A DNA stretch of 52,081 bases from a virus (taxonomy: Duplodnaviria; Caudoviricetes), in the IMG/VR virus record IMGVR_UViG_3300031974_001518, positions 1-52,081 of that record; one strand, 5' to 3'. Under the pieces are notes generated by a model. That model did not search any database, was not told where the DNA came from, and saw nothing but the letters and a program-made list of their open reading frames with translations. Positions 1 to 52,081 of the stretch are shown piece by piece (positions within the stretch are counted from its first letter, which is position 1; each line of letters starts with the position of its first letter). The translations under genes were made by a program, and so were the position numbers.

Positions 1-171
1 GGTCGTAATGGTAGTTGGTTTAACTCAGGCAATCCATCAACAGGCGCAAATGCACCATTTACAATCACAAGGAATGGTAGAAATTTGTACATGGTAGTTG
101 AAGGTTATAACGGGGTTATCTGGGAAGCCAATTTCGGCCAACAACCATTCAAATACGATCCACCTGCGTAG
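1..171 (+). CDS. 3' fragment of a SPRY/ConA-like tail fibre gene (alternative C-terminus to 49564..51984)
   Basis: Frame +1 is open from base 1: GRNGSWFNSGNPSTGANAPFTITRNGRNLYMVVEGYNGVIWEANFGQQPFKYDPPA*. The last 13 aa are identical to the end of 49564..51984; the upstream residues differ. Confidence 0.8.
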   Translation, partial: GRNGSWFNSGNPSTGANAPFTITRNGRNLYMVVEGYNGVIWEANFGQQPFKYDPPA

Positions 172-177
172 GAACTA

Positions 178-268
178 GATATGGCATATTTACCACTCAG
201 CACAGCCAACCTACCTGATCCGGTGATTGATCCTGCACAGGGCGAGAGTCCTGAAGATTACTTTGGGA
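178..268 (+). repeat. Exact 91-bp direct repeat of 51991..52081 (contig end overlap); near-identical back to 130 / 51943
   Basis: Base-by-base comparison of GATATGGCATATTTACC...GATTACTTTGGGA at both ends. Confidence 0.95.
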
Positions 269-1290
269 CACTGTTGTGGACAGGCGATGGCACATCAAAT
301 CAGTCGGTAACAGGTCTCGATTTCCAACCTGAGTTTTTATGGACAAAAGCAAGAAACACTTCATTTGGAGGAGCTATTTTTGATTCAGTTAGAGGCTCTA
401 ACGCTACGTTATTTTTAGACACGAACAAAGAAATAACGACTGATGCTAACTGGAACACAATGACGTTTCAGAGTGGAGGTATAAACACTGGCTCTGGTGT
501 TGGGCTTAATAATAACGCCACCAACTTTGTAGGGTGGAGTTGGCTTGCAAATGGTTCGGCTGTTAGCAACACAGATGGAACCACAACAGGCGCAGTCACG
601 GTTAGTGCAAATCAAAAAGCAGGATTTAGCATTGTCAAATACGTTGGGCAACATTCAACAGGTGGTGCTTGCACAATTGGTCACGGCCTCAATGCTGTTC
701 CTCAAATGGTTATAGCCAAAGATTTAGATGTAAATAATGACTGGGTTGTTTACCACTCAGGCTATGGCGCAGGACAATTTGGCAAATTGACAAATAATAA
801 CAATACTGGATTCACTGCAAGTACCACTGTTTGGAATAACACAGCGCCAACAGCGGATGTTTTTAGTGTTGGTACAGCAAACTTAGCCAACAATAATGGG
901 TCTGATTATGTAGCATATGCATTTGCTGACGTAGACGGATATAGTAAATTTGGAACTTTTGTCGGCAATCAATCAACTGACGGCCCTTTTGTATATTGTG
1001 GCTTTCGGCCCGCTTTCCTGATGACGTTTTTGGCTTCAAGCGGATCACTGCATCTTTGGTTTCAGTATGACAGCGCACGTGAGCCTTTTAATCCAAATGA
1101 CACTGAACTATATACAAGTGGACAGTCTGGATCAGATCAAGAAACAGCCAATAGCACCGCAGTGGCTCATGATTTTTTGTCTAATGGGTTTAAGTTAAGG
1201 ACAGACAATAGTGCTAGAAATCAGTCAGGCGGTACATATGTATTTATGGCATTTGCCGAAAACCCATTCAAGTATTCAAATGCGAGGTAA
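181..1290 (+). CDS. Tail fibre / receptor-binding-associated protein, paralogous to the central domain of 49564..51984
   Basis: 369 aa, G/S/T/N-rich. Shares QSVTG.GF.P..W.K.R, GFSIVK, GYSKF and GTY.(F/Y).AFA blocks with the 806-aa fibre. Confidence 0.7.
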   Translation: MAYLPLSTANLPDPVIDPAQGESPEDYFGTLLWTGDGTSNQSVTGLDFQPEFLWTKARNTSFGGAIFDSVRGSNATLFLDTNKEITTDANWNTMTFQSGGINTGSGVGLNNNATNFVGWSWLANGSAVSNTDGTTTGAVTVSANQKAGFSIVKYVGQHSTGGACTIGHGLNAVPQMVIAKDLDVNNDWVVYHSGYGAGQFGKLTNNNNTGFTASTTVWNNTAPTADVFSVGTANLANNNGSDYVAYAFADVDGYSKFGTFVGNQSTDGPFVYCGFRPAFLMTFLASSGSLHLWFQYDSAREPFNPNDTELYTSGQSGSDQETANSTAVAHDFLSNGFKLRTDNSARNQSGGTYVFMAFAENPFKYSNAR

Positions 1291-1296
1291 CAACTA

Positions 1297-1848
1297 ATGT
1301 GGACTTACTTAGGTAGAGTCATCAAGCAAGGCAGAGGTTGGACTGATGCCGAAGGTGTTAAACATCCTGCAACGTGGAATCGTTGGACAGACGCAGAGAA
1401 GACTGCACACGGTCTAGTCTGGGATCAGTCGTTACAGCCTGTACCATTCGACAATCGTTTCTACTGGTCAGCAGGAGTCGAGAAGGCACTGGATGATGTC
1501 AATGCAGTCGACGAGAACGGCAATCCTGTACTAGATGAAGACGGTAATCAAGTGGTGACCAAAGGACTCAAGAGCAACGCCATTGCACAGACTAAGGTGA
1601 CAGCAGGGTCGCTCCTAGCTCCAACAGACTGGCATGTTGTCAAAGCGGCAGAGGTGTCTGGATACACAGTGCCATCAGAGATTACAACCTACCGTGCGGC
1701 AGTGCGTACAGCCTCTAACACCATTGAGACAGCGATCAATGGTGCGGCTGACCATGCGGCTTTCATGGCTCTGTATGACACTCCTGTGGACTCTGATGGT
1801 AATCCAACAGGGAATGCTCCTATTAACGATTGGCCGGATGAAATCTAA
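1297..1848 (+). CDS. Tail fibre assembly chaperone-like protein
   Basis: 183 aa directly after the fibre genes; LLAPTDWHVVK...YRAAVR...WP pattern typical of fibre-associated chaperones. Confidence 0.55.
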   Translation: MWTYLGRVIKQGRGWTDAEGVKHPATWNRWTDAEKTAHGLVWDQSLQPVPFDNRFYWSAGVEKALDDVNAVDENGNPVLDEDGNQVVTKGLKSNAIAQTKVTAGSLLAPTDWHVVKAAEVSGYTVPSEITTYRAAVRTASNTIETAINGAADHAAFMALYDTPVDSDGNPTGNAPINDWPDEI

Positions 1849-1850
1849 CG

Positions 1851-2108
1851 ATGGACATGATGCTCTGGAACATTGTCTTATCCGCCCTCATCACTATCGT
1901 AGGTTGGTTCGGTGTACAGATGCACACAGAGATGCATCGCCTATCCATCCTCCTCAACAAGACCCGTGAAGAAATCGTGCAGTGCCAACTCAGTATCGCT
2001 GAGAAGTACGCACGTAAAGACGAAGTCAGGGAAGACATGGAACGTCTCATGGACCGCCTAGATGCCCTCGACGCTAAAATTGACCGTCTCATAGAAGCAC
2101 GACAATGA
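1851..2108 (+). CDS. Small membrane-anchored coiled-coil protein (possible lysis accessory)
   Basis: N-terminal hydrophobic helix followed by a heptad-rich C-terminus (RLMDRLDALDAKIDRLI). Confidence 0.55.
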   Translation: MDMMLWNIVLSALITIVGWFGVQMHTEMHRLSILLNKTREEIVQCQLSIAEKYARKDEVREDMERLMDRLDALDAKIDRLIEARQ

Positions 2109-2554
2109 TCTTTGAAGCCATAGCCGCAGTTAAAATCGCTAATGAGGCTATTGGTGCGATCAAGGAGTTTGCGGGTCACATCCAGTCTGTCGGGGAGATG
2201 GGTCCACAACTCACAAAACTCGCGGATGCCAAGGAAGTCATTGAGCAGAAAGCCAAGGAAGGTTCAATGGAACACTTCTTTGAGCTTGAGAAGATTAAGC
2301 AGAAAGAAGCTGAAATAAAACAACTATTTATCTACAGTGGTCGTCCGGGACTTTGGGAGGATTACCAGAGATTTATCACCAACCGAAAACAACTGAAAGA
2401 GAATGAACGCAAACGTATCGCACAGGCCAAGGCACGTAAGAAAAGACTCATTAAAGAATGGACTATTGGCATTGCTGTTGCCCTTGCCACCCTTTCTGCT
2501 GTTGGGATATGCGCTTACTTCCTATATTGGCTCATAACCACAAAGGGGAGCTAA
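2105..2554 (+). CDS. Hypothetical protein with C-terminal transmembrane helix
   Basis: 149 aa; ATGA overlap with the previous gene; hydrophobic C-terminal segment. Confidence 0.6.
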   Translation: MIFEAIAAVKIANEAIGAIKEFAGHIQSVGEMGPQLTKLADAKEVIEQKAKEGSMEHFFELEKIKQKEAEIKQLFIYSGRPGLWEDYQRFITNRKQLKENERKRIAQAKARKKRLIKEWTIGIAVALATLSAVGICAYFLYWLITTKGS

Positions 2555-2556
2555 CC

Positions 2557-2739
2557 ATGTGGGTTCTTTTTGCCATTCTCATACAATCAGGCGGATATGC
2601 CGTCTATCCACAGGGGCCATTCATGACAATGGCTGAGTGCTTCCAAGCTCGACAGTACTTCATTGAAACTGCACCCAAGCCCAAGATCAACTACGAGGCG
2701 GTGTGCATACAGACAGATGTAACAGGTGATCAAACATGA
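2557..2739 (+). CDS. Small secreted/membrane protein with two Cys
   Basis: ATG at 2557 with GGGGAG Shine-Dalgarno; MWVLFAILIQ...ECFQAR...AVCIQ. Confidence 0.55.
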   Translation: MWVLFAILIQSGGYAVYPQGPFMTMAECFQARQYFIETAPKPKINYEAVCIQTDVTGDQT

Positions 2740-3104
2740 TTGGAATCTTAAGTAAGATCCTCGGTAGTGGTGATGTCATCAAGAAGGGCATGGATCTCAT
2801 TGATGATATGCACACATCAAGTGAAGAGGAGATTGCCGCTAAGTCTAAAGCGAAGATTGACCTAATGAACGCCTACGCTCCCTTCAAACTGGCCCAGCGT
2901 TACATCGCCCTCATGTTCACAGCAGTGTTCCTCAGTATGTTCGTGTTGGTTCTCGCAATGACTCTCGCGGGTGAAGGTGACATTGATGCTGTCAAGCAAA
3001 TCATCGGTGACTTCTGGATAGGTGAGATCATGTTGATGATCGTCGGTTTCTACTTCGGTGGTGGCTTAGCAGAGTCTGTTACCTCCGCAAAGAACAAAAA
3101 GTAA
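2736..3104 (+). CDS. Putative holin (3TM, GTA-holin-like)
   Basis: Soluble N-terminus, then hydrophobic helices ending in the IVGFYFGG motif. Confidence 0.65.
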   Translation: MIGILSKILGSGDVIKKGMDLIDDMHTSSEEEIAAKSKAKIDLMNAYAPFKLAQRYIALMFTAVFLSMFVLVLAMTLAGEGDIDAVKQIIGDFWIGEIMLMIVGFYFGGGLAESVTSAKNKK

Positions 3105-3115
3105 GGTAAGTAAGA

Positions 3116-4477
3116 ATGGCAGAAACAGCTACAGATGTCGTCAAAGCAATTGGGGGGGCTGACCGACCCATTGCCGATAAGATGAAGGAGCAGGCAGGTG
3201 TAACTGGCACTGCCCCTACGCTTCCGGAAGGCACAGAGTACACTGCGGTAACACAGGAAGTACAGGAGGACGAACTCCTCGGTACTGACGTCACAACACA
3301 GCCTGTTGAAGTCACGGCCGCACAGGCGTCTACGAGTAACCTCGACGTTCCTGTACCCCAGAAAACATCAGCCGCACAATACGATGCCTACACCGTTGAA
3401 GGAACTCCCGAAGCAGTAGCCGTAAAGGGCAAGCTGTCGTCTGAGTCATTGGTGGGGGACGTCCAAGGGACAGTATCCCAGCAGTCTCTCGCTGAAGCGG
3501 CACAAGGGGAAGTCTCTGACAAGGCGACTGTCCAGTACCAACTCGGCGAGTTGTTCAAGTCTTTCGAGGAAGGTAAGCCAGCCCCTGCGTGGGCGGCCCC
3601 TGCGGTACGTAACGTCGGTGCGATGATGGCACAGCGTGGGTTGGGCTCGAGCTCAATGGCCGCGGCCGCTGTTACGCAAGCAATCATGGAATCTGGTATT
3701 CCCATTGCGGCGGCTGATGCACAAACCTACGCCACGATGGATCTCACGAACCTCAACAACCGTCAGCAGGCGGCTCTCCAGAATGCGGCAACCTACGCGG
3801 CGATGGACCGTGCCAACTTGGACGCCCGGATGCAAGCGGCAGTGGTCAACGCTCAGTCATTCCTCTCGATGGACATGGCGAATCTCAACAACGAGCAACG
3901 CTCCGTCGAACTCACGCACCAAGCTGAAGTGCAAGCGATGTTCTCAAACCAAGCGGCACAGAACGCGGCTCGCCAGTTCAATGCAACGTCACAGGCACAA
4001 CTCGACCAGTTCTACTCGGAGATGGAAGTACAGGTATCGAATGCGAATGCCAACCGTCTTGCGGCCCAAGAGCAGTTCAATGTGAACGAAGCAAACTCGA
4101 TGACCCAGTTCCAAGCGTCGATGAATGATGCCCGTGAGCGTTTCGAGACACAGCTTCGTGTGCAGATTGACCAGTCAAACGCGCAGTGGCGTCGGGAAGT
4201 TAATACGGCGAACACCGCACTCAAGAATGAAGAAAATCGCGTAAATGTGCAGAACCTACTCGAACTCACGGCAACTGCCCAGAATAACCTGTGGCAACGA
4301 TACCGTGATGAAGCGGGATGGTTGTTCCAGATGGCAGAGAATGCGACGCAACGGGAGCACGAACTCGGTATGCTCGCGATGGAAATTGCGGACAATCAAA
4401 GTATTTACGACAAGCAGGTTAAAGACGGTCTTGCCACAGAGTTGGGCAAGGCGGCAATCCGCGCGATATTTAGTTAA
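3116..4477 (+). CDS. Putative internal virion (ejection) protein
   Basis: 453 aa A/Q/N-rich helical protein with repeated NAA.QFNA-like motifs, heading the cluster of large late genes. Confidence 0.55.
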   Translation: MAETATDVVKAIGGADRPIADKMKEQAGVTGTAPTLPEGTEYTAVTQEVQEDELLGTDVTTQPVEVTAAQASTSNLDVPVPQKTSAAQYDAYTVEGTPEAVAVKGKLSSESLVGDVQGTVSQQSLAEAAQGEVSDKATVQYQLGELFKSFEEGKPAPAWAAPAVRNVGAMMAQRGLGSSSMAAAAVTQAIMESGIPIAAADAQTYATMDLTNLNNRQQAALQNAATYAAMDRANLDARMQAAVVNAQSFLSMDMANLNNEQRSVELTHQAEVQAMFSNQAAQNAARQFNATSQAQLDQFYSEMEVQVSNANANRLAAQEQFNVNEANSMTQFQASMNDARERFETQLRVQIDQSNAQWRREVNTANTALKNEENRVNVQNLLELTATAQNNLWQRYRDEAGWLFQMAENATQREHELGMLAMEIADNQSIYDKQVKDGLATELGKAAIRAIFS

Positions 4478-4490
4478 GGTGTAAAAAGAT

Positions 4491-4976
4491 ATGAGTTGGT
4501 TTACGACAGGTTTGGCGAAGGCCACTAACTGGTTAGATACCACGGTAGGTACAGCCAATCTTTTCGGTGGCGGAAAGGGTTTAAACTACGCCGCGATGGC
4601 TGGTGTTAGTTACGCAACCGGATTTTACAACGACTACATCAAGGACAGCTTCCTCGAGGAGACGGCTATTAACTTCGCGACGGGGGCGGCAACCAATGCC
4701 CTCACGGGAGGCCAGCAACAGCAGGGGACACCGATGCCCGTCCAAAAAGGCGTGTCCGCTGGTGGGTCTTCGGTCAACACCCGTCTCGGCGGGCCGGGGC
4801 AGGTGCAAGCCTACTCGGGGACAAACAATGCCCGTGTTCAGGATGCTTACCGTAAACTCAACCAGTCGAACAACCCCTCGATACAGTCTGCCCTGAATGT
4901 TGTCCGCCCCAATATCGCACGTCGTGGTCCAACGAAGAGTTTACAAGAAGCTAAGATAGGAAGCCTCCGGTCATGA
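4491..4976 (+). CDS. Hypothetical virion-associated protein
   Basis: 161 aa, G/A-rich, co-oriented in the operon. Confidence 0.5.
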   Translation: MSWFTTGLAKATNWLDTTVGTANLFGGGKGLNYAAMAGVSYATGFYNDYIKDSFLEETAINFATGAATNALTGGQQQQGTPMPVQKGVSAGGSSVNTRLGGPGQVQAYSGTNNARVQDAYRKLNQSNNPSIQSALNVVRPNIARRGPTKSLQEAKIGSLRS

Positions 4977-5575
4977 TGCGTAAAAAACCCGCCGCCCCGA
5001 TCAATGCCGACCCGTTCATGAAACCCGTACCGGGCTGGTCTTTGACACAGCCCCCCGGTAAGTGGGCGTGGGACAAACCCCCACAGCACGCGGATGCGGA
5101 CGAGGCTGTCGATATGATCATCGATAAGCTCGAGGTTCCGGAAACACGGGACCGCTACGTGAAGCTGATGTTGGCGGGTGTTTCTGTAGAAGAGATCGTC
5201 CACTCCATCACGATGGCTGGGTTCATGGACGGGCGGTTTAATCCCGACCTCGCAGAACTCATCAAGGCCCCCCTCGCGATTTACATGATGGGCATTGCGG
5301 AAGATGAGAATCTCCCTGTCAAGGTCTTTGCGAAAGACCCGATGCAAGACAAGAAGTCGACGATGAGTGATGCGAGCCTTCTCGAACTCATGCGTACACG
5401 TAACCCAGAATTCTATGACTACCTCATGACCTACGAACCTGAAGGGGATCGCAAGGGCCGTGAGATGAAGGCGAAGATGTCGCAAGGGTTTATGGCCGTC
5501 GAAGAAGACGAGGAATTGCTCGAAGACGAAGAGATGGTAGAAATGCCGGAAGAAGACGGAGAAGTTGAAGAATGA
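4973..5575 (+). CDS. Conserved hypothetical phage protein (PGxSLT..P...WE/D.PP type)
   Basis: PVPGWSLTQPPGKWAWDKPP motif, acidic C-terminus, ATGA coupling at both ends. Confidence 0.6.
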   Translation: MMRKKPAAPINADPFMKPVPGWSLTQPPGKWAWDKPPQHADADEAVDMIIDKLEVPETRDRYVKLMLAGVSVEEIVHSITMAGFMDGRFNPDLAELIKAPLAIYMMGIAEDENLPVKVFAKDPMQDKKSTMSDASLLELMRTRNPEFYDYLMTYEPEGDRKGREMKAKMSQGFMAVEEDEELLEDEEMVEMPEEDGEVEE

Positions 5576-8244
5576 GTTTCTTGATGTCATTCGCCCTCGG
5601 TGCGGCGAAAGAGTACAACCTCATGGGCGAGGAAGAGCGGGCCGCGCAAGCTGAAAAGAAGAAGGCTGAGAGAGCGGCGGCGGCGGAAAAAGCCGTGTTT
5701 GAGAGAGATCAAACAGCGAAGAGAGAAGAGGAACAACGCGCAGAAGAAGCTAAGGTTCGTGAAGAAGAGCGGGCACAAGCTCTGAAGGTCCAAGAAGACA
5801 CCCAGAAATTGGGGCGGGCAGGACAGAACCTCGCCCAGTACTATCAGGCAGACCCGAATCGATACCACATCCTCGACCTCAATACTTACGAGGTGAAGAG
5901 TTTCGATATGCCGGCGGAGTTCTTCACTCTTGACGATGCCCGGAATAAATCGATCAATCTCAACACCCAACTCGAAGAATTTGGCACCCAGTACTACCCC
6001 GTGCCTGTCGAAGGACAGCCGGACAAGTTTAAGATTGGTACCCGTGATTTAAAAGACTCAGATACTCTCCTGTTTACTGATGCCACCGATGCGGAGAATA
6101 AGGCAGGGGAGCTCAATACATTACGTGGGACTGATAGCAAACTCGTGTCCTTTGCCGAGAGCACCTCCGATGGCAAGGGCTTCCGTGTTGTTACGAAGCA
6201 AAAGACTGAGGTAGATCAAGGCCCTGTATACACAACAGAGGCAGAGGTTGAAGCGGCACGTCCTAAGCTAATTAAGGCGGCCGGCCTCACTGAAGATACG
6301 GCGAATGTGGAAGTACAGAATGTAACTGGCGGATTTCAGATTTCTGTTAAACCTCGGGCGGCTGAAGAAGTAGGCCCCCCAACAGATACGGAAACAGACC
6401 TCCCCCTCACCCCAAACTACTACTTCGCCCGTGATCTCGGTGCGGATGTCGCAAAGGACCCGAACAAGTTTACGGCAAAAGTTATCGACCTCACTCGAGA
6501 CGGCTCCCTACCAATGTCGGGAGAAGAGATGAAGAACATGAAGCGGGGCGAAGATTTTGTGTTCGGCCGCCAATCTACCGTGTCGGGAACCGTGCGGAAT
6601 GCCACAGAAAACCTCCGGATTCTTCTCCAAGATGAGTTTAATCCTGAGGTTATTGACCGGGCGATTGAAATTTATGACACCAATCCTCAAGCCCTCGATT
6701 ACTTTGTAGGGGCACTACCCGGTTTAATCGACACGTGGCAACTCGAGACAGCAGACCAAGTCGAGGGTAGCACCCGTAAGTTGCGTCCTGTCCTGAACTA
6801 TTTCCCTGAATTGACAGCATACGCGGAAAAACATCCGAAGATTCGTGAAGCACTTAAGAAGTCAGGTATCAGCGAGCGTGTTATCGGTATCGCAAACGCC
6901 CGAAATGGTATAGCGGTAAATGCTCCGGCGGAGCCTTTGACTAACGGGGAAGTTGAGCTCCTCGATATCCCGACGGTAACAGATGCCTTCGGTGTTGACA
7001 CGGGACAGCAGGACCAAAACAACAACGACGTCATCACACTCCCCGATGCTTTTATGCAAACAACTGCCAAGATCGGCACAGACTCCGGTATGGGACATCC
7101 TAAGGTACTCAAGCTACTCGAGAGCTCCCAAGACCCTAACACACGTCAATCATCCCCGGAAACAGCACAAAAAGCTTTCGATGCGATGAACAACAGCCGT
7201 ACCCTCCTCATGAATGAGACCTTCGTAGAGCCAACAGCGTCAGGCACGGAGCTACAGTTCCGTTTCCCCTCTCTACTCACGCAGGATCGCACAAAACTCG
7301 TACAGAACCTCGGGTACTATGAGACCCACAACGACAAGATCCTCGCACTACGTACTGCGATCCCATCAACGTCCGTCAACACTGCCCTCTCGTTCACTGA
7401 TATCGGGGGCGGTAAGGATGCGAAGGCTCGTTATGAAGACATCACGGGTAACAACAACTACGACGGTTTTGACGCAAGATACCGTAAGGCAGAGCAGGTA
7501 CTCAGTACCCATGCTCAACTTGTACAATTGCTAGCCCCAGAAGCGGCTGGTGGTGAGGGTGCCCCTGTGGGTATACCCCTCCAGATCACACGACTAAAGG
7601 CTGGTGCCCAGTACCTCCTCCAGACACTCGGGGGTATTGAAACAGCGGCCCTGTCCACTGAGGCGGGGCAAATTGTCGAGTCGACTGTCTCGAGTTCGGA
7701 TATTGTCCAGACACTCACACAGGAGCTCACAGGTCTTCAAGGGAGTGAAGAATCACAACTCGCCGCCCTCGTCAACCTCAACCTCAAGATGCAGTCCTAC
7801 GCCTACGCGGCAATGATGGACCCGAACGGACGTCTGTCTGACCAAGATAGGGAGCAAGCTGACCAAGCTATCGCGGCAAGTGGCTACACTGCAAACCCTG
7901 CCTCAGTCTTGGCGGTATCGTCCCGACTCGCTGAAAGAGCAGAGTTTACAATGGCTACGATTGAGGGGTATACTGGTGGGGATACAGCGCAAATTATTGC
8001 GACCCACTACTACACCCGTCTCGCACCCGGTGCTAAAACAAACGTACGCCGTTTCCTCGGTAGGTCAACATCCAATGTCACAACCCAAGCGGTAGTGACG
8101 CAACAAGCGGCTGATGACTCCGCAATCCTCAATATGTACAGCGGAGGAGACCAAGAAACTCCTGCAACGCCCGTACAAACCCCCGCCGAAACACGTACCG
8201 CACCTGTTGTAGAAGAGACAGAACGCCCCGGAAATCGACTTTAA
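5572..8244 (+). CDS. Large putative internal virion protein
   Basis: 890 aa with an N-terminal charged coiled coil; position typical of podovirus core proteins. Confidence 0.55.
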   Translation: MSFLMSFALGAAKEYNLMGEEERAAQAEKKKAERAAAAEKAVFERDQTAKREEEQRAEEAKVREEERAQALKVQEDTQKLGRAGQNLAQYYQADPNRYHILDLNTYEVKSFDMPAEFFTLDDARNKSINLNTQLEEFGTQYYPVPVEGQPDKFKIGTRDLKDSDTLLFTDATDAENKAGELNTLRGTDSKLVSFAESTSDGKGFRVVTKQKTEVDQGPVYTTEAEVEAARPKLIKAAGLTEDTANVEVQNVTGGFQISVKPRAAEEVGPPTDTETDLPLTPNYYFARDLGADVAKDPNKFTAKVIDLTRDGSLPMSGEEMKNMKRGEDFVFGRQSTVSGTVRNATENLRILLQDEFNPEVIDRAIEIYDTNPQALDYFVGALPGLIDTWQLETADQVEGSTRKLRPVLNYFPELTAYAEKHPKIREALKKSGISERVIGIANARNGIAVNAPAEPLTNGEVELLDIPTVTDAFGVDTGQQDQNNNDVITLPDAFMQTTAKIGTDSGMGHPKVLKLLESSQDPNTRQSSPETAQKAFDAMNNSRTLLMNETFVEPTASGTELQFRFPSLLTQDRTKLVQNLGYYETHNDKILALRTAIPSTSVNTALSFTDIGGGKDAKARYEDITGNNNYDGFDARYRKAEQVLSTHAQLVQLLAPEAAGGEGAPVGIPLQITRLKAGAQYLLQTLGGIETAALSTEAGQIVESTVSSSDIVQTLTQELTGLQGSEESQLAALVNLNLKMQSYAYAAMMDPNGRLSDQDREQADQAIAASGYTANPASVLAVSSRLAERAEFTMATIEGYTGGDTAQIIATHYYTRLAPGAKTNVRRFLGRSTSNVTTQAVVTQQAADDSAILNMYSGGDQETPATPVQTPAETRTAPVVEETERPGNRL

Positions 8245-8258
8245 GGTAGATACACTCA

Positions 8259-11200
8259 ATGGCAGAACAGCAGAACGAAGTCGTCGTAGAAGATATGGCG
8301 GCAACTCCTGTACAACCCGTGCAAGAACCCGTAGTAGCTCCGGTAGAAGAGCCGGTTGTAGCTCCGGTAGAACAACCTGTGGAAGACCAACAGATCGCTA
8401 TCCAGCCGGAACAGCCTGTTGTTGAGGAGGTTGCCCCCGAGCAACCCTCACAGGACTCTGTCAACTTGGGGCTACCAGAACCCGTAGATCCTGACCAAGT
8501 CCTCGCCGAAGCCCCGCCACAGCCCGTTGCGGAAGAGCCTGTCGGAGAAGCGGTTGCAACGGGGCCTTCTGCCCTCAAGCAATTCGGTTCGATGCAAGGA
8601 CCCCTCGTGCTACCACGCTCCGTAAAGGACCGTATTGCCGACGGCACTCTCACGAGCCAAGAAGAAATTCAATCCGCAATCAAAGAGATGGGTGGCCTCT
8701 ACTGGAATGGTGTGTTCCGTAAGGGTGATGACGAGGCGGATAATGCCCGTGAGAAAGCCATCATGAATGCTCGTGGTTTTGCTATCCCCACTATCGGGGA
8801 AGATGGCCGCGAAGTACTCAACAATGAAGAAGGTGCGGCAACAGCCTACAAGTATGTTCCCGGTACTGTCAAAACATTCCCCCCGAACTTCAGCCTCGAA
8901 CAGCGTCTCGCCTACATGGTAGAGACCTTCGACAATAAGTCTGGCATCTACCACTTCTTCGGTGAAGATGGCCCGATGAACCCCAACATCATCGACACGG
9001 GATACCGTAACATGATGAAGGAAGACCAGAATCCTGTTGTTGCATTCTTCTCCCGTATTGAGAGTGAGAAGGGTGGGATGGCTAACTACGAGGAACTCCT
9101 CAAGCTATCAGGCATGAAGGATTCCCAGCGTCGTACCTACCAGATGCGTCAGCAAGCTCTGTACGGTGCTCCCTTCGGTGCGATTGAGCGACAGCGTATC
9201 GGTTCCCAGTTCCAAGACACTGCGTCATTTGTCGGTAACCTCGTAACCCACACTCCTCCTGTAGTGGCAGACATCACTGCGTCCATCCCGATGTACTGGT
9301 TGCAAGCGATGGGCAAGATCAACAACTTGTTTGCGGAAGAGAAAGTTCCCTTCGGAGACGAGGGTGTTATTGAAAAGTCACGAGATGAACTCGCGAAGAT
9401 TATCGCCGGTGATGCCTACGACCCAATCGAATTTGAGTACGTAGCTGACTCCCTCTCGAAAGACCTCGGTCTACCCCTCGAGCAGGTAGAGCAACTCCTC
9501 ACGTACTCCCCAGATTTGTTGACGCAAGCAAGTCGCCTACTCGCTGAGACTGCCGTCACAGGTACAACAGTTCTCGGTGCAAGCCGCTACCTCGCGATGC
9601 GTCAGTCACAGAAACTCTCTGACTACATCATGGAGACGGCAACCGGCCGACTCGCAGATGACGGTTTCGCAACCCAACTCGGTAAATACGACCGTGGGTT
9701 TAAGCCGACCAAGCTCGAGGATGCAATCCAGATTCTCGAAGACACAGGGATGGACACCAACACCATCATCAAGAAGTTCGTCGATGAGCGTGGCGGTGGT
9801 AAGCTGTCGCGGGCATTCCTCGCAGACGGACTCGACTTCGACGCCCAAACACGGGCGATGCTACCGGGACCATTCCGTCAGAAACTCCTCGGACCCCAGA
9901 TCACGAAGCGTAACACCGAACTCACGGACGTAGAGGAAAAGCTCGAGCTCGCTATCCAAAACAAGCGCAAGCCAGCGTACATCGCGTCTCTCCGTACGAA
10001 GCGGGACAAGTTACGCACCCAACTGAAAGAGTTACGGGAAGATACCCTGTTCCCCCCGAAGGTCAAGCAATTCTTGAAGGACGAGGGAATCGCAACAGGG
10101 GCGTACGCAACAACGTACCAGTTACTCTACAACTACGGGCCTGAGGGCGACGACATGACATCGTCCCTCGGCGGGGCCCTCGGTGCAATCCTCACGACAC
10201 TCCCCGGAGTACGCCGCTCTGCGGGTGCTACGTTTGAAGACATCATGATTGGATTGACCTCGTCAGGTGAAGAGACCAAGACACGTAAGGCGGCGGCAAA
10301 GTTACGCCGGCACATAGAGAAAGCTCCTCCTGAGTTACAAGAACAGATCCTCGGTTTTGCGGAATACCGTGCAGAATTGAATGAGCGCATGGGTAGCTTC
10401 ATATTCCCTGAGGGTCATCCCCGTGCAGGACAGCGGGTATTCAACCCGAGTGATTTTGACGAAGCATTCTTCGCGATGTCTGGCCTACTCTCTATGGAAC
10501 ATCTCAAAAAGACACAACTCGGTGACACCATAGATATCCAGTCTGATGCGGGTAAGTTGTCGAAGGGGCTCGCCGACATTGAAGCGACCCTCGCACAACA
10601 GCAGGTCAAGCACCAGAGTATGGCGGAGATGTTTGATTCCCTGCGTTTCTACACCTACAGCGACTCGTACGACCCGAAGAATGATGCAGATCGTATGCTC
10701 GGTACACTGGTAGAGTCATACGACCGGATGGGGACTTCCCTCACGAAAGAAATGACAGAGATGAACCAGATCTTGGATGATCGGGAAAACCTCCTCATGA
10801 CATTCTTGTCCGGTAACCTCACTTCCGACGCGATGGGAGAGATCCTCATCGACGAGAAATCTCTGTACGACCTAATCGAAACAGACAAGATCCGGTACAT
10901 CCGTGCTTTCCGTACAGGTGTAGAGGCTGACGGACAACTCCGCACAGATGCTGAGATTATCCAAGAGTACTACGTAGACCTACAGCGTCGTGTCACTGAA
11001 GCGAGTGACCGGGCAGTACGATACAACTTCGACCCCGAAGGTAAGCAAGTTACGACAAACAAGAACTTCCTTAACTTTGTCAACCGTCGTGAAAAACAGG
11101 AGTACGACTCCGTATCTGCAATGTTTAACGACCTACGTGACAACCCAGAGTTTAGGGGTGCACGTATCGACATGACGGACATCTTCGACCAGATGCTCTT

Positions 11201-13265
11201 ACGTGGTGGGGAGGAAGACCAGATCTTTTTCGACGCACGTGCCCTGATCAACGTGACAGGGGTGCAAGAAGAAGGTACGCAAGCTTCTCGTTACCTCGCA
11301 AAATTAAATCTCGATGCCCGCTTGAACAAGGGTGTCGGTGCGATCTTCAACACTTCTGCACGTGAGTACATGAACCAAGTGGAAGAGGTTCTCGGTGCAG
11401 ATACCGTAGCTAAAATCTTCGAGGAGGCGGACCTACCCGAAGGTGCATCGCCTATCGACCAGTTCATCGAGCTACGCCGACACATCCAAGACAACTACAA
11501 AGGTCTCATGGACCCTGAGGACTACGCCCGTATCGAGCCACGCCTCGGCCTCGACCCCACATCTTTCATGCACCTCACGTCTGCTATCGGGGCAACAGCC
11601 GCCGAGAAGGCCGCAGGATTTAAACCGGGTGCTCGGACAGCGGCGATGCTACGGGAAGAGCTACTTGCACAAGCAGAGACGGGCTTCTTCCTCGACTTCT
11701 ACAACCCGGCGGCTAAAGAACCTCTCGACGGATGGTCAGACGCATACTCTGCGGCACGTACGGCGTACAAACAGCGGTACATCAAGCCTTTCCGTGAGAT
11801 GTCACCCCGTATCAAGGCCATTGTCCGTAGTGATGAAGACCTCCCGATGCCAGAAGCATTCAACCGTTTCCTCACGGAGATGGGTGTGAAGCCAGACGCC
11901 AATGCGGCAGACCTCCGGGAAGGTGTCAACAACGCCCTCGAGTTACTCACGGGTGGTAAGCCCCTCGACGTCACAACCCCAGAAGGCAAGGAGATCCGTA
12001 ACCTCTTCACAATGTACGTACAAGAAGAACTTGCGCGTACTGCGGGTAGCGGTAAGCTACGTGAACTATTGCTCGGGATCAGGAGAGACGGTACGAGCGT
12101 ACTTCCCTCCACGATGATTGTACCGGAGAAAGCGGAAGAAATCGAACGTGCTCTCCGCCAAGGGACTACGGCAACAACTTCCGGGCGACTCGAGCTATTC
12201 CTCAAGCCAGATGGTCGAGGCAACTTTATGTTCCGTGACGTGAACGGCCAACCCATCATTGATCCTACCGTTGTCGACTCCATCGACTTCGATGCAGGCA
12301 TGGTGGTAGACAAGCGTTTCCGGGATGCCCTGATCGAATTCAAGCGTGGCTTAGAGGAAGATGCGCGTAAACTACGTGAGGCGATGGACGACTTCACAAC
12401 AAAAGAAGGCCAAGAAATTGCTACCCGTAAGAACTTCGTAGAAAGATTCAAGGGATACAGTGGTGGTATTGGGGAAGGTATCGTCGAGGAGACTCTCAAG
12501 GAGGGTGGCCTACGTCGAATCTCCCAGATGCGTGAAGACTACGTTGCAGAGCAGGTTGCGCGGGGTGTAGACCGTCAGGTTGCGGTAGATGCCTTTGATC
12601 AAGTCAAGGAACAGGCAGTTATCGACTACCTCTTCAGCAAGGTAACGAAGGCGGGAGCCCAGCGAGCTTACCGTGAGATTGACGAGGAAACAGGTGAAGT
12701 TATATCTGTCGTACAGCAGGGTACGCAAATCGATGCGAACTCCCTACTCCAAGTCCTCGGTTTGAATGGTGACCGTGTATCTCGCACACGCCAAGAAACT
12801 CTCATCCGTGAGCTACTCGGTAACGAAACCTACGAACACCTTCAGATGATTGGTACGGACTTATTCACGGTGGATGTGAAGACAGGCGACATCAACGTGA
12901 AGGGCATCGCTCTTCCTCTGTCTGCTGAGTCTCTCCTTTCCCGTGGTACGTCCTTCATGCGTGGCGTAATCTCGATGCGGTGGCTTATCTCTGAAGCGGC
13001 TATCCGTAACGCCCGACTAAACAACCTCGAACTCACGAAGATGATGCTCTTCAACCCTAAGGTAGGTCGAGAGGTTCTCAAGATGATCAAGGCGAAGGAC
13101 TTCAAGATGGATTCTGAGGCAGAGTGGGTACGTGTACTCATCTCCCAGATGGCGAAGAACCAAGCCCTCCAGCAATACGAGGCTGACCAACAAGAGCCTC
13201 AACAGAATCAACAGCCAGCGGCGGTTGACGCACAAATGCAAAACTTAATCCCTCAAGGAGCTTAA
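8259..13265 (+). CDS. Very large putative internal virion / DNA ejection protein
   Basis: 1668 aa, the largest ORF; P/V/E/Q-rich repetitive N-terminus; last large gene of the structural arm. Confidence 0.6.
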   Translation: MAEQQNEVVVEDMAATPVQPVQEPVVAPVEEPVVAPVEQPVEDQQIAIQPEQPVVEEVAPEQPSQDSVNLGLPEPVDPDQVLAEAPPQPVAEEPVGEAVATGPSALKQFGSMQGPLVLPRSVKDRIADGTLTSQEEIQSAIKEMGGLYWNGVFRKGDDEADNAREKAIMNARGFAIPTIGEDGREVLNNEEGAATAYKYVPGTVKTFPPNFSLEQRLAYMVETFDNKSGIYHFFGEDGPMNPNIIDTGYRNMMKEDQNPVVAFFSRIESEKGGMANYEELLKLSGMKDSQRRTYQMRQQALYGAPFGAIERQRIGSQFQDTASFVGNLVTHTPPVVADITASIPMYWLQAMGKINNLFAEEKVPFGDEGVIEKSRDELAKIIAGDAYDPIEFEYVADSLSKDLGLPLEQVEQLLTYSPDLLTQASRLLAETAVTGTTVLGASRYLAMRQSQKLSDYIMETATGRLADDGFATQLGKYDRGFKPTKLEDAIQILEDTGMDTNTIIKKFVDERGGGKLSRAFLADGLDFDAQTRAMLPGPFRQKLLGPQITKRNTELTDVEEKLELAIQNKRKPAYIASLRTKRDKLRTQLKELREDTLFPPKVKQFLKDEGIATGAYATTYQLLYNYGPEGDDMTSSLGGALGAILTTLPGVRRSAGATFEDIMIGLTSSGEETKTRKAAAKLRRHIEKAPPELQEQILGFAEYRAELNERMGSFIFPEGHPRAGQRVFNPSDFDEAFFAMSGLLSMEHLKKTQLGDTIDIQSDAGKLSKGLADIEATLAQQQVKHQSMAEMFDSLRFYTYSDSYDPKNDADRMLGTLVESYDRMGTSLTKEMTEMNQILDDRENLLMTFLSGNLTSDAMGEILIDEKSLYDLIETDKIRYIRAFRTGVEADGQLRTDAEIIQEYYVDLQRRVTEASDRAVRYNFDPEGKQVTTNKNFLNFVNRREKQEYDSVSAMFNDLRDNPEFRGARIDMTDIFDQMLLRGGEEDQIFFDARALINVTGVQEEGTQASRYLAKLNLDARLNKGVGAIFNTSAREYMNQVEEVLGADTVAKIFEEADLPEGASPIDQFIELRRHIQDNYKGLMDPEDYARIEPRLGLDPTSFMHLTSAIGATAAEKAAGFKPGARTAAMLREELLAQAETGFFLDFYNPAAKEPLDGWSDAYSAARTAYKQRYIKPFREMSPRIKAIVRSDEDLPMPEAFNRFLTEMGVKPDANAADLREGVNNALELLTGGKPLDVTTPEGKEIRNLFTMYVQEELARTAGSGKLRELLLGIRRDGTSVLPSTMIVPEKAEEIERALRQGTTATTSGRLELFLKPDGRGNFMFRDVNGQPIIDPTVVDSIDFDAGMVVDKRFRDALIEFKRGLEEDARKLREAMDDFTTKEGQEIATRKNFVERFKGYSGGIGEGIVEETLKEGGLRRISQMREDYVAEQVARGVDRQVAVDAFDQVKEQAVIDYLFSKVTKAGAQRAYREIDEETGEVISVVQQGTQIDANSLLQVLGLNGDRVSRTRQETLIRELLGNETYEHLQMIGTDLFTVDVKTGDINVKGIALPLSAESLLSRGTSFMRGVISMRWLISEAAIRNARLNNLELTKMMLFNPKVGREVLKMIKAKDFKMDSEAEWVRVLISQMAKNQALQQYEADQQEPQQNQQPAAVDAQMQNLIPQGA
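8307..8385 (+). repeat. Coding tandem repeat (PVVAPVEE / PVVAPVEQ, 24-nt period)
   Basis: GTAGCTCCGGTAGAA occurs twice 24 nt apart within a PVQ/PVE-rich stretch. Confidence 0.7.
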
Positions 13266-13268
13266 CCC

Positions 13269-13640
13269 ATGAAAACTAAAATGTACTCAAACCAGCCGCG
13301 CAAGCCTATGATGTATGGCGGCGACTCACGTAAGAAGATGCAAAGTGGCGGCGATGCGATGGCGAATGCCGAAACACAGTCACGTGTAGCTACAGGTCAA
13401 GCCACGGCTAAAGACAAGGAAGCAATGCAACAGCAACGCCGAGAAGACTTACAACGCGAGATTAAGAAAGCAAAAGAAGATGGAGATAAGGCGGCAATCC
13501 AACGCTTTATGAAAGCTTCCAGTTCTCCAAAGGGAGATGGCCCGATAATCAAGGGAATTCTACAGGAAATGGGCATGGCGGAAAGAGCACCTGCACCACA
13601 GGAAACATCAGGAATGATGTATGGCGGGAAGGCGAAGTAA
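13269..13640 (+). CDS. Small basic protein with repeated M-x-x-GG motifs
   Basis: AAGGAG Shine-Dalgarno; MMYGG, MQSGG and MMYGG motifs. Confidence 0.65.
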   Translation: MKTKMYSNQPRKPMMYGGDSRKKMQSGGDAMANAETQSRVATGQATAKDKEAMQQQRREDLQREIKKAKEDGDKAAIQRFMKASSSPKGDGPIIKGILQEMGMAERAPAPQETSGMMYGGKAK

Positions 13641-13641
13641 G

Positions 13642-13794
13642 ATGAAAGATCTCAAGGCTGTACCGGAAGACAACAAGGGACTGGGTAAGTTACCGAAGGA
13701 CGTCCGCAATCGAATGGGTTACATGAAAAAAGGGGGGAAGGCTATGAAAGAGTATAGTACCCCCAACCGTAAGCCGGCGATGGGTAGCGACTAG
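13642..13794 (+). CDS. Small basic protein (50 aa; not in the ORF track)
   Basis: MKDLKAVPEDNKGLGKLPKDVRNRMGYMKKGGKAMKEYSTPNRKPAMGSD*, starting 1 nt after the previous stop. Confidence 0.6.
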   Translation: MKDLKAVPEDNKGLGKLPKDVRNRMGYMKKGGKAMKEYSTPNRKPAMGSD

Positions 13795-13833
13795 GTTACA
13801 CAACAATAAAAAAGTTATAACTCTAAGAACCTT

Positions 13834-13861
13834 GCCCCGGACTAATCTCCGGGGTTTTTTT
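13834..13861 (+). terminator. Intrinsic terminator ending the structural arm where the two arms converge
   Basis: CCCCGGA-ctaatc-TCCGGGG followed by T7. Confidence 0.8.
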
Positions 13862-14066
13862 ATGCCCGCTCTTCTCTGACTTTATCTTGCAATGTTCGGA
13901 AGTAGTGTCGCACAATATTGCCGATGGTATATCCGTAATTCGGGTCGCCAAGTTTACGTAATTCCCGTTCGAGGCTAGGAGTGTCAACACAGTCAAGATT
14001 AAATTCGACATTTCCGTCCCTATTCAATTCGATGTTAAAACTGAGGAGTCTTGCTTTATTTTCCAT
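13860..14066 (-). CDS. Hypothetical protein
   Basis: 68 aa; last gene of the minus-strand arm. Confidence 0.55.
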   Translation of the reverse strand: MENKARLLSFNIELNRDGNVEFNLDCVDTPSLERELRKLGDPNYGYTIGNIVRHYFRTLQDKVREERA

Positions 14067-14524
14067 AAGTCACTTATCGGTAGGTTGTAGCAATCTGCTT
14101 TGAAAGTAAATCCGTTGCTCTCGTCCCGTTCGCCCTTCTTGTGTCGTACAGCTTTCTCGAAGTACTCATCTTTTGAAATCCTACCAAGTATCCACGCTTT
14201 ACGCAAGTTATTTAACACCCGCACGAAGATATATTCATCACATTCTTGCTTGGTACCGTGGGCGGCGATACTACACTCATAGTATTGCTTGGGAGCAGAC
14301 GTACACCGCTTGGTCTTCACATCGATTCTGGTGCCTTGACTATTGTACAAGTCATAGTGAGGGGTAGGGGCGTGTTTATAATCCAAGTAGTCTCGTATGA
14401 GGATCTCACCGAGAAAGCCGGCTGGACCGCCGGCACCCCGTGTGATACTACCTTGGAGCCCCGTCGAGCTCCCCTGTAGTCGTGCTTCTTTTATTTGTGC
14501 GTCAGTGGGCGTTATCTCGATCAT
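14024..14524 (-). CDS. Putative PD-(D/E)XK nuclease-fold protein
   Basis: GFLGE...YDLY...RIDVKTK...DEYIFVRV resembles a restriction-endonuclease-like fold. Confidence 0.5.
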   Translation of the reverse strand: MIEITPTDAQIKEARLQGSSTGLQGSITRGAGGPAGFLGEILIRDYLDYKHAPTPHYDLYNSQGTRIDVKTKRCTSAPKQYYECSIAAHGTKQECDEYIFVRVLNNLRKAWILGRISKDEYFEKAVRHKKGERDESNGFTFKADCYNLPISDLWKIKQDSSVLTSN

Positions 14525-14678
14525 AGTCTCTCCGGAAACGTAGTTTGTTCCGTAGATCGTATATCATCTTGTGAGCATCTGCAAGGACTTGCTTGTTACC
14601 CAACGTAGGGTTTAACTCACACGCTTCCATCTGTAACTTGAGCCGGTCCAACATCTTCTGAACACGTGCGTCTGTCAT
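14502..14678 (-). CDS. Hypothetical protein
   Basis: MTDARVQKMLDRLKLQ...; ATG overlaps the nrdB stop codon. Confidence 0.45.
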   Translation of the reverse strand: MTDARVQKMLDRLKLQMEACELNPTLGNKQVLADAHKMIYDLRNKLRFRRDYDRDNAH

Positions 14679-15634
14679 GCGGCCTCCCAACCAAAGTCAC
14701 CTGCCATCCCATTCGCATTGTAGTCCGTCACAGTGCCCTCAAAGAAGTTCTTGTGACTCGCCCCATTGATTACCCAGTCGAGCCACTCTACGGGGTTCTC
14801 CTTGACCTTCCAGTTACCCTTCAAGCCGAGCATGATGAGACGACGGTCTGCTAGGTATCGGATGTACTGCTTAATTTCTTCCGCACTAACTCCTTCAATC
14901 TCTCCCATCTCGTACGCATTGTCGATAACTTTGTCTTCGAGAGCGACACCACCTCGGAACATTTCGTAGATATCTTTTTTAAATTCATCTGTAACAATTC
15001 GAGGATGTTCATCACAAAACTCCCTAAATAACTTGACCATACCTTCGCAGTGCATACTCTCATCTCGTATGCTCCACTCGACAATCTCACACATGCCCCG
15101 CATCTTACCAAACCGCTGGTAGTTCAGGAGCATCGCAAACGCACTGAAGAGGCTCATACCCTCATTCATGACAGAGCGAGCAATAGCCTTCGCAATCCCT
15201 GCGTGGGAGTGCATGTCAATCTCGCCCATGTAGTCTACCTTGTCTGCCATCGCTTTGTACTCGCGGAAGGCTGAGAACTCTGACTCCGGTAACCCGAGGG
15301 TGTCATTGAGCAGGGCGTAGCTACGCTGGTGGACGAATTCTCTATTGGCGAATGACGTGAGCATCGCACGAATCTCATTGTTCTTCAGTTTCGGGATGTA
15401 GTACTCGAGGTAGTTCGTTCCTACCTGTACATCTGACTGGGTAAACAACTTGAGTATCTGAGTGATGTGGTGCTTCTCCTGTGCCGAGAGCTTGCCCCCT
15501 TGCCACTGTGCCACATCCTCTTGCAGTTTTGCCTCCCATTCTCCCCAGTGGACCTTCTCATGAGAAACTGCGTACTCGACAGCCCACGGATACTTGAATG
15601 GTTTATAAACCTTTGATTCTTCTAGTAAAGACAT
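14675..15634 (-). CDS. nrdB: Ribonucleotide reductase class Ia beta subunit
   Basis: Di-iron ligands in EFVHQRSY, EGMSLFSAF and DESMH; C-terminal NFFEGTVTDY. Confidence 0.93.
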   Translation of the reverse strand: MSLLEESKVYKPFKYPWAVEYAVSHEKVHWGEWEAKLQEDVAQWQGGKLSAQEKHHITQILKLFTQSDVQVGTNYLEYYIPKLKNNEIRAMLTSFANREFVHQRSYALLNDTLGLPESEFSAFREYKAMADKVDYMGEIDMHSHAGIAKAIARSVMNEGMSLFSAFAMLLNYQRFGKMRGMCEIVEWSIRDESMHCEGMVKLFREFCDEHPRIVTDEFKKDIYEMFRGGVALEDKVIDNAYEMGEIEGVSAEEIKQYIRYLADRRLIMLGLKGNWKVKENPVEWLDWVINGASHKNFFEGTVTDYNANGMAGDFGWEAA

Positions 15635-15659
15635 CGTAAGTCCTTGTTTTTGTTAGTGG

Positions 15660-15682
15660 AAAAAAAGGCCCCTTTCGGGGCC
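15660..15682 (-). terminator. Intrinsic terminator immediately upstream of nrdB
   Basis: Minus strand GGCCCC-GAAA-GGGGCC-TTTTTTT. Confidence 0.8.
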
Positions 15683-15736
15683 ACAAAACGCCGGGGATCA
15701 ATCCGGCTTAGGGAGAAAACTCACATCCCAGTACCT

Positions 15737-15765
15737 ATGTTAAGACTTCCCCTCGAGGTCGTCAA
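15737..15765 (-). promoter_or_regulatory. Sigma70-like promoter
   Basis: Minus strand TTGACG-17 nt-TAACAT. Confidence 0.6.
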
Positions 15766-15895
15766 GCTGTTTCAATTTAATTTCGAGTTGTAATAGCTTC
15801 CAATTGAGATCATCAGCCTTGTCAAATTTTCTCTTGACCGAAGCTTTCAAGATCCGGTGGTAAAGCTTTAGCATTTTCTTCCGTAGTTTGTGCAT
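15740..15895 (-). CDS. Small basic coiled-coil protein (51 aa; not in the ORF track)
   Basis: MHKLRKKMLKLYHRILKASVKRKFDKADDLNWKLLQLEIKLKQLDDLEGKS*. Confidence 0.4.
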   Translation of the reverse strand: MHKLRKKMLKLYHRILKASVKRKFDKADDLNWKLLQLEIKLKQLDDLEGKS

Positions 15896-16016
15896 CACCA
15901 AATATCCTTTCCCAGTTATCGTTGTACTTTTTCTTATCCATCGGGCGAAGAGCAGAGCCTTTCCCGGCGTTAGTCCTCGTCATCTCCCTGTATCTCTTGT
16001 CTGTCTTCGTTGTCAT
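15822..16016 (-). CDS. Hypothetical protein
   Basis: GKGS..RP.D.KKY..NWERIF motif, common in small phage proteins; GGAG Shine-Dalgarno. Confidence 0.55.
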   Translation of the reverse strand: MTTKTDKRYREMTRTNAGKGSALRPMDKKKYNDNWERIFGDAQTTEENAKALPPDLESFGQEKI

Positions 16017-16191
16017 CCAAGTCTCCGTTTAGTTGGTCGTACATATCCATCATACCACTGTAGCACATCGGGCAGAGGCTAAAGGGGATGATCCCGATGT
16101 AGCCTTGTACTCCGCCCTCAGACTCCATGTCAAACTCACAGTGGCAGATACTGCACTTGTTGTCAGGTTCTAGCCGTGACATGACAAGCAC
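15970..16191 (-). CDS. Small zinc-binding protein
   Basis: CSIC...LCPMC pair and an acidic tail. Confidence 0.55.
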   Translation of the reverse strand: MLVMSRLEPDNKCSICHCEFDMESEGGVQGYIGIIPFSLCPMCYSGMMDMYDQLNGDLDDNEDRQEIQGDDED

Positions 16192-17924
16192 TCTTCCGCG
16201 TCTTGTAGAGCCACTCTTTCAACTGCGACTCCAACTTTGTCTGCCTCGACACCCGCATCTGTGCGGAGGTAATAAAGGGATTTGAGTTTAGACTTCCATG
16301 CGCGAAGGTGTACCGAGTTAACATAAGACGCCGGCGAACCAGCAGGGAAAAATAGATTGACGGATTGTGCTTGGCAAACGTAGGGTTGTCGATCACCCGC
16401 GTGGTCAACGACGGCCCCTTGATCGATTTCATATGCAGTTTTAAAAACGTCCCTCTGTTCATCCGACAGAAACTCCAAGTGCTGAGCAGAGCCTTGAGCA
16501 TTAACGATGCTTTTCCACGTTTCTTGATCATTCTTTCCGAGAGCATCTAAGACCTCCTCGAGGTTCGGGTTCTTGACGAGGTGAGCACCCGCACGAGTAC
16601 GATGGGTATAAGCATTAGACTTAATAGGCTCAATGCTAGCACTACACCCGCAGAGAATAGAAGAATTAGCGTTTGGAGCGATAGCGAGAAGGTGAGCGTT
16701 CCTAAGTCCCGTACCAGCCATGTCAGGTGCCTCACCCTTCTCTTTGCCAAGACGCAAACTTTCCTCATGAGCCTTTGCGTGTATGTCGGCAAATATCCTT
16801 TGGTTCGCAAACTTCGCGCCGAGGCCCTCCCACGAGATACCATTCTGCTGTAAATACCCATGCCAACCCATCGCTCCTAAGCCGATTGATCTTTCCCGTT
16901 TAGCTGAGTAAACAGCTTTTGATAACTCTGGCGGTGCATTTCGGATAAAGAATTCAAGGACGTTGTCCAAGAATCGCACAAGGTCTGCAACCATTCCTGT
17001 TCCTTTCCACTCGTCGTACTTTTCGAGGTTGACTGAGGAGAGACAACAGACTGCCGTGCGTTCTTCAGATGTAGGGAGAGTGATCTCAGAGCAAAGGTTA
17101 GAGCCTCTAACTGCGAGTCCAAGTGCTTTTTGAGTATCTGGTAACTGTCGGTTGGATTCGTCGATGAAGTGGAGATAAGGAGACCCAGTTCTGAAACGAG
17201 CTTCGAGTATTCTTTGCCACAGTTCTCTAGCTGGGATTGAATCTCGGACATCTCCTTCATTAGGGTCTCGTAATTGCCATTCTGTTCCATGTTCTACTGC
17301 CTCCATAAAAGCATCTGTAATGTTTACGGCGTTAAACAGGTTAAGACACTTCCTGTTGGTATCGCCAGTGGGTACTTTAAAGTTGAGAAACTCGATGATG
17401 TCTGGGTGAGACACGTCGAGGTATGCGGCGTACGATCCCTTGCGGGTACGCCCTTGCTTCCAAGCTGTCATACCGGAGTCGACAACTTTCATGAAAGGGA
17501 TGGGTCCCGGTGCTTTATCCGAGATGCCACGTACGTCAGACCAGTGTCCCCCGACACCTCCGCCCTTCACGGAGAGCCAAGCAACCTCACTATTATGATG
17601 GATAAGGGACTCAAGATTATCGCCAACGTAAGTAAGGAAGCAACTAATGGGCAATCCTTTGGGGTCATCCCCCAGTCTCGGAGCATTACTAAGAACAGGA
17701 CTAGCAAACATAAACCAACGCTGACTTGCATAGTCGTATATACGTTGAGCAAATCCATAATCACCCTCACAATAAGCCAAAGCCGCACGAGCAAATGCCT
17801 CTTGGGGGCTCGACTCGTCAGGCAACATGTAGTAGTCCGTGAGTAACTTCAGGGCCTGTGCCGAAAAGTTCTCATCGCGGTCGTAATCAATCGCAATCTT
17901 GTTGCAGTACATGTGTTCCATCAT
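16170..17924 (-). CDS. nrdA: Ribonucleotide reductase class Ia alpha subunit (no ATP cone evident)
   Basis: PISCF, GSNLCSEI, VCCLSS, AIAPNANSS and KSLYYLR motifs; C-terminal CLSCHG. Confidence 0.93.
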   Translation of the reverse strand: MMEHMYCNKIAIDYDRDENFSAQALKLLTDYYMLPDESSPQEAFARAALAYCEGDYGFAQRIYDYASQRWFMFASPVLSNAPRLGDDPKGLPISCFLTYVGDNLESLIHHNSEVAWLSVKGGGVGGHWSDVRGISDKAPGPIPFMKVVDSGMTAWKQGRTRKGSYAAYLDVSHPDIIEFLNFKVPTGDTNRKCLNLFNAVNITDAFMEAVEHGTEWQLRDPNEGDVRDSIPARELWQRILEARFRTGSPYLHFIDESNRQLPDTQKALGLAVRGSNLCSEITLPTSEERTAVCCLSSVNLEKYDEWKGTGMVADLVRFLDNVLEFFIRNAPPELSKAVYSAKRERSIGLGAMGWHGYLQQNGISWEGLGAKFANQRIFADIHAKAHEESLRLGKEKGEAPDMAGTGLRNAHLLAIAPNANSSILCGCSASIEPIKSNAYTHRTRAGAHLVKNPNLEEVLDALGKNDQETWKSIVNAQGSAQHLEFLSDEQRDVFKTAYEIDQGAVVDHAGDRQPYVCQAQSVNLFFPAGSPASYVNSVHLRAWKSKLKSLYYLRTDAGVEADKVGVAVERVALQDAEECLSCHG

Positions 17925-18136
17925 TTCTCCAGTTCTTTTTCTAAGCGGTTAGCGTACCATTCCGCTTTACTTATATTCATCTCGACGGTGTCTTTATCGT
18001 TTATCCGTAACAAATATTTTAACGAGTTTCCGATAAGATATCCAGTAAATTGTTCTTCCGTAAGAACAGATTTAATCACGTCGATAGCTTCAAAGTCTTT
18101 CTTCTGGTAATGCGCGGGGTTCTTCCAATCACTCAT
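17921..18136 (-). CDS. DUF3310-like protein (T7 gp1.7-like nucleotide kinase family)
   Basis: NPAHY...EAIDVI...GNSLKYLLR...KAEWY. Confidence 0.75.
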   Translation of the reverse strand: MSDWKNPAHYQKKDFEAIDVIKSVLTEEQFTGYLIGNSLKYLLRINDKDTVEMNISKAEWYANRLEKELEK

Positions 18137-18519
18137 TGTAAGTTACCGAAGTTCGCCATGATCACATTACCCTCCATCGACTTGATGCGTTCCTTATGTT
18201 CCGGCTTCAGGTCTTCTTCTGGGACGACTTCACCGAGTGCTTCCAACGTAACCCTCTCCAATCCCATGTCGTACACGTCGTCGAAGTGCTCGTGGAGTGC
18301 CCCAAGTAATCCTTGAAGGACCACATAAGTCGGGTCCAGACCACTTTCATCATCATCTTCCATCTTAAAATCTTTAGTTGCGTATGCGCGGACAGCAAAA
18401 CCATCCTCGTCTTCATCTTCACTTTCAACTGGCTCCAATACAATGTAGTACCGCCCTTTCAGTAGGCCGGCTTGTTCGAGGGCAATCAATTTGTCTTGAT
18501 CTAGGGTTAAGTCTGTCAT
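18133..18519 (-). CDS. Hypothetical acidic protein
   Basis: Coupled to neighbouring genes; ends with an NVIMANF motif. Confidence 0.55.
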   Translation of the reverse strand: MTDLTLDQDKLIALEQAGLLKGRYYIVLEPVESEDEDEDGFAVRAYATKDFKMEDDDESGLDPTYVVLQGLLGALHEHFDDVYDMGLERVTLEALGEVVPEEDLKPEHKERIKSMEGNVIMANFGNLQ

Positions 18520-18899
18520 GCTTTCTTCTCCAACCACTCCAGTGGTATTGTCTTGTCTGCCCAGAGGATACCATGCTTATCACACCATGATCCATAGGTC
18601 GTCTTACTAGAACGGTTCAGTTTGTTTGATGCTCGCAAGAAAAGCATCCGTATGTCGCAAAACATATTCTGCTTAATCACCAACAACATCTTCTGTCGGT
18701 CCGCAGGACTGAAGAACCCTTTGGCTTCCACGTAGATGTCTTGTTCCGGCAGGTAAAAGTCCGGGGTATAAGTCTTGAGTTTCGGTTGGTACGAGAGCTT
18801 TTCAGACTCATACTCGTACTTAACTCCTTGTTCTGCAAGGTATTTTGCTACACTCAATTCGTAATCCGAGCGGAACTTATGGCGTTGTGGTTTACTCAT
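18516..18899 (-). CDS. T7 endonuclease I-like Holliday junction resolvase
   Basis: FRSDYE...YTPDF...VEAKGFF...DRQKM...TYGSWCDKHG. Confidence 0.85.
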   Translation of the reverse strand: MSKPQRHKFRSDYELSVAKYLAEQGVKYEYESEKLSYQPKLKTYTPDFYLPEQDIYVEAKGFFSPADRQKMLLVIKQNMFCDIRMLFLRASNKLNRSSKTTYGSWCDKHGILWADKTIPLEWLEKKA

Positions 18900-19267
18900 A
18901 ACTTTGCAAGCCCCTGTATCGATTGAGAAATTCTATCAGCTAATTTTGGGCTAGTATTTAGCAACCTATCCAAGGCGATACTATACTCATCCCCCGGAAA
19001 GATTAAGACACGCCCCTGCCGAACCGCTTCATTAATCCTTTGATGTTCCGCACTAAACGTACGGGAGTCTCTCTCGAAGGTTTCGTGAGATAGCGAAGTC
19101 CCAAAATGGGACCACATCGTAAGTGGTAACGCTCTCTCGAAGTTCCGAGCCCATCTTACCCAAGGGTCGCCCGCACTCTTGTCTGCCGCTTCAACGTAAA
19201 CTGCGTGAGCTCCCTCATTCAGATACAGAAGCTGACGGTCCACTTTCTGTGTCATCAGAAGGGGCAT
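18896..19267 (-). CDS. Hypothetical protein
   Basis: ORF coupled to the endonuclease gene; likely start MPLLMTQK. Confidence 0.5.
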   Translation of the reverse strand: MPLLMTQKVDRQLLYLNEGAHAVYVEAADKSAGDPWVRWARNFERALPLTMWSHFGTSLSHETFERDSRTFSAEHQRINEAVRQGRVLIFPGDEYSIALDRLLNTSPKLADRISQSIQGLAKL

Positions 19268-19544
19268 CTTTATCCTCCACAACAATTCTTCGGAGAGTCG
19301 CCAAACCCTCTGCCTTTATGCCGAGACCGTAGTCCTGACACTCGAGTTGACAAAAGAGTTTACCCCTCTTGTAGGTCATGTCCCCTACTTGATAGATTGT
19401 TGAGGGTAATACCCCCTCCAACATCGGACGTAGCTCATCAATAACCATCGTGTTGTGCCGCTCTACGTCCTTCATGATGCGGTCCTTGAGTTTTAAAATC
19501 TTACCCTGTAGCTCGACTACCTTCTTGATATCTGCTGTCTTCAT
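19215..19544 (-). CDS. Hypothetical protein
   Basis: 109 aa; ATGA coupling with the exonuclease gene. Confidence 0.55.
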   Translation of the reverse strand: MKTADIKKVVELQGKILKLKDRIMKDVERHNTMVIDELRPMLEGVLPSTIYQVGDMTYKRGKLFCQLECQDYGLGIKAEGLATLRRIVVEDKDAPSDDTESGPSASVSE

Positions 19545-20425
19545 ATTTCCTTAACCTTCAATGTGTGATACCAGACGACAGGTTTGTTCTTTGCCCGAGA
19601 GGTTACCTTCTCGTGCTGTACAGCCTTCGGCCAACAGTGCTTACGGTAACCGCAAAACGTACAGTTCTTACTCAAGAGTTTATTCCCCGTAAAAATCCTT
19701 TCACCCTGCAAGGTAAAGGCTTCATCAACGGGCTCTATCGGCGGCTTCTTGTATTTAAAGTTGGACATCAAGGCTTCAACAACTTTACCAGCTTCAGAGA
19801 TGTAATGATCCCTGTCTTCTTGCTGGTCGTCCGGGGCTTGAACAAACTGGATTTCGCCACTCGACTTATCCACAACGATCCACCCGCCGAAGTCTTTACC
19901 CTTTGACTCTGCGTACAGGTGTCCCTGCATGAGGTAGCCGAAGGGGTCGTCTTCTTTAAGATTATCGTAACCTTTACTAAACTTTTGTGCGTAGGAGTAC
20001 GGGCTAGCAGACTTAACGTCCCAGACCTTCTCTCCGTCCACAGGATCGTCGATAATTAAATCGAGGGTACCCTGTACCGTTTCACCTCCAACGTCTAACT
20101 GACACTTTCCCTGTGCCTCTACGATCTTTACACCGGCACCCTTGAGGATCGCCATCACGGCACACTCCACAAGATCCCCGATGAGAAAGCGTAGGATAGC
20201 GTTGTAAGTCATCTCCTCATCTTTACCATCACGTCCATGTATCTGTTGACAGAGAGGCCGTCCTAGCCCGCTCATACGTATCCGCCATTCCGGGTTACGG
20301 TCAAATTGTTTTTCGAGTGCCTCTCGACATTCCTGTGCAAACTCCTCAAGCACAGAAGGGGAAAGCGATGCTTCCCCCCTCGTGGCCGCTTGAAGGAAGT
20401 TCTTAACTTGAACTTCCGCCAGCAT
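19541..20425 (-). CDS. PD-(D/E)XK (Cas4/RecB-like) exonuclease
   Basis: RMSGLGRPLCQ, GTLDL...WDVKS, GYLMQGHLY and CTFCGYRKHCW. Confidence 0.8.
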   Translation of the reverse strand: MLAEVQVKNFLQAATRGEASLSPSVLEEFAQECREALEKQFDRNPEWRIRMSGLGRPLCQQIHGRDGKDEEMTYNAILRFLIGDLVECAVMAILKGAGVKIVEAQGKCQLDVGGETVQGTLDLIIDDPVDGEKVWDVKSASPYSYAQKFSKGYDNLKEDDPFGYLMQGHLYAESKGKDFGGWIVVDKSSGEIQFVQAPDDQQEDRDHYISEAGKVVEALMSNFKYKKPPIEPVDEAFTLQGERIFTGNKLLSKNCTFCGYRKHCWPKAVQHEKVTSRAKNKPVVWYHTLKVKEI

Positions 20426-21261
20426 CAGTTAAAGTCTGCCGCTAAGTCAACTTCCTCTTCACTAACCTTACTCTTAACAGCCTCCTTGTGCTGTTCGAGG
20501 ATGTTCGCGTTAGACGCCTTTACTGTCTCGAGGAACATAGTCATCGTCTCCATCGTCGCATCGTTCATCGGGATAGTTTCTTTTTGCGTAAACACAGGAG
20601 TGAAGTAAGTTACACTGCCCATCTTGTTACGCTTAGTTGTTAGTTCAAACACAACCTCATTCATGAGAGTGTTCTTACCTAAACGCTCAATCGCCTCACG
20701 AGCAGGGCGGAAGCCGGACCGCTTGAAGTAAGTCATGACCGGATAGTTTTCGATCTTAACCTCCATACCTTCCGCTGTTTTGCCTGTCATTGTGATCAAG
20801 GCGTAAAACACCTGATTACACGTCGCAAGGCGAGAAGCCAAAGTCTTAGGGTGCTTATCCCCTAGCTCTTCCTCCTCTGACTTAGATAAGCGGCCGCACT
20901 TGTTTCCACCTGTGATGTCAGGAAACTGAAAGTCCAATGATGGTGCTTGGACAGAACGAGAAGAAAACTTACCCTCTTCCTGATCCCACACACTCCACTC
21001 ATACGTACGCAATAACGGACGGAACTCTACAGTGTCTGCGTAAACAAACTCTCCATCGTAGTAAACCTTCCACGCACCTTTCTTGAGGGTTTGACCTTCG
21101 TCAGTCTCAGTGTCGTAGTTAATGTTGAGCCGAGATAATCCCATTTTGGGAGTATCGTCTGCTGTTTGTCCAGACAGTTTCATCAGACCTTCACGGTCTC
21201 CTGACTTGACTGCCGCCAGCATTCCATCGAATGCATTATCCGTTACGCTCAATTCGCCCAT
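20425..21261 (-). CDS. Putative single-stranded DNA-binding protein
   Basis: Start MGELSV with AAGGAG Shine-Dalgarno; located between polymerase and exonuclease; acidic C-terminus ending DFN. Confidence 0.55.
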   Translation of the reverse strand: MGELSVTDNAFDGMLAAVKSGDREGLMKLSGQTADDTPKMGLSRLNINYDTETDEGQTLKKGAWKVYYDGEFVYADTVEFRPLLRTYEWSVWDQEEGKFSSRSVQAPSLDFQFPDITGGNKCGRLSKSEEEELGDKHPKTLASRLATCNQVFYALITMTGKTAEGMEVKIENYPVMTYFKRSGFRPAREAIERLGKNTLMNEVVFELTTKRNKMGSVTYFTPVFTQKETIPMNDATMETMTMFLETVKASNANILEQHKEAVKSKVSEEEVDLAADFN

Positions 21262-21271
21262 TACGCTCTCC

Positions 21272-22816
21272 TTAGTTTGCGTAGACAACTTCGGTGTCCA
21301 ACCAATTGGACCCCATCTTACACTCGACTGAGATTGGCATATCATATTCCACACCATACCTCCGCCGACACTCTTCGGGTAGAGACATCATTGCCTCAAC
21401 CACGAGGGTAGTACAAGTATCCTCCTCTCCGGGGAATACGTCAAGTACAATACTATCATGAACCGTGTTACATATAACACTTTTTAAGTCCTTAGATTTC
21501 ATAGACTTATGCAACTTTACTAAGGCGATTGGTAGGAGATCACCTGTTGCGAAACCCTGAACAGGGTAGTTGCATATGGAGGTGCGGTTGGTTGCCGTCC
21601 CCCATTCAGTCCATGTCGTTCCGGGGAAGGCGTATTGTCTTCCTGACGGTAGCGTAATAAACCCCTTCTCGACAGCTTCACTCTGTAGCTTGTCGTGCCA
21701 ATCCGCTACCCCAGCATACTTCTCTTTAAAAGCCCGGTAGTATCGCTGTTGGTCAGGAGTACCTGTGGTACCCCCATAAAGAGGTTTAAAGGTGTGTGCC
21801 TTAGCATCTTGGCGGGAACACCCAATAATCTCAGCAGTAACAGTGTGTACATCTGTCTTGTTCTCCACGTCGTGGTATGCCTGCGGGTCGTTGGCTAGGA
21901 ATCCGGCAACTCGGAACTCGAGTTGTCCGTAGTCAGCCTCGAGGATTTTCCCTCCCTCAAAACGAGAGACCATTGCTTTTCTGATAGCAAACGTAGATCC
22001 TCGGGGCATATTTTGGAAGTTGGGGTTACGAGAACTGAGTCGTCCTGTAGCCGTGACACATTGCATGAAGTCCGGATGAACGATGTCGTTTCCATCTCGA
22101 TTGTTTTTGAGCCCTTCGACGAAAGTAGAGAGATAAGTTCGTAGTGCATTATATCGGGAGTATGACTCTGCAAACTCTCGGGCGTCTCCAGAAAGCTCAG
22201 TGAGGCGTTCTTTAAGTGTCTCGTGGTCTGTCTTGAACCCTGCGGCCGCTGTGTCCCACGCATCACGCGGGATAATTTTGAAACCGGCGATTTCTTTAGT
22301 CTTCGCATAGATTACTCCATCGCCTCCACAGGACTTACATATCCGTACGGCTTTACCTTCCGTACCATCTTTCTTCGTGACTCTCTTACGGCCGGCTCCC
22401 TTGCAGGGCACACAGCGGGTCGCCATCGTTTTGTGGAGTATCTCGCATTCGTCTTTTACGATGTGCGAGAATTCGCCTTTGCTGTACTTTGTACGCTTCT
22501 TCGGCTTACGGGTAGATCCCCGTAACTCTGATCCCAAGTTGAAGATTGATGCCCAACGCTTCTTGTCCCTGACTTTACGGGAGTAGAACAACATCGAGCG
22601 GTCGTCGGCACTGTTGAGGTTGACAGGGGTATCCCCCATCGCGGCCTCAGCCATGCGCTGTAACTTGACCTCGAGGGCGTTCATCTCATCCCGGTATTCT
22701 TTCTCAATCTCAGCGAGGACACTGGGGTCAATCTTTATCCCTGTCCGTTCCAAGCTCGATAAGACTTCTGTCATCTGTAGGGAAAGCTTTAAAGTTGATA
22801 CAAGTTTCGATGCCAT
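21272..22816 (-). CDS. polA: DNA polymerase family A, polymerase part with inserted DnaJ-type zinc finger
   Basis: TATGRLSSRNPNFQN; motif A EADYGQLEFR; motif B RQDAKAHTFKPLYG; motif C TVHDSIV; CVPCKGAG and CKSCGGDG repeats. Confidence 0.92.
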   Translation of the reverse strand: MASKLVSTLKLSLQMTEVLSSLERTGIKIDPSVLAEIEKEYRDEMNALEVKLQRMAEAAMGDTPVNLNSADDRSMLFYSRKVRDKKRWASIFNLGSELRGSTRKPKKRTKYSKGEFSHIVKDECEILHKTMATRCVPCKGAGRKRVTKKDGTEGKAVRICKSCGGDGVIYAKTKEIAGFKIIPRDAWDTAAAGFKTDHETLKERLTELSGDAREFAESYSRYNALRTYLSTFVEGLKNNRDGNDIVHPDFMQCVTATGRLSSRNPNFQNMPRGSTFAIRKAMVSRFEGGKILEADYGQLEFRVAGFLANDPQAYHDVENKTDVHTVTAEIIGCSRQDAKAHTFKPLYGGTTGTPDQQRYYRAFKEKYAGVADWHDKLQSEAVEKGFITLPSGRQYAFPGTTWTEWGTATNRTSICNYPVQGFATGDLLPIALVKLHKSMKSKDLKSVICNTVHDSIVLDVFPGEEDTCTTLVVEAMMSLPEECRRRYGVEYDMPISVECKMGSNWLDTEVVYAN

Positions 22817-23030
22817 AGGCTTTGATCTCTCTCTCGAGGGCTTCGGAGCATATCTCCCCAGCCATGTTTGCGTTTAATCCTTCGAGCATACCATTGTAGT
22901 ACTCGACTGTCGTTAGGTCGTCGTCCATGTCAGCTTCGCACTTCAGGAACTCCACCAACTTAACGGCAGATTCTAAGGTTACCCCGCCGAGTAGTCCTCG
23001 GTCAATCATCGGTTTCTTATTCATCCACAT
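22728..23030 (-). CDS. Hypothetical protein (inside the polymerase split)
   Basis: 100 aa with GAGG Shine-Dalgarno; overlaps the polymerase start by 89 nt. Confidence 0.5.
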   Translation of the reverse strand: MWMNKKPMIDRGLLGGVTLESAVKLVEFLKCEADMDDDLTTVEYYNGMLEGLNANMAGEICSEALEREIKAYGIETCINFKAFPTDDRSLIELGTDRDKD

Positions 23031-23268
23031 CTGCCTCGTCTTTCCTCAGGGAAGGGTCAAGAGAATACTCATCGTTATCCTTGTCAATGGCCTTCTCGAG
23101 TAAGGATACTAGCCCGATCTCCACGAGAAGTCGAGTCGCTTCCGGGGTTGTATCGATCTTGAATGTTGCAGAGCCATCTTCGTGCTCTACCATGTCACTC
23201 ACTCCGATGAGTGCGTCTGTTCCTAAGTCTTTCATACTAAAGTCCTCTTCATAAATTCCACCACACAC
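23017..23268 (-). CDS. Hypothetical protein (EHEDGSAT motif)
   Basis: AGGAG Shine-Dalgarno; VEHEDGSATF motif. Confidence 0.55.
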   Translation of the reverse strand: MCGGIYEEDFSMKDLGTDALIGVSDMVEHEDGSATFKIDTTPEATRLLVEIGLVSLLEKAIDKDNDEYSLDPSLRKDEADVDE

Positions 23269-23300
23269 GGTTTATCTCCTACGAGTTTTGCATAGATATA

Positions 23301-23492
23301 CTATGCATCTTTTTCAAAGTCATACGGGATCACATACCCTGCCGCACGTAGGAAGTTGTGGAACTCAGCCGTCGCCTCATCCCATGTGACATCATGACCC
23401 AATGTCATGGTCACGCTCTCCACAGCAGGCGGATCAAAAGTTATACCCCAATCAGCATCAGGTGCCCGCGGTTTGTATTCAAACTTAATCAT
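23301..23492 (-). CDS. Hypothetical protein
   Basis: AGGAG Shine-Dalgarno; F..FLRAAGY motif common in small phage proteins. Confidence 0.6.
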   Translation of the reverse strand: MIKFEYKPRAPDADWGITFDPPAVESVTMTLGHDVTWDEATAEFHNFLRAAGYVIPYDFEKDA

Positions 23493-23505
23493 GTCTCACT
23501 CCTAA

Positions 23506-23787
23506 TTAATAATACCCCATTGCTCTACCGAACCCAAACAGGCTAATGCAGGAAAAGTACGTAGTCAACAACATGACCCAAGCTAACCCCCTACGCCAGT
23601 TCGCATATGACTGTACGACTGCACCCACAAAAGCGATTGGGTACACGTATCTCATGTCAGGATCACTGGCATTGATCGCTAAGTACATGCTCGCAGTCAC
23701 TGCAAGAATCAGCCCTACCAACTCACACCAGAAAGATACCCTGTCATTCTTGTAGGTGTTCCTCCAGAACTCAGCGATGCTTGGCAC
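23506..23787 (-). CDS. Small 3-TM membrane protein
   Basis: Three hydrophobic helices in 93 aa. Confidence 0.6.
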   Translation of the reverse strand: MPSIAEFWRNTYKNDRVSFWCELVGLILAVTASMYLAINASDPDMRYVYPIAFVGAVVQSYANWRRGLAWVMLLTTYFSCISLFGFGRAMGYY

Positions 23788-24073
23788 TTGTAGTCTTACC
23801 CCACGGTTTAGTGATCATCCAATGCCCGCATGATACTGGCCCTGCCCACTGCTTGTCAAAGGACAGTAGCTTAGTTGATTTGGGTCTGCCCCCGTAGCAT
23901 AGGTGCATTCGTTTCTCGATGCCTAGTTCTTTCGCGTGTCTTGACACAAACATACTGATTGTAGATCGGTTACGGTTCAGTGTCTCCGCAATCTCTACGG
24001 AGGGGCGGTCTGCCTTCCACATAGTAACCAGAGTATCTATTTCTTTCTTAGACCACTTATCATGCTTCGCCAT
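23771..24073 (-). CDS. GcrA-like / HTH DNA-binding protein
   Basis: WSKKEIDTLVTMW...SVEIAETLNRNRSTI resembles the GcrA/Myb-like N-terminal HTH. Confidence 0.6.
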   Translation of the reverse strand: MAKHDKWSKKEIDTLVTMWKADRPSVEIAETLNRNRSTISMFVSRHAKELGIEKRMHLCYGGRPKSTKLLSFDKQWAGPVSCGHWMITKPWGKTTSAKHR

Positions 24074-24614
24074 ACAATTCTTCCCACGTTGTTTGATACT
24101 TCTCCCTTACCTGTTTATCAGCCACCTCCCATGTCGCCTGTACGTCCGCTATGCCGTACTCCTCTACGATCTCCCACGGTATCTGCGCGAATGTCTTGCC
24201 GCTCTTGAGATAATCCGTCGTAAGGTCTTTCTTCTTTTCAGTAACCTCATACCTTTTAGCGAGGGCATCGAGGGAGAGCGGCCACTTACGTGCTCTCGCA
24301 AGGAGGTACTCAGCCACCATAGTATCGTAGACAGGTCCATCATACTTAAATCCACACTCCTTTATCCAGTTGAGGTCGAACTTCACGTTGTGGCCGACGA
24401 TAACGTCAGCAACGCGCAAAGCCTCTCTAAACTCTTCAATCTTGTCGTAGTCTTGATCGTGTTCATCGTGGTGGACAAACGCATACTTGACAGGTTCATT
24501 GGACACCTTCCACCCGATGCTCACCAAATGATTACCAAAATAGGGAAGTGGTGTATACCCACCATTGGGTTTTGGCTTGTGGGTTGTCTCCACGTCAAAC
24601 GTGAGAATGTTCAC
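24060..24614 (-). CDS. 3'-5' proofreading exonuclease (detached N-terminal domain of PolA)
   Basis: ExoI FDVET, ExoII GHNVKFD, YDTMVAEY, ExoIII EYGIADV. Confidence 0.88.
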   Translation of the reverse strand: MNILTFDVETTHKPKPNGGYTPLPYFGNHLVSIGWKVSNEPVKYAFVHHDEHDQDYDKIEEFREALRVADVIVGHNVKFDLNWIKECGFKYDGPVYDTMVAEYLLARARKWPLSLDALAKRYEVTEKKKDLTTDYLKSGKTFAQIPWEIVEEYGIADVQATWEVADKQVREKYQTTWEELYGEA

Positions 24615-25102
24615 TGAATCACCTCCATCTCTATTAGACGTTCGATGACCTTGTCTGCCGCCGCTCGAATCTTAATCGCTTCTTCCTCAGTTTCGGAGCA
24701 ACCTAGGTGGATATTTTTACGCCCGAGCTTAACTGAAGAGAACCACTTATCATGTGTCTTGTGGTAGTACACCCCTTTAGCGGTGTCACGAGATGTGGAG
24801 CGGTTCAACCCTTGAAGCAGGCCGGATGCCCAACGGCAATTTTCTTTGGTGTAGTTTTTAGAGCTATCGATACGGTCGAGCGTGAGTCCGTATTCTTCAC
24901 AGTACCCCATATCTTCGACAAAGTTATCGAAGGACTCGAGCCAACGATCACAGACCACAATCCCTTTCGCTTTGTAGTAGGGGTATATCACGGGCTGATC
25001 TGAAGTGCACCGGCTCTTCATGTTGTGGTACGCCTGATAGGTACGCAAACGAGGGTTCTCACTCTTTGGTATGGACCAGTCAATGTTTGTCTTGTTAGGC
25101 AT
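24611..25102 (-). CDS. HNH homing endonuclease with C-terminal AP2-like domain
   Basis: MKSRC...VCDRW...F..DMG...TLDRID...NY..ENCRWA, then KGVYY...KW...HLG..ETEEEA. Confidence 0.8.
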   Translation of the reverse strand: MPNKTNIDWSIPKSENPRLRTYQAYHNMKSRCTSDQPVIYPYYKAKGIVVCDRWLESFDNFVEDMGYCEEYGLTLDRIDSSKNYTKENCRWASGLLQGLNRSTSRDTAKGVYYHKTHDKWFSSVKLGRKNIHLGCSETEEEAIKIRAAADKVIERLIEMEVIQ

Positions 25103-26405
25103 CGTAGTCTTCCTCTGTTGGTTGAGCCACAGGCTCTTGGTTCTCAGGTGGTACGACAATCACGGTATTGTTCTTTTCGTACACTGCCCGATACATGTCG
25201 AGCTCACATGGTAGGGTGCCATGCCAGCCGTTCTGTTTGTTCTTCGAGATACAGATGTACCTCTTAGTATTCTCGGGGGATCGGTCACCTGTGCGGCCGA
25301 TGCCGATAATCAAGTCAGCCTCTCCCGCCTTACCTGTCTTGGAGTTGTCGAGGTACTGGTACTCCACGTGCATCATAGACTCTGCCTCTGCCGATGCCTG
25401 TGACACACCCCACACTAAGCACTTGTTTCTCTTAGCAATTTCTCGGGCTTGCAGGTAGATCTCCTTGAGCTTCTCATCGCCACGGTTGTACTTACCTGCG
25501 ATCTTCACTTTGTCTAACTGGTCAATGAATACGATGTCCGGCTTGTTAATCGTGCACCAGTCATCAATCTCCTGAATGGTCGTTCCAACGCAGTCGAGAA
25601 CATGCAAACGGCTACCGATCTCGCTATGCCATGCTTCCGCATACTTAACACGCCCTTCGTTGAGTTCTTTCCGCGTAGCTTTAAAATGACTCTGGATGAT
25701 GCGTAGTTTAGTTCTGACAGCCGGCTCCTCGTTGCCCCAAACCGCAACGGTAAGCCCTTGCTCGAGGAACTTCTTAGCGAGAAAAGATACGAACGTAGTC
25801 TTGCCGGTTTCCGGTCGCGCAAAGATGATTCCAAAATGTCCCCGATCCAACCCCGGAATGTAGCCGGAGAGCGGTTCCCAGTCGAATGGAAAATCAGGTT
25901 CCAACGTAAGGGAGTCCAGAAGCTCTTCGAGCCCCATGTCCACCTCCGTGTACGTCGTCTTCTCGCCAATCGAATCCTCCGCTGTACTCTCAATGAGTCG
26001 CTTGAGTTCTCCAAAGTTTTTCTCCTTACCGAGGAATATGTCAACAGACAACTGCGATATCATACGAGCGCGATTACGCATCCATAAATCACGTATCACA
26101 TTCTCTTGTAAATCTGTGTTGGTACCGATCTCATCGTTGAGGCTCTCAAAAAGCTCCCAGTGCCGTAGTCGAGTACTGTCTGGCATGGCGGGGTACAAGG
26201 AGTCAAAAAAAGCTTGTAGCTCGGCTCCTGTGATGTCTGACTTATATTTTGCATGAGCAGTGACGAGGGCTTGCCAGATGGTTGCCCACTCCCCCTCAAA
26301 CATGTCCTTCGTGAGGATGTTCTTTACACGGTCATAACATTCTGTGCGTAAACAGAACGAGATGATCTTATTCTCCAAGCATTGCTGATCTAATGAGTGA
26401 TCCAC
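25095..26405 (-). CDS. DnaB-like (SF4) replicative helicase
   Basis: Walker A ARPETGKT; IVFIDQLDK; VWGVSQA; SKTGKAGEAD; SKNKQNG. Confidence 0.9.
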   Translation of the reverse strand: MDHSLDQQCLENKIISFCLRTECYDRVKNILTKDMFEGEWATIWQALVTAHAKYKSDITGAELQAFFDSLYPAMPDSTRLRHWELFESLNDEIGTNTDLQENVIRDLWMRNRARMISQLSVDIFLGKEKNFGELKRLIESTAEDSIGEKTTYTEVDMGLEELLDSLTLEPDFPFDWEPLSGYIPGLDRGHFGIIFARPETGKTTFVSFLAKKFLEQGLTVAVWGNEEPAVRTKLRIIQSHFKATRKELNEGRVKYAEAWHSEIGSRLHVLDCVGTTIQEIDDWCTINKPDIVFIDQLDKVKIAGKYNRGDEKLKEIYLQAREIAKRNKCLVWGVSQASAEAESMMHVEYQYLDNSKTGKAGEADLIIGIGRTGDRSPENTKRYICISKNKQNGWHGTLPCELDMYRAVYEKNNTVIVVPPENQEPVAQPTEEDYDA

Positions 26406-27159
26406 GTTCAGTATCTCCTAATGACTTTAAGTCTTTATCCAGCATCAAGATGCCAGTGGGCACGAGAGTATTCAAGGCTCGCATGTATGTCAAGGCTTTG
26501 TCTGTTGCGTCTTTATCGAGAGCAACAATCACACGCTTGAACTTGGTGAGGTCTGCGATGTGTTCGTCACGTAGGCTTGTCCCTAACAAGGCGTACCCTG
26601 TACACCAGTCACTGATGCTGATGGCTGACGGTATGTCTTCTACGACGAAGACTGTGTCAGACGTGCCAATCTTGAAGCCCCCACGGTAGTTACCGTAGCG
26701 ATACCACTTGGGGCGGGCATTGATAAGGGTACGTCCTGCACCGTCCACAAGCCTACCATCATTGTCCCGTATTGCGTACACCAGTCTCTTATGTCGAACA
26801 TCGTAGTAAATGTCGTCATATCTTCCGGATGTGTTTACGCTGTCAACATACTCCAAACCCTTCTGTGAGATCTGACGTGACCACGACTTAGGCTTCTCGA
26901 AGGGGACGTTTGGACATGGGGTTGTCTTTTTATGTCCCTTATCAGTAACAATGGACAGTATGTTGTCCACATTGTTGCGGGTGACACGACGGTCAGTCCG
27001 CCCCCTCTCTGCACACTCAGCATGGAAACAATTCCACATGAGCTCACCGTTGGTGTTTGTCGCGGAGAATGTGTTCTTATGTCCACACGAGGGACAGTTC
27101 ATCCTGCGGGACTCGCCATCGAAAAGTCCGAGGGACTCGACGTATTCTCTGATGTACAT
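26368..27159 (-). CDS. DNA primase (zinc finger plus TOPRIM)
   Basis: CPSC...CFHAEC zinc ribbon; VVED, ALLGT and ALDKDA TOPRIM motifs; GAGGAGG Shine-Dalgarno. Confidence 0.88.
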   Translation of the reverse strand: MYIREYVESLGLFDGESRRMNCPSCGHKNTFSATNTNGELMWNCFHAECAERGRTDRRVTRNNVDNILSIVTDKGHKKTTPCPNVPFEKPKSWSRQISQKGLEYVDSVNTSGRYDDIYYDVRHKRLVYAIRDNDGRLVDGAGRTLINARPKWYRYGNYRGGFKIGTSDTVFVVEDIPSAISISDWCTGYALLGTSLRDEHIADLTKFKRVIVALDKDATDKALTYMRALNTLVPTGILMLDKDLKSLGDTERGSLIRSAMLGE

Positions 27160-27200
27160 GGGCTAAAAGCCTCCTCAATGTTTTAGTGATCGGAAAAAAG

Positions 27201-27252
27201 CTTACCATCCCTTCTCCGAAAAAATCCACCCATTTCAAAAAATCTTACCATC
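27201..27252. repeat. Pair of CTTACCATC motifs (27201-27209, 27244-27252)
   Basis: The same 9-mer, preceded by A-tracts, also occurs at 29453, 29505 and 31688. Confidence 0.75.
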
Positions 27253-27266
27253 CTCCCTCCAAAAGG

Positions 27267-27295
27267 TTGCGCGTTGCTTCGATCCATGATACATT
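27267..27295 (+). promoter_or_regulatory. Sigma70-like promoter for the early block
   Basis: TTGCGC-17 nt-TACATT with an extended TG. Confidence 0.6.
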
Positions 27296-27394
27296 CCGAT
27301 CAACCCCTGCCGGGGGTACATCCCCTCATACCCCACCGCAACACATAAGTTTCTTACGCAACATACTTGTTTCATCTACGACCAAAGTCTAGTA

Positions 27395-27414
27395 CCCCAA
27401 TGGTAAGCCGTCGT
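27395..27414. repeat. Left arm of a 20-bp inverted repeat (partner 31937..31956)
   Basis: CCCCAATGGTAAGCCGTCGT; its reverse complement matches 31937-31956 at 19/20. Confidence 0.8.
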
Positions 27415-27453
27415 TTATTGTGGTGGTTCATTCACGAGACGGGAGAAGTTAAC

Positions 27454-27705
27454 GTGATAAAACGCATACACATAAACCAACATAACATCAGGCATAACGC
27501 AAAAAACCCCGACGACTTGCGCCCGGTTGTTTCCGTAAAAACAAGCACCGGAAACCACAAGGGTTTTAATGCGACTGTTCATGGTGCTGTGAGTATTGTA
27601 TATTCACCAGACAAGCCGCTATCTTGTGGTGCTAAAGTTTGGATACAAACGCATGACACTGTAACGATTGAGCAAGAAGACGGATCAACCATAGGGATAT
27701 TTTGA
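27454..27705 (+). CDS. Conserved small phage protein
   Basis: GTG start with GGGAG Shine-Dalgarno; KRIHINQH...VYSPDKPLSCGAKVWI. Confidence 0.7.
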   Translation: MIKRIHINQHNIRHNAKNPDDLRPVVSVKTSTGNHKGFNATVHGAVSIVYSPDKPLSCGAKVWIQTHDTVTIEQEDGSTIGIF

Positions 27706-27706
27706 A

Positions 27707-27886
27707 ATGCAGTACATTAGTGATAAAGAAATCCTTGATAGGATCGAGAGCAAGGAAGTTAGTGAATTAGTACGAGAGCGTTTTGAATTAAAAGACAAGC
27801 AACGAGAGTGGTCACAACAGAGAGTCAATGTTGCCGCAGAACATATTGGGCATAGTGTAATTAATGAACTCATGGAGGAATATTGA
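27707..27886 (+). CDS. Hypothetical protein (59 aa; not in the ORF track)
   Basis: MQYISDKEILDRIESKEVSELVRERFEL... fills the gap between neighbours exactly. Confidence 0.5.
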   Translation: MQYISDKEILDRIESKEVSELVRERFELKDKQREWSQQRVNVAAEHIGHSVINELMEEY

Positions 27887-27887
27887 A

Positions 27888-28223
27888 ATGATTGCACAAG
27901 AATACCGAAACATAAAACCACACTTTGTACACGCGGAGCATATGCCGATGGTACGCCGGTGGTCTTGTATCCTACTCGACCAAGATACAGAGAACCCACC
28001 CTTTGAACCGGCGCGGTACTTTGTTGCCAATGTATTTGCAGAAACAAAGGAACAGGTACTGGATTGTTTAGGTGAGGAGTATCCGTGGTGCGACATTATG
28101 TATGTCGATAAAGCACTCGGCGGCCACACTGACGACGATTTCTTGGAGAGTTGGCTACATTACTTTGACGCAAACAACACACAACCATTAAGGGAAGCAC
28201 CACATGGCAACGCTAGTAATTAA
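27888..28223 (+). CDS. Hypothetical early protein
   Basis: ATG with GGAGG Shine-Dalgarno. Confidence 0.55.
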   Translation: MIAQEYRNIKPHFVHAEHMPMVRRWSCILLDQDTENPPFEPARYFVANVFAETKEQVLDCLGEEYPWCDIMYVDKALGGHTDDDFLESWLHYFDANNTQPLREAPHGNASN

Positions 28224-28443
28224 GGAAGGGGAGAAACCCTACATTGAGGATATCTGGAACCTTGACGATTTCCGCAATGTCGCTGACGGATACGATACCG
28301 AGACTTTTACTGATGAGGAACTGGTTCAGGCAATGGAGAGAGTAGCGGATAACTTTGACGCAAACGAGGGGATAACGTGGGAGACCCTTGAAGCCGGTCT
28401 TGATTTCGTAGTTTGGATGCGTAAAAGGGAGGAGACGAAATGA
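28204..28443 (+). CDS. Hypothetical acidic early protein
   Basis: FDANEGITWETL motif. Confidence 0.6.
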   Translation: MATLVIKEGEKPYIEDIWNLDDFRNVADGYDTETFTDEELVQAMERVADNFDANEGITWETLEAGLDFVVWMRKREETK

Positions 28444-28646
28444 TTATGACAAGCAGGAACGAGAACAAAACCCGCGTAGATTATCTTGTATACAAACAAG
28501 TAAGCGAAGCACTCGACCACCTAAAGAAGGCCGCGACCTTGATACATGACACCGGAGAGACCGAATCCGACCGGTTGGACAAGGCCGTTTGTTTTACGCA
28601 AGATGCGGTTGATCAACTGGATTACTTCCTGAAGGAGAACGCATGA
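28440..28646 (+). CDS. Hypothetical protein
   Basis: GGAGG Shine-Dalgarno and ATGA coupling. Confidence 0.55.
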   Translation: MIMTSRNENKTRVDYLVYKQVSEALDHLKKAATLIHDTGETESDRLDKAVCFTQDAVDQLDYFLKENA

Positions 28647-28909
28647 GACCACGTACAATTTGTCATCCTGAAGCACTCGCAGACTGGAGAGCAAATGATG
28701 AGGATGCACACAGTTATTTATCAACAATACAAGAACAAATCAATATCGGGAGAACACAAGATGCAAGTACACGTGAACATAGTACGTACGACAACAAAGT
28801 ACAAAAAGAGCAAGAGAAGTTTGAAGGACTACTCGCACGACGTATTGAAGAAGCCATCGAGCGCGAAAATCGGAAGCGCGGGACGATACGTAAAGAAGGG
28901 GAAGCTTAA
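28643..28909 (+). CDS. Hypothetical protein overlapping the Gp88-like gene
   Basis: AAGGAG Shine-Dalgarno and ATGA coupling. Confidence 0.45.
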   Translation: MRPRTICHPEALADWRANDEDAHSYLSTIQEQINIGRTQDASTREHSTYDNKVQKEQEKFEGLLARRIEEAIERENRKRGTIRKEGEA

Positions 28910-29447
28910 AGGTGCTGAAGTTTATACGTTAACACTGACCGAGCGGGAGACTTGTCCGCAGTCTTGTGGACACTGGGACGATTGTTACGGAAACAATATG
29001 CCATTCGCGCACCGGCTTGAGCATGGCAAGGAGCTTGAGGATCGATTGATCGAGGAGGTAGGGGAGAAGTGTCGGAAGGCCGCTAGTAAAGACCGTAAGG
29101 TATTGGTTCGCTTGCATGTACTGGGAGACTTTTACAGTGTTGCTTATGTACAACTATGGCGGAAGCTTATGGTCTTGCACAAGAATCTCTATGTCTGGGG
29201 ATACACCCACGTCACGCCATCCGATAACTTGCAAATCTACCACGAACTCACACTGGCTCGGGACGGGTTTCCGGAGAGGTGGCACGTACGATGGAGCGAT
29301 ACCGGCGGGAAGTTTAGTGCGAACAGTGAGGAACTCGGGACGACTGGTATTGTGTGTCCAGAGCAGGAAGGGAAAACGGCGGCGTGTACGACTTGCAGTC
29401 TGTGTTGGGATGCACCAGACAAGAACATCATATTTAAGACACACTGA
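28761..29447 (+). CDS. Gp88-like protein (Cys-rich, radical-SAM-related phage family)
   Basis: TCPQSCGHWDDCYG, VRLHVLGDFYS, WGYTH and CPEQ...CTTCSLCW...IIFKTH. Confidence 0.7.
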   Translation: MQVHVNIVRTTTKYKKSKRSLKDYSHDVLKKPSSAKIGSAGRYVKKGKLKGAEVYTLTLTERETCPQSCGHWDDCYGNNMPFAHRLEHGKELEDRLIEEVGEKCRKAASKDRKVLVRLHVLGDFYSVAYVQLWRKLMVLHKNLYVWGYTHVTPSDNLQIYHELTLARDGFPERWHVRWSDTGGKFSANSEELGTTGIVCPEQEGKTAACTTCSLCWDAPDKNIIFKTH

Positions 29448-29452
29448 AAAAC

Positions 29453-29519
29453 CTTACCATCACCAATCAAAACAGGACGGGAACTTTCGACCACATGAAA
29501 AAATCTTACCATCACCAAT
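29453..29519. repeat. Direct repeat CTTACCATCACCAAT x2 (29453 and 29505)
   Basis: 15-bp identical units 52 nt apart in intergenic DNA. Confidence 0.8.
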
Positions 29520-29639
29520 TCGATATTGCGCGGGGCTTGCACCCCGCTAGTTTCCCAAAAATAGAACTTGGGGAGGGATTCAGCTTGATCGCTCAAGTTT
29601 CGTTTCTTTTCGCGATACTTTATTTACTTTAAAAAAGTG

Positions 29640-29668
29640 TTGCGGTATGTCTTTTTTTGACATACAAC
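29640..29668 (+). promoter_or_regulatory. Sigma70-like promoter with AT-rich UP element
   Basis: TTGCGG-17 nt-TACAAC, followed by a hairpin (29676-29697) and AAGGAGG Shine-Dalgarno. Confidence 0.5.
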
Positions 29669-29718
29669 ATGCTTACCGGATCGGACAGGCCGACCGGATC
29701 TAAAGGAGGCTTTTAGCC

Positions 29719-30726
29719 ATGAACGCAATAGTAAACAACCCAGAGCGCACCGCTCAGCGTATCCAAGATGGCTTGGAATTTACGCACAGCAATCCGCTTG
29801 ACGTTGACTTCTTCCGTGAACTCGGAAGCGTCCAAAAAGAGGCGATGTATGACCGCGACCGAAACTTGATCGACGGTTACTACGCACTACGCAACAGCAA
29901 CACCCAGAAACTCTTGGGATCGCCGCCGGTCACCAAGTCGTACAAACTGGTTGATCACGCATTGGCATTCAAAGAACAGGCCGAAAGTATTCTACGGAAT
30001 CCCTCGTTGCCGCATGAAAATCTGACAGTCGTTGATCGGATCTTTGACGAAGGCCGCCGCGCAACCCGCGCTGTTTACTTCAACGACCTCACTTTCGACA
30101 TTGACGGGAAGGGGCAGGGGATTACAGCCCGCGCCGACATTATCAACAGCGTCGATATGTCTTGGGCGTTTCAGGTCTTCTCTGGTGCCTATCGGGATTA
30201 CTGCCGTAATACCTGCGTCTTTGGCGGCCAGAAAGCCTACCACCAAAAGCGAAAGCATACGTCAAATCTCAGCGTCGCCGCGATGATCGAGAAGAGCACT
30301 CTCGGTCTCGGGATGTTTACGTCCCACCGCGACCAAATGGACAAATGGCGGACAATCGATCTCGACCGCTCGCAATGGGTTGAGATTCTCGAGAATACGA
30401 TCTGCAAGAAGGGAGGGGAGGCCGCCCAGCTTTCGGTTGATCCTACCGCTCGGGTCAATGGCCGCTTATTGGATTACATGAACCACCGGTTTAACGAGGA
30501 ACAGCGCGAGTTGGGCTCGACTATGTGGGGGGCATACAATGCGCTCACCCATTGGGCAACCCACGTCGACGAAACATGGGAACGCCAGAACGACGATGGC
30601 TCAGTGTCCGAACTGACCACGGGGCGCGAGAAGTCGAACCCGTACCGCATCAGACTGCAACGGGAAGCGAAGGTGCGGAATGTACTCGAGTCGCCGCACT
30701 GGCTCGCATTGGAACAGGCCGCATGA
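29719..30726 (+). CDS. DUF932/DUF945-like protein
   Basis: YKLVDH, INSVDMS, R..C.NT...KRKHT and TMWGAYNALTHWATH. Confidence 0.7.
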   Translation: MNAIVNNPERTAQRIQDGLEFTHSNPLDVDFFRELGSVQKEAMYDRDRNLIDGYYALRNSNTQKLLGSPPVTKSYKLVDHALAFKEQAESILRNPSLPHENLTVVDRIFDEGRRATRAVYFNDLTFDIDGKGQGITARADIINSVDMSWAFQVFSGAYRDYCRNTCVFGGQKAYHQKRKHTSNLSVAAMIEKSTLGLGMFTSHRDQMDKWRTIDLDRSQWVEILENTICKKGGEAAQLSVDPTARVNGRLLDYMNHRFNEEQRELGSTMWGAYNALTHWATHVDETWERQNDDGSVSELTTGREKSNPYRIRLQREAKVRNVLESPHWLALEQAA

Positions 30727-30812
30727 TCGACATACTCGGCCTACTCATCAAGGGGGGCGCGTTATTCGCGCTCACCGTTTTACTACTCATCATTTTGAAA
30801 GCAATTGCTTAG
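30723..30812 (+). CDS. Small single-TM peptide (29 aa)
   Basis: MIDILGLLIKGGALFALTVLLLIILKAIA; ATGA coupling. Confidence 0.45.
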   Translation: MIDILGLLIKGGALFALTVLLLIILKAIA

Positions 30813-30826
30813 AGGATTAAGAAACC

Positions 30827-31261
30827 ATGAAAACATTTGACGAATTCAAGACCGACCTCGGCACACTACGCACCGACCTAAACGCGACAACCTACCGCGT
30901 CGAAAAGGTGCAGGAGCTTCTCAGCGACCTAGTTGAGAAACTGGACGGGATCTATGACCAGTCAGTATCGAACAAGGATCAGGCCGTTGACCTTGTCCGC
31001 GCTGTCGATACAGTCAAACCACGTCAACAGGATCGCCGCCTGTTTGCGAGCCATTACCGGATGCTCGCCATTCTGAACGAATATGGCGCGATGCATCGTG
31101 AGCACGTTGCCGCATTGCTTGGGGTCAAGGATCTCACCGTCCAACAAATGCTCCACGTTTGCCGGCATCACGGACTCGCCCAGTTGAAAACGCGGCGCGG
31201 TGTTGTTAGTCTTCAATCACTGGCCGATGGGGTCAGCAATAACTCAAACTTCAAAATCTAA
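30827..31261 (+). CDS. Coiled-coil plus winged-HTH-like protein
   Basis: N-terminal heptads; REHVAALLGVKDLTVQQML resembles an HTH. Confidence 0.55.
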   Translation: MKTFDEFKTDLGTLRTDLNATTYRVEKVQELLSDLVEKLDGIYDQSVSNKDQAVDLVRAVDTVKPRQQDRRLFASHYRMLAILNEYGAMHREHVAALLGVKDLTVQQMLHVCRHHGLAQLKTRRGVVSLQSLADGVSNNSNFKI

Positions 31262-31271
31262 GGGGAACCCT

Positions 31272-31484
31272 ATGAAAACCGAAACAACCTTGAACTTCAC
31301 AGCCGAGCAACTCAACGAACTGAAGCGCATTGTCGATACCGTTGGATGGTCAACGCGCGACGAAAAGACCGGCCATATTGATACTTATGTGTCAGAGAAC
31401 CGCGTCAAATTCGCGAAGGATCTTGCCGGTGTTCTTGGCCGTATGGATACAGCCGCAATCGTTGGGACATCCGAAGGTCTTTAG
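31272..31484 (+). CDS. Hypothetical protein
   Basis: AGGGG Shine-Dalgarno; last gene before the terminator. Confidence 0.55.
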   Translation: MKTETTLNFTAEQLNELKRIVDTVGWSTRDEKTGHIDTYVSENRVKFAKDLAGVLGRMDTAAIVGTSEGL

Positions 31485-31506
31485 GCCTACCTTTCCCTCA
31501 TCTTTG

Positions 31507-31531
31507 CCCCGCTCAATGCGGGGTTTTTTTT
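31507..31531 (+). terminator. Intrinsic terminator of the early block
   Basis: CCCGC-tcaat-GCGGG followed by a T-run. Confidence 0.8.
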
Positions 31532-31936
31532 GTCCCCACGACAGCCTACCTTTGGGGCTTCCCCCGTACTCCCGCCGGTACACCCAGAAAAATACCTAAG
31601 GTCTTGATTCTACTGGCCGTGGGGATATTTCGGGGTGTCGGGGGATTTCTAGGGAACCGCCCCGACATTTCGCCGAAATCCTAAATTCTTACCATCGGTG
31701 TTAAACAGACGGGTGCGCCGGACGCGATAAGGGAGGGGAAACCGGCACGGTAAACCTACGGATAGGCCGGCGGGAGTTTCGACAGGCTCGGTGAGGTTTA
31801 CTATCTGGATGATAAGAAGAAAAAAATCAATAACTTAGGGGTAGGCAAGGGTCACTGGGGGTACCCGTACTAGTGCTAGCAATCTCCCCATATTTTTTAT
31901 GGTTTTAGAAAGGGGTGTTTCACGCCAATGTTTCAC

Positions 31937-31956
31937 ACGACGGCTTACCGTTGGGG
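31937..31956. repeat. Right arm of the 20-bp inverted repeat (partner 27395..27414)
   Basis: ACGACGGCTTACCGTTGGGG. Confidence 0.8.
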
Positions 31957-32009
31957 GCCCCAGTAGCCCCAGAGGCCCCGACGGCTTGCCCAATGGTAAC
32001 CAGACAGGC

Positions 32010-32102
32010 AAAAAGAAGCCCCGACAGCAAGGGGATACTGTCAGGGCTATGGGGCGGGTGGTAAGCGGGGGTAGTGTGAGGGGTTTACCCCGGTGGGCTT
32101 AC
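32010..32102 (-). ncRNA. Candidate ~90-nt small RNA
   Basis: Bounded by a near-consensus promoter (32109-32137) and a terminator GCCCTGACAG-10 nt-CTGTCGGGGC-TTCTTTTT; no ORF inside. Confidence 0.55.
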
Positions 32103-32108
32103 AATCCC

Positions 32109-32137
32109 ATTGTACTGCTCAGATTCGCATCCGTCAA
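32109..32137 (-). promoter_or_regulatory. Strong leftward sigma70-like promoter
   Basis: Minus strand TTGACG-17 nt-TACAAT. Confidence 0.75.
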
Positions 32138-32183
32138 TACCTACGGAAAATATATTTTTTTTCTCTTAAATTACATGTTCTTG

Positions 32184-32213
32184 TTGACAGAATTAACTAA
32201 CGGTATCCATAAT
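32184..32213 (+). promoter_or_regulatory. Sigma70-like promoter for the packaging/structural operon
   Basis: TTGACA-18 nt-CATAAT, back-to-back with the leftward promoter across an AT-rich spacer. Confidence 0.65.
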
Positions 32214-32383
32214 GAACCTGTACCGGGGCCGAAATGGCAGGGGAAATCAACTTTTATAGTCCAAGTGAACCAAAGTTCCGAGACCACGGGCCCCCATGTA
32301 CACCCTTTATTCCCTTTTATGCGCGTAAAAAGATACGATAATTACTTTTTTCGTACATATCTAGCACATATGCGTGGTAATCC

Positions 32384-32788
32384 ATGAACCTCCTCCCCCA
32401 GCAACGGAAGAAACGTGAACTCTCCGACCAACAGCAAGCTTTCCTCACCGCACTCTTCGAGAACGGCGGTAACTTCTCGAGAGCTTGCGAGGTGTCGGGT
32501 TACGCGCAAGGTTCCATCGGCCACCTCAAAGAGTCTTTGGCTGACGAGATTATCGAAGGAGCACGGAATATTCTTGCAGGTGGAGCTCTCAAGGCCGCGA
32601 ACAAGCTTGTACGGACCATCGACGCGCCGGAAATCGAGCGTGGAGATAACATACGGCTCCAAGCCGCCGAGTCTCTCCTCAATCGAGTGGGTCTCGGGAA
32701 GCAAGAAACTCATAATGTCAACGTCCAAGCTGTACATGGGGTGGTACTACTCCCCCCGAAGAAAGAGATGGTTGTAGACACCCAGTAG
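32384..32788 (+). CDS. Terminase small subunit (putative)
   Basis: LSDQQQAFL..LF...GN...A..SGY HTH-like start; directly upstream of TerL. Confidence 0.7.
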   Translation: MNLLPQQRKKRELSDQQQAFLTALFENGGNFSRACEVSGYAQGSIGHLKESLADEIIEGARNILAGGALKAANKLVRTIDAPEIERGDNIRLQAAESLLNRVGLGKQETHNVNVQAVHGVVLLPPKKEMVVDTQ

Positions 32789-32791
32789 TTT

Positions 32792-34495
32792 ATGTCGGAT
32801 ACACCCGAAGAGACAGTCCCGAAGAAACGTGGACGCCCAAAAAAAGACCCGAATGCACCCAAAAGCCGTTATAACCTCTCGACGGCTGAAAAAGCCCGTC
32901 GGGCAACACAGGCGAGTATCCGACGGTCCAAAAAAGAGGCGGAAAGGAAGAAAGCGGCCGCCGAGAAGCAAAATCAGAGAGCAAATCAACGAATTAGAGC
33001 CGCCTCGAAGGTAGAAACAGCCCTCCAAGGCGAAAAGTCACGTGTAATCGACCAAGGAGACGTGAATGCACTACCTAAAGCTGTTCAAGATCTCGTTGGC
33101 GAATCTGAGGTTGTCTTTAAAGCGAACGAAGGACCTCAGGAAGACTTTCTCAGTGCCCCTGAACAGGATGTTCTATACGGTGGGGCGGCCGGAGGCGGAA
33201 AGAGTTTCGCTCTTCTTGCTGATCCTCTCCGCTATTGTCATAACCCAAATCACCGCGGGCTTCTTTTACGCCGTACTCTCGATGAATTGACTGAACTCAT
33301 ATCGAAGTCGAGACAATTGTATCCCAAAGCGTTTCCCGGTGCCGTATTCCGTGAAAGTAAGTCGACGTGGGTCTTCCCCTCTGGGGCTACTATATGGTTT
33401 TCCTACCTCGATAAAGATAAAGACGTAACACGATACCAAGGGCAAGCATTTAACTGGATCGCCATCGATGAAATTACCCAGTACCCCACCTCCTATGTCT
33501 GGGACTATCTACGGTCACGTCTTCGTTCAACAGACCCCGAGCTCTCTCAAAATCTCTCCATGCGTTGTACGGCAAACCCCGGCGGAGTTGGAGGATGGTG
33601 GGTCAAAAAGATGTACATCGATCAGGGAGACCCCGGTAAGCCTTTCGTTCCCACCGATCTGGAGTCAGGAAAGGCATACGTATACCCTGAGGGACATGAG
33701 AAGGCAGGCAAGCCGCTCTATTGGCGAAAATTTGTACCGGCCCGCCTCACCGACAATCCATACCTCATGCGGGACGGACAGTACGAAGCAATGCTCCTTT
33801 CCTTACCAGAGGTGGAGCGTAAACGCTTGCTCGAAGGAGATTGGGATGTCGCCGAAGGTTGTGCATTCCCCGAGTTCCATAAGTCCAAGCACGTTGTCGA
33901 TCCTTACGATTTACCCACCAACTGGCCGAGAATCAGAGCGGCCGACTACGGCTACGCAAGCCCTTCGTGCATACTCTGGGGTGCAATCGATTGGGACAAC
34001 AACATATGGGTCTATCGAGAACTTTACGTAAAACACTTTACAGCGGAGCAATTGGCCGCTAAAATATTGGAGTTAGAGGAGTATGATCCCCAGATGCACT
34101 ACGCAGTGCTGGACTCCTCCTGCTGGAACCGTGTAGGTTACGGCCCTTCCATCGCTGAGACGATGATACGGATGGGATGTCGTTGGACACCCTCAGATCG
34201 TAACAGAATATCAGGCAAGATGGAAATCCACCGACGACTCGGGGATAACGAGTTCACCGGAGAGCCTACAGTTAAGTTCTTCAACACGTGCACAAATATA
34301 ATAAAACAACTCGCTGGAATCCCACTATCTAAAACAAATTCTGAGGACGTAGACACGAAGGCTGAAGACCACGCCTATGACGCGCTACGTTATATGTTGA
34401 TGACACGAACCTCAGGTTACGTCTCTATCCACAAAACACTCAACGACATCAAGAATAGCACGTTCCAGCCACAGGATTCAACCTTCGGATATTAA
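32792..34495 (+). CDS. terL: Terminase large subunit
   Basis: Walker A YGGAAGGGKS; Walker B IAIDE; coupling motif TANPGG; nuclease motifs AADYG and EDHAYDALRY. Confidence 0.93.
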   Translation: MSDTPEETVPKKRGRPKKDPNAPKSRYNLSTAEKARRATQASIRRSKKEAERKKAAAEKQNQRANQRIRAASKVETALQGEKSRVIDQGDVNALPKAVQDLVGESEVVFKANEGPQEDFLSAPEQDVLYGGAAGGGKSFALLADPLRYCHNPNHRGLLLRRTLDELTELISKSRQLYPKAFPGAVFRESKSTWVFPSGATIWFSYLDKDKDVTRYQGQAFNWIAIDEITQYPTSYVWDYLRSRLRSTDPELSQNLSMRCTANPGGVGGWWVKKMYIDQGDPGKPFVPTDLESGKAYVYPEGHEKAGKPLYWRKFVPARLTDNPYLMRDGQYEAMLLSLPEVERKRLLEGDWDVAEGCAFPEFHKSKHVVDPYDLPTNWPRIRAADYGYASPSCILWGAIDWDNNIWVYRELYVKHFTAEQLAAKILELEEYDPQMHYAVLDSSCWNRVGYGPSIAETMIRMGCRWTPSDRNRISGKMEIHRRLGDNEFTGEPTVKFFNTCTNIIKQLAGIPLSKTNSEDVDTKAEDHAYDALRYMLMTRTSGYVSIHKTLNDIKNSTFQPQDSTFGY

Positions 34496-34497
34496 GA

Positions 34498-36111
34498 ATG
34501 GCAGAATTTGACCCGAATACAGTCACAGTAGGCGAACTAGCGAAGATCTACTCGGAAGAGCAGGAGCTTGTTAACCCATTAAACTTGGGCACTATCCTGA
34601 AAGAGTACAAAGATCAGCCTGCTTTGGCTTTTTTTGCAGAAGAAGAAGGTCAGCTTTCTCTAGCTCGTCAGGCGATAAAAGACGCTCAAGGGACTGCTAC
34701 TGAAAACGCCGTAAAGGGTGCGCTAAAGAACATGCGCTACCTGAGTAATCGTCTGTACAATGCATATGATAGAAATCCTCCACCTTTCCTTATCTCCAAC
34801 GAAAAGAACACACCGAAGATAGCTCAAGAGTTTTTTGGTGTCAAAGAGCCGCCAAAAGCTGTTTCGACGTTACAAGTAAACACAGATCCTGAAGTTCGTA
34901 AGCAGTACGTACAAGAACTCATGGACTACGCGGCGAATAACCCAGACAAGAAGCCCCACGTACGGGCGATTTTATTTGGACTAAATACCGGGTTCCGTCC
35001 TAATGCCAATATCGGTGTTACAACAGGACAATATATCCCTTCTAAAGGTGCGCTCTACATTCGTCCTGAAGTAACGGGAGCCAAAGGTAGACCTATCTCT
35101 GTTCCGCTTAATGATATTGCGGATTCGATGTTGCAACAACAACTCGCAGATTACAAGGACGCGATTTCATCTACTGGTAAAATTTGGGTAGATGCAGAAG
35201 GTAAGCCTTTAAAAACTTCCGATATTAACGCTGTTCTTGAAGAGATTAAAGTACCTAACCTAATTTACGATGAAAAGACAGGTGAATACTTCGACTCTTT
35301 TAAACCAAAGGATACTGATGGTACTAAATTCGGAATGTCTTTGTTCCGTAACTATCACACCGCGGTAGGTCGTAAGATCGGAATGAACGATCTCATTCTC
35401 GCCAAGCTACAAGGGCGGAGTACGAAAAGCTACGGTAAAGGCTCTACAGGTGAGTTGTCGACATATGACTCCAACTTCCCCGGTGATGTATCAGACTACG
35501 AGCGTGAGCAAGCCAACATGCTGACCGAAGAGTATGGTCCTGCTATTGAAACAGCAAAGAAGAATACCCGTAGCCTAGTCGACCCTACTTTCGACTTCGA
35601 CTGGGGTGGAGACTACGACACAGTCAAGACACGCATCACAGAGCGCACAGAAGGCTTTGGGAGCGACTATTTCAAACGAGAGGTAGTAGCCCCTTCCGAA
35701 ACGGCTACATCCGCTCCTAAGGCTCCTAAGGGGCTCACAGAGGAAGAGAAGGCCGGCGTTCTCAAAAGATTGACGGACTGGTCGAAGGGAGCTCTCGATA
35801 GCCCCACGACAAAAGCCATCGCTGGTATCGGTCTCACCGGTATGGGGATATCCGCCGCGCAAAGACTCGAAGCGGCAGAAGAACGTGTTTCGGCTGGTGA
35901 AGGCGAGATGCCTGCCTACCTCAAGGAAGGTGCACGGTTTGTTGCAGAAGAATTTACTCCTGCGGGGTTCGTTGAACCTGCGAAGGAAGTAATCGGTGCC
36001 GGTCTCAAAGCGGGGGCTGAAGCGGCACAGAAAGAAGCGGAAGAGAAGGGCATCTCCGGAGATATTGAAGCCCAGATCAGAAGCGTACTCGGAGTTCCCC
36101 CGCAGTTCTAA
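34498..36111 (+). CDS. Tyrosine recombinase-fold protein with a long C-terminal extension
   Basis: LNTGFRP (R167), GAKG (K196), ISVPL, SLFRNYH (R284), LQGRS and downstream Tyr (Y312/Y323), in canonical order. Confidence 0.65.
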   Translation: MAEFDPNTVTVGELAKIYSEEQELVNPLNLGTILKEYKDQPALAFFAEEEGQLSLARQAIKDAQGTATENAVKGALKNMRYLSNRLYNAYDRNPPPFLISNEKNTPKIAQEFFGVKEPPKAVSTLQVNTDPEVRKQYVQELMDYAANNPDKKPHVRAILFGLNTGFRPNANIGVTTGQYIPSKGALYIRPEVTGAKGRPISVPLNDIADSMLQQQLADYKDAISSTGKIWVDAEGKPLKTSDINAVLEEIKVPNLIYDEKTGEYFDSFKPKDTDGTKFGMSLFRNYHTAVGRKIGMNDLILAKLQGRSTKSYGKGSTGELSTYDSNFPGDVSDYEREQANMLTEEYGPAIETAKKNTRSLVDPTFDFDWGGDYDTVKTRITERTEGFGSDYFKREVVAPSETATSAPKAPKGLTEEEKAGVLKRLTDWSKGALDSPTTKAIAGIGLTGMGISAAQRLEAAEERVSAGEGEMPAYLKEGARFVAEEFTPAGFVEPAKEVIGAGLKAGAEAAQKEAEEKGISGDIEAQIRSVLGVPPQF

Positions 36112-36134
36112 AAACTTAGCTAAGGAATAATAAA

Positions 36135-36335
36135 ATGAAATACTCAGAAGCAGACATCATGAATGCTGATAAAAAAGGCATCGACTACAATTGTGGCGAA
36201 AACAACCTGTACCGTGAAAGTGCAGACTTCGACACAGTAGCAAAGACAGACGTATTGATCGAAAACGCACCTAAGTCAGGTAAGAGCGCACCTCTCGACT
36301 CTATGATCTTAAACTCAGATAAGCAACCTGTATAA
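36135..36335 (+). CDS. Small conserved protein upstream of portal
   Basis: AAGGA Shine-Dalgarno; 66 aa. Confidence 0.6.
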   Translation: MKYSEADIMNADKKGIDYNCGENNLYRESADFDTVAKTDVLIENAPKSGKSAPLDSMILNSDKQPV

Positions 36336-36347
36336 AGGTAATTAAAT

Positions 36348-38432
36348 ATGTCTGACGGGTTTATCCAACCTGCGGATGATGGACAGGTACAAGTCCAGAA
36401 CGCCGCGGAGCAAATGCCGGGATTAGCTGGATTTATCCAGAACCGGTTCGAGGATTCTGAAAATGGACGCCGCACGTTCGAGCAACGGTGGCTCCAAGCA
36501 TACAAGAATTTCCGCGGCATTTATGATTCATCTACACAGTATCGTGATTCCGAACGCTCCAAAGTGTTTATTAAGATCACGAAAACTAAGGTCTTGGCGG
36601 CTTACGGCCAGATCATCGACATTCTCTTCGCGAATAAAAAGTTCCCGATTGTGGTGGAGTCTACTCCCGTACCTGAAGGAATCGCAGAGTTTGCAAAGAT
36701 GCCGAGTCCTGTGGATCAAGTGTTGGAAGACCCGTACGGATATCCGGGGGATGGGCGTGAGCTCGAACCCGGTGCTACCCGTCTCGGTCCCTACTCCGCC
36801 AGTGGTGCGGTAGAGGGCAAAGCCCGTATCGGCGAGCCACAGGTAGAGCCAGCGGCTGAGGCGGCCCGCATACTCGAGAAGGTCATCCATGACCAGTTGC
36901 TCGACACCAACGCAGTGAACGTATTGCGTAACTCTGTTTTTGAAGCGTCACTTCTCGGTACGGGTATCGTGAAAGGGCCTTTCAACTTCTACAAGCGTGT
37001 CCACAAGTGGGAGCGTGATGAGGAAGGAAGCAGGATGTACACCCCGGATGAGAAGGTGACTCCACGTATCGAGCACGTCTCTTGTTGGGATTTCCACCCT
37101 GACCCCTCCGCAACGAGTATCGATGACTGTGAGTACGCTATCCAGCGTCACCGCATGAATCGCCAGCAGTTGCGTAACCTAATGAGTTTACCGTACTTCG
37201 ACTCCGTCGCGATTGAGAATGCGATTGTGAAGGGGCCGAACTACGAAGACAAGTACTACGAAGACACTATCCGTGAGGATGATACCGAGCCGTACTACCA
37301 AGAGAATCGGTATGAGGTTCTCGAGTACTGGGGAATGCTCGACGCGAAGCTAGCCCGCGAGGTTGGCCTTGAGCTCCCTGAGAATATTAACGAATTAGAT
37401 CAGGTGCAGATCAATGCGTGGGTGTGTGGCACGGAAGTTCTCCGTTGTGTACTCAACCCATTCACACCTGCACGTATTCCATTCCACGCTTTCCCTTACG
37501 AAGTTAACCCTTACCAATTGTGGGGCGTCGGAGTTGCAGAAAACATGGAAGATGCACAGATGCTCATGAACGGGCACGTGCGTATGGCAATCGACAACTT
37601 GGCCCTCGCAGGCAATCTCGTATTCGACGTGGATGAGGCAAGCCTCGTTCCCGGCCAGAACTTCGATATATTCCCCGGTAAGGTTTTCCGGAGACAGTCT
37701 GGCGTCACAGGTACAGCGATCAACGGGCTCAAGTTCCCGAACACTGCCCCTGAGAATATCCAGATGTACCAGATTGCTCGCCAGTTGTCGGATGAAGAGA
37801 CAGGTATCCCGAGCATCATGCACGGACAGACCGGTGTATCAGGCACAGGCCGCACCTCCTCCGGTCTATCAATGTTGATGAATGCAGGAGCGCAGTCAGT
37901 CAAGACAGTGATTAAGAACATCGATGACTACATGTTGAAGCCCCTCGGGGAAGCGTACTTCCAGTGGAATATGCAATACAACGATGAGTCGCCGGATGTT
38001 GTTGGGGACCTCGAGATCAAGCCACGGGGCACTTCGGCTGTTATGCAGAAAGAAGTTCGCTCACAGCGTCTCACAACTCTTCTCCAGACTGTTGCAAATC
38101 CGATGCTCGCTCCGTTTGTCAAGTTACCAAACTTGGTTCGCGAGCTCGCTATCGCACAGGACATCGACCCCGACCAACTCGTGAATGATGTCAATGAAGC
38201 CCAGCTATACGCTGAAGTACTAAAAGGTATGCAGAATGTTCAACAAGGAACAGGCCCAGAAGGTGGCCCCGCTGGTCAACAACCCGCAGGCATGGGAAGC
38301 CCTGACGGCTTATCTGGCGGATCTCCACCAGTTGACGCTTCGGGGGTTGGTAACAGCACAATCGGAACGGGAAATGTTCCAGTTGCAGGGGAAGATGGCT
38401 TTACTGGACAGCCTCCAGAGCCTCAAGGATAA
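36348..38432 (+). CDS. Portal protein
   Basis: 694 aa after TerL; WLQAYKNFRG, FIKITKTKVLAAY, DFHPDP, WGVGVAE, RMAIDN.ALAGN and GRTSSGLSMLM. Confidence 0.88.
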   Translation: MSDGFIQPADDGQVQVQNAAEQMPGLAGFIQNRFEDSENGRRTFEQRWLQAYKNFRGIYDSSTQYRDSERSKVFIKITKTKVLAAYGQIIDILFANKKFPIVVESTPVPEGIAEFAKMPSPVDQVLEDPYGYPGDGRELEPGATRLGPYSASGAVEGKARIGEPQVEPAAEAARILEKVIHDQLLDTNAVNVLRNSVFEASLLGTGIVKGPFNFYKRVHKWERDEEGSRMYTPDEKVTPRIEHVSCWDFHPDPSATSIDDCEYAIQRHRMNRQQLRNLMSLPYFDSVAIENAIVKGPNYEDKYYEDTIREDDTEPYYQENRYEVLEYWGMLDAKLAREVGLELPENINELDQVQINAWVCGTEVLRCVLNPFTPARIPFHAFPYEVNPYQLWGVGVAENMEDAQMLMNGHVRMAIDNLALAGNLVFDVDEASLVPGQNFDIFPGKVFRRQSGVTGTAINGLKFPNTAPENIQMYQIARQLSDEETGIPSIMHGQTGVSGTGRTSSGLSMLMNAGAQSVKTVIKNIDDYMLKPLGEAYFQWNMQYNDESPDVVGDLEIKPRGTSAVMQKEVRSQRLTTLLQTVANPMLAPFVKLPNLVRELAIAQDIDPDQLVNDVNEAQLYAEVLKGMQNVQQGTGPEGGPAGQQPAGMGSPDGLSGGSPPVDASGVGNSTIGTGNVPVAGEDGFTGQPPEPQG

Positions 38433-38463
38433 CCATAGGGCGGTGATCGACAATGGCGGTTAA
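38236..38463 (+). CDS. Small post-portal protein overlapping the portal C-terminus
   Basis: Amphipathic helical protein (LVNNPQAWEAL...EMFQLQGKMALLDSL) of the type found after podovirus portals. Confidence 0.6.
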   Translation: MFNKEQAQKVAPLVNNPQAWEALTAYLADLHQLTLRGLVTAQSEREMFQLQGKMALLDSLQSLKDNHRAVIDNGG

Positions 38464-40435
38464 CTACGGTAGCGGCTACAACATCTACTCCTCGATTCGG
38501 AACAAGATCCGGTCGAAGAAGGCGTACAAGAAGTATTACGGTGAGATGTCCGCTCTCTACGGTGAGCAACAGGCGGCGGAGCAGGCCGAGGCTGGAATGG
38601 GGGAAGACCCTACTCCGGGTCCTATCAGTAGGTCTACGCTCGGTGACGAAATACCCGGACAGGGTGCTGTTTCTGGAGCAGGTCCAGCAGGACCGGGACT
38701 CCCCGGACAGTTTTCGAGTATGATCGGAGGGACGTTTGCCAGTGGCCCCGGTGGCGCGATGCAAATATCGGCCGACCAGATTGGAAACATAAGTAGTAGT
38801 GCAGAGCAAATGACGTCGGGCGAGTACGCTATTTCTCAGGCGACCCCCTACGGTATTGGCGCGGATATCGCCAAAGCAACAGGTTTTGAAACTGCCGGTA
38901 TACTCGCTGAGAACCTCGTCTCTTTAATGGACGTTTCTCCCTTCGGTATGATCAGCGGCTTCATGGCTGGTACAACAGTTAAGGGACCCTACGGAAAAGA
39001 CATGGCAGTACCGGGCGGAATCCTCGGTGCCGTTGCCGAAATGAACATCAAGAACCAGTTCGAGGTTGCGGAAAAAATCAAGGCCGGCGAACTCGGCTAC
39101 CACCAGATGCGGGTCAACGGGTCACTGGTTTCCATTGTTCCCCAAACACTATTCGGCAAGCAACTCGGGTACGCTGTTCTCGGTACGTACAATGGAACAA
39201 GTCAGCAAGCGATCAACCAATATGCTTCGATGCAAGGGCTCGACCCCCGCACCGTAGATCTCGGGGCGAGTTCCGGACGAGTGGAGGGGCAACCCCTCGA
39301 TGGTTTTATTCAAGGGGTTGGCGGATTTACGAATGACGGAATGTTTGCGTCCCCCCTTACGGGTGAAGTGACGAGTGTTGCGGACTTTGATATGGGGGGA
39401 ATCCGCTCCCAAGTCGGTCTCGTGAATTCAGTATACGGTCCCGAGAAAGCAATGAACGTCGTGAATGGTCTTACGGGGTTGAGCGACAGCACTCGGGGAA
39501 GCCTTGCGGAGGGTATCGCGAGCGGTTCGTTGACTGCAAACCAAGTCGTTGACAATGATGGTAATGTAGTCGGCTTCTCTACAATGACTGGTAATGTTGT
39601 CCGCTCTGCGGATGGTATCGTGACCAGTGCGGGAGGTCGCCCTGTTACATCAGGCACAGGCATTATTAGTATTGAACAGGTGGAGAGAGCACAGGAACAG
39701 GCAGAGGCGGATGCATCGGGTAGTGGCTTAGGAATGGGAGTCGGTAGATTGCCCGGATACTCAACAATTTCTGGAAGAACTGGCATGACCACAACGGGTG
39801 CCGGGGAAGGAGCTTCTGTTTCATCCGGTAGAGGTACCGATGCGGCTAACGTGGATTCAGGTAGAGGGGGCATGGGTCCTTCTTCATCAGGCCCGAGTTC
39901 TGCGTCTGCTAGCCCAAGCGACGCTCCGGGTACTCCATTCGCTGAAGGCGGTGTAGTAAATCCTGCTGAGCAAGTCCCTCCCGGCGAAGCACCCATTGCT
40001 ACAGAAGCAGGCTTTGTTAAGACAGAACCCGAGAACGTATCTCCAGCAGAAACTATCGCTGACGATCAAGCGTTAGAGGTTCCGGAAGGTACATTCGTGC
40101 TCAATGCGGCCGCTGTCGAGTTCATGGGATCGGCTGATGTTAAGAAGATGATCTTGGATGCGATGCAAGAGGCTGAGAAGCAAGGTATTGACATCAAGCA
40201 GGATAACGCTAAAATAGCTAAGGAGGACCTTGTATCTTTGGTAGTATCCAAGGGTGAAGTGATTATTCCTCCCCAGCTTGCCGAAATCATCGGTTATGAC
40301 CGCCTAAATAAGATTAACAATCGTGGTAAAGCTGAAGTTCAAAGACGTTCAGACGAAAAGGAGCAGATGAAAGAAGCCGCTCCTACACCCCCAATTTTAG
40401 CAAAATCAGGTGGATTTATCTCCAAGCCCTCCTGA
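38453..40435 (+). CDS. Gly/Ser-rich putative virion protein
   Basis: 660 aa; FAEGG then ADD...EGTFVLNAAAV...SKGEVIIPP C-terminal domain. Confidence 0.6.
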   Translation: MAVNYGSGYNIYSSIRNKIRSKKAYKKYYGEMSALYGEQQAAEQAEAGMGEDPTPGPISRSTLGDEIPGQGAVSGAGPAGPGLPGQFSSMIGGTFASGPGGAMQISADQIGNISSSAEQMTSGEYAISQATPYGIGADIAKATGFETAGILAENLVSLMDVSPFGMISGFMAGTTVKGPYGKDMAVPGGILGAVAEMNIKNQFEVAEKIKAGELGYHQMRVNGSLVSIVPQTLFGKQLGYAVLGTYNGTSQQAINQYASMQGLDPRTVDLGASSGRVEGQPLDGFIQGVGGFTNDGMFASPLTGEVTSVADFDMGGIRSQVGLVNSVYGPEKAMNVVNGLTGLSDSTRGSLAEGIASGSLTANQVVDNDGNVVGFSTMTGNVVRSADGIVTSAGGRPVTSGTGIISIEQVERAQEQAEADASGSGLGMGVGRLPGYSTISGRTGMTTTGAGEGASVSSGRGTDAANVDSGRGGMGPSSSGPSSASASPSDAPGTPFAEGGVVNPAEQVPPGEAPIATEAGFVKTEPENVSPAETIADDQALEVPEGTFVLNAAAVEFMGSADVKKMILDAMQEAEKQGIDIKQDNAKIAKEDLVSLVVSKGEVIIPPQLAEIIGYDRLNKINNRGKAEVQRRSDEKEQMKEAAPTPPILAKSGGFISKPS

Positions 40436-40447
40436 GATACATATTCC

Positions 40448-40515
40448 GCGGCTACCCTGCAATCCCGCAGGCCCCGCTAATACGACTACGGCTACCCTCA
40501 GCCATGAGGCCCCGT
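40448..40515 (+). promoter_or_regulatory. Tandem structured RNA element in the scaffold leader
   Basis: Two units, GCGG-CTAC-CCTGC-loop-GCAGG-CC-CCGC and ACGG-CTAC-CCTCA-loop-TGAGG-CC-CCGT, with compensatory stem changes. Confidence 0.75.
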
Positions 40516-40531
40516 GAGATAGGAGAATAAA

Positions 40532-41419
40532 ATGGCAAAACCAAAAGGGCATCGCGCCAATAAAGCAAATGATAGCTTCGGTACAATCAACGACAACAAC
40601 CTATATCGTGGAAAGTATCGTGAAGAAGTCTATCAGGATGAAGACGAAGTAGCAACAGTTGAGGACCCCTCTCAAGAAGAGGCCACTCCCGAGACACAAG
40701 AAGATGTTAGCTTCGCAAAGCCCAGAGAAGAGTCAGATACTGACTATAAGAAGCGTTACGACGACTTAAAGCGTCACTACGATTCTAAACTTGAAGAGTG
40801 GAAAAAGGAACGCGAGGAAATCTCGAGTGCTCAACAAGTTGGCCGTGAACAAGGATTGAGTAATGCACAGCTTCCGAAGACTCCCGAGGAGTTGGACGAG
40901 TTCAAGCAGAAATATCCGGATGTCTACGCCATCGTTGAAACCGTATCTTCTCTCCAAGCGGAGAACAAAGTAAAGACACTAAAAGAAGAAGTCGAAACAC
41001 TCAAGGGTCGTGAGAAAGACCTGAAAGTGCAGGGAGCGTACAAAGAGTTGCTCAGTGCACATCCAGACTTTCCTCAGATCAAAGCGGATGAGAAGTTTTT
41101 GATGTGGTTGGATGAACAACCTCAGTCCATCGCAGATGGAATCTACAAGAACAACACAGACGCTAAATGGGCAATCCGCGTCCTCGATCTGTACAAAGCA
41201 GATAGTGGAATTGGCAAAAAGACTAAAAAGTCTCGAGATGTCGACCCAGCCGCAGTAGTCACAAGAACGGCTACGAAAGATGTGACTGGAGAAGCTCAGA
41301 CAGATAAGAAAATCTGGAAGGCTTCAGAAATTGGCCGACTCAAGCCGTGGGAATTCGAGAAGATTGAAAAAGAAATCGATGCCGCACGTGCAGAAGGCCG
41401 AATCGACTATTCACAATAA
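40532..41419 (+). CDS. Capsid scaffolding protein (putative)
   Basis: Acidic coiled coil directly before MCP; YKKRYDDLKRH, YPDVY, AHPDF and C-terminal ARAEGRI. Confidence 0.75.
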   Translation: MAKPKGHRANKANDSFGTINDNNLYRGKYREEVYQDEDEVATVEDPSQEEATPETQEDVSFAKPREESDTDYKKRYDDLKRHYDSKLEEWKKEREEISSAQQVGREQGLSNAQLPKTPEELDEFKQKYPDVYAIVETVSSLQAENKVKTLKEEVETLKGREKDLKVQGAYKELLSAHPDFPQIKADEKFLMWLDEQPQSIADGIYKNNTDAKWAIRVLDLYKADSGIGKKTKKSRDVDPAAVVTRTATKDVTGEAQTDKKIWKASEIGRLKPWEFEKIEKEIDAARAEGRIDYSQ

Positions 41420-41455
41420 CACTAACCTAACTATCTCATAAGGAAGGGTAATAAC

Positions 41456-42394
41456 ATGGCTTTTGATAGCGCATCAGGTTATAACAACCTGCCTTCAGGT
41501 AACTTTACTCCTGAGATCTTTTCTCAGAAAGTCCTGAAGTTTTTCCGTCGTGCCTCTGTTGTAGAGGATATCACAAACACTGATTATGCTGGTGAAATCG
41601 AAAACTTCGGTGACACAGTACGCATCATCAAAGAACCTACAATCACTGTATCTTCTTACTCACGTGGTGCTGTGGTAAATCCACAAGACCTCGCTGACGA
41701 CCAGATCACAATGGTTGTTGACCAAGCGAATGCTTTCGCGTTCAAGATCGACGACATCGAAGAGCGTCAGTCACACGTTAACTTTGAAGCGTTGGCTACA
41801 TCTTCAGGTGCGTTCTCTCTGAAGCGTAAGTACGATGCAAACGTCCTCCAAGCGATGGCTGACGGTGCAGGCAACACAGGTACCACTTTCGGTACAGCGG
41901 CCGCTCCTATCGACATCACTGGTACAGGCAACGAAGACGCTGGTGTTAACTTGATGTTAGCAATGGCACGTGCAATGGACGACGAGTCGATCCCTGAAGA
42001 AAACCGTTTCTTCGTAGCACCTCCTATCTTCTGGGAGAACCTGTTCAAGGCGGGATCTAAGTTTGCAGAAGTACAGGTAACTGGCGACGCAACTTCACCT
42101 CTCCGTAACGGTCTCGTTATGCAGGGCAACATTGCTGGCATGAACTGCTACAAGACAACTGCACTGAACAACTCTGGCACAGACGTCGTGACAATCACTT
42201 CACAGGATACTACAAATGACTTCGTAGTTATCGCTGGTCACATGTCTTCTACGGCGACTGCATCGCACATCGCTAAGACAGAAGTTGTCCGTTCAACAGA
42301 AACATTCAGCGACATTGTTCGTGGTCTTCACGTATTCGGCCGTAAGGTCTTGCGTCCAGAAGCCCTCGTACAGGGTGTCGTTAAGACTGACTAA
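41456..42394 (+). CDS. Major capsid protein
   Basis: FTPEIFSQKVL, ITNTDYAGEI..GDTVRI and DIVRGLHVFGRKVLRPE; strongly biased codon use. Confidence 0.88.
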   Translation: MAFDSASGYNNLPSGNFTPEIFSQKVLKFFRRASVVEDITNTDYAGEIENFGDTVRIIKEPTITVSSYSRGAVVNPQDLADDQITMVVDQANAFAFKIDDIEERQSHVNFEALATSSGAFSLKRKYDANVLQAMADGAGNTGTTFGTAAAPIDITGTGNEDAGVNLMLAMARAMDDESIPEENRFFVAPPIFWENLFKAGSKFAEVQVTGDATSPLRNGLVMQGNIAGMNCYKTTALNNSGTDVVTITSQDTTNDFVVIAGHMSSTATASHIAKTEVVRSTETFSDIVRGLHVFGRKVLRPEALVQGVVKTD

Positions 42395-42409
42395 GGGAGA
42401 CTTTGAATA

Positions 42410-42835
42410 ATGGCAACTTATCAATCATCTGCTGTTACCGGGCAGGCAACTAACATTCCTGCTGGTGGCGGTGCACACGTAGCTAAAGTCGTTCTTGACT
42501 TCTCTACAACTAACTTGGGCACTTCTGAGTCTATCGACGTTTTGGAAGTTCCTGCGGATACTGCTGTAGTTGGAGCTTGGTTAGAAGTTCTTACTGCGGG
42601 CGCAGGCGACCTTGACTTGGGTGACGACACAGACCCTAACCGCTACGTAGCGGCCTACGACGGTTCTGGCGCGGGTGTTGCACCTGCCGCTGGTACTGCT
42701 GGAGGTTTCCTCTACAATGCTGACGATCACATCGTGGTAACTAATGGCGCAACTGACGCTTTCACTGGAAAGATTAAAGTTGTAGTTGTTATGACACCAA
42801 TCGGTGGCGATCCTACTGCGGCGACATTCGCCTAA
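42410..42835 (+). CDS. Capsid decoration / minor capsid protein (putative)
   Basis: 141 aa beta-rich protein co-transcribed with MCP before the terminator. Confidence 0.55.
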   Translation: MATYQSSAVTGQATNIPAGGGAHVAKVVLDFSTTNLGTSESIDVLEVPADTAVVGAWLEVLTAGAGDLDLGDDTDPNRYVAAYDGSGAGVAPAAGTAGGFLYNADDHIVVTNGATDAFTGKIKVVVVMTPIGGDPTAATFA

Positions 42836-42844
42836 GTATGAGTT

Positions 42845-42866
42845 GGGGCCTTCGGGCCCCTTCTTT
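42845..42866 (+). terminator. Intrinsic terminator after the capsid genes
   Basis: GGGGCC-TTCG-GGCCCC-TTCTTT. Confidence 0.8.
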
Positions 42867-42887
42867 ACGTCAGCATCTCACGGGGTG

Positions 42888-42916
42888 TTGACATAAAGAA
42901 ATTTAGACTATAGACT
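42888..42916 (+). promoter_or_regulatory. Sigma70-like promoter
   Basis: TTGACA-17 nt-TAGACT. Confidence 0.7.
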
Positions 42917-42946
42917 CAAGACAACACCCGCCGGGGGTACATCCAC

Positions 42947-43180
42947 ATGGAATCAAAAGGGTATACCGAACGATTTGCGGAAGCTAGACAGTTAGCCGCA
43001 AAGGGCGGTAAGAAGACTAAGAAGAAAAAGAGTAACAAGATCTGCCCCGAAGGTATTGCGTGGGCAAAGCGCACTTTTGACACCTACCCCTCAGCGTATG
43101 CAAACCTAGCCGCATCCAAGTATTGCAAAGATCCTAACTACGCAAAGAAAGCCAAGGGCGGGAAACGTAAGGGTAAGTAA
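42947..43180 (+). CDS. Small basic protein
   Basis: CPEG.AWAKR.FD.YPSAYAN..ASK.C motif. Confidence 0.65.
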   Translation: MESKGYTERFAEARQLAAKGGKKTKKKKSNKICPEGIAWAKRTFDTYPSAYANLAASKYCKDPNYAKKAKGGKRKGK

Positions 43181-43470
43181 TGGGCGAGCTAGCTAAGTGG
43201 GTCAAAGACGATTGGGTACGCATCGATAGCGAAGGAAACATCGCTGGTCCGTGTGGAACATCCAAAGACAAGAAAAACCCAGACCGTTGTCTACCCCGTG
43301 CAAAGGCAGAGTCCTTGACCAAAGCAGAGCGCAAGGCTACTGCGGCTCGTAAGAAACGAGAAGGCGCGAAGGGTAAGACGGTTGTCGCAAACACCGACAA
43401 AGCAAAGGTGAGACAGAAAGCGGCAAAGGGTGGTTACACAGAAAGATGGAGTAAATCACGTGGCGGTTGA
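43180..43470 (+). CDS. Small basic protein (DUF5872-like)
   Basis: L.KW..DDWV.I...CG...RCLP.A motif. Confidence 0.6.
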   Translation: MGELAKWVKDDWVRIDSEGNIAGPCGTSKDKKNPDRCLPRAKAESLTKAERKATAARKKREGAKGKTVVANTDKAKVRQKAAKGGYTERWSKSRGG

Positions 43471-43708
43471 ATATCGTGGTGAGAAGTTCTCCGGGTACAA
43501 CAAACCGAAGAGAACTCCCAATGGTCCGAAAAAGTTTGCAGTATTAGCGAAGGTAGGCGACAAGGTTCGCCTTATTCGTTTCGGGGACCCCAATATGACG
43601 ATCAAGAAGTCTGACCCAGAACGTCGTAAGTCATTCCGTGCAAGACACAAGTGTGATACCGCAAAAGATAAACTGACCGCAAGATACTGGTCGTGTAAAA
43701 ACTGGTGA
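43460..43708 (+). CDS. Small basic protein
   Basis: GTG start with GGAG Shine-Dalgarno; GYNKPKRT...IRFGDP...RRKSFRARHKC...ARYWSC. Confidence 0.65.
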   Translation: MAVEYRGEKFSGYNKPKRTPNGPKKFAVLAKVGDKVRLIRFGDPNMTIKKSDPERRKSFRARHKCDTAKDKLTARYWSCKNW

Positions 43709-43712
43709 TCCA

Positions 43713-44138
43713 ATGGACTACAATACCCAAGACTTAATTACACAACTCATTGACCACGAAGGCTTAAAGCTCTTCCCCTACCACTGTACTGCCGACAAGT
43801 TAACCATCGGCGTTGGACGTAACCTCGAGGATCGCGGTATCTCAAACGATGAAGCGGCATATCTTCTCAAGAACGATATCGAAATCGTTGAGCGTGAGCT
43901 ATTGGAGGCACAACCTCTGGTATCTATGCTCGACTCAGTTCGACAACGTGTATTGGTTGATATGGGTTTCAACCTCGGTACTCCGACACTTATGAAGTTC
44001 TCAAACATGTGGGACGCTATCGAAGATGAGGATTGGGAAGAGGCGGCTGATCAAATGCTTGATAGTCGGTGGGCAAAGCAGGTAGGTCGTCGTGCCCATC
44101 GTCTTGCTGATGCAATGCGTACAGGCGAGTGGGTCTAA
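43713..44138 (+). CDS. T4-like lysozyme (GH24)
   Basis: HEGLKL.PY.C...LTIGVGRNL, DMGFNLG and MLDSRWAKQV..RA.RL. Confidence 0.88.
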   Translation: MDYNTQDLITQLIDHEGLKLFPYHCTADKLTIGVGRNLEDRGISNDEAAYLLKNDIEIVERELLEAQPLVSMLDSVRQRVLVDMGFNLGTPTLMKFSNMWDAIEDEDWEEAADQMLDSRWAKQVGRRAHRLADAMRTGEWV

Positions 44139-44525
44139 GTGTCTGTAAGTAATAACGTAACAACGAAAAGCCGTTTCAAGACGGTTAACGTACGTTGTGA
44201 TACTGACGAGGCGGTGGAGACACTCTACACGTGTCCTGCCAACTGCCGTTCCCATATGTCGATGCTACATCTCGTGAACGCTGGGGGTACCGTGACTGTT
44301 GACGTAGAGTTTAATCGATCTGCCGCAAGTCAGGCGGCTCTCGGTGTTGACGCGAGTGTGCACATTCTTGGTGGCAAGAACATGAGTACCGGCGACTACA
44401 TCCAGTTTCTCGGTGCCGTTATGGTAATGGAGCCGGGGGATACTGTCACAGTCACTGCTGATGGTACTACCCCCACTGTCGACGTAATCGCTACCCTCGA
44501 AGAATTTTTTGTAACCCCCGGATAA
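44139..44525 (+). CDS. Hypothetical structural protein
   Basis: 128 aa, beta-rich. Confidence 0.55.
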   Translation: MSVSNNVTTKSRFKTVNVRCDTDEAVETLYTCPANCRSHMSMLHLVNAGGTVTVDVEFNRSAASQAALGVDASVHILGGKNMSTGDYIQFLGAVMVMEPGDTVTVTADGTTPTVDVIATLEEFFVTPG

Positions 44526-44543
44526 ATATAACAGAGGTAAATA

Positions 44544-44981
44544 ATGGCAATCACCACTGCAATGTGCACGAGTTTCAAGCAAGAAATTCTTGGCGGTGTA
44601 CACGACCTAGACACAGATTCAATCAAGCTTGCCCTCATCAAGCAGTCCCCTTCTGGGACCTACGGTGCGGCAACAACCAACTACTCAGACGTGACAGGAA
44701 ACTCAGATGAGGCTTCTGGTACAGGGTACAGTTCGGGCGGTAATGTACTTGCCAGTGCGAGCATTACTGCGGATGGTACTACAGCAATTGTAGACTTCGC
44801 AGATACGACCTTCTCGAACGCAACTGTTGCGGCAGACGGGTGTATCATCTACAACGCGGATCAGGGGAACAAGGCCATCGCCGTAATTGATTTCGGTGGC
44901 ACGATCCTATCCTCTGCGGGTGACTTCACCATCACATTCCCAGCGGCGGCTTCGTCTACTGCAATCATCCGGATTGCTTAA
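44544..44981 (+). CDS. Conserved structural protein
   Basis: MAITTAMCTSFKQE...GTGY..GG...AVIDFGG...FTITFP...AIIRIA. Confidence 0.65.
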   Translation: MAITTAMCTSFKQEILGGVHDLDTDSIKLALIKQSPSGTYGAATTNYSDVTGNSDEASGTGYSSGGNVLASASITADGTTAIVDFADTTFSNATVAADGCIIYNADQGNKAIAVIDFGGTILSSAGDFTITFPAAASSTAIIRIA

Positions 44982-44985
44982 CTAG

Positions 44986-45396
44986 ATGGCTTTCTACGAC
45001 GGGGCTGATGCGTTCTACGGGACAGGGACCTACAGTTCTGCCCGATACGGTGTAGTAATACCAAGCCTCACTGTCACGGGCGTTGCAGGTACATCTGCTG
45101 TCGGACGATACTTCCGGGGTGTACAGGGCACAGGTTCCGTAGACTTTGTTGACTCGGCCTTGACGGAGCCTACCGAAGTCACCCCAGCAATGACTGGGGC
45201 TGTCGGTTCCGTAACCTTCATTGCTTCCGTACGTATCACTCTAGCTAGCGCACTCGGTACAGGTCAGATTGCTCGCCCCACAGTGACAGGCGATGAGTTC
45301 AATTTCGAGGCTACAAAAACCCTCTATGATCGTAAGCGACTCATCTATGTGCCAGCACGACCTTCCTCTGCACAGCGAACTATTAAGGTAATATAA
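44986..45396 (+). CDS. Hypothetical structural protein
   Basis: YGTGTY motif; G/T/V-rich. Confidence 0.55.
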   Translation: MAFYDGADAFYGTGTYSSARYGVVIPSLTVTGVAGTSAVGRYFRGVQGTGSVDFVDSALTEPTEVTPAMTGAVGSVTFIASVRITLASALGTGQIARPTVTGDEFNFEATKTLYDRKRLIYVPARPSSAQRTIKVI

Positions 45397-45397
45397 G

Positions 45398-45745
45398 ATG
45401 GCATATCAGTGGCCCTTCAAAGACCCCGATGAAACTCTCGACTACAGCATCGACTGGTCACGGTATCTCGACACTGCGACACTGTCTACCGTAGTTTGGT
45501 CCGTCAAGACGCCAGTGTACACCACGGACACAACCTTGGCGGCGGGGGAAGATTTGACGACAGCAACTTCTGGGGCGACTACAGACAGCATCCAGAACGT
45601 ATCCCAAACAAACACGGATACCGTAGCGACAATTAATATCGCTGGGGGCGAAGCTAACCGCGAATACACTTTCACTTGCACGGTAACGGACAGCACTGCT
45701 ACTGTTAGTCAGCGAGTTGTTAAATTAAAGATTAAGGAGCGATAG
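45398..45745 (+). CDS. Ig-like structural protein
   Basis: KDPDETLDYSIDW...YTFTC. Confidence 0.6.
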   Translation: MAYQWPFKDPDETLDYSIDWSRYLDTATLSTVVWSVKTPVYTTDTTLAAGEDLTTATSGATTDSIQNVSQTNTDTVATINIAGGEANREYTFTCTVTDSTATVSQRVVKLKIKER

Positions 45746-45750
45746 TCGAG

Positions 45751-46431
45751 ATGGCGTACAACTACTTAGGTCTCACGAATGATGTCGCTCTACGCTTGAA
45801 TGAGACGCAACTGACGTCTAGCAACTTTGCCACCTCAACAGGTTTTTACGCTTCTATCAAAGAAGCCGTCAACTCATCGATACGTCACGTCAATCAAGCC
45901 CATTTCTTCTGGCCCTACAACCACGCAGACCAGACAGATACCCTCACCGGGGGTGTCTCTCGGTACGCCCTACCGGAAGATGCCAAGTACATCGACTTCG
46001 GTTCTTTCCGAGTTCGTCGAAATACGAGCCTCAATATCGGGGAAGGACGTCGCTTAAACCAACTAACCTATTCCGAGTACCTCAGTACGTATGTCGATCA
46101 GGAGTATGAGACGGATGCAACTAGGGGGGCGGTCCCCCGCAATGTTGTTCGCACACCAGATCAGGAGTATATTATTGTACCGATGCCGAATGCGGCGTAT
46201 GAGATTGACTACGAGTACTATGTAACCCCGGTTGATCTTGAACTTTATGATGATGTACCGACGATACCAGAGCAGTTTAGACACGTGATTGTGGATGGGG
46301 CGATGTACTATGCGTATATGTTCCGGGATAACCTCGAAATGGCAAACTTGTCCCAATCAAAATTCGAGAACGGGATAAAGAACATGAGGACACTCCTCGT
46401 CAACGAAAACGTCTACTTCCGGAGCTTTTAA
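45751..46431 (+). CDS. Tail adaptor / tubular protein A-like
   Basis: YLGLTNDV..RLNE...P.IPEQFRHVIVDGA; precedes the nozzle-sized gene. Confidence 0.65.
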   Translation: MAYNYLGLTNDVALRLNETQLTSSNFATSTGFYASIKEAVNSSIRHVNQAHFFWPYNHADQTDTLTGGVSRYALPEDAKYIDFGSFRVRRNTSLNIGEGRRLNQLTYSEYLSTYVDQEYETDATRGAVPRNVVRTPDQEYIIVPMPNAAYEIDYEYYVTPVDLELYDDVPTIPEQFRHVIVDGAMYYAYMFRDNLEMANLSQSKFENGIKNMRTLLVNENVYFRSF

Positions 46432-46434
46432 CCG

Positions 46435-47964
46435 ATGCCAGATCGTTGGCTTACCTTCCCTGTCGAGTTCTCTGGTGGCTTAATAACTAATCTGTCACCC
46501 CTGCAACAGGGACTCAACTATCCGGGCTCCGCAACGGTAATGCGGAACTTTGAACCGTCAGTAGATGGTGGATATCGTCGTATTGAAGGATACTCAAAGT
46601 GGGACGACACAGTCCTGCCCGGTAGTGGATTCGTACGGGGTGTTGTGGAGTTTGAGCAGGCGGTGTATGCGGCACGGGGTTCACACCTGTACCAGTCAGG
46701 CGGAAGTGGTTGGACACAACTCACGGACAACGCAACCTATAGCTCCTCCGGGGTTAGTCTAGCCGGTAGCGGCTTCGTACGGTTTGCGAAGCACAAGTTT
46801 GCCGGCACAGACGTTCTCATTATTACCGATGGTCAGGGGAAACCTTTCAAGTGGGATGGTTCGACATTTGCTCAGATTACGACGGCAACGACGGAAGTCA
46901 ACGGGGCTGACTTCGTAACCAACCACAAGAACCACCTCTTCTTCTCCGAAGACAATATTGTAACTTTTACAGCACCTTTTAGTGATACGGACTTTACACC
47001 CGCGTCAGGTGCGGGTACAATAGTATTTGATAATGCAGTCACGGATATGATCTCGTTCCGCGAACAGTTGGTCATATTCACCGAGCAGTCAATACATTTA
47101 TTGGTGGGTTCCACGGTTGCTGACTTCACCCTCGAGCCCATCACGCGGGACATCGGTGCAGTAAAGCCTGACACCGCTCAAGAGATCGGCGGCGACATCA
47201 TGTTCTTGGGACCTGACGGGTTACGCCTTCTCAGTGCCACCGAAAGAAACAACGATTTCGGATTGGGTGTTGTGTCTAAAAACATCCAACCCACGATGAC
47301 ACAGTTTATTGGGCAGTCGTCACACTTCGCTAGTGTCGTCATCCGCTCCAAATCACAGTACCGTCTCTTCGGCTTTAACTCGAGCTACACAGACAACGCG
47401 GCTCGCGGTATACTCGGAACACAGTTTGCCGAGCAGGGCGGGGAAGGAATGCAGTGGGCTGAAACACGGGGAATCAATGCCTACGTTTCGTCGAGCTCCT
47501 TGAACGATACTGAAGAGTATCTCCTGTTTGCCAACGACGATGGTTATGTGTATCGTATGGAAGACGGGAACAGCTTTGACGGGACCAACATTGTAGCGTC
47601 ATTCAAAACGCCAGAGCTCCCCATACAAGATCCCTCCACACGAAAGAGTATGTACAAGATGCAACTCTTCGTAGATCCTCAAGGGGGATTCAGTGCAGAA
47701 ATGTCAACGGAGTACGACTACAACCAAGCAAATGTCGTACAGCCCGAAGTCATCACGATTTCAAACACGGCATCTCCAGCGGCATTTTACGGTGTAGCAA
47801 CCTACGGAACATCAGGATTCGGCGGAAACTTGCAATACATTTTTGACATACAACTCACAGGTTCAGGAAACGTAGTGGCGTTCAACTTCGAGAGTGACTC
47901 GAGCGATCCGCCATTCTCTCTCGACTCAATGATCATCCAGTACGGTCAATACGGCCGGAGGTAA
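46435..47964 (+). CDS. Tail nozzle / tubular protein B-like
   Basis: 509 aa beta-propeller-like; NFEPSVDGGYRRI and FLGPDGLR. Confidence 0.65.
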   Translation: MPDRWLTFPVEFSGGLITNLSPLQQGLNYPGSATVMRNFEPSVDGGYRRIEGYSKWDDTVLPGSGFVRGVVEFEQAVYAARGSHLYQSGGSGWTQLTDNATYSSSGVSLAGSGFVRFAKHKFAGTDVLIITDGQGKPFKWDGSTFAQITTATTEVNGADFVTNHKNHLFFSEDNIVTFTAPFSDTDFTPASGAGTIVFDNAVTDMISFREQLVIFTEQSIHLLVGSTVADFTLEPITRDIGAVKPDTAQEIGGDIMFLGPDGLRLLSATERNNDFGLGVVSKNIQPTMTQFIGQSSHFASVVIRSKSQYRLFGFNSSYTDNAARGILGTQFAEQGGEGMQWAETRGINAYVSSSSLNDTEEYLLFANDDGYVYRMEDGNSFDGTNIVASFKTPELPIQDPSTRKSMYKMQLFVDPQGGFSAEMSTEYDYNQANVVQPEVITISNTASPAAFYGVATYGTSGFGGNLQYIFDIQLTGSGNVVAFNFESDSSDPPFSLDSMIIQYGQYGRR

Positions 47965-47971
47965 AATAATA

Positions 47972-49564
47972 ATGGGACAAGGATATACTCGTAACGATAC
48001 GGCCAACAACATTGCTGATGGAAACATCATCAACGCATCGGATCTCGACGGAGAGTTTGATGCCATTCAGGCCGCGTTTAACGCATCAAACGGACACTCA
48101 CACGACGGCTCATCTGGGGAAGGCCCCGAGATCACCACAGCCGGTTTAGCAGATGATGCTGTTACTGCCGCAAAACTAGATGATACAGCCAGTTTCACGA
48201 TGGCAGGACTCACCGTATCTGGGGCGGTGTCTCTCAACGGTAGTACAACCATCGGTAACGCCGATACGGATACTGTCACAGTCACCGCAGATGTTGCCTC
48301 GAGTTTGATCCCGTCTGCTGATGCGACCCACGATCTCGGTGCGACAGGTTCGGAGTGGAACGACCTCTACATCACAGGTACTGCTAACATCGATGCCCTC
48401 GTTGCTGATACAGCGGACATCAACGCCGGATCTATCGATGGGGTAACCATCGGTACAAACTCCGCAGTTACGGATCTCCGCGTCGACAACCTCCAAATTG
48501 ACGGTAACACCATCTCGTCCACAGACACTGCTGGGGATATCACCCTCACACCTGATGGTACTGGTAATGTTAACCTCGATGCGGACACGGTCCGTGTAGG
48601 GGATTCAGGGGTTGACGCGACGGTTACGACAAATGGTGCCGGGGACATCATTATCAATACCAACGCAGGCTCTTCTTCAGGTTCGATTCGTATCTACGAC
48701 GGAGCAGATGGGGATATCAACCTCACCCCCAACGGCACAGGTTCCGTGGTTATCTCGAAGGCAGATATCAACGGTGGGGCTATCGATGCAACCAATATCG
48801 GTGCCGCGACTGCTGGTACGGGTAATTTCTCGACGCTGTCCATCGATGGTACTGCGATTACCTCCACAGCCACCGAACTCAACATCCTTGACGGTGCTAC
48901 TCTAGACGTAAACGAACTCAACATCCTTGACGGGGTAACTTCCACAACTGCGGAGTTAAACCTCGTTGATGGCTCAACTGCCGGTACCATCGTCAACAGC
49001 AAAGCGGTGGTTTACGGTGCGTCTGGTGAAGTCAATGCAACCACCCTTCAGGTTGGCGGTACAGCTATCACGGCAACTCCCGCAGAGATCAACCTCCTTG
49101 ATGGGGTTACGGCTACAACAGCAGAACTGAACTACGTCGATGGCGTTACTTCAGCGATCCAGACTCAGTTAGACGCAAAGGAAACGGCTGACGCTGATAT
49201 CGTCAAGAAGGACGAGAACAACACATTCACAGCCGCACAACGTGGATCAACCGACACAGATACAACCAACACTGGTGACATTACACTTGACTTTGATGCC
49301 AACCAGAACTTTGTCCTCACACTCACTGGCAATATCACGCTAAAAAATCCTTCTACTGAATCAGTCGGGCAGTCTGGATTCATCGTGTTTATTCAAGATG
49401 CTACTGGCAATCGCACAGTCTCGCTTGAGTCGGAGTACAAAACTGCGGGAGGCGTGGACTCAATCACCTTATCCACAGCGGCAAGTACAACTGATCTTGT
49501 TCCATATATCGTATCAGCGTCCGGTAGTATCTTACTTGGCGCACCACAACTGGCGTTTTCATAA
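47972..49564 (+). CDS. Tail fibre protein
   Basis: Adaptor-like N-terminus (GHSHDG); T/G/D-rich shaft with 13-aa ELN.LDG repeats. Confidence 0.75.
   Translation: MGQGYTRNDTANNIADGNIINASDLDGEFDAIQAAFNASNGHSHDGSSGEGPEITTAGLADDAVTAAKLDDTASFTMAGLTVSGAVSLNGSTTIGNADTDTVTVTADVASSLIPSADATHDLGATGSEWNDLYITGTANIDALVADTADINAGSIDGVTIGTNSAVTDLRVDNLQIDGNTISSTDTAGDITLTPDGTGNVNLDADTVRVGDSGVDATVTTNGAGDIIINTNAGSSSGSIRIYDGADGDINLTPNGTGSVVISKADINGGAIDATNIGAATAGTGNFSTLSIDGTAITSTATELNILDGATLDVNELNILDGVTSTTAELNLVDGSTAGTIVNSKAVVYGASGEVNATTLQVGGTAITATPAEINLLDGVTATTAELNYVDGVTSAIQTQLDAKETADADIVKKDENNTFTAAQRGSTDTDTTNTGDITLDFDANQNFVLTLTGNITLKNPSTESVGQSGFIVFIQDATGNRTVSLESEYKTAGGVDSITLSTAASTTDLVPYIVSASGSILLGAPQLAFS
48859..49144 (+). 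repeat. Coding repeats (T.T.AELN.LDG); 21-bp identical units at 48874 and 48913
   Basis: CGAACTCAACATCCTTGACGG occurs twice 39 nt apart; five peptide copies in total. Confidence 0.75.
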
Positions 49565-51984
49565 TGTTTGATAATAGTCAATTTTTCTCAGGCGGTGCGG
49601 CGGGCTTCTACGACTTCCCGCTAGAGCAGAGTCTACGGTTCAATGATGATGACAGTGCGTACCTAGAGTGGACTCCTGATAGCAATCCAACAACTGCGGG
49701 AGTATTTACGTTTAGTTTTTGGTTTAAGTTATCCAATCCGTCTAGTCCTGCGACAATTTTATACCCGTATACGGACAGCAATAATTTTGGGCAAGTAGCA
49801 CTTTCCTCAAACCAGTTAAGTGTTTACTCCGCTATTGGCGGAAGTGCAAAAGTCAATGTAAAAACAACTGCGGTACTGCGTGACTATTCGGCTTGGTATC
49901 ATGCAGTAATAAAATTCAATTCAACTTCAGGCAATGAAGAAATAAAGATATACCTAAACGGAGTAAATCAATCATTAACTACTACCACGGCAATGACAGC
50001 GCATACTCCAAAATATGCCGCCAACGGTGTGGATCATTATTTCGGAAGTAACTTTAATCAATCAGGACTATTCGACGGCTACCTAGCCGAAGTCAACTTC
50101 ATCGACGGCACAGCCCTAGACGCTGACTCATTCGGTGAACTCAAGAACGGTGTGTGGATTCCTAAAGACCCATCAGGACTGGCCTACGGTACGAATGGCT
50201 TTCGATTGAGTTTTGCAGACGATGCAGAGGTGGAGGCGTTTAATACTGTCTTGTATGAAGGCAACGGAGCTACAACAACAAGTACGCAAAGTGTTACTGG
50301 CGTTGGCTTTTCACCAGATTTAGTCTGGATTAAAAACAGAGATAACACTACGAGCAATTCTTTGTACGATACGATTCGTGGTGCAGACGTTACTTTAAGA
50401 ACCAACACAACTGATAAAGATTTTGATTACGGGAATACCTTATTGTCTTTTGACTCTGATGGTTTTACTGTTGGTAATTATTCACACGTTAATGGCAATG
50501 GATTAAGCCACGTTGCTTGGTGTTGGAAAGCAGGAGGCGCACCTACCGTTGACAACTCAGCAGGGGCGGGGAGTGTCCCAACAGCAGGTAGCGTCAAGAT
50601 TGATGGCGTTAACTCTACGTCTGCACTAGCGGGGACTATTTCTGCTACAAGACTTTCTGCTAGCACTACTTATGGTTTCTCTATCGTGAAGTGGTCAGGA
50701 AACCAAACTTCAGGCGCAACCGTTGGTCATGAGCTTGGGGCTTCTCCGTCTTTAATTATTACCAAATGTACTAGCCATGCGACAAGTTGGGTAGTTGGCA
50801 TAGGCGGTCTTTCTGGCTTTGGAGTTAATGATTATCTAACGCTTCAGACAACAGGTGCTAAAAATTCATCATCTACGTTTTATCAAGCATATGGTACAGA
50901 TACGTTTACCGTTGGAGTTTCTTCCGCTGATGAAATGAATAAGACAAGCAGAGATTATATTTCTTATGTCTGGGCTGAGAAGTCGGGGTATTCTAAGTTT
51001 GATAGCTATTCTGGAGCAACAGGCGAAATAACTGTTTACACAACAGATGATGGTACATCTAGCGGAACCAATCCATTTAAGCCCGCTTTTGTTCTACTCA
51101 AGCGTACTGACAGCGATCCGGGCGATGCGTACTGGGTTATATTTGATAACACTCGTGATGTTGAAGGCGATAATGGTAGGCATCTTTTTGCTAATTTAAC
51201 TGCCACCGAATCTGATAGCTCATCTCGTAAAATAACTTTTAATGATAATGGATTTACCATTCCTGCTTCTGCGTCAGCAGATGCTTCAGTTAACGCAGGA
51301 TCAGGCACATACATCTACGCCGCCTTTGCAGACACACGGGAAGCGGCCTTCTGGCTAGATCAGACAAGTAATGACAACGATTGGCAACCTGTCAACCTAG
51401 ACCATAACGATACGTTGGCTGATAGTCCGACGAATAACTTCTGCACCATGAATCCAATTGCTAAGTTTGGCACACCTAGTGCGTTTACGCTCGCTGACGG
51501 AAACCTAGACTTAACTTTTACATCTACTTCTGGCAACGATAGCGCAGTCGGAACAATGGGTCTTACATCTGGCAAGTGGTATCACGAAGTCACTCTTGTT
51601 TCTCATGCAGACGATTCAAATGCAGGGTTTACAACTGCCGAAGCACTAGCAACTGAAACAAACACAGATGGTGCGGCTTACTTTAAGTCAGTCGGATATC
51701 ATCGTGGAGATAGAGCAATTATCTGGGGTACGGAACCTAGCCCTACGCAACGCTTTACTACATTATCTGATGGTAGTGTTCTTGGCTTTGCTTTAGACCT
51801 TGATTCGACACCGCAAACTTTAAAGATTTATCTGAATGGCGGAGCAAGCCCCATCGTAGATGTAGAGCTACCAACAGACAAAGGAGATACTTGGATTCCC
51901 TGTTGTGGCGATGATGGTGGTGATGCAGGGCGATTTATATTCAATTTCGGCCAACAACCATTCAAGTACGATCCACCGGCATAA
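49564..51984 (+). CDS. Multi-domain tail fibre / receptor-binding protein (LamG/ConA-like N-terminus, SPRY-like C-terminus)
   Basis: SLRFNDDDS, FTFSFW, WYH, FDGYLAEVNFIDG, DSPTNNF, SGKWYHEV and NFGQ. Confidence 0.75.
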   Translation: MFDNSQFFSGGAAGFYDFPLEQSLRFNDDDSAYLEWTPDSNPTTAGVFTFSFWFKLSNPSSPATILYPYTDSNNFGQVALSSNQLSVYSAIGGSAKVNVKTTAVLRDYSAWYHAVIKFNSTSGNEEIKIYLNGVNQSLTTTTAMTAHTPKYAANGVDHYFGSNFNQSGLFDGYLAEVNFIDGTALDADSFGELKNGVWIPKDPSGLAYGTNGFRLSFADDAEVEAFNTVLYEGNGATTTSTQSVTGVGFSPDLVWIKNRDNTTSNSLYDTIRGADVTLRTNTTDKDFDYGNTLLSFDSDGFTVGNYSHVNGNGLSHVAWCWKAGGAPTVDNSAGAGSVPTAGSVKIDGVNSTSALAGTISATRLSASTTYGFSIVKWSGNQTSGATVGHELGASPSLIITKCTSHATSWVVGIGGLSGFGVNDYLTLQTTGAKNSSSTFYQAYGTDTFTVGVSSADEMNKTSRDYISYVWAEKSGYSKFDSYSGATGEITVYTTDDGTSSGTNPFKPAFVLLKRTDSDPGDAYWVIFDNTRDVEGDNGRHLFANLTATESDSSSRKITFNDNGFTIPASASADASVNAGSGTYIYAAFADTREAAFWLDQTSNDNDWQPVNLDHNDTLADSPTNNFCTMNPIAKFGTPSAFTLADGNLDLTFTSTSGNDSAVGTMGLTSGKWYHEVTLVSHADDSNAGFTTAEALATETNTDGAAYFKSVGYHRGDRAIIWGTEPSPTQRFTTLSDGSVLGFALDLDSTPQTLKIYLNGGASPIVDVELPTDKGDTWIPCCGDDGGDAGRFIFNFGQQPFKYDPPA

Positions 51985-51993
51985 GGAACTGAT

Positions 51994-52081
51994 ATGGCAT
52001 ATTTACCACTCAGCACAGCCAACCTACCTGATCCGGTGATTGATCCTGCACAGGGCGAGAGTCCTGAAGATTACTTTGGGA
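51994..52081 (+). CDS. 5' fragment identical to the start of 181..1290
   Basis: 88 nt identical; MAYLPLSTANLPDPVIDPAQGESPEDYFG. Confidence 0.85.
   Translation, partial: MAYLPLSTANLPDPVIDPAQGESPEDYFG

Follow-up and report, generated by a model that had tools for sequence, protein, structure and literature searches.

Most phage tyrosine recombinases are integrases, and the locus described here raises the question of what a gene of that kind does between the terminase and portal genes of a tailed phage. The window, the whole stretch of 52,081 nt that we analysed, is IMG/VR record IMGVR_UViG_3300031974_001518 (97% complete according to CheckV). A preliminary description of its sequence had placed a divergent tyrosine-recombinase-like protein directly after the gene for the large terminase subunit, in a late-expressed position. 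We refer to this gene as X; it and its neighbours are as follows.

32184..32213, + strand: sigma-70-like promoter (TTGACA-18-CATAAT, 11/12) upstream of terS; a consensus match only

32384..32788, + strand: probable terS (terminase small subunit), 39–40% identity to its HTVC033P counterpart

32792..34495, + strand: TerL (terminase large subunit), directly upstream of X; phrog_979 at 2e-59, PF03237

34498..36111, + strand: gene X, an ORF of 537 aa with an ATG start; tyrosine-recombinase fold; hypervariable cassette in the packaging operon

36135..36335, + strand: orf66, a small conserved ORF (66 aa) between X and portal

36348..38432, + strand: portal protein; PF23899 at 3e-28, phrog_332 at 1e-80, phrog_1216

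The identities of TerL and of the portal protein are secure from these profile matches. The HTVC033P counterpart of terS is a stretch annotated as 'putative terminase small subunit', and terS matches phrog_51 with an E value of only 0.09. X sits within the late packaging operon, flush with TerL, and its start falls where the preliminary description had put it: the TerL TAA at 34493–34495 is followed by GA and then by the X ATG at 34498, leaving 2 nt on the TerL side and 23 nt on the orf66 side. The sigma-70-like match is likely to be the promoter of a terS-TerL-X-portal operon, judged from its agreement with the consensus; its first-hexamer TTGA and the CCATAAT are invariant in a 4-sequence alignment, and a terminator-like hairpin at 31506–31524 closes the unit before terS. 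orf66 has a tblastn match in most of the related loci that extend to the portal gene.

The AlphaFold (AF2) model of X has a pLDDT of 82.6, with values above 90 for most of residues 1–390 and below 70 beyond residue ∼400. Among the matches listed by Foldseek against the PDB, 50 out of 50 are tyrosine recombinases. The structural Z values of the model are 13.7 with XerA, 13.2 with Tn1549 Int, 12.4 with lambda Int, 11.4 with XerH, ∼10 with Cre and 9.8 with Flp. The matches with XerA, Tn1549 Int and lambda Int cover the core-binding and catalytic domains together (Z 12–14), whereas human topoisomerase I aligns with the catalytic domain alone (Z 7.8). The superposition on Tn1549 Int aligns 258 residues, spanning model residues 8–313. 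For the catalytic domain, the integrase 3nkh_A gives a Z of 13.3 and an r.m.s.d. of 2.9 Å over 162 residues, the lambda Int core (1ae9_B) gives a Z of 12.0 with 154 of 164 residues aligned and SSV1 Int gives a Z of 11.0 with 156 of 160 residues aligned. In BFVD there are 27 matches at E ≤ 0.001, named integrase in most cases, and a nudivirus VLF-1 model appears at rank 44 with an E value of 5.7e-3. The alignments divide X into three parts.

34498..34860, + strand: N-terminal core-binding (clamp) domain, residues ∼1–120, from the structural alignment

34870..35550, + strand: catalytic domain, residues ∼125–350, with R167, K196, R284, R307 and Y323

35551..36108, + strand: C-terminal extension, residues ∼351–537 (∼190 aa), from the alignment and the model pLDDT

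In the structural alignment no arm-binding domain precedes the clamp domain of X: model residues 8–9 correspond to residue 74 of lambda Int and to residue 81 of Tn1549 Int, and model residue 1 to residue 19 of Cre. At the level of sequence the match to Pfam PF00589 (Phage_integrase) is borderline, at 25.0 bits on the X ORF and 27.3 bits in a six-frame search of the record (gathering cut-off 27.1 bits), and X is the sole PF00589 match in the record. Representatives of the other allele clusters score 17–23 bits in four of 16 cases, the remainder having weak or no matches, and a sequence search of PDB chains with X gave nothing meaningful (best E 0.24). Two homologues of X are called 'integrase' in their source annotation. 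On the predicted model, X belongs to the tyrosine recombinase fold.

The catalytic residues agree with this assignment, and the identity proposed in the preliminary description stands on both the structure search and the conservation of the R/K/R/Y set. In an alignment of 59 X homologues, R167 (in LNTGFRP), R284 and Y323 are each present in all 59, R307 (in LQGR) in 58 and K196 in 57. These residues had been named from the sequence, together with two candidate tyrosines; the second of these, Y323, holds, but Y312 is a tyrosine in only ten of the 59 homologues and is thus not the nucleophile. The loss of the histidine of HxxR had also been read correctly: position 281 is Ser in 16 homologues, Gln in 15, a gap in 12, Pro in six and Arg in four. 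Retrieval through the portal gene rather than through X gave 57 distinct slot proteins, in which the first arginine is found in 57, the lysine in 55 and the second arginine in 57; the third site is the canonical G-H in 35 and G-R in 22, and a tyrosine follows it by 6–27 residues in every one. The earlier reading of the histidine substitutions as a pointer to telomere resolvases or type IB topoisomerases is not supported: the fold is closer to Xer, lambda Int and Tn1549 Int, and 35 of the 57 slot proteins keep G-H. The third-box residue varies among accepted members of the superfamily, being Trp in Cre and Flp and Lys in topoisomerase IB; because these positions vary in such members, the missing histidines at 281 and 307 do not exclude X from it. 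A literature search returned no usable precedent for Arg at the third box. That X employs the fold without catalysis, in the manner of a repressor (YopR, Z 7.3; SroF, Z 8.7), was considered and rejected because the catalytic residues are invariant. We tentatively predict that X is an active tyrosine recombinase, whose cleavage of DNA would give a 3′-phosphotyrosyl link through Y323.

The A/E/G-rich tail with a hydrophobic segment that the preliminary description had noted was found again, at residues ∼340–537. The extension starts with a conserved FDxG...R...YF block (D368, G370, R379 and Y391, all invariant columns), followed by a linker, a G/A-rich uncharged segment, A/E-rich helices and the motif EEFTPxG (P488). 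The uncharged stretch, AIAGIGLTGMGISAA, lies at residues 440–454, and similar segments are present in most slot proteins. BLASTP and phmmer comparisons of the tail (residues 340–537) with all ORFs of the window, including the putative scaffold and p660, found none similar, and the ESM Atlas gave no usable lead for residues 396–537 (feature scores 0.81–0.82, TM < 0.5).

The arrangement of terL, X and portal holds well beyond the window. Loci retrieved with X have the order TerL-X-portal in 56 of 73 cases; the other 17 end at a contig end, and none has other neighbours. Where loci were retrieved through the portal and both flanks are present, a single ORF of 546–759 aa fills the slot in 64 of 64. 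The slot proteins fall into at least 14 sequence clusters, all with R, K, R, H/R and a downstream Tyr. Even the L091 cluster, which has no Pfam match, gives a model with the recombinase fold (best match lambda Int at 4.3e-6; a weak model, pLDDT 59.4), with TelA and poxvirus topoisomerases among its lower-ranked matches.

DNA similarity between the window and its relatives ends at 34397–34536 in 58 of 60 loci and is back at or after 36122 in 60 of 60, so that the borders of the cassette are the start and stop codons of X. TerL is at least 85% identical to that of the window in 29 loci, and 23 of these have no BLAST-detectable similarity in X residues 1–395. In loci L082 and L083, where the X start abuts the TerL stop, orf66 is 70–73% identical to that of the window, yet X is only 24–28% identical. 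TerL and portal rank among the best-conserved genes of the clade. The N- and C-terminal modules of X assort independently, and the comparisons show the C-terminal extension as two independently assorting modules. They also show whole-gene cassette replacement between otherwise near-identical backbones: X is a fixed yet hypervariable gene in an invariant position directly after TerL.

The phages that carry X form an abundant, uncultured marine clade related to the HMO-2011-type podoviruses. The capsid protein of the window is closest to that of HTVC033P (58.5%) and is 38.2% identical to that of HMO-2011. The clade is common in marine and estuarine data, and close relatives of its portal occur in at least 597 IMG/VR stretches. 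All of the 153 related contigs are metagenomic and at most 54,055 nt long. Six runs from two studies contain half or more of the sampled words of a 10-kb stretch, and four of these runs may be the source sample. Separately, the X interval has low cover in three runs (Logan contigs), which we do not count as evidence. A tblastn search of 50,697 phage records with X gave no match, and no cultured phage with the gene was found there; in HMO-2011 the portal gene follows TerL directly and in HTVC033P four small ORFs occupy the slot, both without X. The accessible part of a survey of HMO-2011-type phages makes no mention of an X gene and describes subgroups IV–X as having no identifiable lysogeny genes (PMC9038755).

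The clade looks lytic. PHROG scans of the window (36 large ORFs, six around X and 51 small ORFs), which divergent regulators could escape, detected no repressor or excisionase, in line with the earlier remark that no lysogeny module adjoins X. A pattern scan of 185,579 species genomes returned no relative of X, and a search of the same genomes with the capsid protein of the clade gave no match over 57% identity along the full length; inside the clade this protein is 86–96% identical. The family profile matched three of 401 sampled genomes of one bacterial class, at a marginal 24–26 bits. These prophage scans are pattern-limited or sampled, and the missing prophage copies are an argument from silence. 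With gaps of 2 and 23 nt, X is flush with TerL and orf66 and leaves no non-coding DNA for an attP beside it, although an attP within coding DNA is conceivable. The window gave no match to a tRNA, a partial tRNA or any other RNA, the only Rfam entry at E ≤ 1 being a sub-threshold histone stem-loop at 15662–15687. When 26001–40000 was used to look for an attB in 401 sampled genomes of one bacterial class, 21 of them had matches of 23–43 bp, at chance level (E 4.5e-4 to 1e-2 per genome), and one further match of 245 nt (67%) fell inside the portal gene.

Possible target sites were sought in the window itself. The preliminary description had offered a 20-bp repeat and an inverted-repeat cassette as possible substrates. 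This 20-nt inverted repeat pair (27395–27414 and 31937–31956, 95% complementary) lies in two intergenic regions; its core, CGACGGCTTACC, also occurs upstream of terS as direct copies, and the motif family recurs in relatives with unrelated X alleles (L106, L108 and L112). The repeat is thus not allele-linked, since the motif family is found upstream of terS beside unrelated alleles, and on this ground it was rejected as an X target. Inversion of the segment received no support either: on 26001–40000, in contigs of four runs, no strand change is seen among the 15 of 33 joints listed, which are short skips (Logan contigs only, with ends and strandedness not readable). The swapping of fibre tips had also been suggested; the window has the following two fibre genes.

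181–1290 and 49564–51984, same strand: tail-fibre paralogues

No inverted repeats flank these genes, and the swap is unsupported. A telomere resolvase is disfavoured by the want of a long palindrome, as no palindrome with arms of ≥12 nt (≤2 mismatches, spacers 0–3) occurs in the window except a weak one at 20355. A lox-like scan of the whole window (arms 11–15, ≤1 mismatch, spacer 4–10, settings that degenerate sites would escape) gave one intergenic pair at 32017–32048, with 11-bp arms and a 10-nt spacer, which can equally be read as a terminator hairpin; beyond this hairpin-like pair no dif-like or lox-like site for X was found. Inverted repeats inside the slot genes show no enrichment (seven, against 2–7 in shuffles), and no recognisable target repeat stands at the cassette borders.

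We tentatively favour the explanation that X is a simple enzyme of the Cre/Xer type with phage DNA as its substrate during packaging or entry; because it is made with the packaging proteins, action on the phage's own DNA at that stage is the most likely. Two routes can be envisaged. Before packaging, X would resolve the multimers and junctions that replication or recombination produces, so that the DNA can be packaged. After packaging, X would travel inside the capsid by means of its C-terminal tail, and when the permuted genome enters it would rejoin it or close it into a circle. Cre does this for P1: the cre gene and loxP are close to pac, and the enzyme can circularise a terminally redundant genome on its arrival. 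The junction-clearing role is not obviously vacant because the phage already has a Cas4-type exonuclease and the following enzyme.

18519–18899: endonuclease VII-like resolvase (phrog_945)

Housekeeping resolution, moreover, leaves the extreme allelic diversity unexplained, such diversity being typical of integrases. A more specific version would assign X to the machinery of packaging or entry. Its G/A-rich tail would load it into the capsid or keep it at the membrane, where it would cut and rejoin the DNA of the phage itself, so that the genome is circularised or protected at entry; an arms race or co-evolving DNA specificity would keep it hypervariable. X would then be the first such tyrosine recombinase of a tailed phage, a counterpart of baculovirus VLF-1 and of the encapsidated poxvirus topoisomerase. 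We consider this version unlikely.

The main rival is that X is an oddly placed integrase, site-specific for a host gene and acting with or without stable lysogeny, its alleles reflecting different attachment sites, as in lambdoid phages, and its attP lying in coding DNA or elsewhere. The nearest structures (Tn1549 Int, lambda Int and an MRSA integrase) argue for it, as do the names of most BFVD matches and of two homologues. Integrase modules have divergent alleles at one locus that are replaced as whole genes, which the divergent alleles and whole-gene replacement at this fixed locus resemble, and T7-like cyanophages are reported to integrate without lysogeny. Some HMO-2011-type phages carry int, and CRP-3 integrates; the known int of this broad phage group, as far as the accessible part of the survey shows, precedes the replication module, at a different locus from X and outside the packaging operon (PMC9038755). 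The tight spacing leaves no non-coding room for an adjacent attP, the arm-binding domain is missing and an extension of ∼190 aa is superfluous for an integrase; no partial tRNA or other RNA match lies in the window, the attB search stayed at chance level, no prophage copies turned up in the genomes scanned and neither a repressor nor an excisionase was detected. On balance an integrase seems somewhat unlikely.

Two further readings address the diversity and the DNA ends, respectively. X could be a conflict or selfish module, either an injected or late enzyme in an arms race with host defences or co-infecting relatives, or a cassette that cuts or recombines the same locus in rivals in the manner of free-standing homing endonuclease genes. 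The 23 of 29 close-TerL loci without detectable similarity in residues 1–395, the cassette borders at the start and stop codons, the independent assortment of N- and C-terminal modules and the location of the gene between the highly conserved TerL and portal are all consistent with such a module. Homing genes are sporadic, however, whereas this slot is filled in 64 of 64 loci; we know of no tyrosine recombinase that acts as a homing enzyme; the borders have no recognisable target repeat and a changing DNA specificity explains the diversity equally, so that we regard this as improbable. Very improbable, in our estimate, is a role in processing ends or segments, as a telomere resolvase producing hairpin ends, a type IB topoisomerase-like packaging swivel, or an invertase acting on the segment bounded by the 20-nt repeats or swapping fibre tips. 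The repeat pair does exist in two intergenic regions, there are two tail-fibre paralogues, topoisomerase I aligns with the catalytic domain (Z 7.8) and TelA and poxvirus topoisomerases are among the lower-ranked matches of L091. But topoisomerase I lies ∼5 Z units below the recombinases, with which the clamp domain aligns as well, and no palindrome with arms of ≥12 nt exists save the weak case at 20355. The repeat core is also found upstream of terS and with unrelated alleles (L106, L108 and L112), the 15 of 33 joints listed, from contigs, have no strand change and the fibre paralogues share one strand without flanking inverted repeats.

Among known enzymes, X is close to Cre and XerC/D/H/A, which like X have a two-domain clamp without an arm-binding domain and an R-K-R-Y core. 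X differs from these in that its allele group has Ser or Gln for the histidine of HxxR and Arg at the His/Trp site, in its hypervariable alleles and C-terminal extension of ∼190 aa, and in its translational coupling to TerL in a late operon, with no lox-like or dif-like site found. Lambda Int and Tn1549 Int (PF00589) are the best structural matches (Z 12–13 over ∼250 residues), and integrases share with X the allelic diversity at a fixed genome position; the sequence match of X to PF00589 is borderline. X departs from them in lacking an arm-binding domain and an adjacent attP, in that no excisionase, repressor or prophage copies were found and in its place in a packaging operon and not in an early or lysogeny module.

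In baculoviruses the tyrosine recombinase VLF-1 takes part in packaging the genome and assembling the nucleocapsid, and according to the accessible part of a 2024 structural paper such a use of a tyrosine recombinase is not known from viruses other than the baculo-like ones (PMC11654684). VLF-1 belongs to eukaryotic large DNA viruses, no sequence similarity to X was detected, and for X a virion or packaging role is what we infer from its context. Among phages, gp143 of the lytic Caulobacter phage phiCbK is, like X, a tyrosine recombinase in a phage without temperate behaviour, and the available text proposes it as a resolver of replicative or recombinational multimers (PMC3556154). As described there, gp143 has 208 aa, consists of the catalytic core only and lies in a replication module, whereas X has 537 aa, a clamp domain and a tail, and occupies the slot between TerL and portal.

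If X is an integrase, these phages are able to integrate, and their treatment as strictly lytic in ecological models will have to be revised. If it is a packaging or entry enzyme, tailed phages use the integrase fold in a way that is new. On either reading the locus offers dozens of divergent and apparently active recombinases within a single conserved setting, a natural library that would be useful for studying the evolution of site specificity and for finding new recombinase tools.

Sequence conservation and a structural model together indicate that X, the gene between the terminase gene TerL and the portal gene, is a tyrosine recombinase. It lies among the following features of the packaging region.

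32184-32213, upstream of terS, sigma-70-like promoter match (11/12 positions, the best match in the region)
32384-32788, plus strand, terS (probable)
32792-34495, plus strand, TerL
34498-36111, plus strand, X, 537 aa
36135-36335, plus strand, orf66, 66 aa, between X and the portal gene

From its own sequence alone the assignment of X is borderline: PF00589 scores 25.0 bits against the ORF (residues 134-251; cut-off 27.1) and 27.3 bits in a six-frame search of the record, phrog_216 ('integrase') matches at 2e-6, and a search of PDB chain sequences with X gave no meaningful match. An AlphaFold2 model, built on an alignment of 59 sequences, has a mean pLDDT of 82.6 and a pTM of 0.71, with residues 1-390 mostly above 90. 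All of the 50 PDB matches listed by Foldseek for this model are tyrosine recombinases. The preliminary description had called X a divergent member of this family, and the predicted catalytic fold is indeed present in the model (Z up to 13.7).

Structural alignments of the X model (VIA-align)
XerA: Z 13.7, 256 aligned
MRSA integrase (3nkh_A): Z 13.3, r.m.s.d. 2.9 A over 162
Tn1549 Int: Z 13.2, 258 aligned, model residues 8-313
Lambda Int: Z 12.4
XerH: Z 11.4
IntI: Z 11.2
SSV1 Int: Z 11.0
Cre: Z about 10
Flp: Z 9.8
Human topoisomerase I: Z 7.8

The alignments begin at residues 1-9 of the model, equivalent to residue ~74 of lambda Int, so X is predicted to have a core-binding clamp and a catalytic domain but no arm-binding domain, the same two-domain architecture as the simple recombinases Cre and Xer. 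A word-indexed search gave 39 metagenomic homologues, and 55 representative homologues were found at E <= 0.001 among 1.84 billion proteins; the alignment of 59 sequences extends down to 19-25% identity. Only G165, R167, R284 and Y323 are invariant (59/59), with K196 (57/59), G306 (56/59) and R307 (58/59) nearly so, and these columns are the positions of the recombinase catalytic set. The R/K/R/Y residues named earlier are thus conserved among the homologues; Y312, proposed as an alternative nucleophile, is Tyr in only 10/59 and can be dropped. Where HxxR has its His, this alignment has S, Q, P or R; H287, three residues past R284, is His in 46/59. LQGR in place of LGH is present in X, but it is one allele type among several; the canonical motif also exists in the same slot (the TerL-to-portal interval), where 35/57 proteins have His.

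Retrieval through X yielded 73 IMG/VR loci, of which 56 have TerL-X-portal in one orientation and 17 meet a contig end on one side; no other neighbour was found beside X in the 73. Identity to the window is 72-94% for TerL, 69-90% for the portal and 86-96% for the capsid protein, and only 28-89% for X. In two distant members fetched separately (L082 and L083), TerL is 92% and 87%, the portal 82% and 81% and orf66 73% and 70% identical; their X genes, whose first base directly follows the TerL stop, are only 28% and 24% identical. Retrieval through the portal, which avoids selection on X itself, matched at least 597 stretches, from which the 80 top-ranking loci were retained. TerL and portal are both held by 64 of these, with a gap of 1.9-2.5 kb that is filled by a single ORF of 546-759 aa in 64/64. 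At 30% identity the slot ORFs fall into 14 clusters (eight multi-member and six singletons), and the X-family profile detects only 19/80 portal-retrieved loci at E <= 0.001. Profile-profile comparison linked clusters c3 (96% probability), c6 (92%), c2 (90%), c4 (85%), c8 (84%), s1 (78%) and c5 (58%) to the X family; three singletons scored low, two with weak PF00589 matches (L118 and L126) and one without (L149).

A joint alignment of 57 distinct slot proteins has Arg-I and Arg-II in 57/57 and Lys in 55/57; the third site is His in 35 and Arg in 22, preceded by Gly in 51. A Tyr follows 6-27 residues past the third site in 57/57, at a position constant within clusters, which is consistent with the assignment rather than proof of it, a chance Tyr being not uncommon over such a distance. 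The L091-type cluster, which has no Pfam hit, gave a weak model (pLDDT 59.4; ~75-93 in the catalytic part) with 22 matches at E <= 0.001, the top ones being lambda Int (4.3e-6), XerH and Tn1549 Int. Four slot ORFs of 690-759 aa (L130, L139, L148 and L118) carry ~100-150 extra N-terminal residues before the clamp domain, residue 1 of X corresponding to residue ~139-147 of L130 and L139.

At the DNA level, similarity to the window ends between 34397 and 34536 in 58/60 loci (the X start codon begins at 34498) and resumes only at 36122 or beyond in 60/60 (the stop codon ends at 36111). Among 29 loci with TerL at least 85% identical, BLAST-detectable similarity to X residues 1-395 occurs in only six. 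These data establish the slot as a sharply bounded cassette that undergoes whole-gene allelic replacement, and an X-type gene as universal in the clade.

Residues ~351-395 of X form a conserved, confidently modelled block (D368, G370, R379, Y391, F392), and the model is poor beyond residue ~395. An uncharged, G/A-rich segment 14-19 residues long lies within the final two-fifths of most slot proteins, regardless of cluster. The X version, AIAGIGLTGMGISAA (residues 440-454; Kyte-Doolittle mean ~1.1-1.8), falls short of the hydrophobicity usual for a membrane helix. No similarity was detected between the tail and other window proteins. The tail assorts separately from the N-terminal part: L097, L099 and L109-L111 match residues 396-537 only, none of the 16 loci matching the N-terminal part matches the tail, and the homologues P0003 (69% overall) and P0022 (48%) have the window's tail almost unchanged. 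Its putative function is localization to the capsid, portal or membrane.

The TAA stop of TerL occupies 34493-34495, two bases before the X start, and X is followed by 23 nt, orf66 and the portal gene. The best sigma-70-like match lies upstream of terS, is largely kept in three relatives and has a terminator-like hairpin just before it, so the simplest reading of these consensus matches is that terS, TerL, X, orf66 and portal would form one late operon. This conserved promoter match sits in a ~900-nt non-coding stretch (31485-32383). The ~100-nt leader that follows it (~32215-32310), predicted to be transcribed, hardly varies in three relatives, and its ends are complementary (GGGGCC/GGCCCC); neither leader nor stretch has an Rfam match, and the leader may be a structured RNA or pac region. 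Most relatives retain the small, acidic orf66, which has no family assignment, in the interval from the hypervariable gene to the portal, where it marks the right border of the cassette; tblastn did not find it in HTVC033P or HMO-2011.

The window is the entire virus record (52,081 nt, 'linear' in IMG/VR, 97% complete by CheckV). Its plus strand holds the structural module, with structural and packaging genes, and its minus strand the replication module, with primase, DnaB-like helicase, family A DNA polymerase, ribonucleotide reductase, Cas4-type exonuclease and an endonuclease VII-like protein. HMO-2011-type podoviruses are the cultured phages closest to it by capsid protein (Pelagibacter phage HTVC033P, 58.5% identity; CRP-series roseophages, 40-46%; HMO-2011, 38.2%). 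On the minus strand (21275-25159) the polymerase is apparently split into an exonuclease part (24063-24614) and a polymerase part (21275-22816) separated by ~1.2 kb of small unassigned ORFs, with an HNH endonuclease gene (24614-25159) immediately upstream. The record ends repeat each other (129-268 and 51942-52081; 140 nt, 94% identity) and carry two tail-fibre-like paralogues (181-1290 and 49564-51984; phrog_19943/phrog_24898), reflecting tandem fibre genes or else a circular or permuted assembly that was closed imperfectly. A 660-aa G/S/A-rich ORF directly after the portal (38453-40435; no Pfam or PHROG family, conserved among relatives only over ~130 aa) and a 1668-aa ORF in the tail region (8259-13265; no family in the PHROG scan) are candidate internal or ejection proteins.

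A 20-nt inverted pair had been suggested as the target of X. The pair is real (27395-27414/31937-31956, 95% complementary), but its core, CGACGGCTTACC, belongs to a motif family that also accompanies unrelated alleles: copies lie upstream of terS in the window (two, direct) and in the relatives L001 and L002 (two or three), and also in L106, L108 and L112, which have unrelated X alleles. The repeat's behaviour is that of a regulatory or packaging signal of the backbone rather than of a cognate site. Inversion of the repeat-flanked cassette finds no support among the joints listed, the window has no long palindrome of the kind expected for a telomere resolvase, and no target site for X was found in it. 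Intergenic DNA holds five copies of the motif AAAAA(N)CTTACCATC (27187-27252, 29440-29519, 31674-31696), and the related CGACGGCTT(A/G)CC is present in two direct copies and one inverted (27395-27414, 31937-32001); one of the copies makes up a small palindrome, GCTTGCC-CAAT-GGTAA(C/G)C. Both motifs are conserved in relatives whatever the X allele and may be operators or phage promoters.

Most phage tyrosine recombinases are integrases, as are the structures nearest X, and integrase modules typically show divergent alleles at one fixed locus. According to PMC9038755, integration occurs in some HMO-2011-type phages, but the int gene known there lies upstream of the replication module, and the paper describes subgroups IV-X as without identifiable lysogeny genes. 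HMO-2011 and HTVC033P have no X-like gene between TerL and portal, and X has no flanking non-coding DNA for attP. No tRNA or tRNA fragment was found in the window and no repressor or excisionase among its scanned ORFs; apart from X, nothing in the record matches PF00589. No X relative was found when 185,579 species genomes were scanned by pattern, nor did those genomes yield anything close to the capsid protein that is so highly conserved in the clade (best matches 57% full-length, and 79% across 98 residues in a contig of 2.9 kb); 401 genomes sampled from one bacterial class contain just three marginal matches (24-26 bits) to the X-family profile, and all 153 related contigs (longest 54,055 nt) come from metagenomes. 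We consider an integrase rather doubtful, and keep it in view because both the methods and the sampling limit what these negatives can show.

A simple recombinase acting on phage DNA at packaging or entry is our tentative proposal for X, given its predicted intact catalytic set, its terminase-portal expression context, its clade-wide presence, its allelic replacement and its added tail. The hypervariability is left unexplained by such a housekeeping role. An arms race or a selfish cassette would account for it; this reading is improbable, and the selfish form is a poor fit to an occupancy of 64/64. A search of open-access literature turned up no account of a recombinase gene lying between the terminase and portal genes. 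Two papers offer partial parallels: gp143 of phiCbK, a lytic-phage recombinase proposed to resolve multimers (PMC3556154), and VLF-1, a baculovirus recombinase involved in genome packaging (PMC11654684). The proposed packaging or entry recombinase would be made with terminase and portal and might work by two routes. It could resolve multimers or junctions into the packaging substrate, or, on the model of P1 Cre/lox with its site near pac, it may be carried into the cell and recircularize the permuted genome.

Follow-up and report, generated by a model that had tools for sequence, protein, structure and literature searches.

A twin-hairpin mRNA leader with a conserved internal loop upstream of a putative scaffolding gene in HMO-2011-type marine podoviruses

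The short gap upstream of a putative scaffolding gene in the viral genome IMGVR_UViG_3300031974_001518 contains two tandem hairpins which share an asymmetric internal loop. Comparison with related sequences confirms that these twin hairpins are a selected RNA structure. Their role is less certain. We favour, tentatively and on sequence grounds, a new cis-regulatory RNA in which the loops would be protein recognition sites (probably for a phage scaffold or coat protein) controlling ribosome access to the Shine-Dalgarno sequence; this reading has somewhat less than an even chance of being correct.

The record is analysed here over its whole length of 52,081 bp (the window); it is 97%-complete and has a G+C content of 49.9%. 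The genome encodes a family-A DNA polymerase, a DnaB-type helicase, a ribonucleotide reductase and endonuclease I, together with a large terminase, an SU10-type portal, a coat protein and a lysozyme. Neither an RNA polymerase nor a recognisable RNA-binding domain was found among its proteins by PHROG and Pfam domain search. The portal gene is followed by a 660-aa ORF, a 295-aa ORF and the coat gene, in that order. The coat protein belongs to phrog_267, annotated as 'P22 coat protein' in relatives; its closest cultured relative is that of Pelagibacter phage HTVC033P (58.5%), followed by those of further HMO-2011-type phages, which infect SAR11, Roseobacter and SAR116. Podoviruses of this type rank among the commonest phages of these three groups. 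The features of the region are as follows.

36348-38432, portal (SU10-type)
38453..40435, plus strand, upstream ORF of 660 aa, no PHROG or Pfam match
40448..40477, plus strand, hairpin 1 (covariance model R1, 33.2 bits, E 4e-7; MFE fold)
40478..40487, plus strand, linker between the hairpins
40488..40515, plus strand, hairpin 2 (R1, 38.4 bits, E 1e-8; MFE fold; RNAalifold)
40521..40525, plus strand, Shine-Dalgarno sequence AGGAG, 5 nt past hairpin 2 and 6 nt before the ATG
40532..41419, plus strand, putative scaffolding protein of 295 aa (phrog_13678, no assigned function)
41456..42394, plus strand, major capsid protein of the P22-coat type (phrog_267, 4.8e-58)
42845..42860, plus strand, G+C hairpin resembling a terminator, followed by a T-rich tail (called only by a consensus scan, which finds no more such sites than in shuffles)

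Three other features of the genome were noted. There is a 140-nt direct repeat, 94% identical, at both ends of the record (129-268 and 51942-52081). It covers the end of the last ORF (49564-51984, DUF7483, tail-fibre-like) and the start of the first (181-1290, DUF7483), and reflects either paralogy of the two fibre genes or an imperfect overlap of the ends. Between the large terminase and the portal, an odd place for an integrase, a 537-aa ORF (34498-36111) has a weak tyrosine-integrase match (25.0 bits in Pfam, below the cut-off of 27.1; phrog_216 at 2e-6). Finally, an A-rich word ending in CTTACCATC is present in five copies, paired 43-52 nt apart, at 27181-27264, 29433-29525 and 31668-31696. 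These copies occupy three intergenic gaps of the early or replication region (after the ORFs ending at 27159, 29447 and 31599) and look like repeated promoter or operator sites.

The stop codon of the 660-aa ORF (40433-35) lies 12 nt 5' of hairpin 1, and the 96-nt gap between this ORF and the ATG of the 295-aa gene at 40532 is almost entirely occupied by the two hairpins and the Shine-Dalgarno sequence. Hairpin 1 has an outer stem of 4 bp (GCGG/CCGC), an inner stem of 5 bp (CCUGC/GCAGG) and a 6-nt apical loop (AAUCCC); between the stems is a 4x2 internal loop in which CUAC (40452-55) stands opposite CC (40472-73). Hairpin 2 has the same internal loop (CUAC 40492-95, CC 40510-11) between an outer stem ACGG/CCGU (4 bp) and an inner stem CCUCA/UGAGG (5 bp), and its apical loop is GCCA (40501-04). 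Its outer stem can be extended to 5 bp by a U.G pair (40487/40516). The minimum free energy fold of the leader consists of exactly these two hairpins. Direct reading of the sequence thus bears out the preliminary description, which had reported two units with an identical CUAC/CC loop, the second ending 5 nt before AGGAG (40515 and 40521). The stem changes that it named are also correct: the outermost G-C pair of hairpin 1 becomes A-U in hairpin 2, and the inner G-C and C-G pairs become C-G and A-U.

The same description took this covariation within one genome as strong evidence of selected structure. The selection itself is upheld by the relatives described below, but the window alone provides weak evidence. 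The fold of the leader has a z-score of -1.18, with 26 of 200 shuffles folding equally well, and the two occurrences of the shared 10-mer in the window are at chance level when one mismatch is allowed (shuffle mean 2.32; two or more in 64 of 100 shuffles). The single-genome claim was overstated, since neither value is beyond chance. Model R1 finds only these two hairpins in the window; the next best match scores 11.5 bits with filters off, so there is no third copy. A pattern search of the record likewise returns two forward matches and no reverse match.

Two kinds of transcription signal were considered. A promoter-like sequence, TTGACA-16-TAAAAT, is found at 40188-40215 and matches the consensus at 11 of 12 positions. 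It was rejected as a promoter for the region, as its exact pattern is present in only 3 of 78 relatives and the window holds 4 such sites compared with 4.6 in shuffles. Neither hairpin is followed by a T run, and a terminator scan calls no terminator at them. The terminator-like site at 42845..42860 stands 3' of a 141-aa ORF that follows the capsid gene and is a possible end of the scaffold-capsid unit. Small shares (at most 0.21) were found in 24 metatranscriptome runs, all as contigs, and contigs from four metatranscriptome runs carry relatives' sequences spanning the leader and the capsid gene. In one run, two contigs end at 40514 and 40518; RNA ends cannot be read from contigs, and an assembly branch point is likely at this place.

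A blastn search with 39800-41500 against 50,697 phage records gave no match. Relatives were found by other routes. A search with a half-site pattern returned 88 viral contigs, 80 of which have the pattern in the equivalent leader, ahead of a gene that begins ATGGCAA; the remaining eight (L023, L026, L032, L033, L051, L075, L081 and L083) are chance matches inside unrelated coding sequence and were discarded. A set found by pattern is biased towards that pattern, and loci were therefore also fetched through the downstream protein (the best 80 of 296 relatives, 55-77% identity). R1 gives 159 matches in these best 80 of 296 loci, every one of them on the gene strand and in the leader. The hairpins are paired in 79 of the 80; the exception is L099, where the end of the locus cuts the first unit. 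A regular-expression scan of 78 protein-fetched loci, 363.5 kb in all, gave 155 units on the gene strand against 2 on the other and 6 when the sequence was reversed as a control; 73 of the 78 loci had exactly two units. The linker between the hairpins is 4-15 nt long (mode 8). GGAG or GAGG lies 2-6 nt past the last hairpin in all 54 distinct leaders, and 6-10 nt separate it from the ATG.

Covariation was assessed in an alignment of 62 distinct units. The scan that selected them required at least 3 outer and at least 2 inner pairs, which inflates the percentage of paired cells (92%, versus 62% in shuffles) but not the diversity of pair types. At nine of the ten stem pairs both sides change. The units score 0.71 for covariation, versus 0.17 in shuffles, none of 500 of which reaches 0.71, and the score drops to 0.12 or less when the partners are slid by 1-3 columns. 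Stems total 5-12 bp; outer stems include GCGG/CCGC, GUCAG/CUGAC, GCUGG/CCAGC, GACAG/CUGUC, GCAG/CUGC and GAG/CUC, and inner stems are equally varied. When 46 distinct protein-fetched leaders were aligned blind, RNAalifold recovered hairpin 2 with 7 pairs, 4 of them compensated. Hairpin 1 was missed in the same alignment; the cause is that MAFFT places its 3' strand one column apart in different lineages. Selection on the structure is thus proven by the relatives and not by one genome alone.

It should be noted that covariation keeps complementarity on both DNA strands alike. G.U pairs were considered as proof that the RNA strand is the selected one and were rejected, as the wobble cells comprise 5 G.U and 6 A.C and so carry no strand signal. 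Both points would suit an element acting at the DNA level, such as a single-strand hairpin or cruciform for replication or packaging, or a hairpin promoter. However, the motif always has one orientation to the gene, sits in the leader a few nucleotides from the Shine-Dalgarno sequence inside a co-oriented structural block, and lies a long way from the terminase gene and either genome end; it is on the mRNA strand that the asymmetric loop reads as conserved. A DNA-level role is most improbable.

The internal loop is far more constant than the stems. When any 4x2 loop of the form NNAC/NN before long ORFs was scanned for, 57 distinct units were of the type G|CUAC|C / G|CC|C. Variants comprise 9 units with CA as the short strand, 7 with CCAC/CA, 3 with CCAC/CC and 2 with U-A for the C-G closing pair; AUAC/AC and CGAC/CC occur once each, and every other combination occurs 1-3 times. 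The G-C pair 5' of CUAC is invariant in the 62 aligned units, and the C-G pair 3' of it is present in 60. The consensus module is thus 5'-G CUAC C-3' opposite 5'-G C(C/A) C-3', closed by G-C pairs. Apical loops, unlike the internal loop, vary widely in relatives. An invariant unpaired loop framed by freely changing stems points to a recognition site rather than a hairpin kept merely for stability.

The motif is found well beyond the close relatives of the window genome. Among 80 loci fetched as HTVC033P homologues, R1 has 78 matches, all on the gene strand and in the leader. Every locus of this set that includes the leader has the motif (75 of 75); the remaining five (L211, L241, L242, L244 and L245) begin within the gene. 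Among 23 cultured or complete records sharing the coat type, 18 have the motif before the gene preceding the coat gene. The preliminary description had named absence from the scaffold leaders of relatives as an observation that would refute its reading; this check did not refute it. Tandem units are found in HTVC104P, HTVC103P and HTVC115P, in addition to the window group. One unit is found in HTVC033P, CRP-603, CRP-235, CRP-13, CRP-9, CRP-207, CRP-2 and phiM6. CRP-738 has a variant hairpin with AUAC opposite AC, which was read by eye and is not found by R1; counting this variant, a single module is present in 9 of the 23 records. The motif is absent from Slicky01, Aeromonas phages 1233 and MQM1, and Vibrio phage CHOED (4 of 23). 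In the cultured phages it lies 0-11 nt from the Shine-Dalgarno sequence.

The remaining carriers (HMO-2011, CRP-212, CRP-3, CRP-1, CRP-345, RHph_N3_19 and the spring virus ctYwJ313) have a stacked form, in which two CUAC loops are inverted on one long hairpin. The second loop lies on the 3' strand, beyond an inner hairpin with a stem that again covaries (CCAUAC/GUGUGG, CCGAGC/GCUCGG, CCGG/CCGG, CCU/AGG, CCAGC/GCUGG and CCUGCA/UGCAGG). R1 scores weakly on these forms (12-23 bits, E up to 0.7), and their second loop was read by eye. For HMO-2011, ctYwJ313 and phiM6 the energy model prefers another register, with GGCUAC paired to GUGGCC.

Several differences between lineages were observed around the leader. 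Sinorhizobium phage phiM6 (L258, 2840-2904) has a second CUAC/CC hairpin (R1, 17.3 bits) in the 215-nt gap before the capsid gene, and the motif may control both head genes in this phage. The gap between scaffold and coat genes is 36 nt in the window and 240-290 nt in HMO-2011 (L250, 3254-3495), CRP-212, CRP-3 and CRP-1; that of HMO-2011 contains a near-consensus promoter-like site, TTGACA-17-TATAAC. Expression of the coat gene seems to be organised differently among lineages. In CRP-345 (L268, 1029-1073) the annotated start of the gene in the scaffold position (1054) falls within the conserved hairpin; the gene probably begins further downstream. Some HTVC033P-like members have a first hairpin with a CCAC/CC loop which overlaps the end of the upstream ORF (L178, 2404-2441). 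HTVC033P-like leaders (L091, 3472-3494; L170-L240) also contain an upstream word, AUUAUGGAA, which repeats the start-codon context. This word can pair with the hairpin loop and 3' strand, and the minimum free energy fold uses that pairing, which is a possible alternative structure. The Aeromonas and Vibrio relatives L272, L273 and L275 have a different conserved hairpin, CGUACA-loop-UGUACG, directly before the Shine-Dalgarno sequence of the same gene; it may be an analogous but unrelated leader structure.

The gene that follows the leader is plausibly a scaffold gene. Its 295-aa product has no Pfam domain, and its 3972 homologue clusters are all unnamed. The family alignment is variable at the N-terminus, with conserved blocks in the centre and at the C-terminus; proteins of the window group and of the HTVC033P-like group are 35-37% identical, and their N-termini cannot be aligned. 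An AlphaFold model (pLDDT 71.5, pTM 0.34) shows disorder over residues 1-63, long helices spanning 69-106 and 129-176, and helical structure at the C-terminus. When this model was compared with viral models (BFVD) by Foldseek, uncharacterised relatives ranked first, and weak matches named 'Capsid assembly protein' and 'Scaffolding protein' followed (E 4e-4 to 0.09, TM below 0.3). Low TM values are expected for extended helices. The scaffold identity assumed in the preliminary description is thus backed by the neighbouring P22-type coat gene and by the long-helix model, while the fold matches are weak and phrog_13678 has no assigned function.

The preliminary description had proposed a two-site protein-binding translational operator or a processing signal that sets the scaffold:capsid ratio. 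The selected structure of paired units beside the ribosome-binding site supports this in part, and the rest of the proposal is plausible. The element can be pictured as a cis-acting leader RNA of the scaffold mRNA in HMO-2011-type marine podoviruses. The internal loop would be the functional module, and the stems would only hold its shape. Each loop would be recognised by a trans-acting protein, most likely from the head-assembly module of the phage itself (unassembled scaffold or coat). A protein bound 0-11 nt from the Shine-Dalgarno sequence would hinder 30S binding, given that the fixed position of the motif, a few nucleotides away, would place it inside the 30S footprint. Repression while the binder is free would match scaffold synthesis to assembly. 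Protein binding, the identity of the binder and the repression of translation initiation are what we infer from the sequences. Two features of the leader are those of an operator: a conserved structured site is within 30S reach (2-6 nt in 54/54 leaders, 0-11 nt in cultured phages), and sequence-specific unpaired bases are kept while the stems covary. The presence of the motif at one place per genome points to this one cistron as the target, and two modules per leader suggest a multimeric (dimeric or oligomeric) partner. Modules stacked on one coaxial helix cannot touch, so that they would be independent sites, which fits a dimeric or oligomeric binder. With neither an RNA polymerase nor any recognisable RNA-binding domain encoded by the phage, the binder may be an unconventional one such as a structural protein.

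Some observations fit this picture less well. Module spacing varies (linkers of 4-15 nt; about 4-7 bp of stacked helix, judged by eye) in a way that a rigid dimer would probably not tolerate, and the 9 of 23 records with a single module count against a reading that depends on two. The scaffold is an awkward candidate for the binder, since the protein diverges fast while the loop appears frozen, unless the central and C-terminal blocks bind. Closeness to the Shine-Dalgarno sequence could also be a mere result of the compact intergenic space (96 nt in the window).

All 17 carriers with a recorded host infect SAR11, SAR116, Rhodobacteraceae or Rhizobiaceae, which we take from the host names to be Alphaproteobacteria. 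On this distribution, a host factor conserved in the class (a ribosomal protein, an RNase, a chaperone or the ribosome itself) could recognise the loop and time or boost scaffold translation. Such a factor would explain an invariant loop across phages of these four groups as well as a phage protein does; the proteins of the phage module diverge much faster than the loop, and all four gammaproteobacterial relatives (Slicky01, 1233, MQM1 and CHOED) are without the motif. These relatives are, however, also more distant, with coat identities of 38-40%, and the absence may reflect phage lineage. A SAR11 single-cell genome contains a phage contig with two units, and R1 matches that contig only; in 40 other genomes of the same family there is no match at E 0.05 or better. 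This search covers one host family and could miss a site buried in rRNA. The result argues against simple mimicry of a host hairpin, which was rejected within this limited reach. We regard a host factor as quite unlikely. The loop signature, the number of modules, the position near the Shine-Dalgarno sequence, the uniqueness of the motif in each genome and its absence from the 40 genomes of one host family together favour a binder from the phage head module.

An effect on the mRNA itself is also conceivable. The hairpins could be a cleavage site, or a protective structure at a 5' end (or at the 3' end of the upstream message), which raises the scaffold-capsid mRNA above the portal-side mRNA; the loop would then be a feature for recognition or anti-recognition by a nuclease. 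The element nearly fills the gap between a gene on the low-copy side and the high-copy scaffold and capsid genes, there is no convincing conserved promoter upstream, and a terminator-like site follows the scaffold-capsid unit. T7-type phages use intercistronic hairpins with internal loops in this manner. On the other hand, each hairpin has only 9-10 bp, far below the approximately two helical turns that RNase III needs. A stabiliser requires neither an invariant loop sequence nor two modules, and the inverted stacked form has no obvious meaning as a nuclease barrier. Processing or stabilisation is an unlikely explanation on this balance, but a rival to be taken seriously.

The apical loop of hairpin 2 has a further property. 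Its sequence GCCA (40501-40504) is complementary to UGGC (40533-40536) of the AUGGCA start. All 54 distinct window-like leaders carry GCCA in one apical loop and never in both: in hairpin 2 in 47 (46 with CCA wholly in the loop) and in hairpin 1 in 7 (6 likewise); the A serves as the closing base in two of the 54. In HTVC033P-like leaders the usual combination is UCCA with AUGGAA. This pairing of GCCA with AUGGC and of UCCA with AUGGA suggested a loop-to-start pseudoknot with covariation, which was rejected. The first base of the loop is U, C or A in the HTVC033P group (80 loci) while the start is unchanged, and cultured phages break the association: in CRP-212, CRP-3, CRP-603, CRP-2, CRP-235 and HTVC115P an AUGG start is found without a CCA loop, and CRP-1 shows the opposite combination. 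The complementarity appears to be limited to certain lineages, where it could form a start-codon pseudoknot.

These loops bear on whether the leader might work without a protein, as a sensor or switch made of tandem riboswitch-like hairpins or of a loop-to-start pseudoknot that gates the ribosome binding site. The invariable presence of one start-complementary GCCA loop in the window-like leaders would suit a switch of this kind, and tandem near-identical hairpins beside a Shine-Dalgarno sequence resemble the layout of the guanidine-II (mini-ykkC) riboswitch. Against it, the conserved bases are internal and not apical, no ACGR is present, and Rfam gives nothing. A 4x2 loop is small for a ligand pocket, and the complementarity to the start is neither family-wide nor supported by real covariation. 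A protein-independent switch is very unlikely. Returning to the protein-bound operator, a more specific version can be proposed: the CUAC-loop leader would be an undescribed RNA family, shared by HMO-2011-type pelagiphages, roseophages and related rhizobiophages and acting as an operator for feedback of unassembled head protein on scaffold translation, with two modules binding an oligomer and with the GCCA loop locking the AUGGC start in the window lineage. Taken as a whole, this version is possible but doubtful.

Rfam 15 has no match at the gathering threshold in the whole window. The best hit in a permissive search of 40380-40600 is Mu-gpT-DE at 14.9 bits (cut-off 49; E 0.46), and it covers only the Shine-Dalgarno/ATG part; the preliminary description had likewise been unable to assign the motif to a known family. 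No description of the motif was met in the literature searched, including term look-ups in PMC2704228 and PMC5737381. The element thus appears to be a new structured mRNA leader or operator, with an unusual internal-loop module in two apparently interchangeable architectures.

The motif is a ready marker for the head module in viromes. It is also a concrete, mutable target for finding how dsDNA phages set the ratio of scaffold to coat, a question posed since autoregulation was described in P22, for which no defined RNA site is known. It further offers a compact 4x2 internal-loop module for study of its partner and three-dimensional form, and cultured hosts and phages (HTVC033P, HTVC104P, HMO-2011, the CRP phages and phiM6) allow direct testing.

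Known RNA elements resemble the leader only in part. Kink-turns are defined by a three-nt bulge and tandem sheared G.A pairs; the loop strands here are CUAC and CC or CA, and contain no G. The put antitermination RNA of HK022 consists of two stem-loops directly downstream of a promoter and acts on RNA polymerase. The leader has two stem-loops; no conserved promoter was found upstream of them, and their tight link to the Shine-Dalgarno sequence is not a feature of put. RNase III sites of T7-type phages resemble the leader in being hairpins with internal loops that lie between cistrons of late phage mRNA, ahead of highly expressed head genes. They have about 20 bp or more of helix, whereas the window hairpins have 4+5 bp each and fall short of two turns.

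Guanidine-II riboswitches are likewise built of two small hairpins in tandem, nearly identical, whose stems covary and whose linker is variable in length, and they lie just upstream of the Shine-Dalgarno sequence. Their conserved ACGR apical loops kiss; here the apical loops are AAUCCC and GCCA in the window and variable in relatives, the internal loops are the fixed part, and the stacked-inverted form has no counterpart among guanidine-II riboswitches. The coat proteins of MS2 and PP7 bind a small mRNA hairpin and repress the neighbouring cistron. A few unpaired bases within a covarying stem are recognised in those phages, as is proposed here. The MS2/PP7 operator is, however, a single hairpin of ssRNA phages which holds the start codon, a bulged purine and a specific apical loop, whereas the present hairpins lie upstream of the Shine-Dalgarno sequence, have a 4x2 pyrimidine-rich loop, usually come in two copies and belong to a dsDNA genome.

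The E. coli thrS operator has two stem-loop domains by the Shine-Dalgarno sequence, each bound by one subunit of a dimeric protein that competes with the 30S subunit. The leader likewise has two similar stem-loops upstream of and adjoining the Shine-Dalgarno sequence. The thrS domains mimic tRNA anticodon arms and have conserved apical bases, whereas in the leader the internal loop is conserved and no tRNA likeness was seen. As for P22, Wyckoff and Casjens reportedly found in 1985 that its scaffold represses its own synthesis post-transcriptionally; we know of no RNA operator defined for this autoregulation. The 295-aa protein has no detectable sequence relation to the P22 scaffold (no Pfam domain and no named PHROG). 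Its gene has the same place in a head module of P22 type, immediately followed by a P22-type coat gene, and the logic proposed here by analogy, in which scaffold synthesis would be matched to assembly post-transcriptionally, is that of P22.
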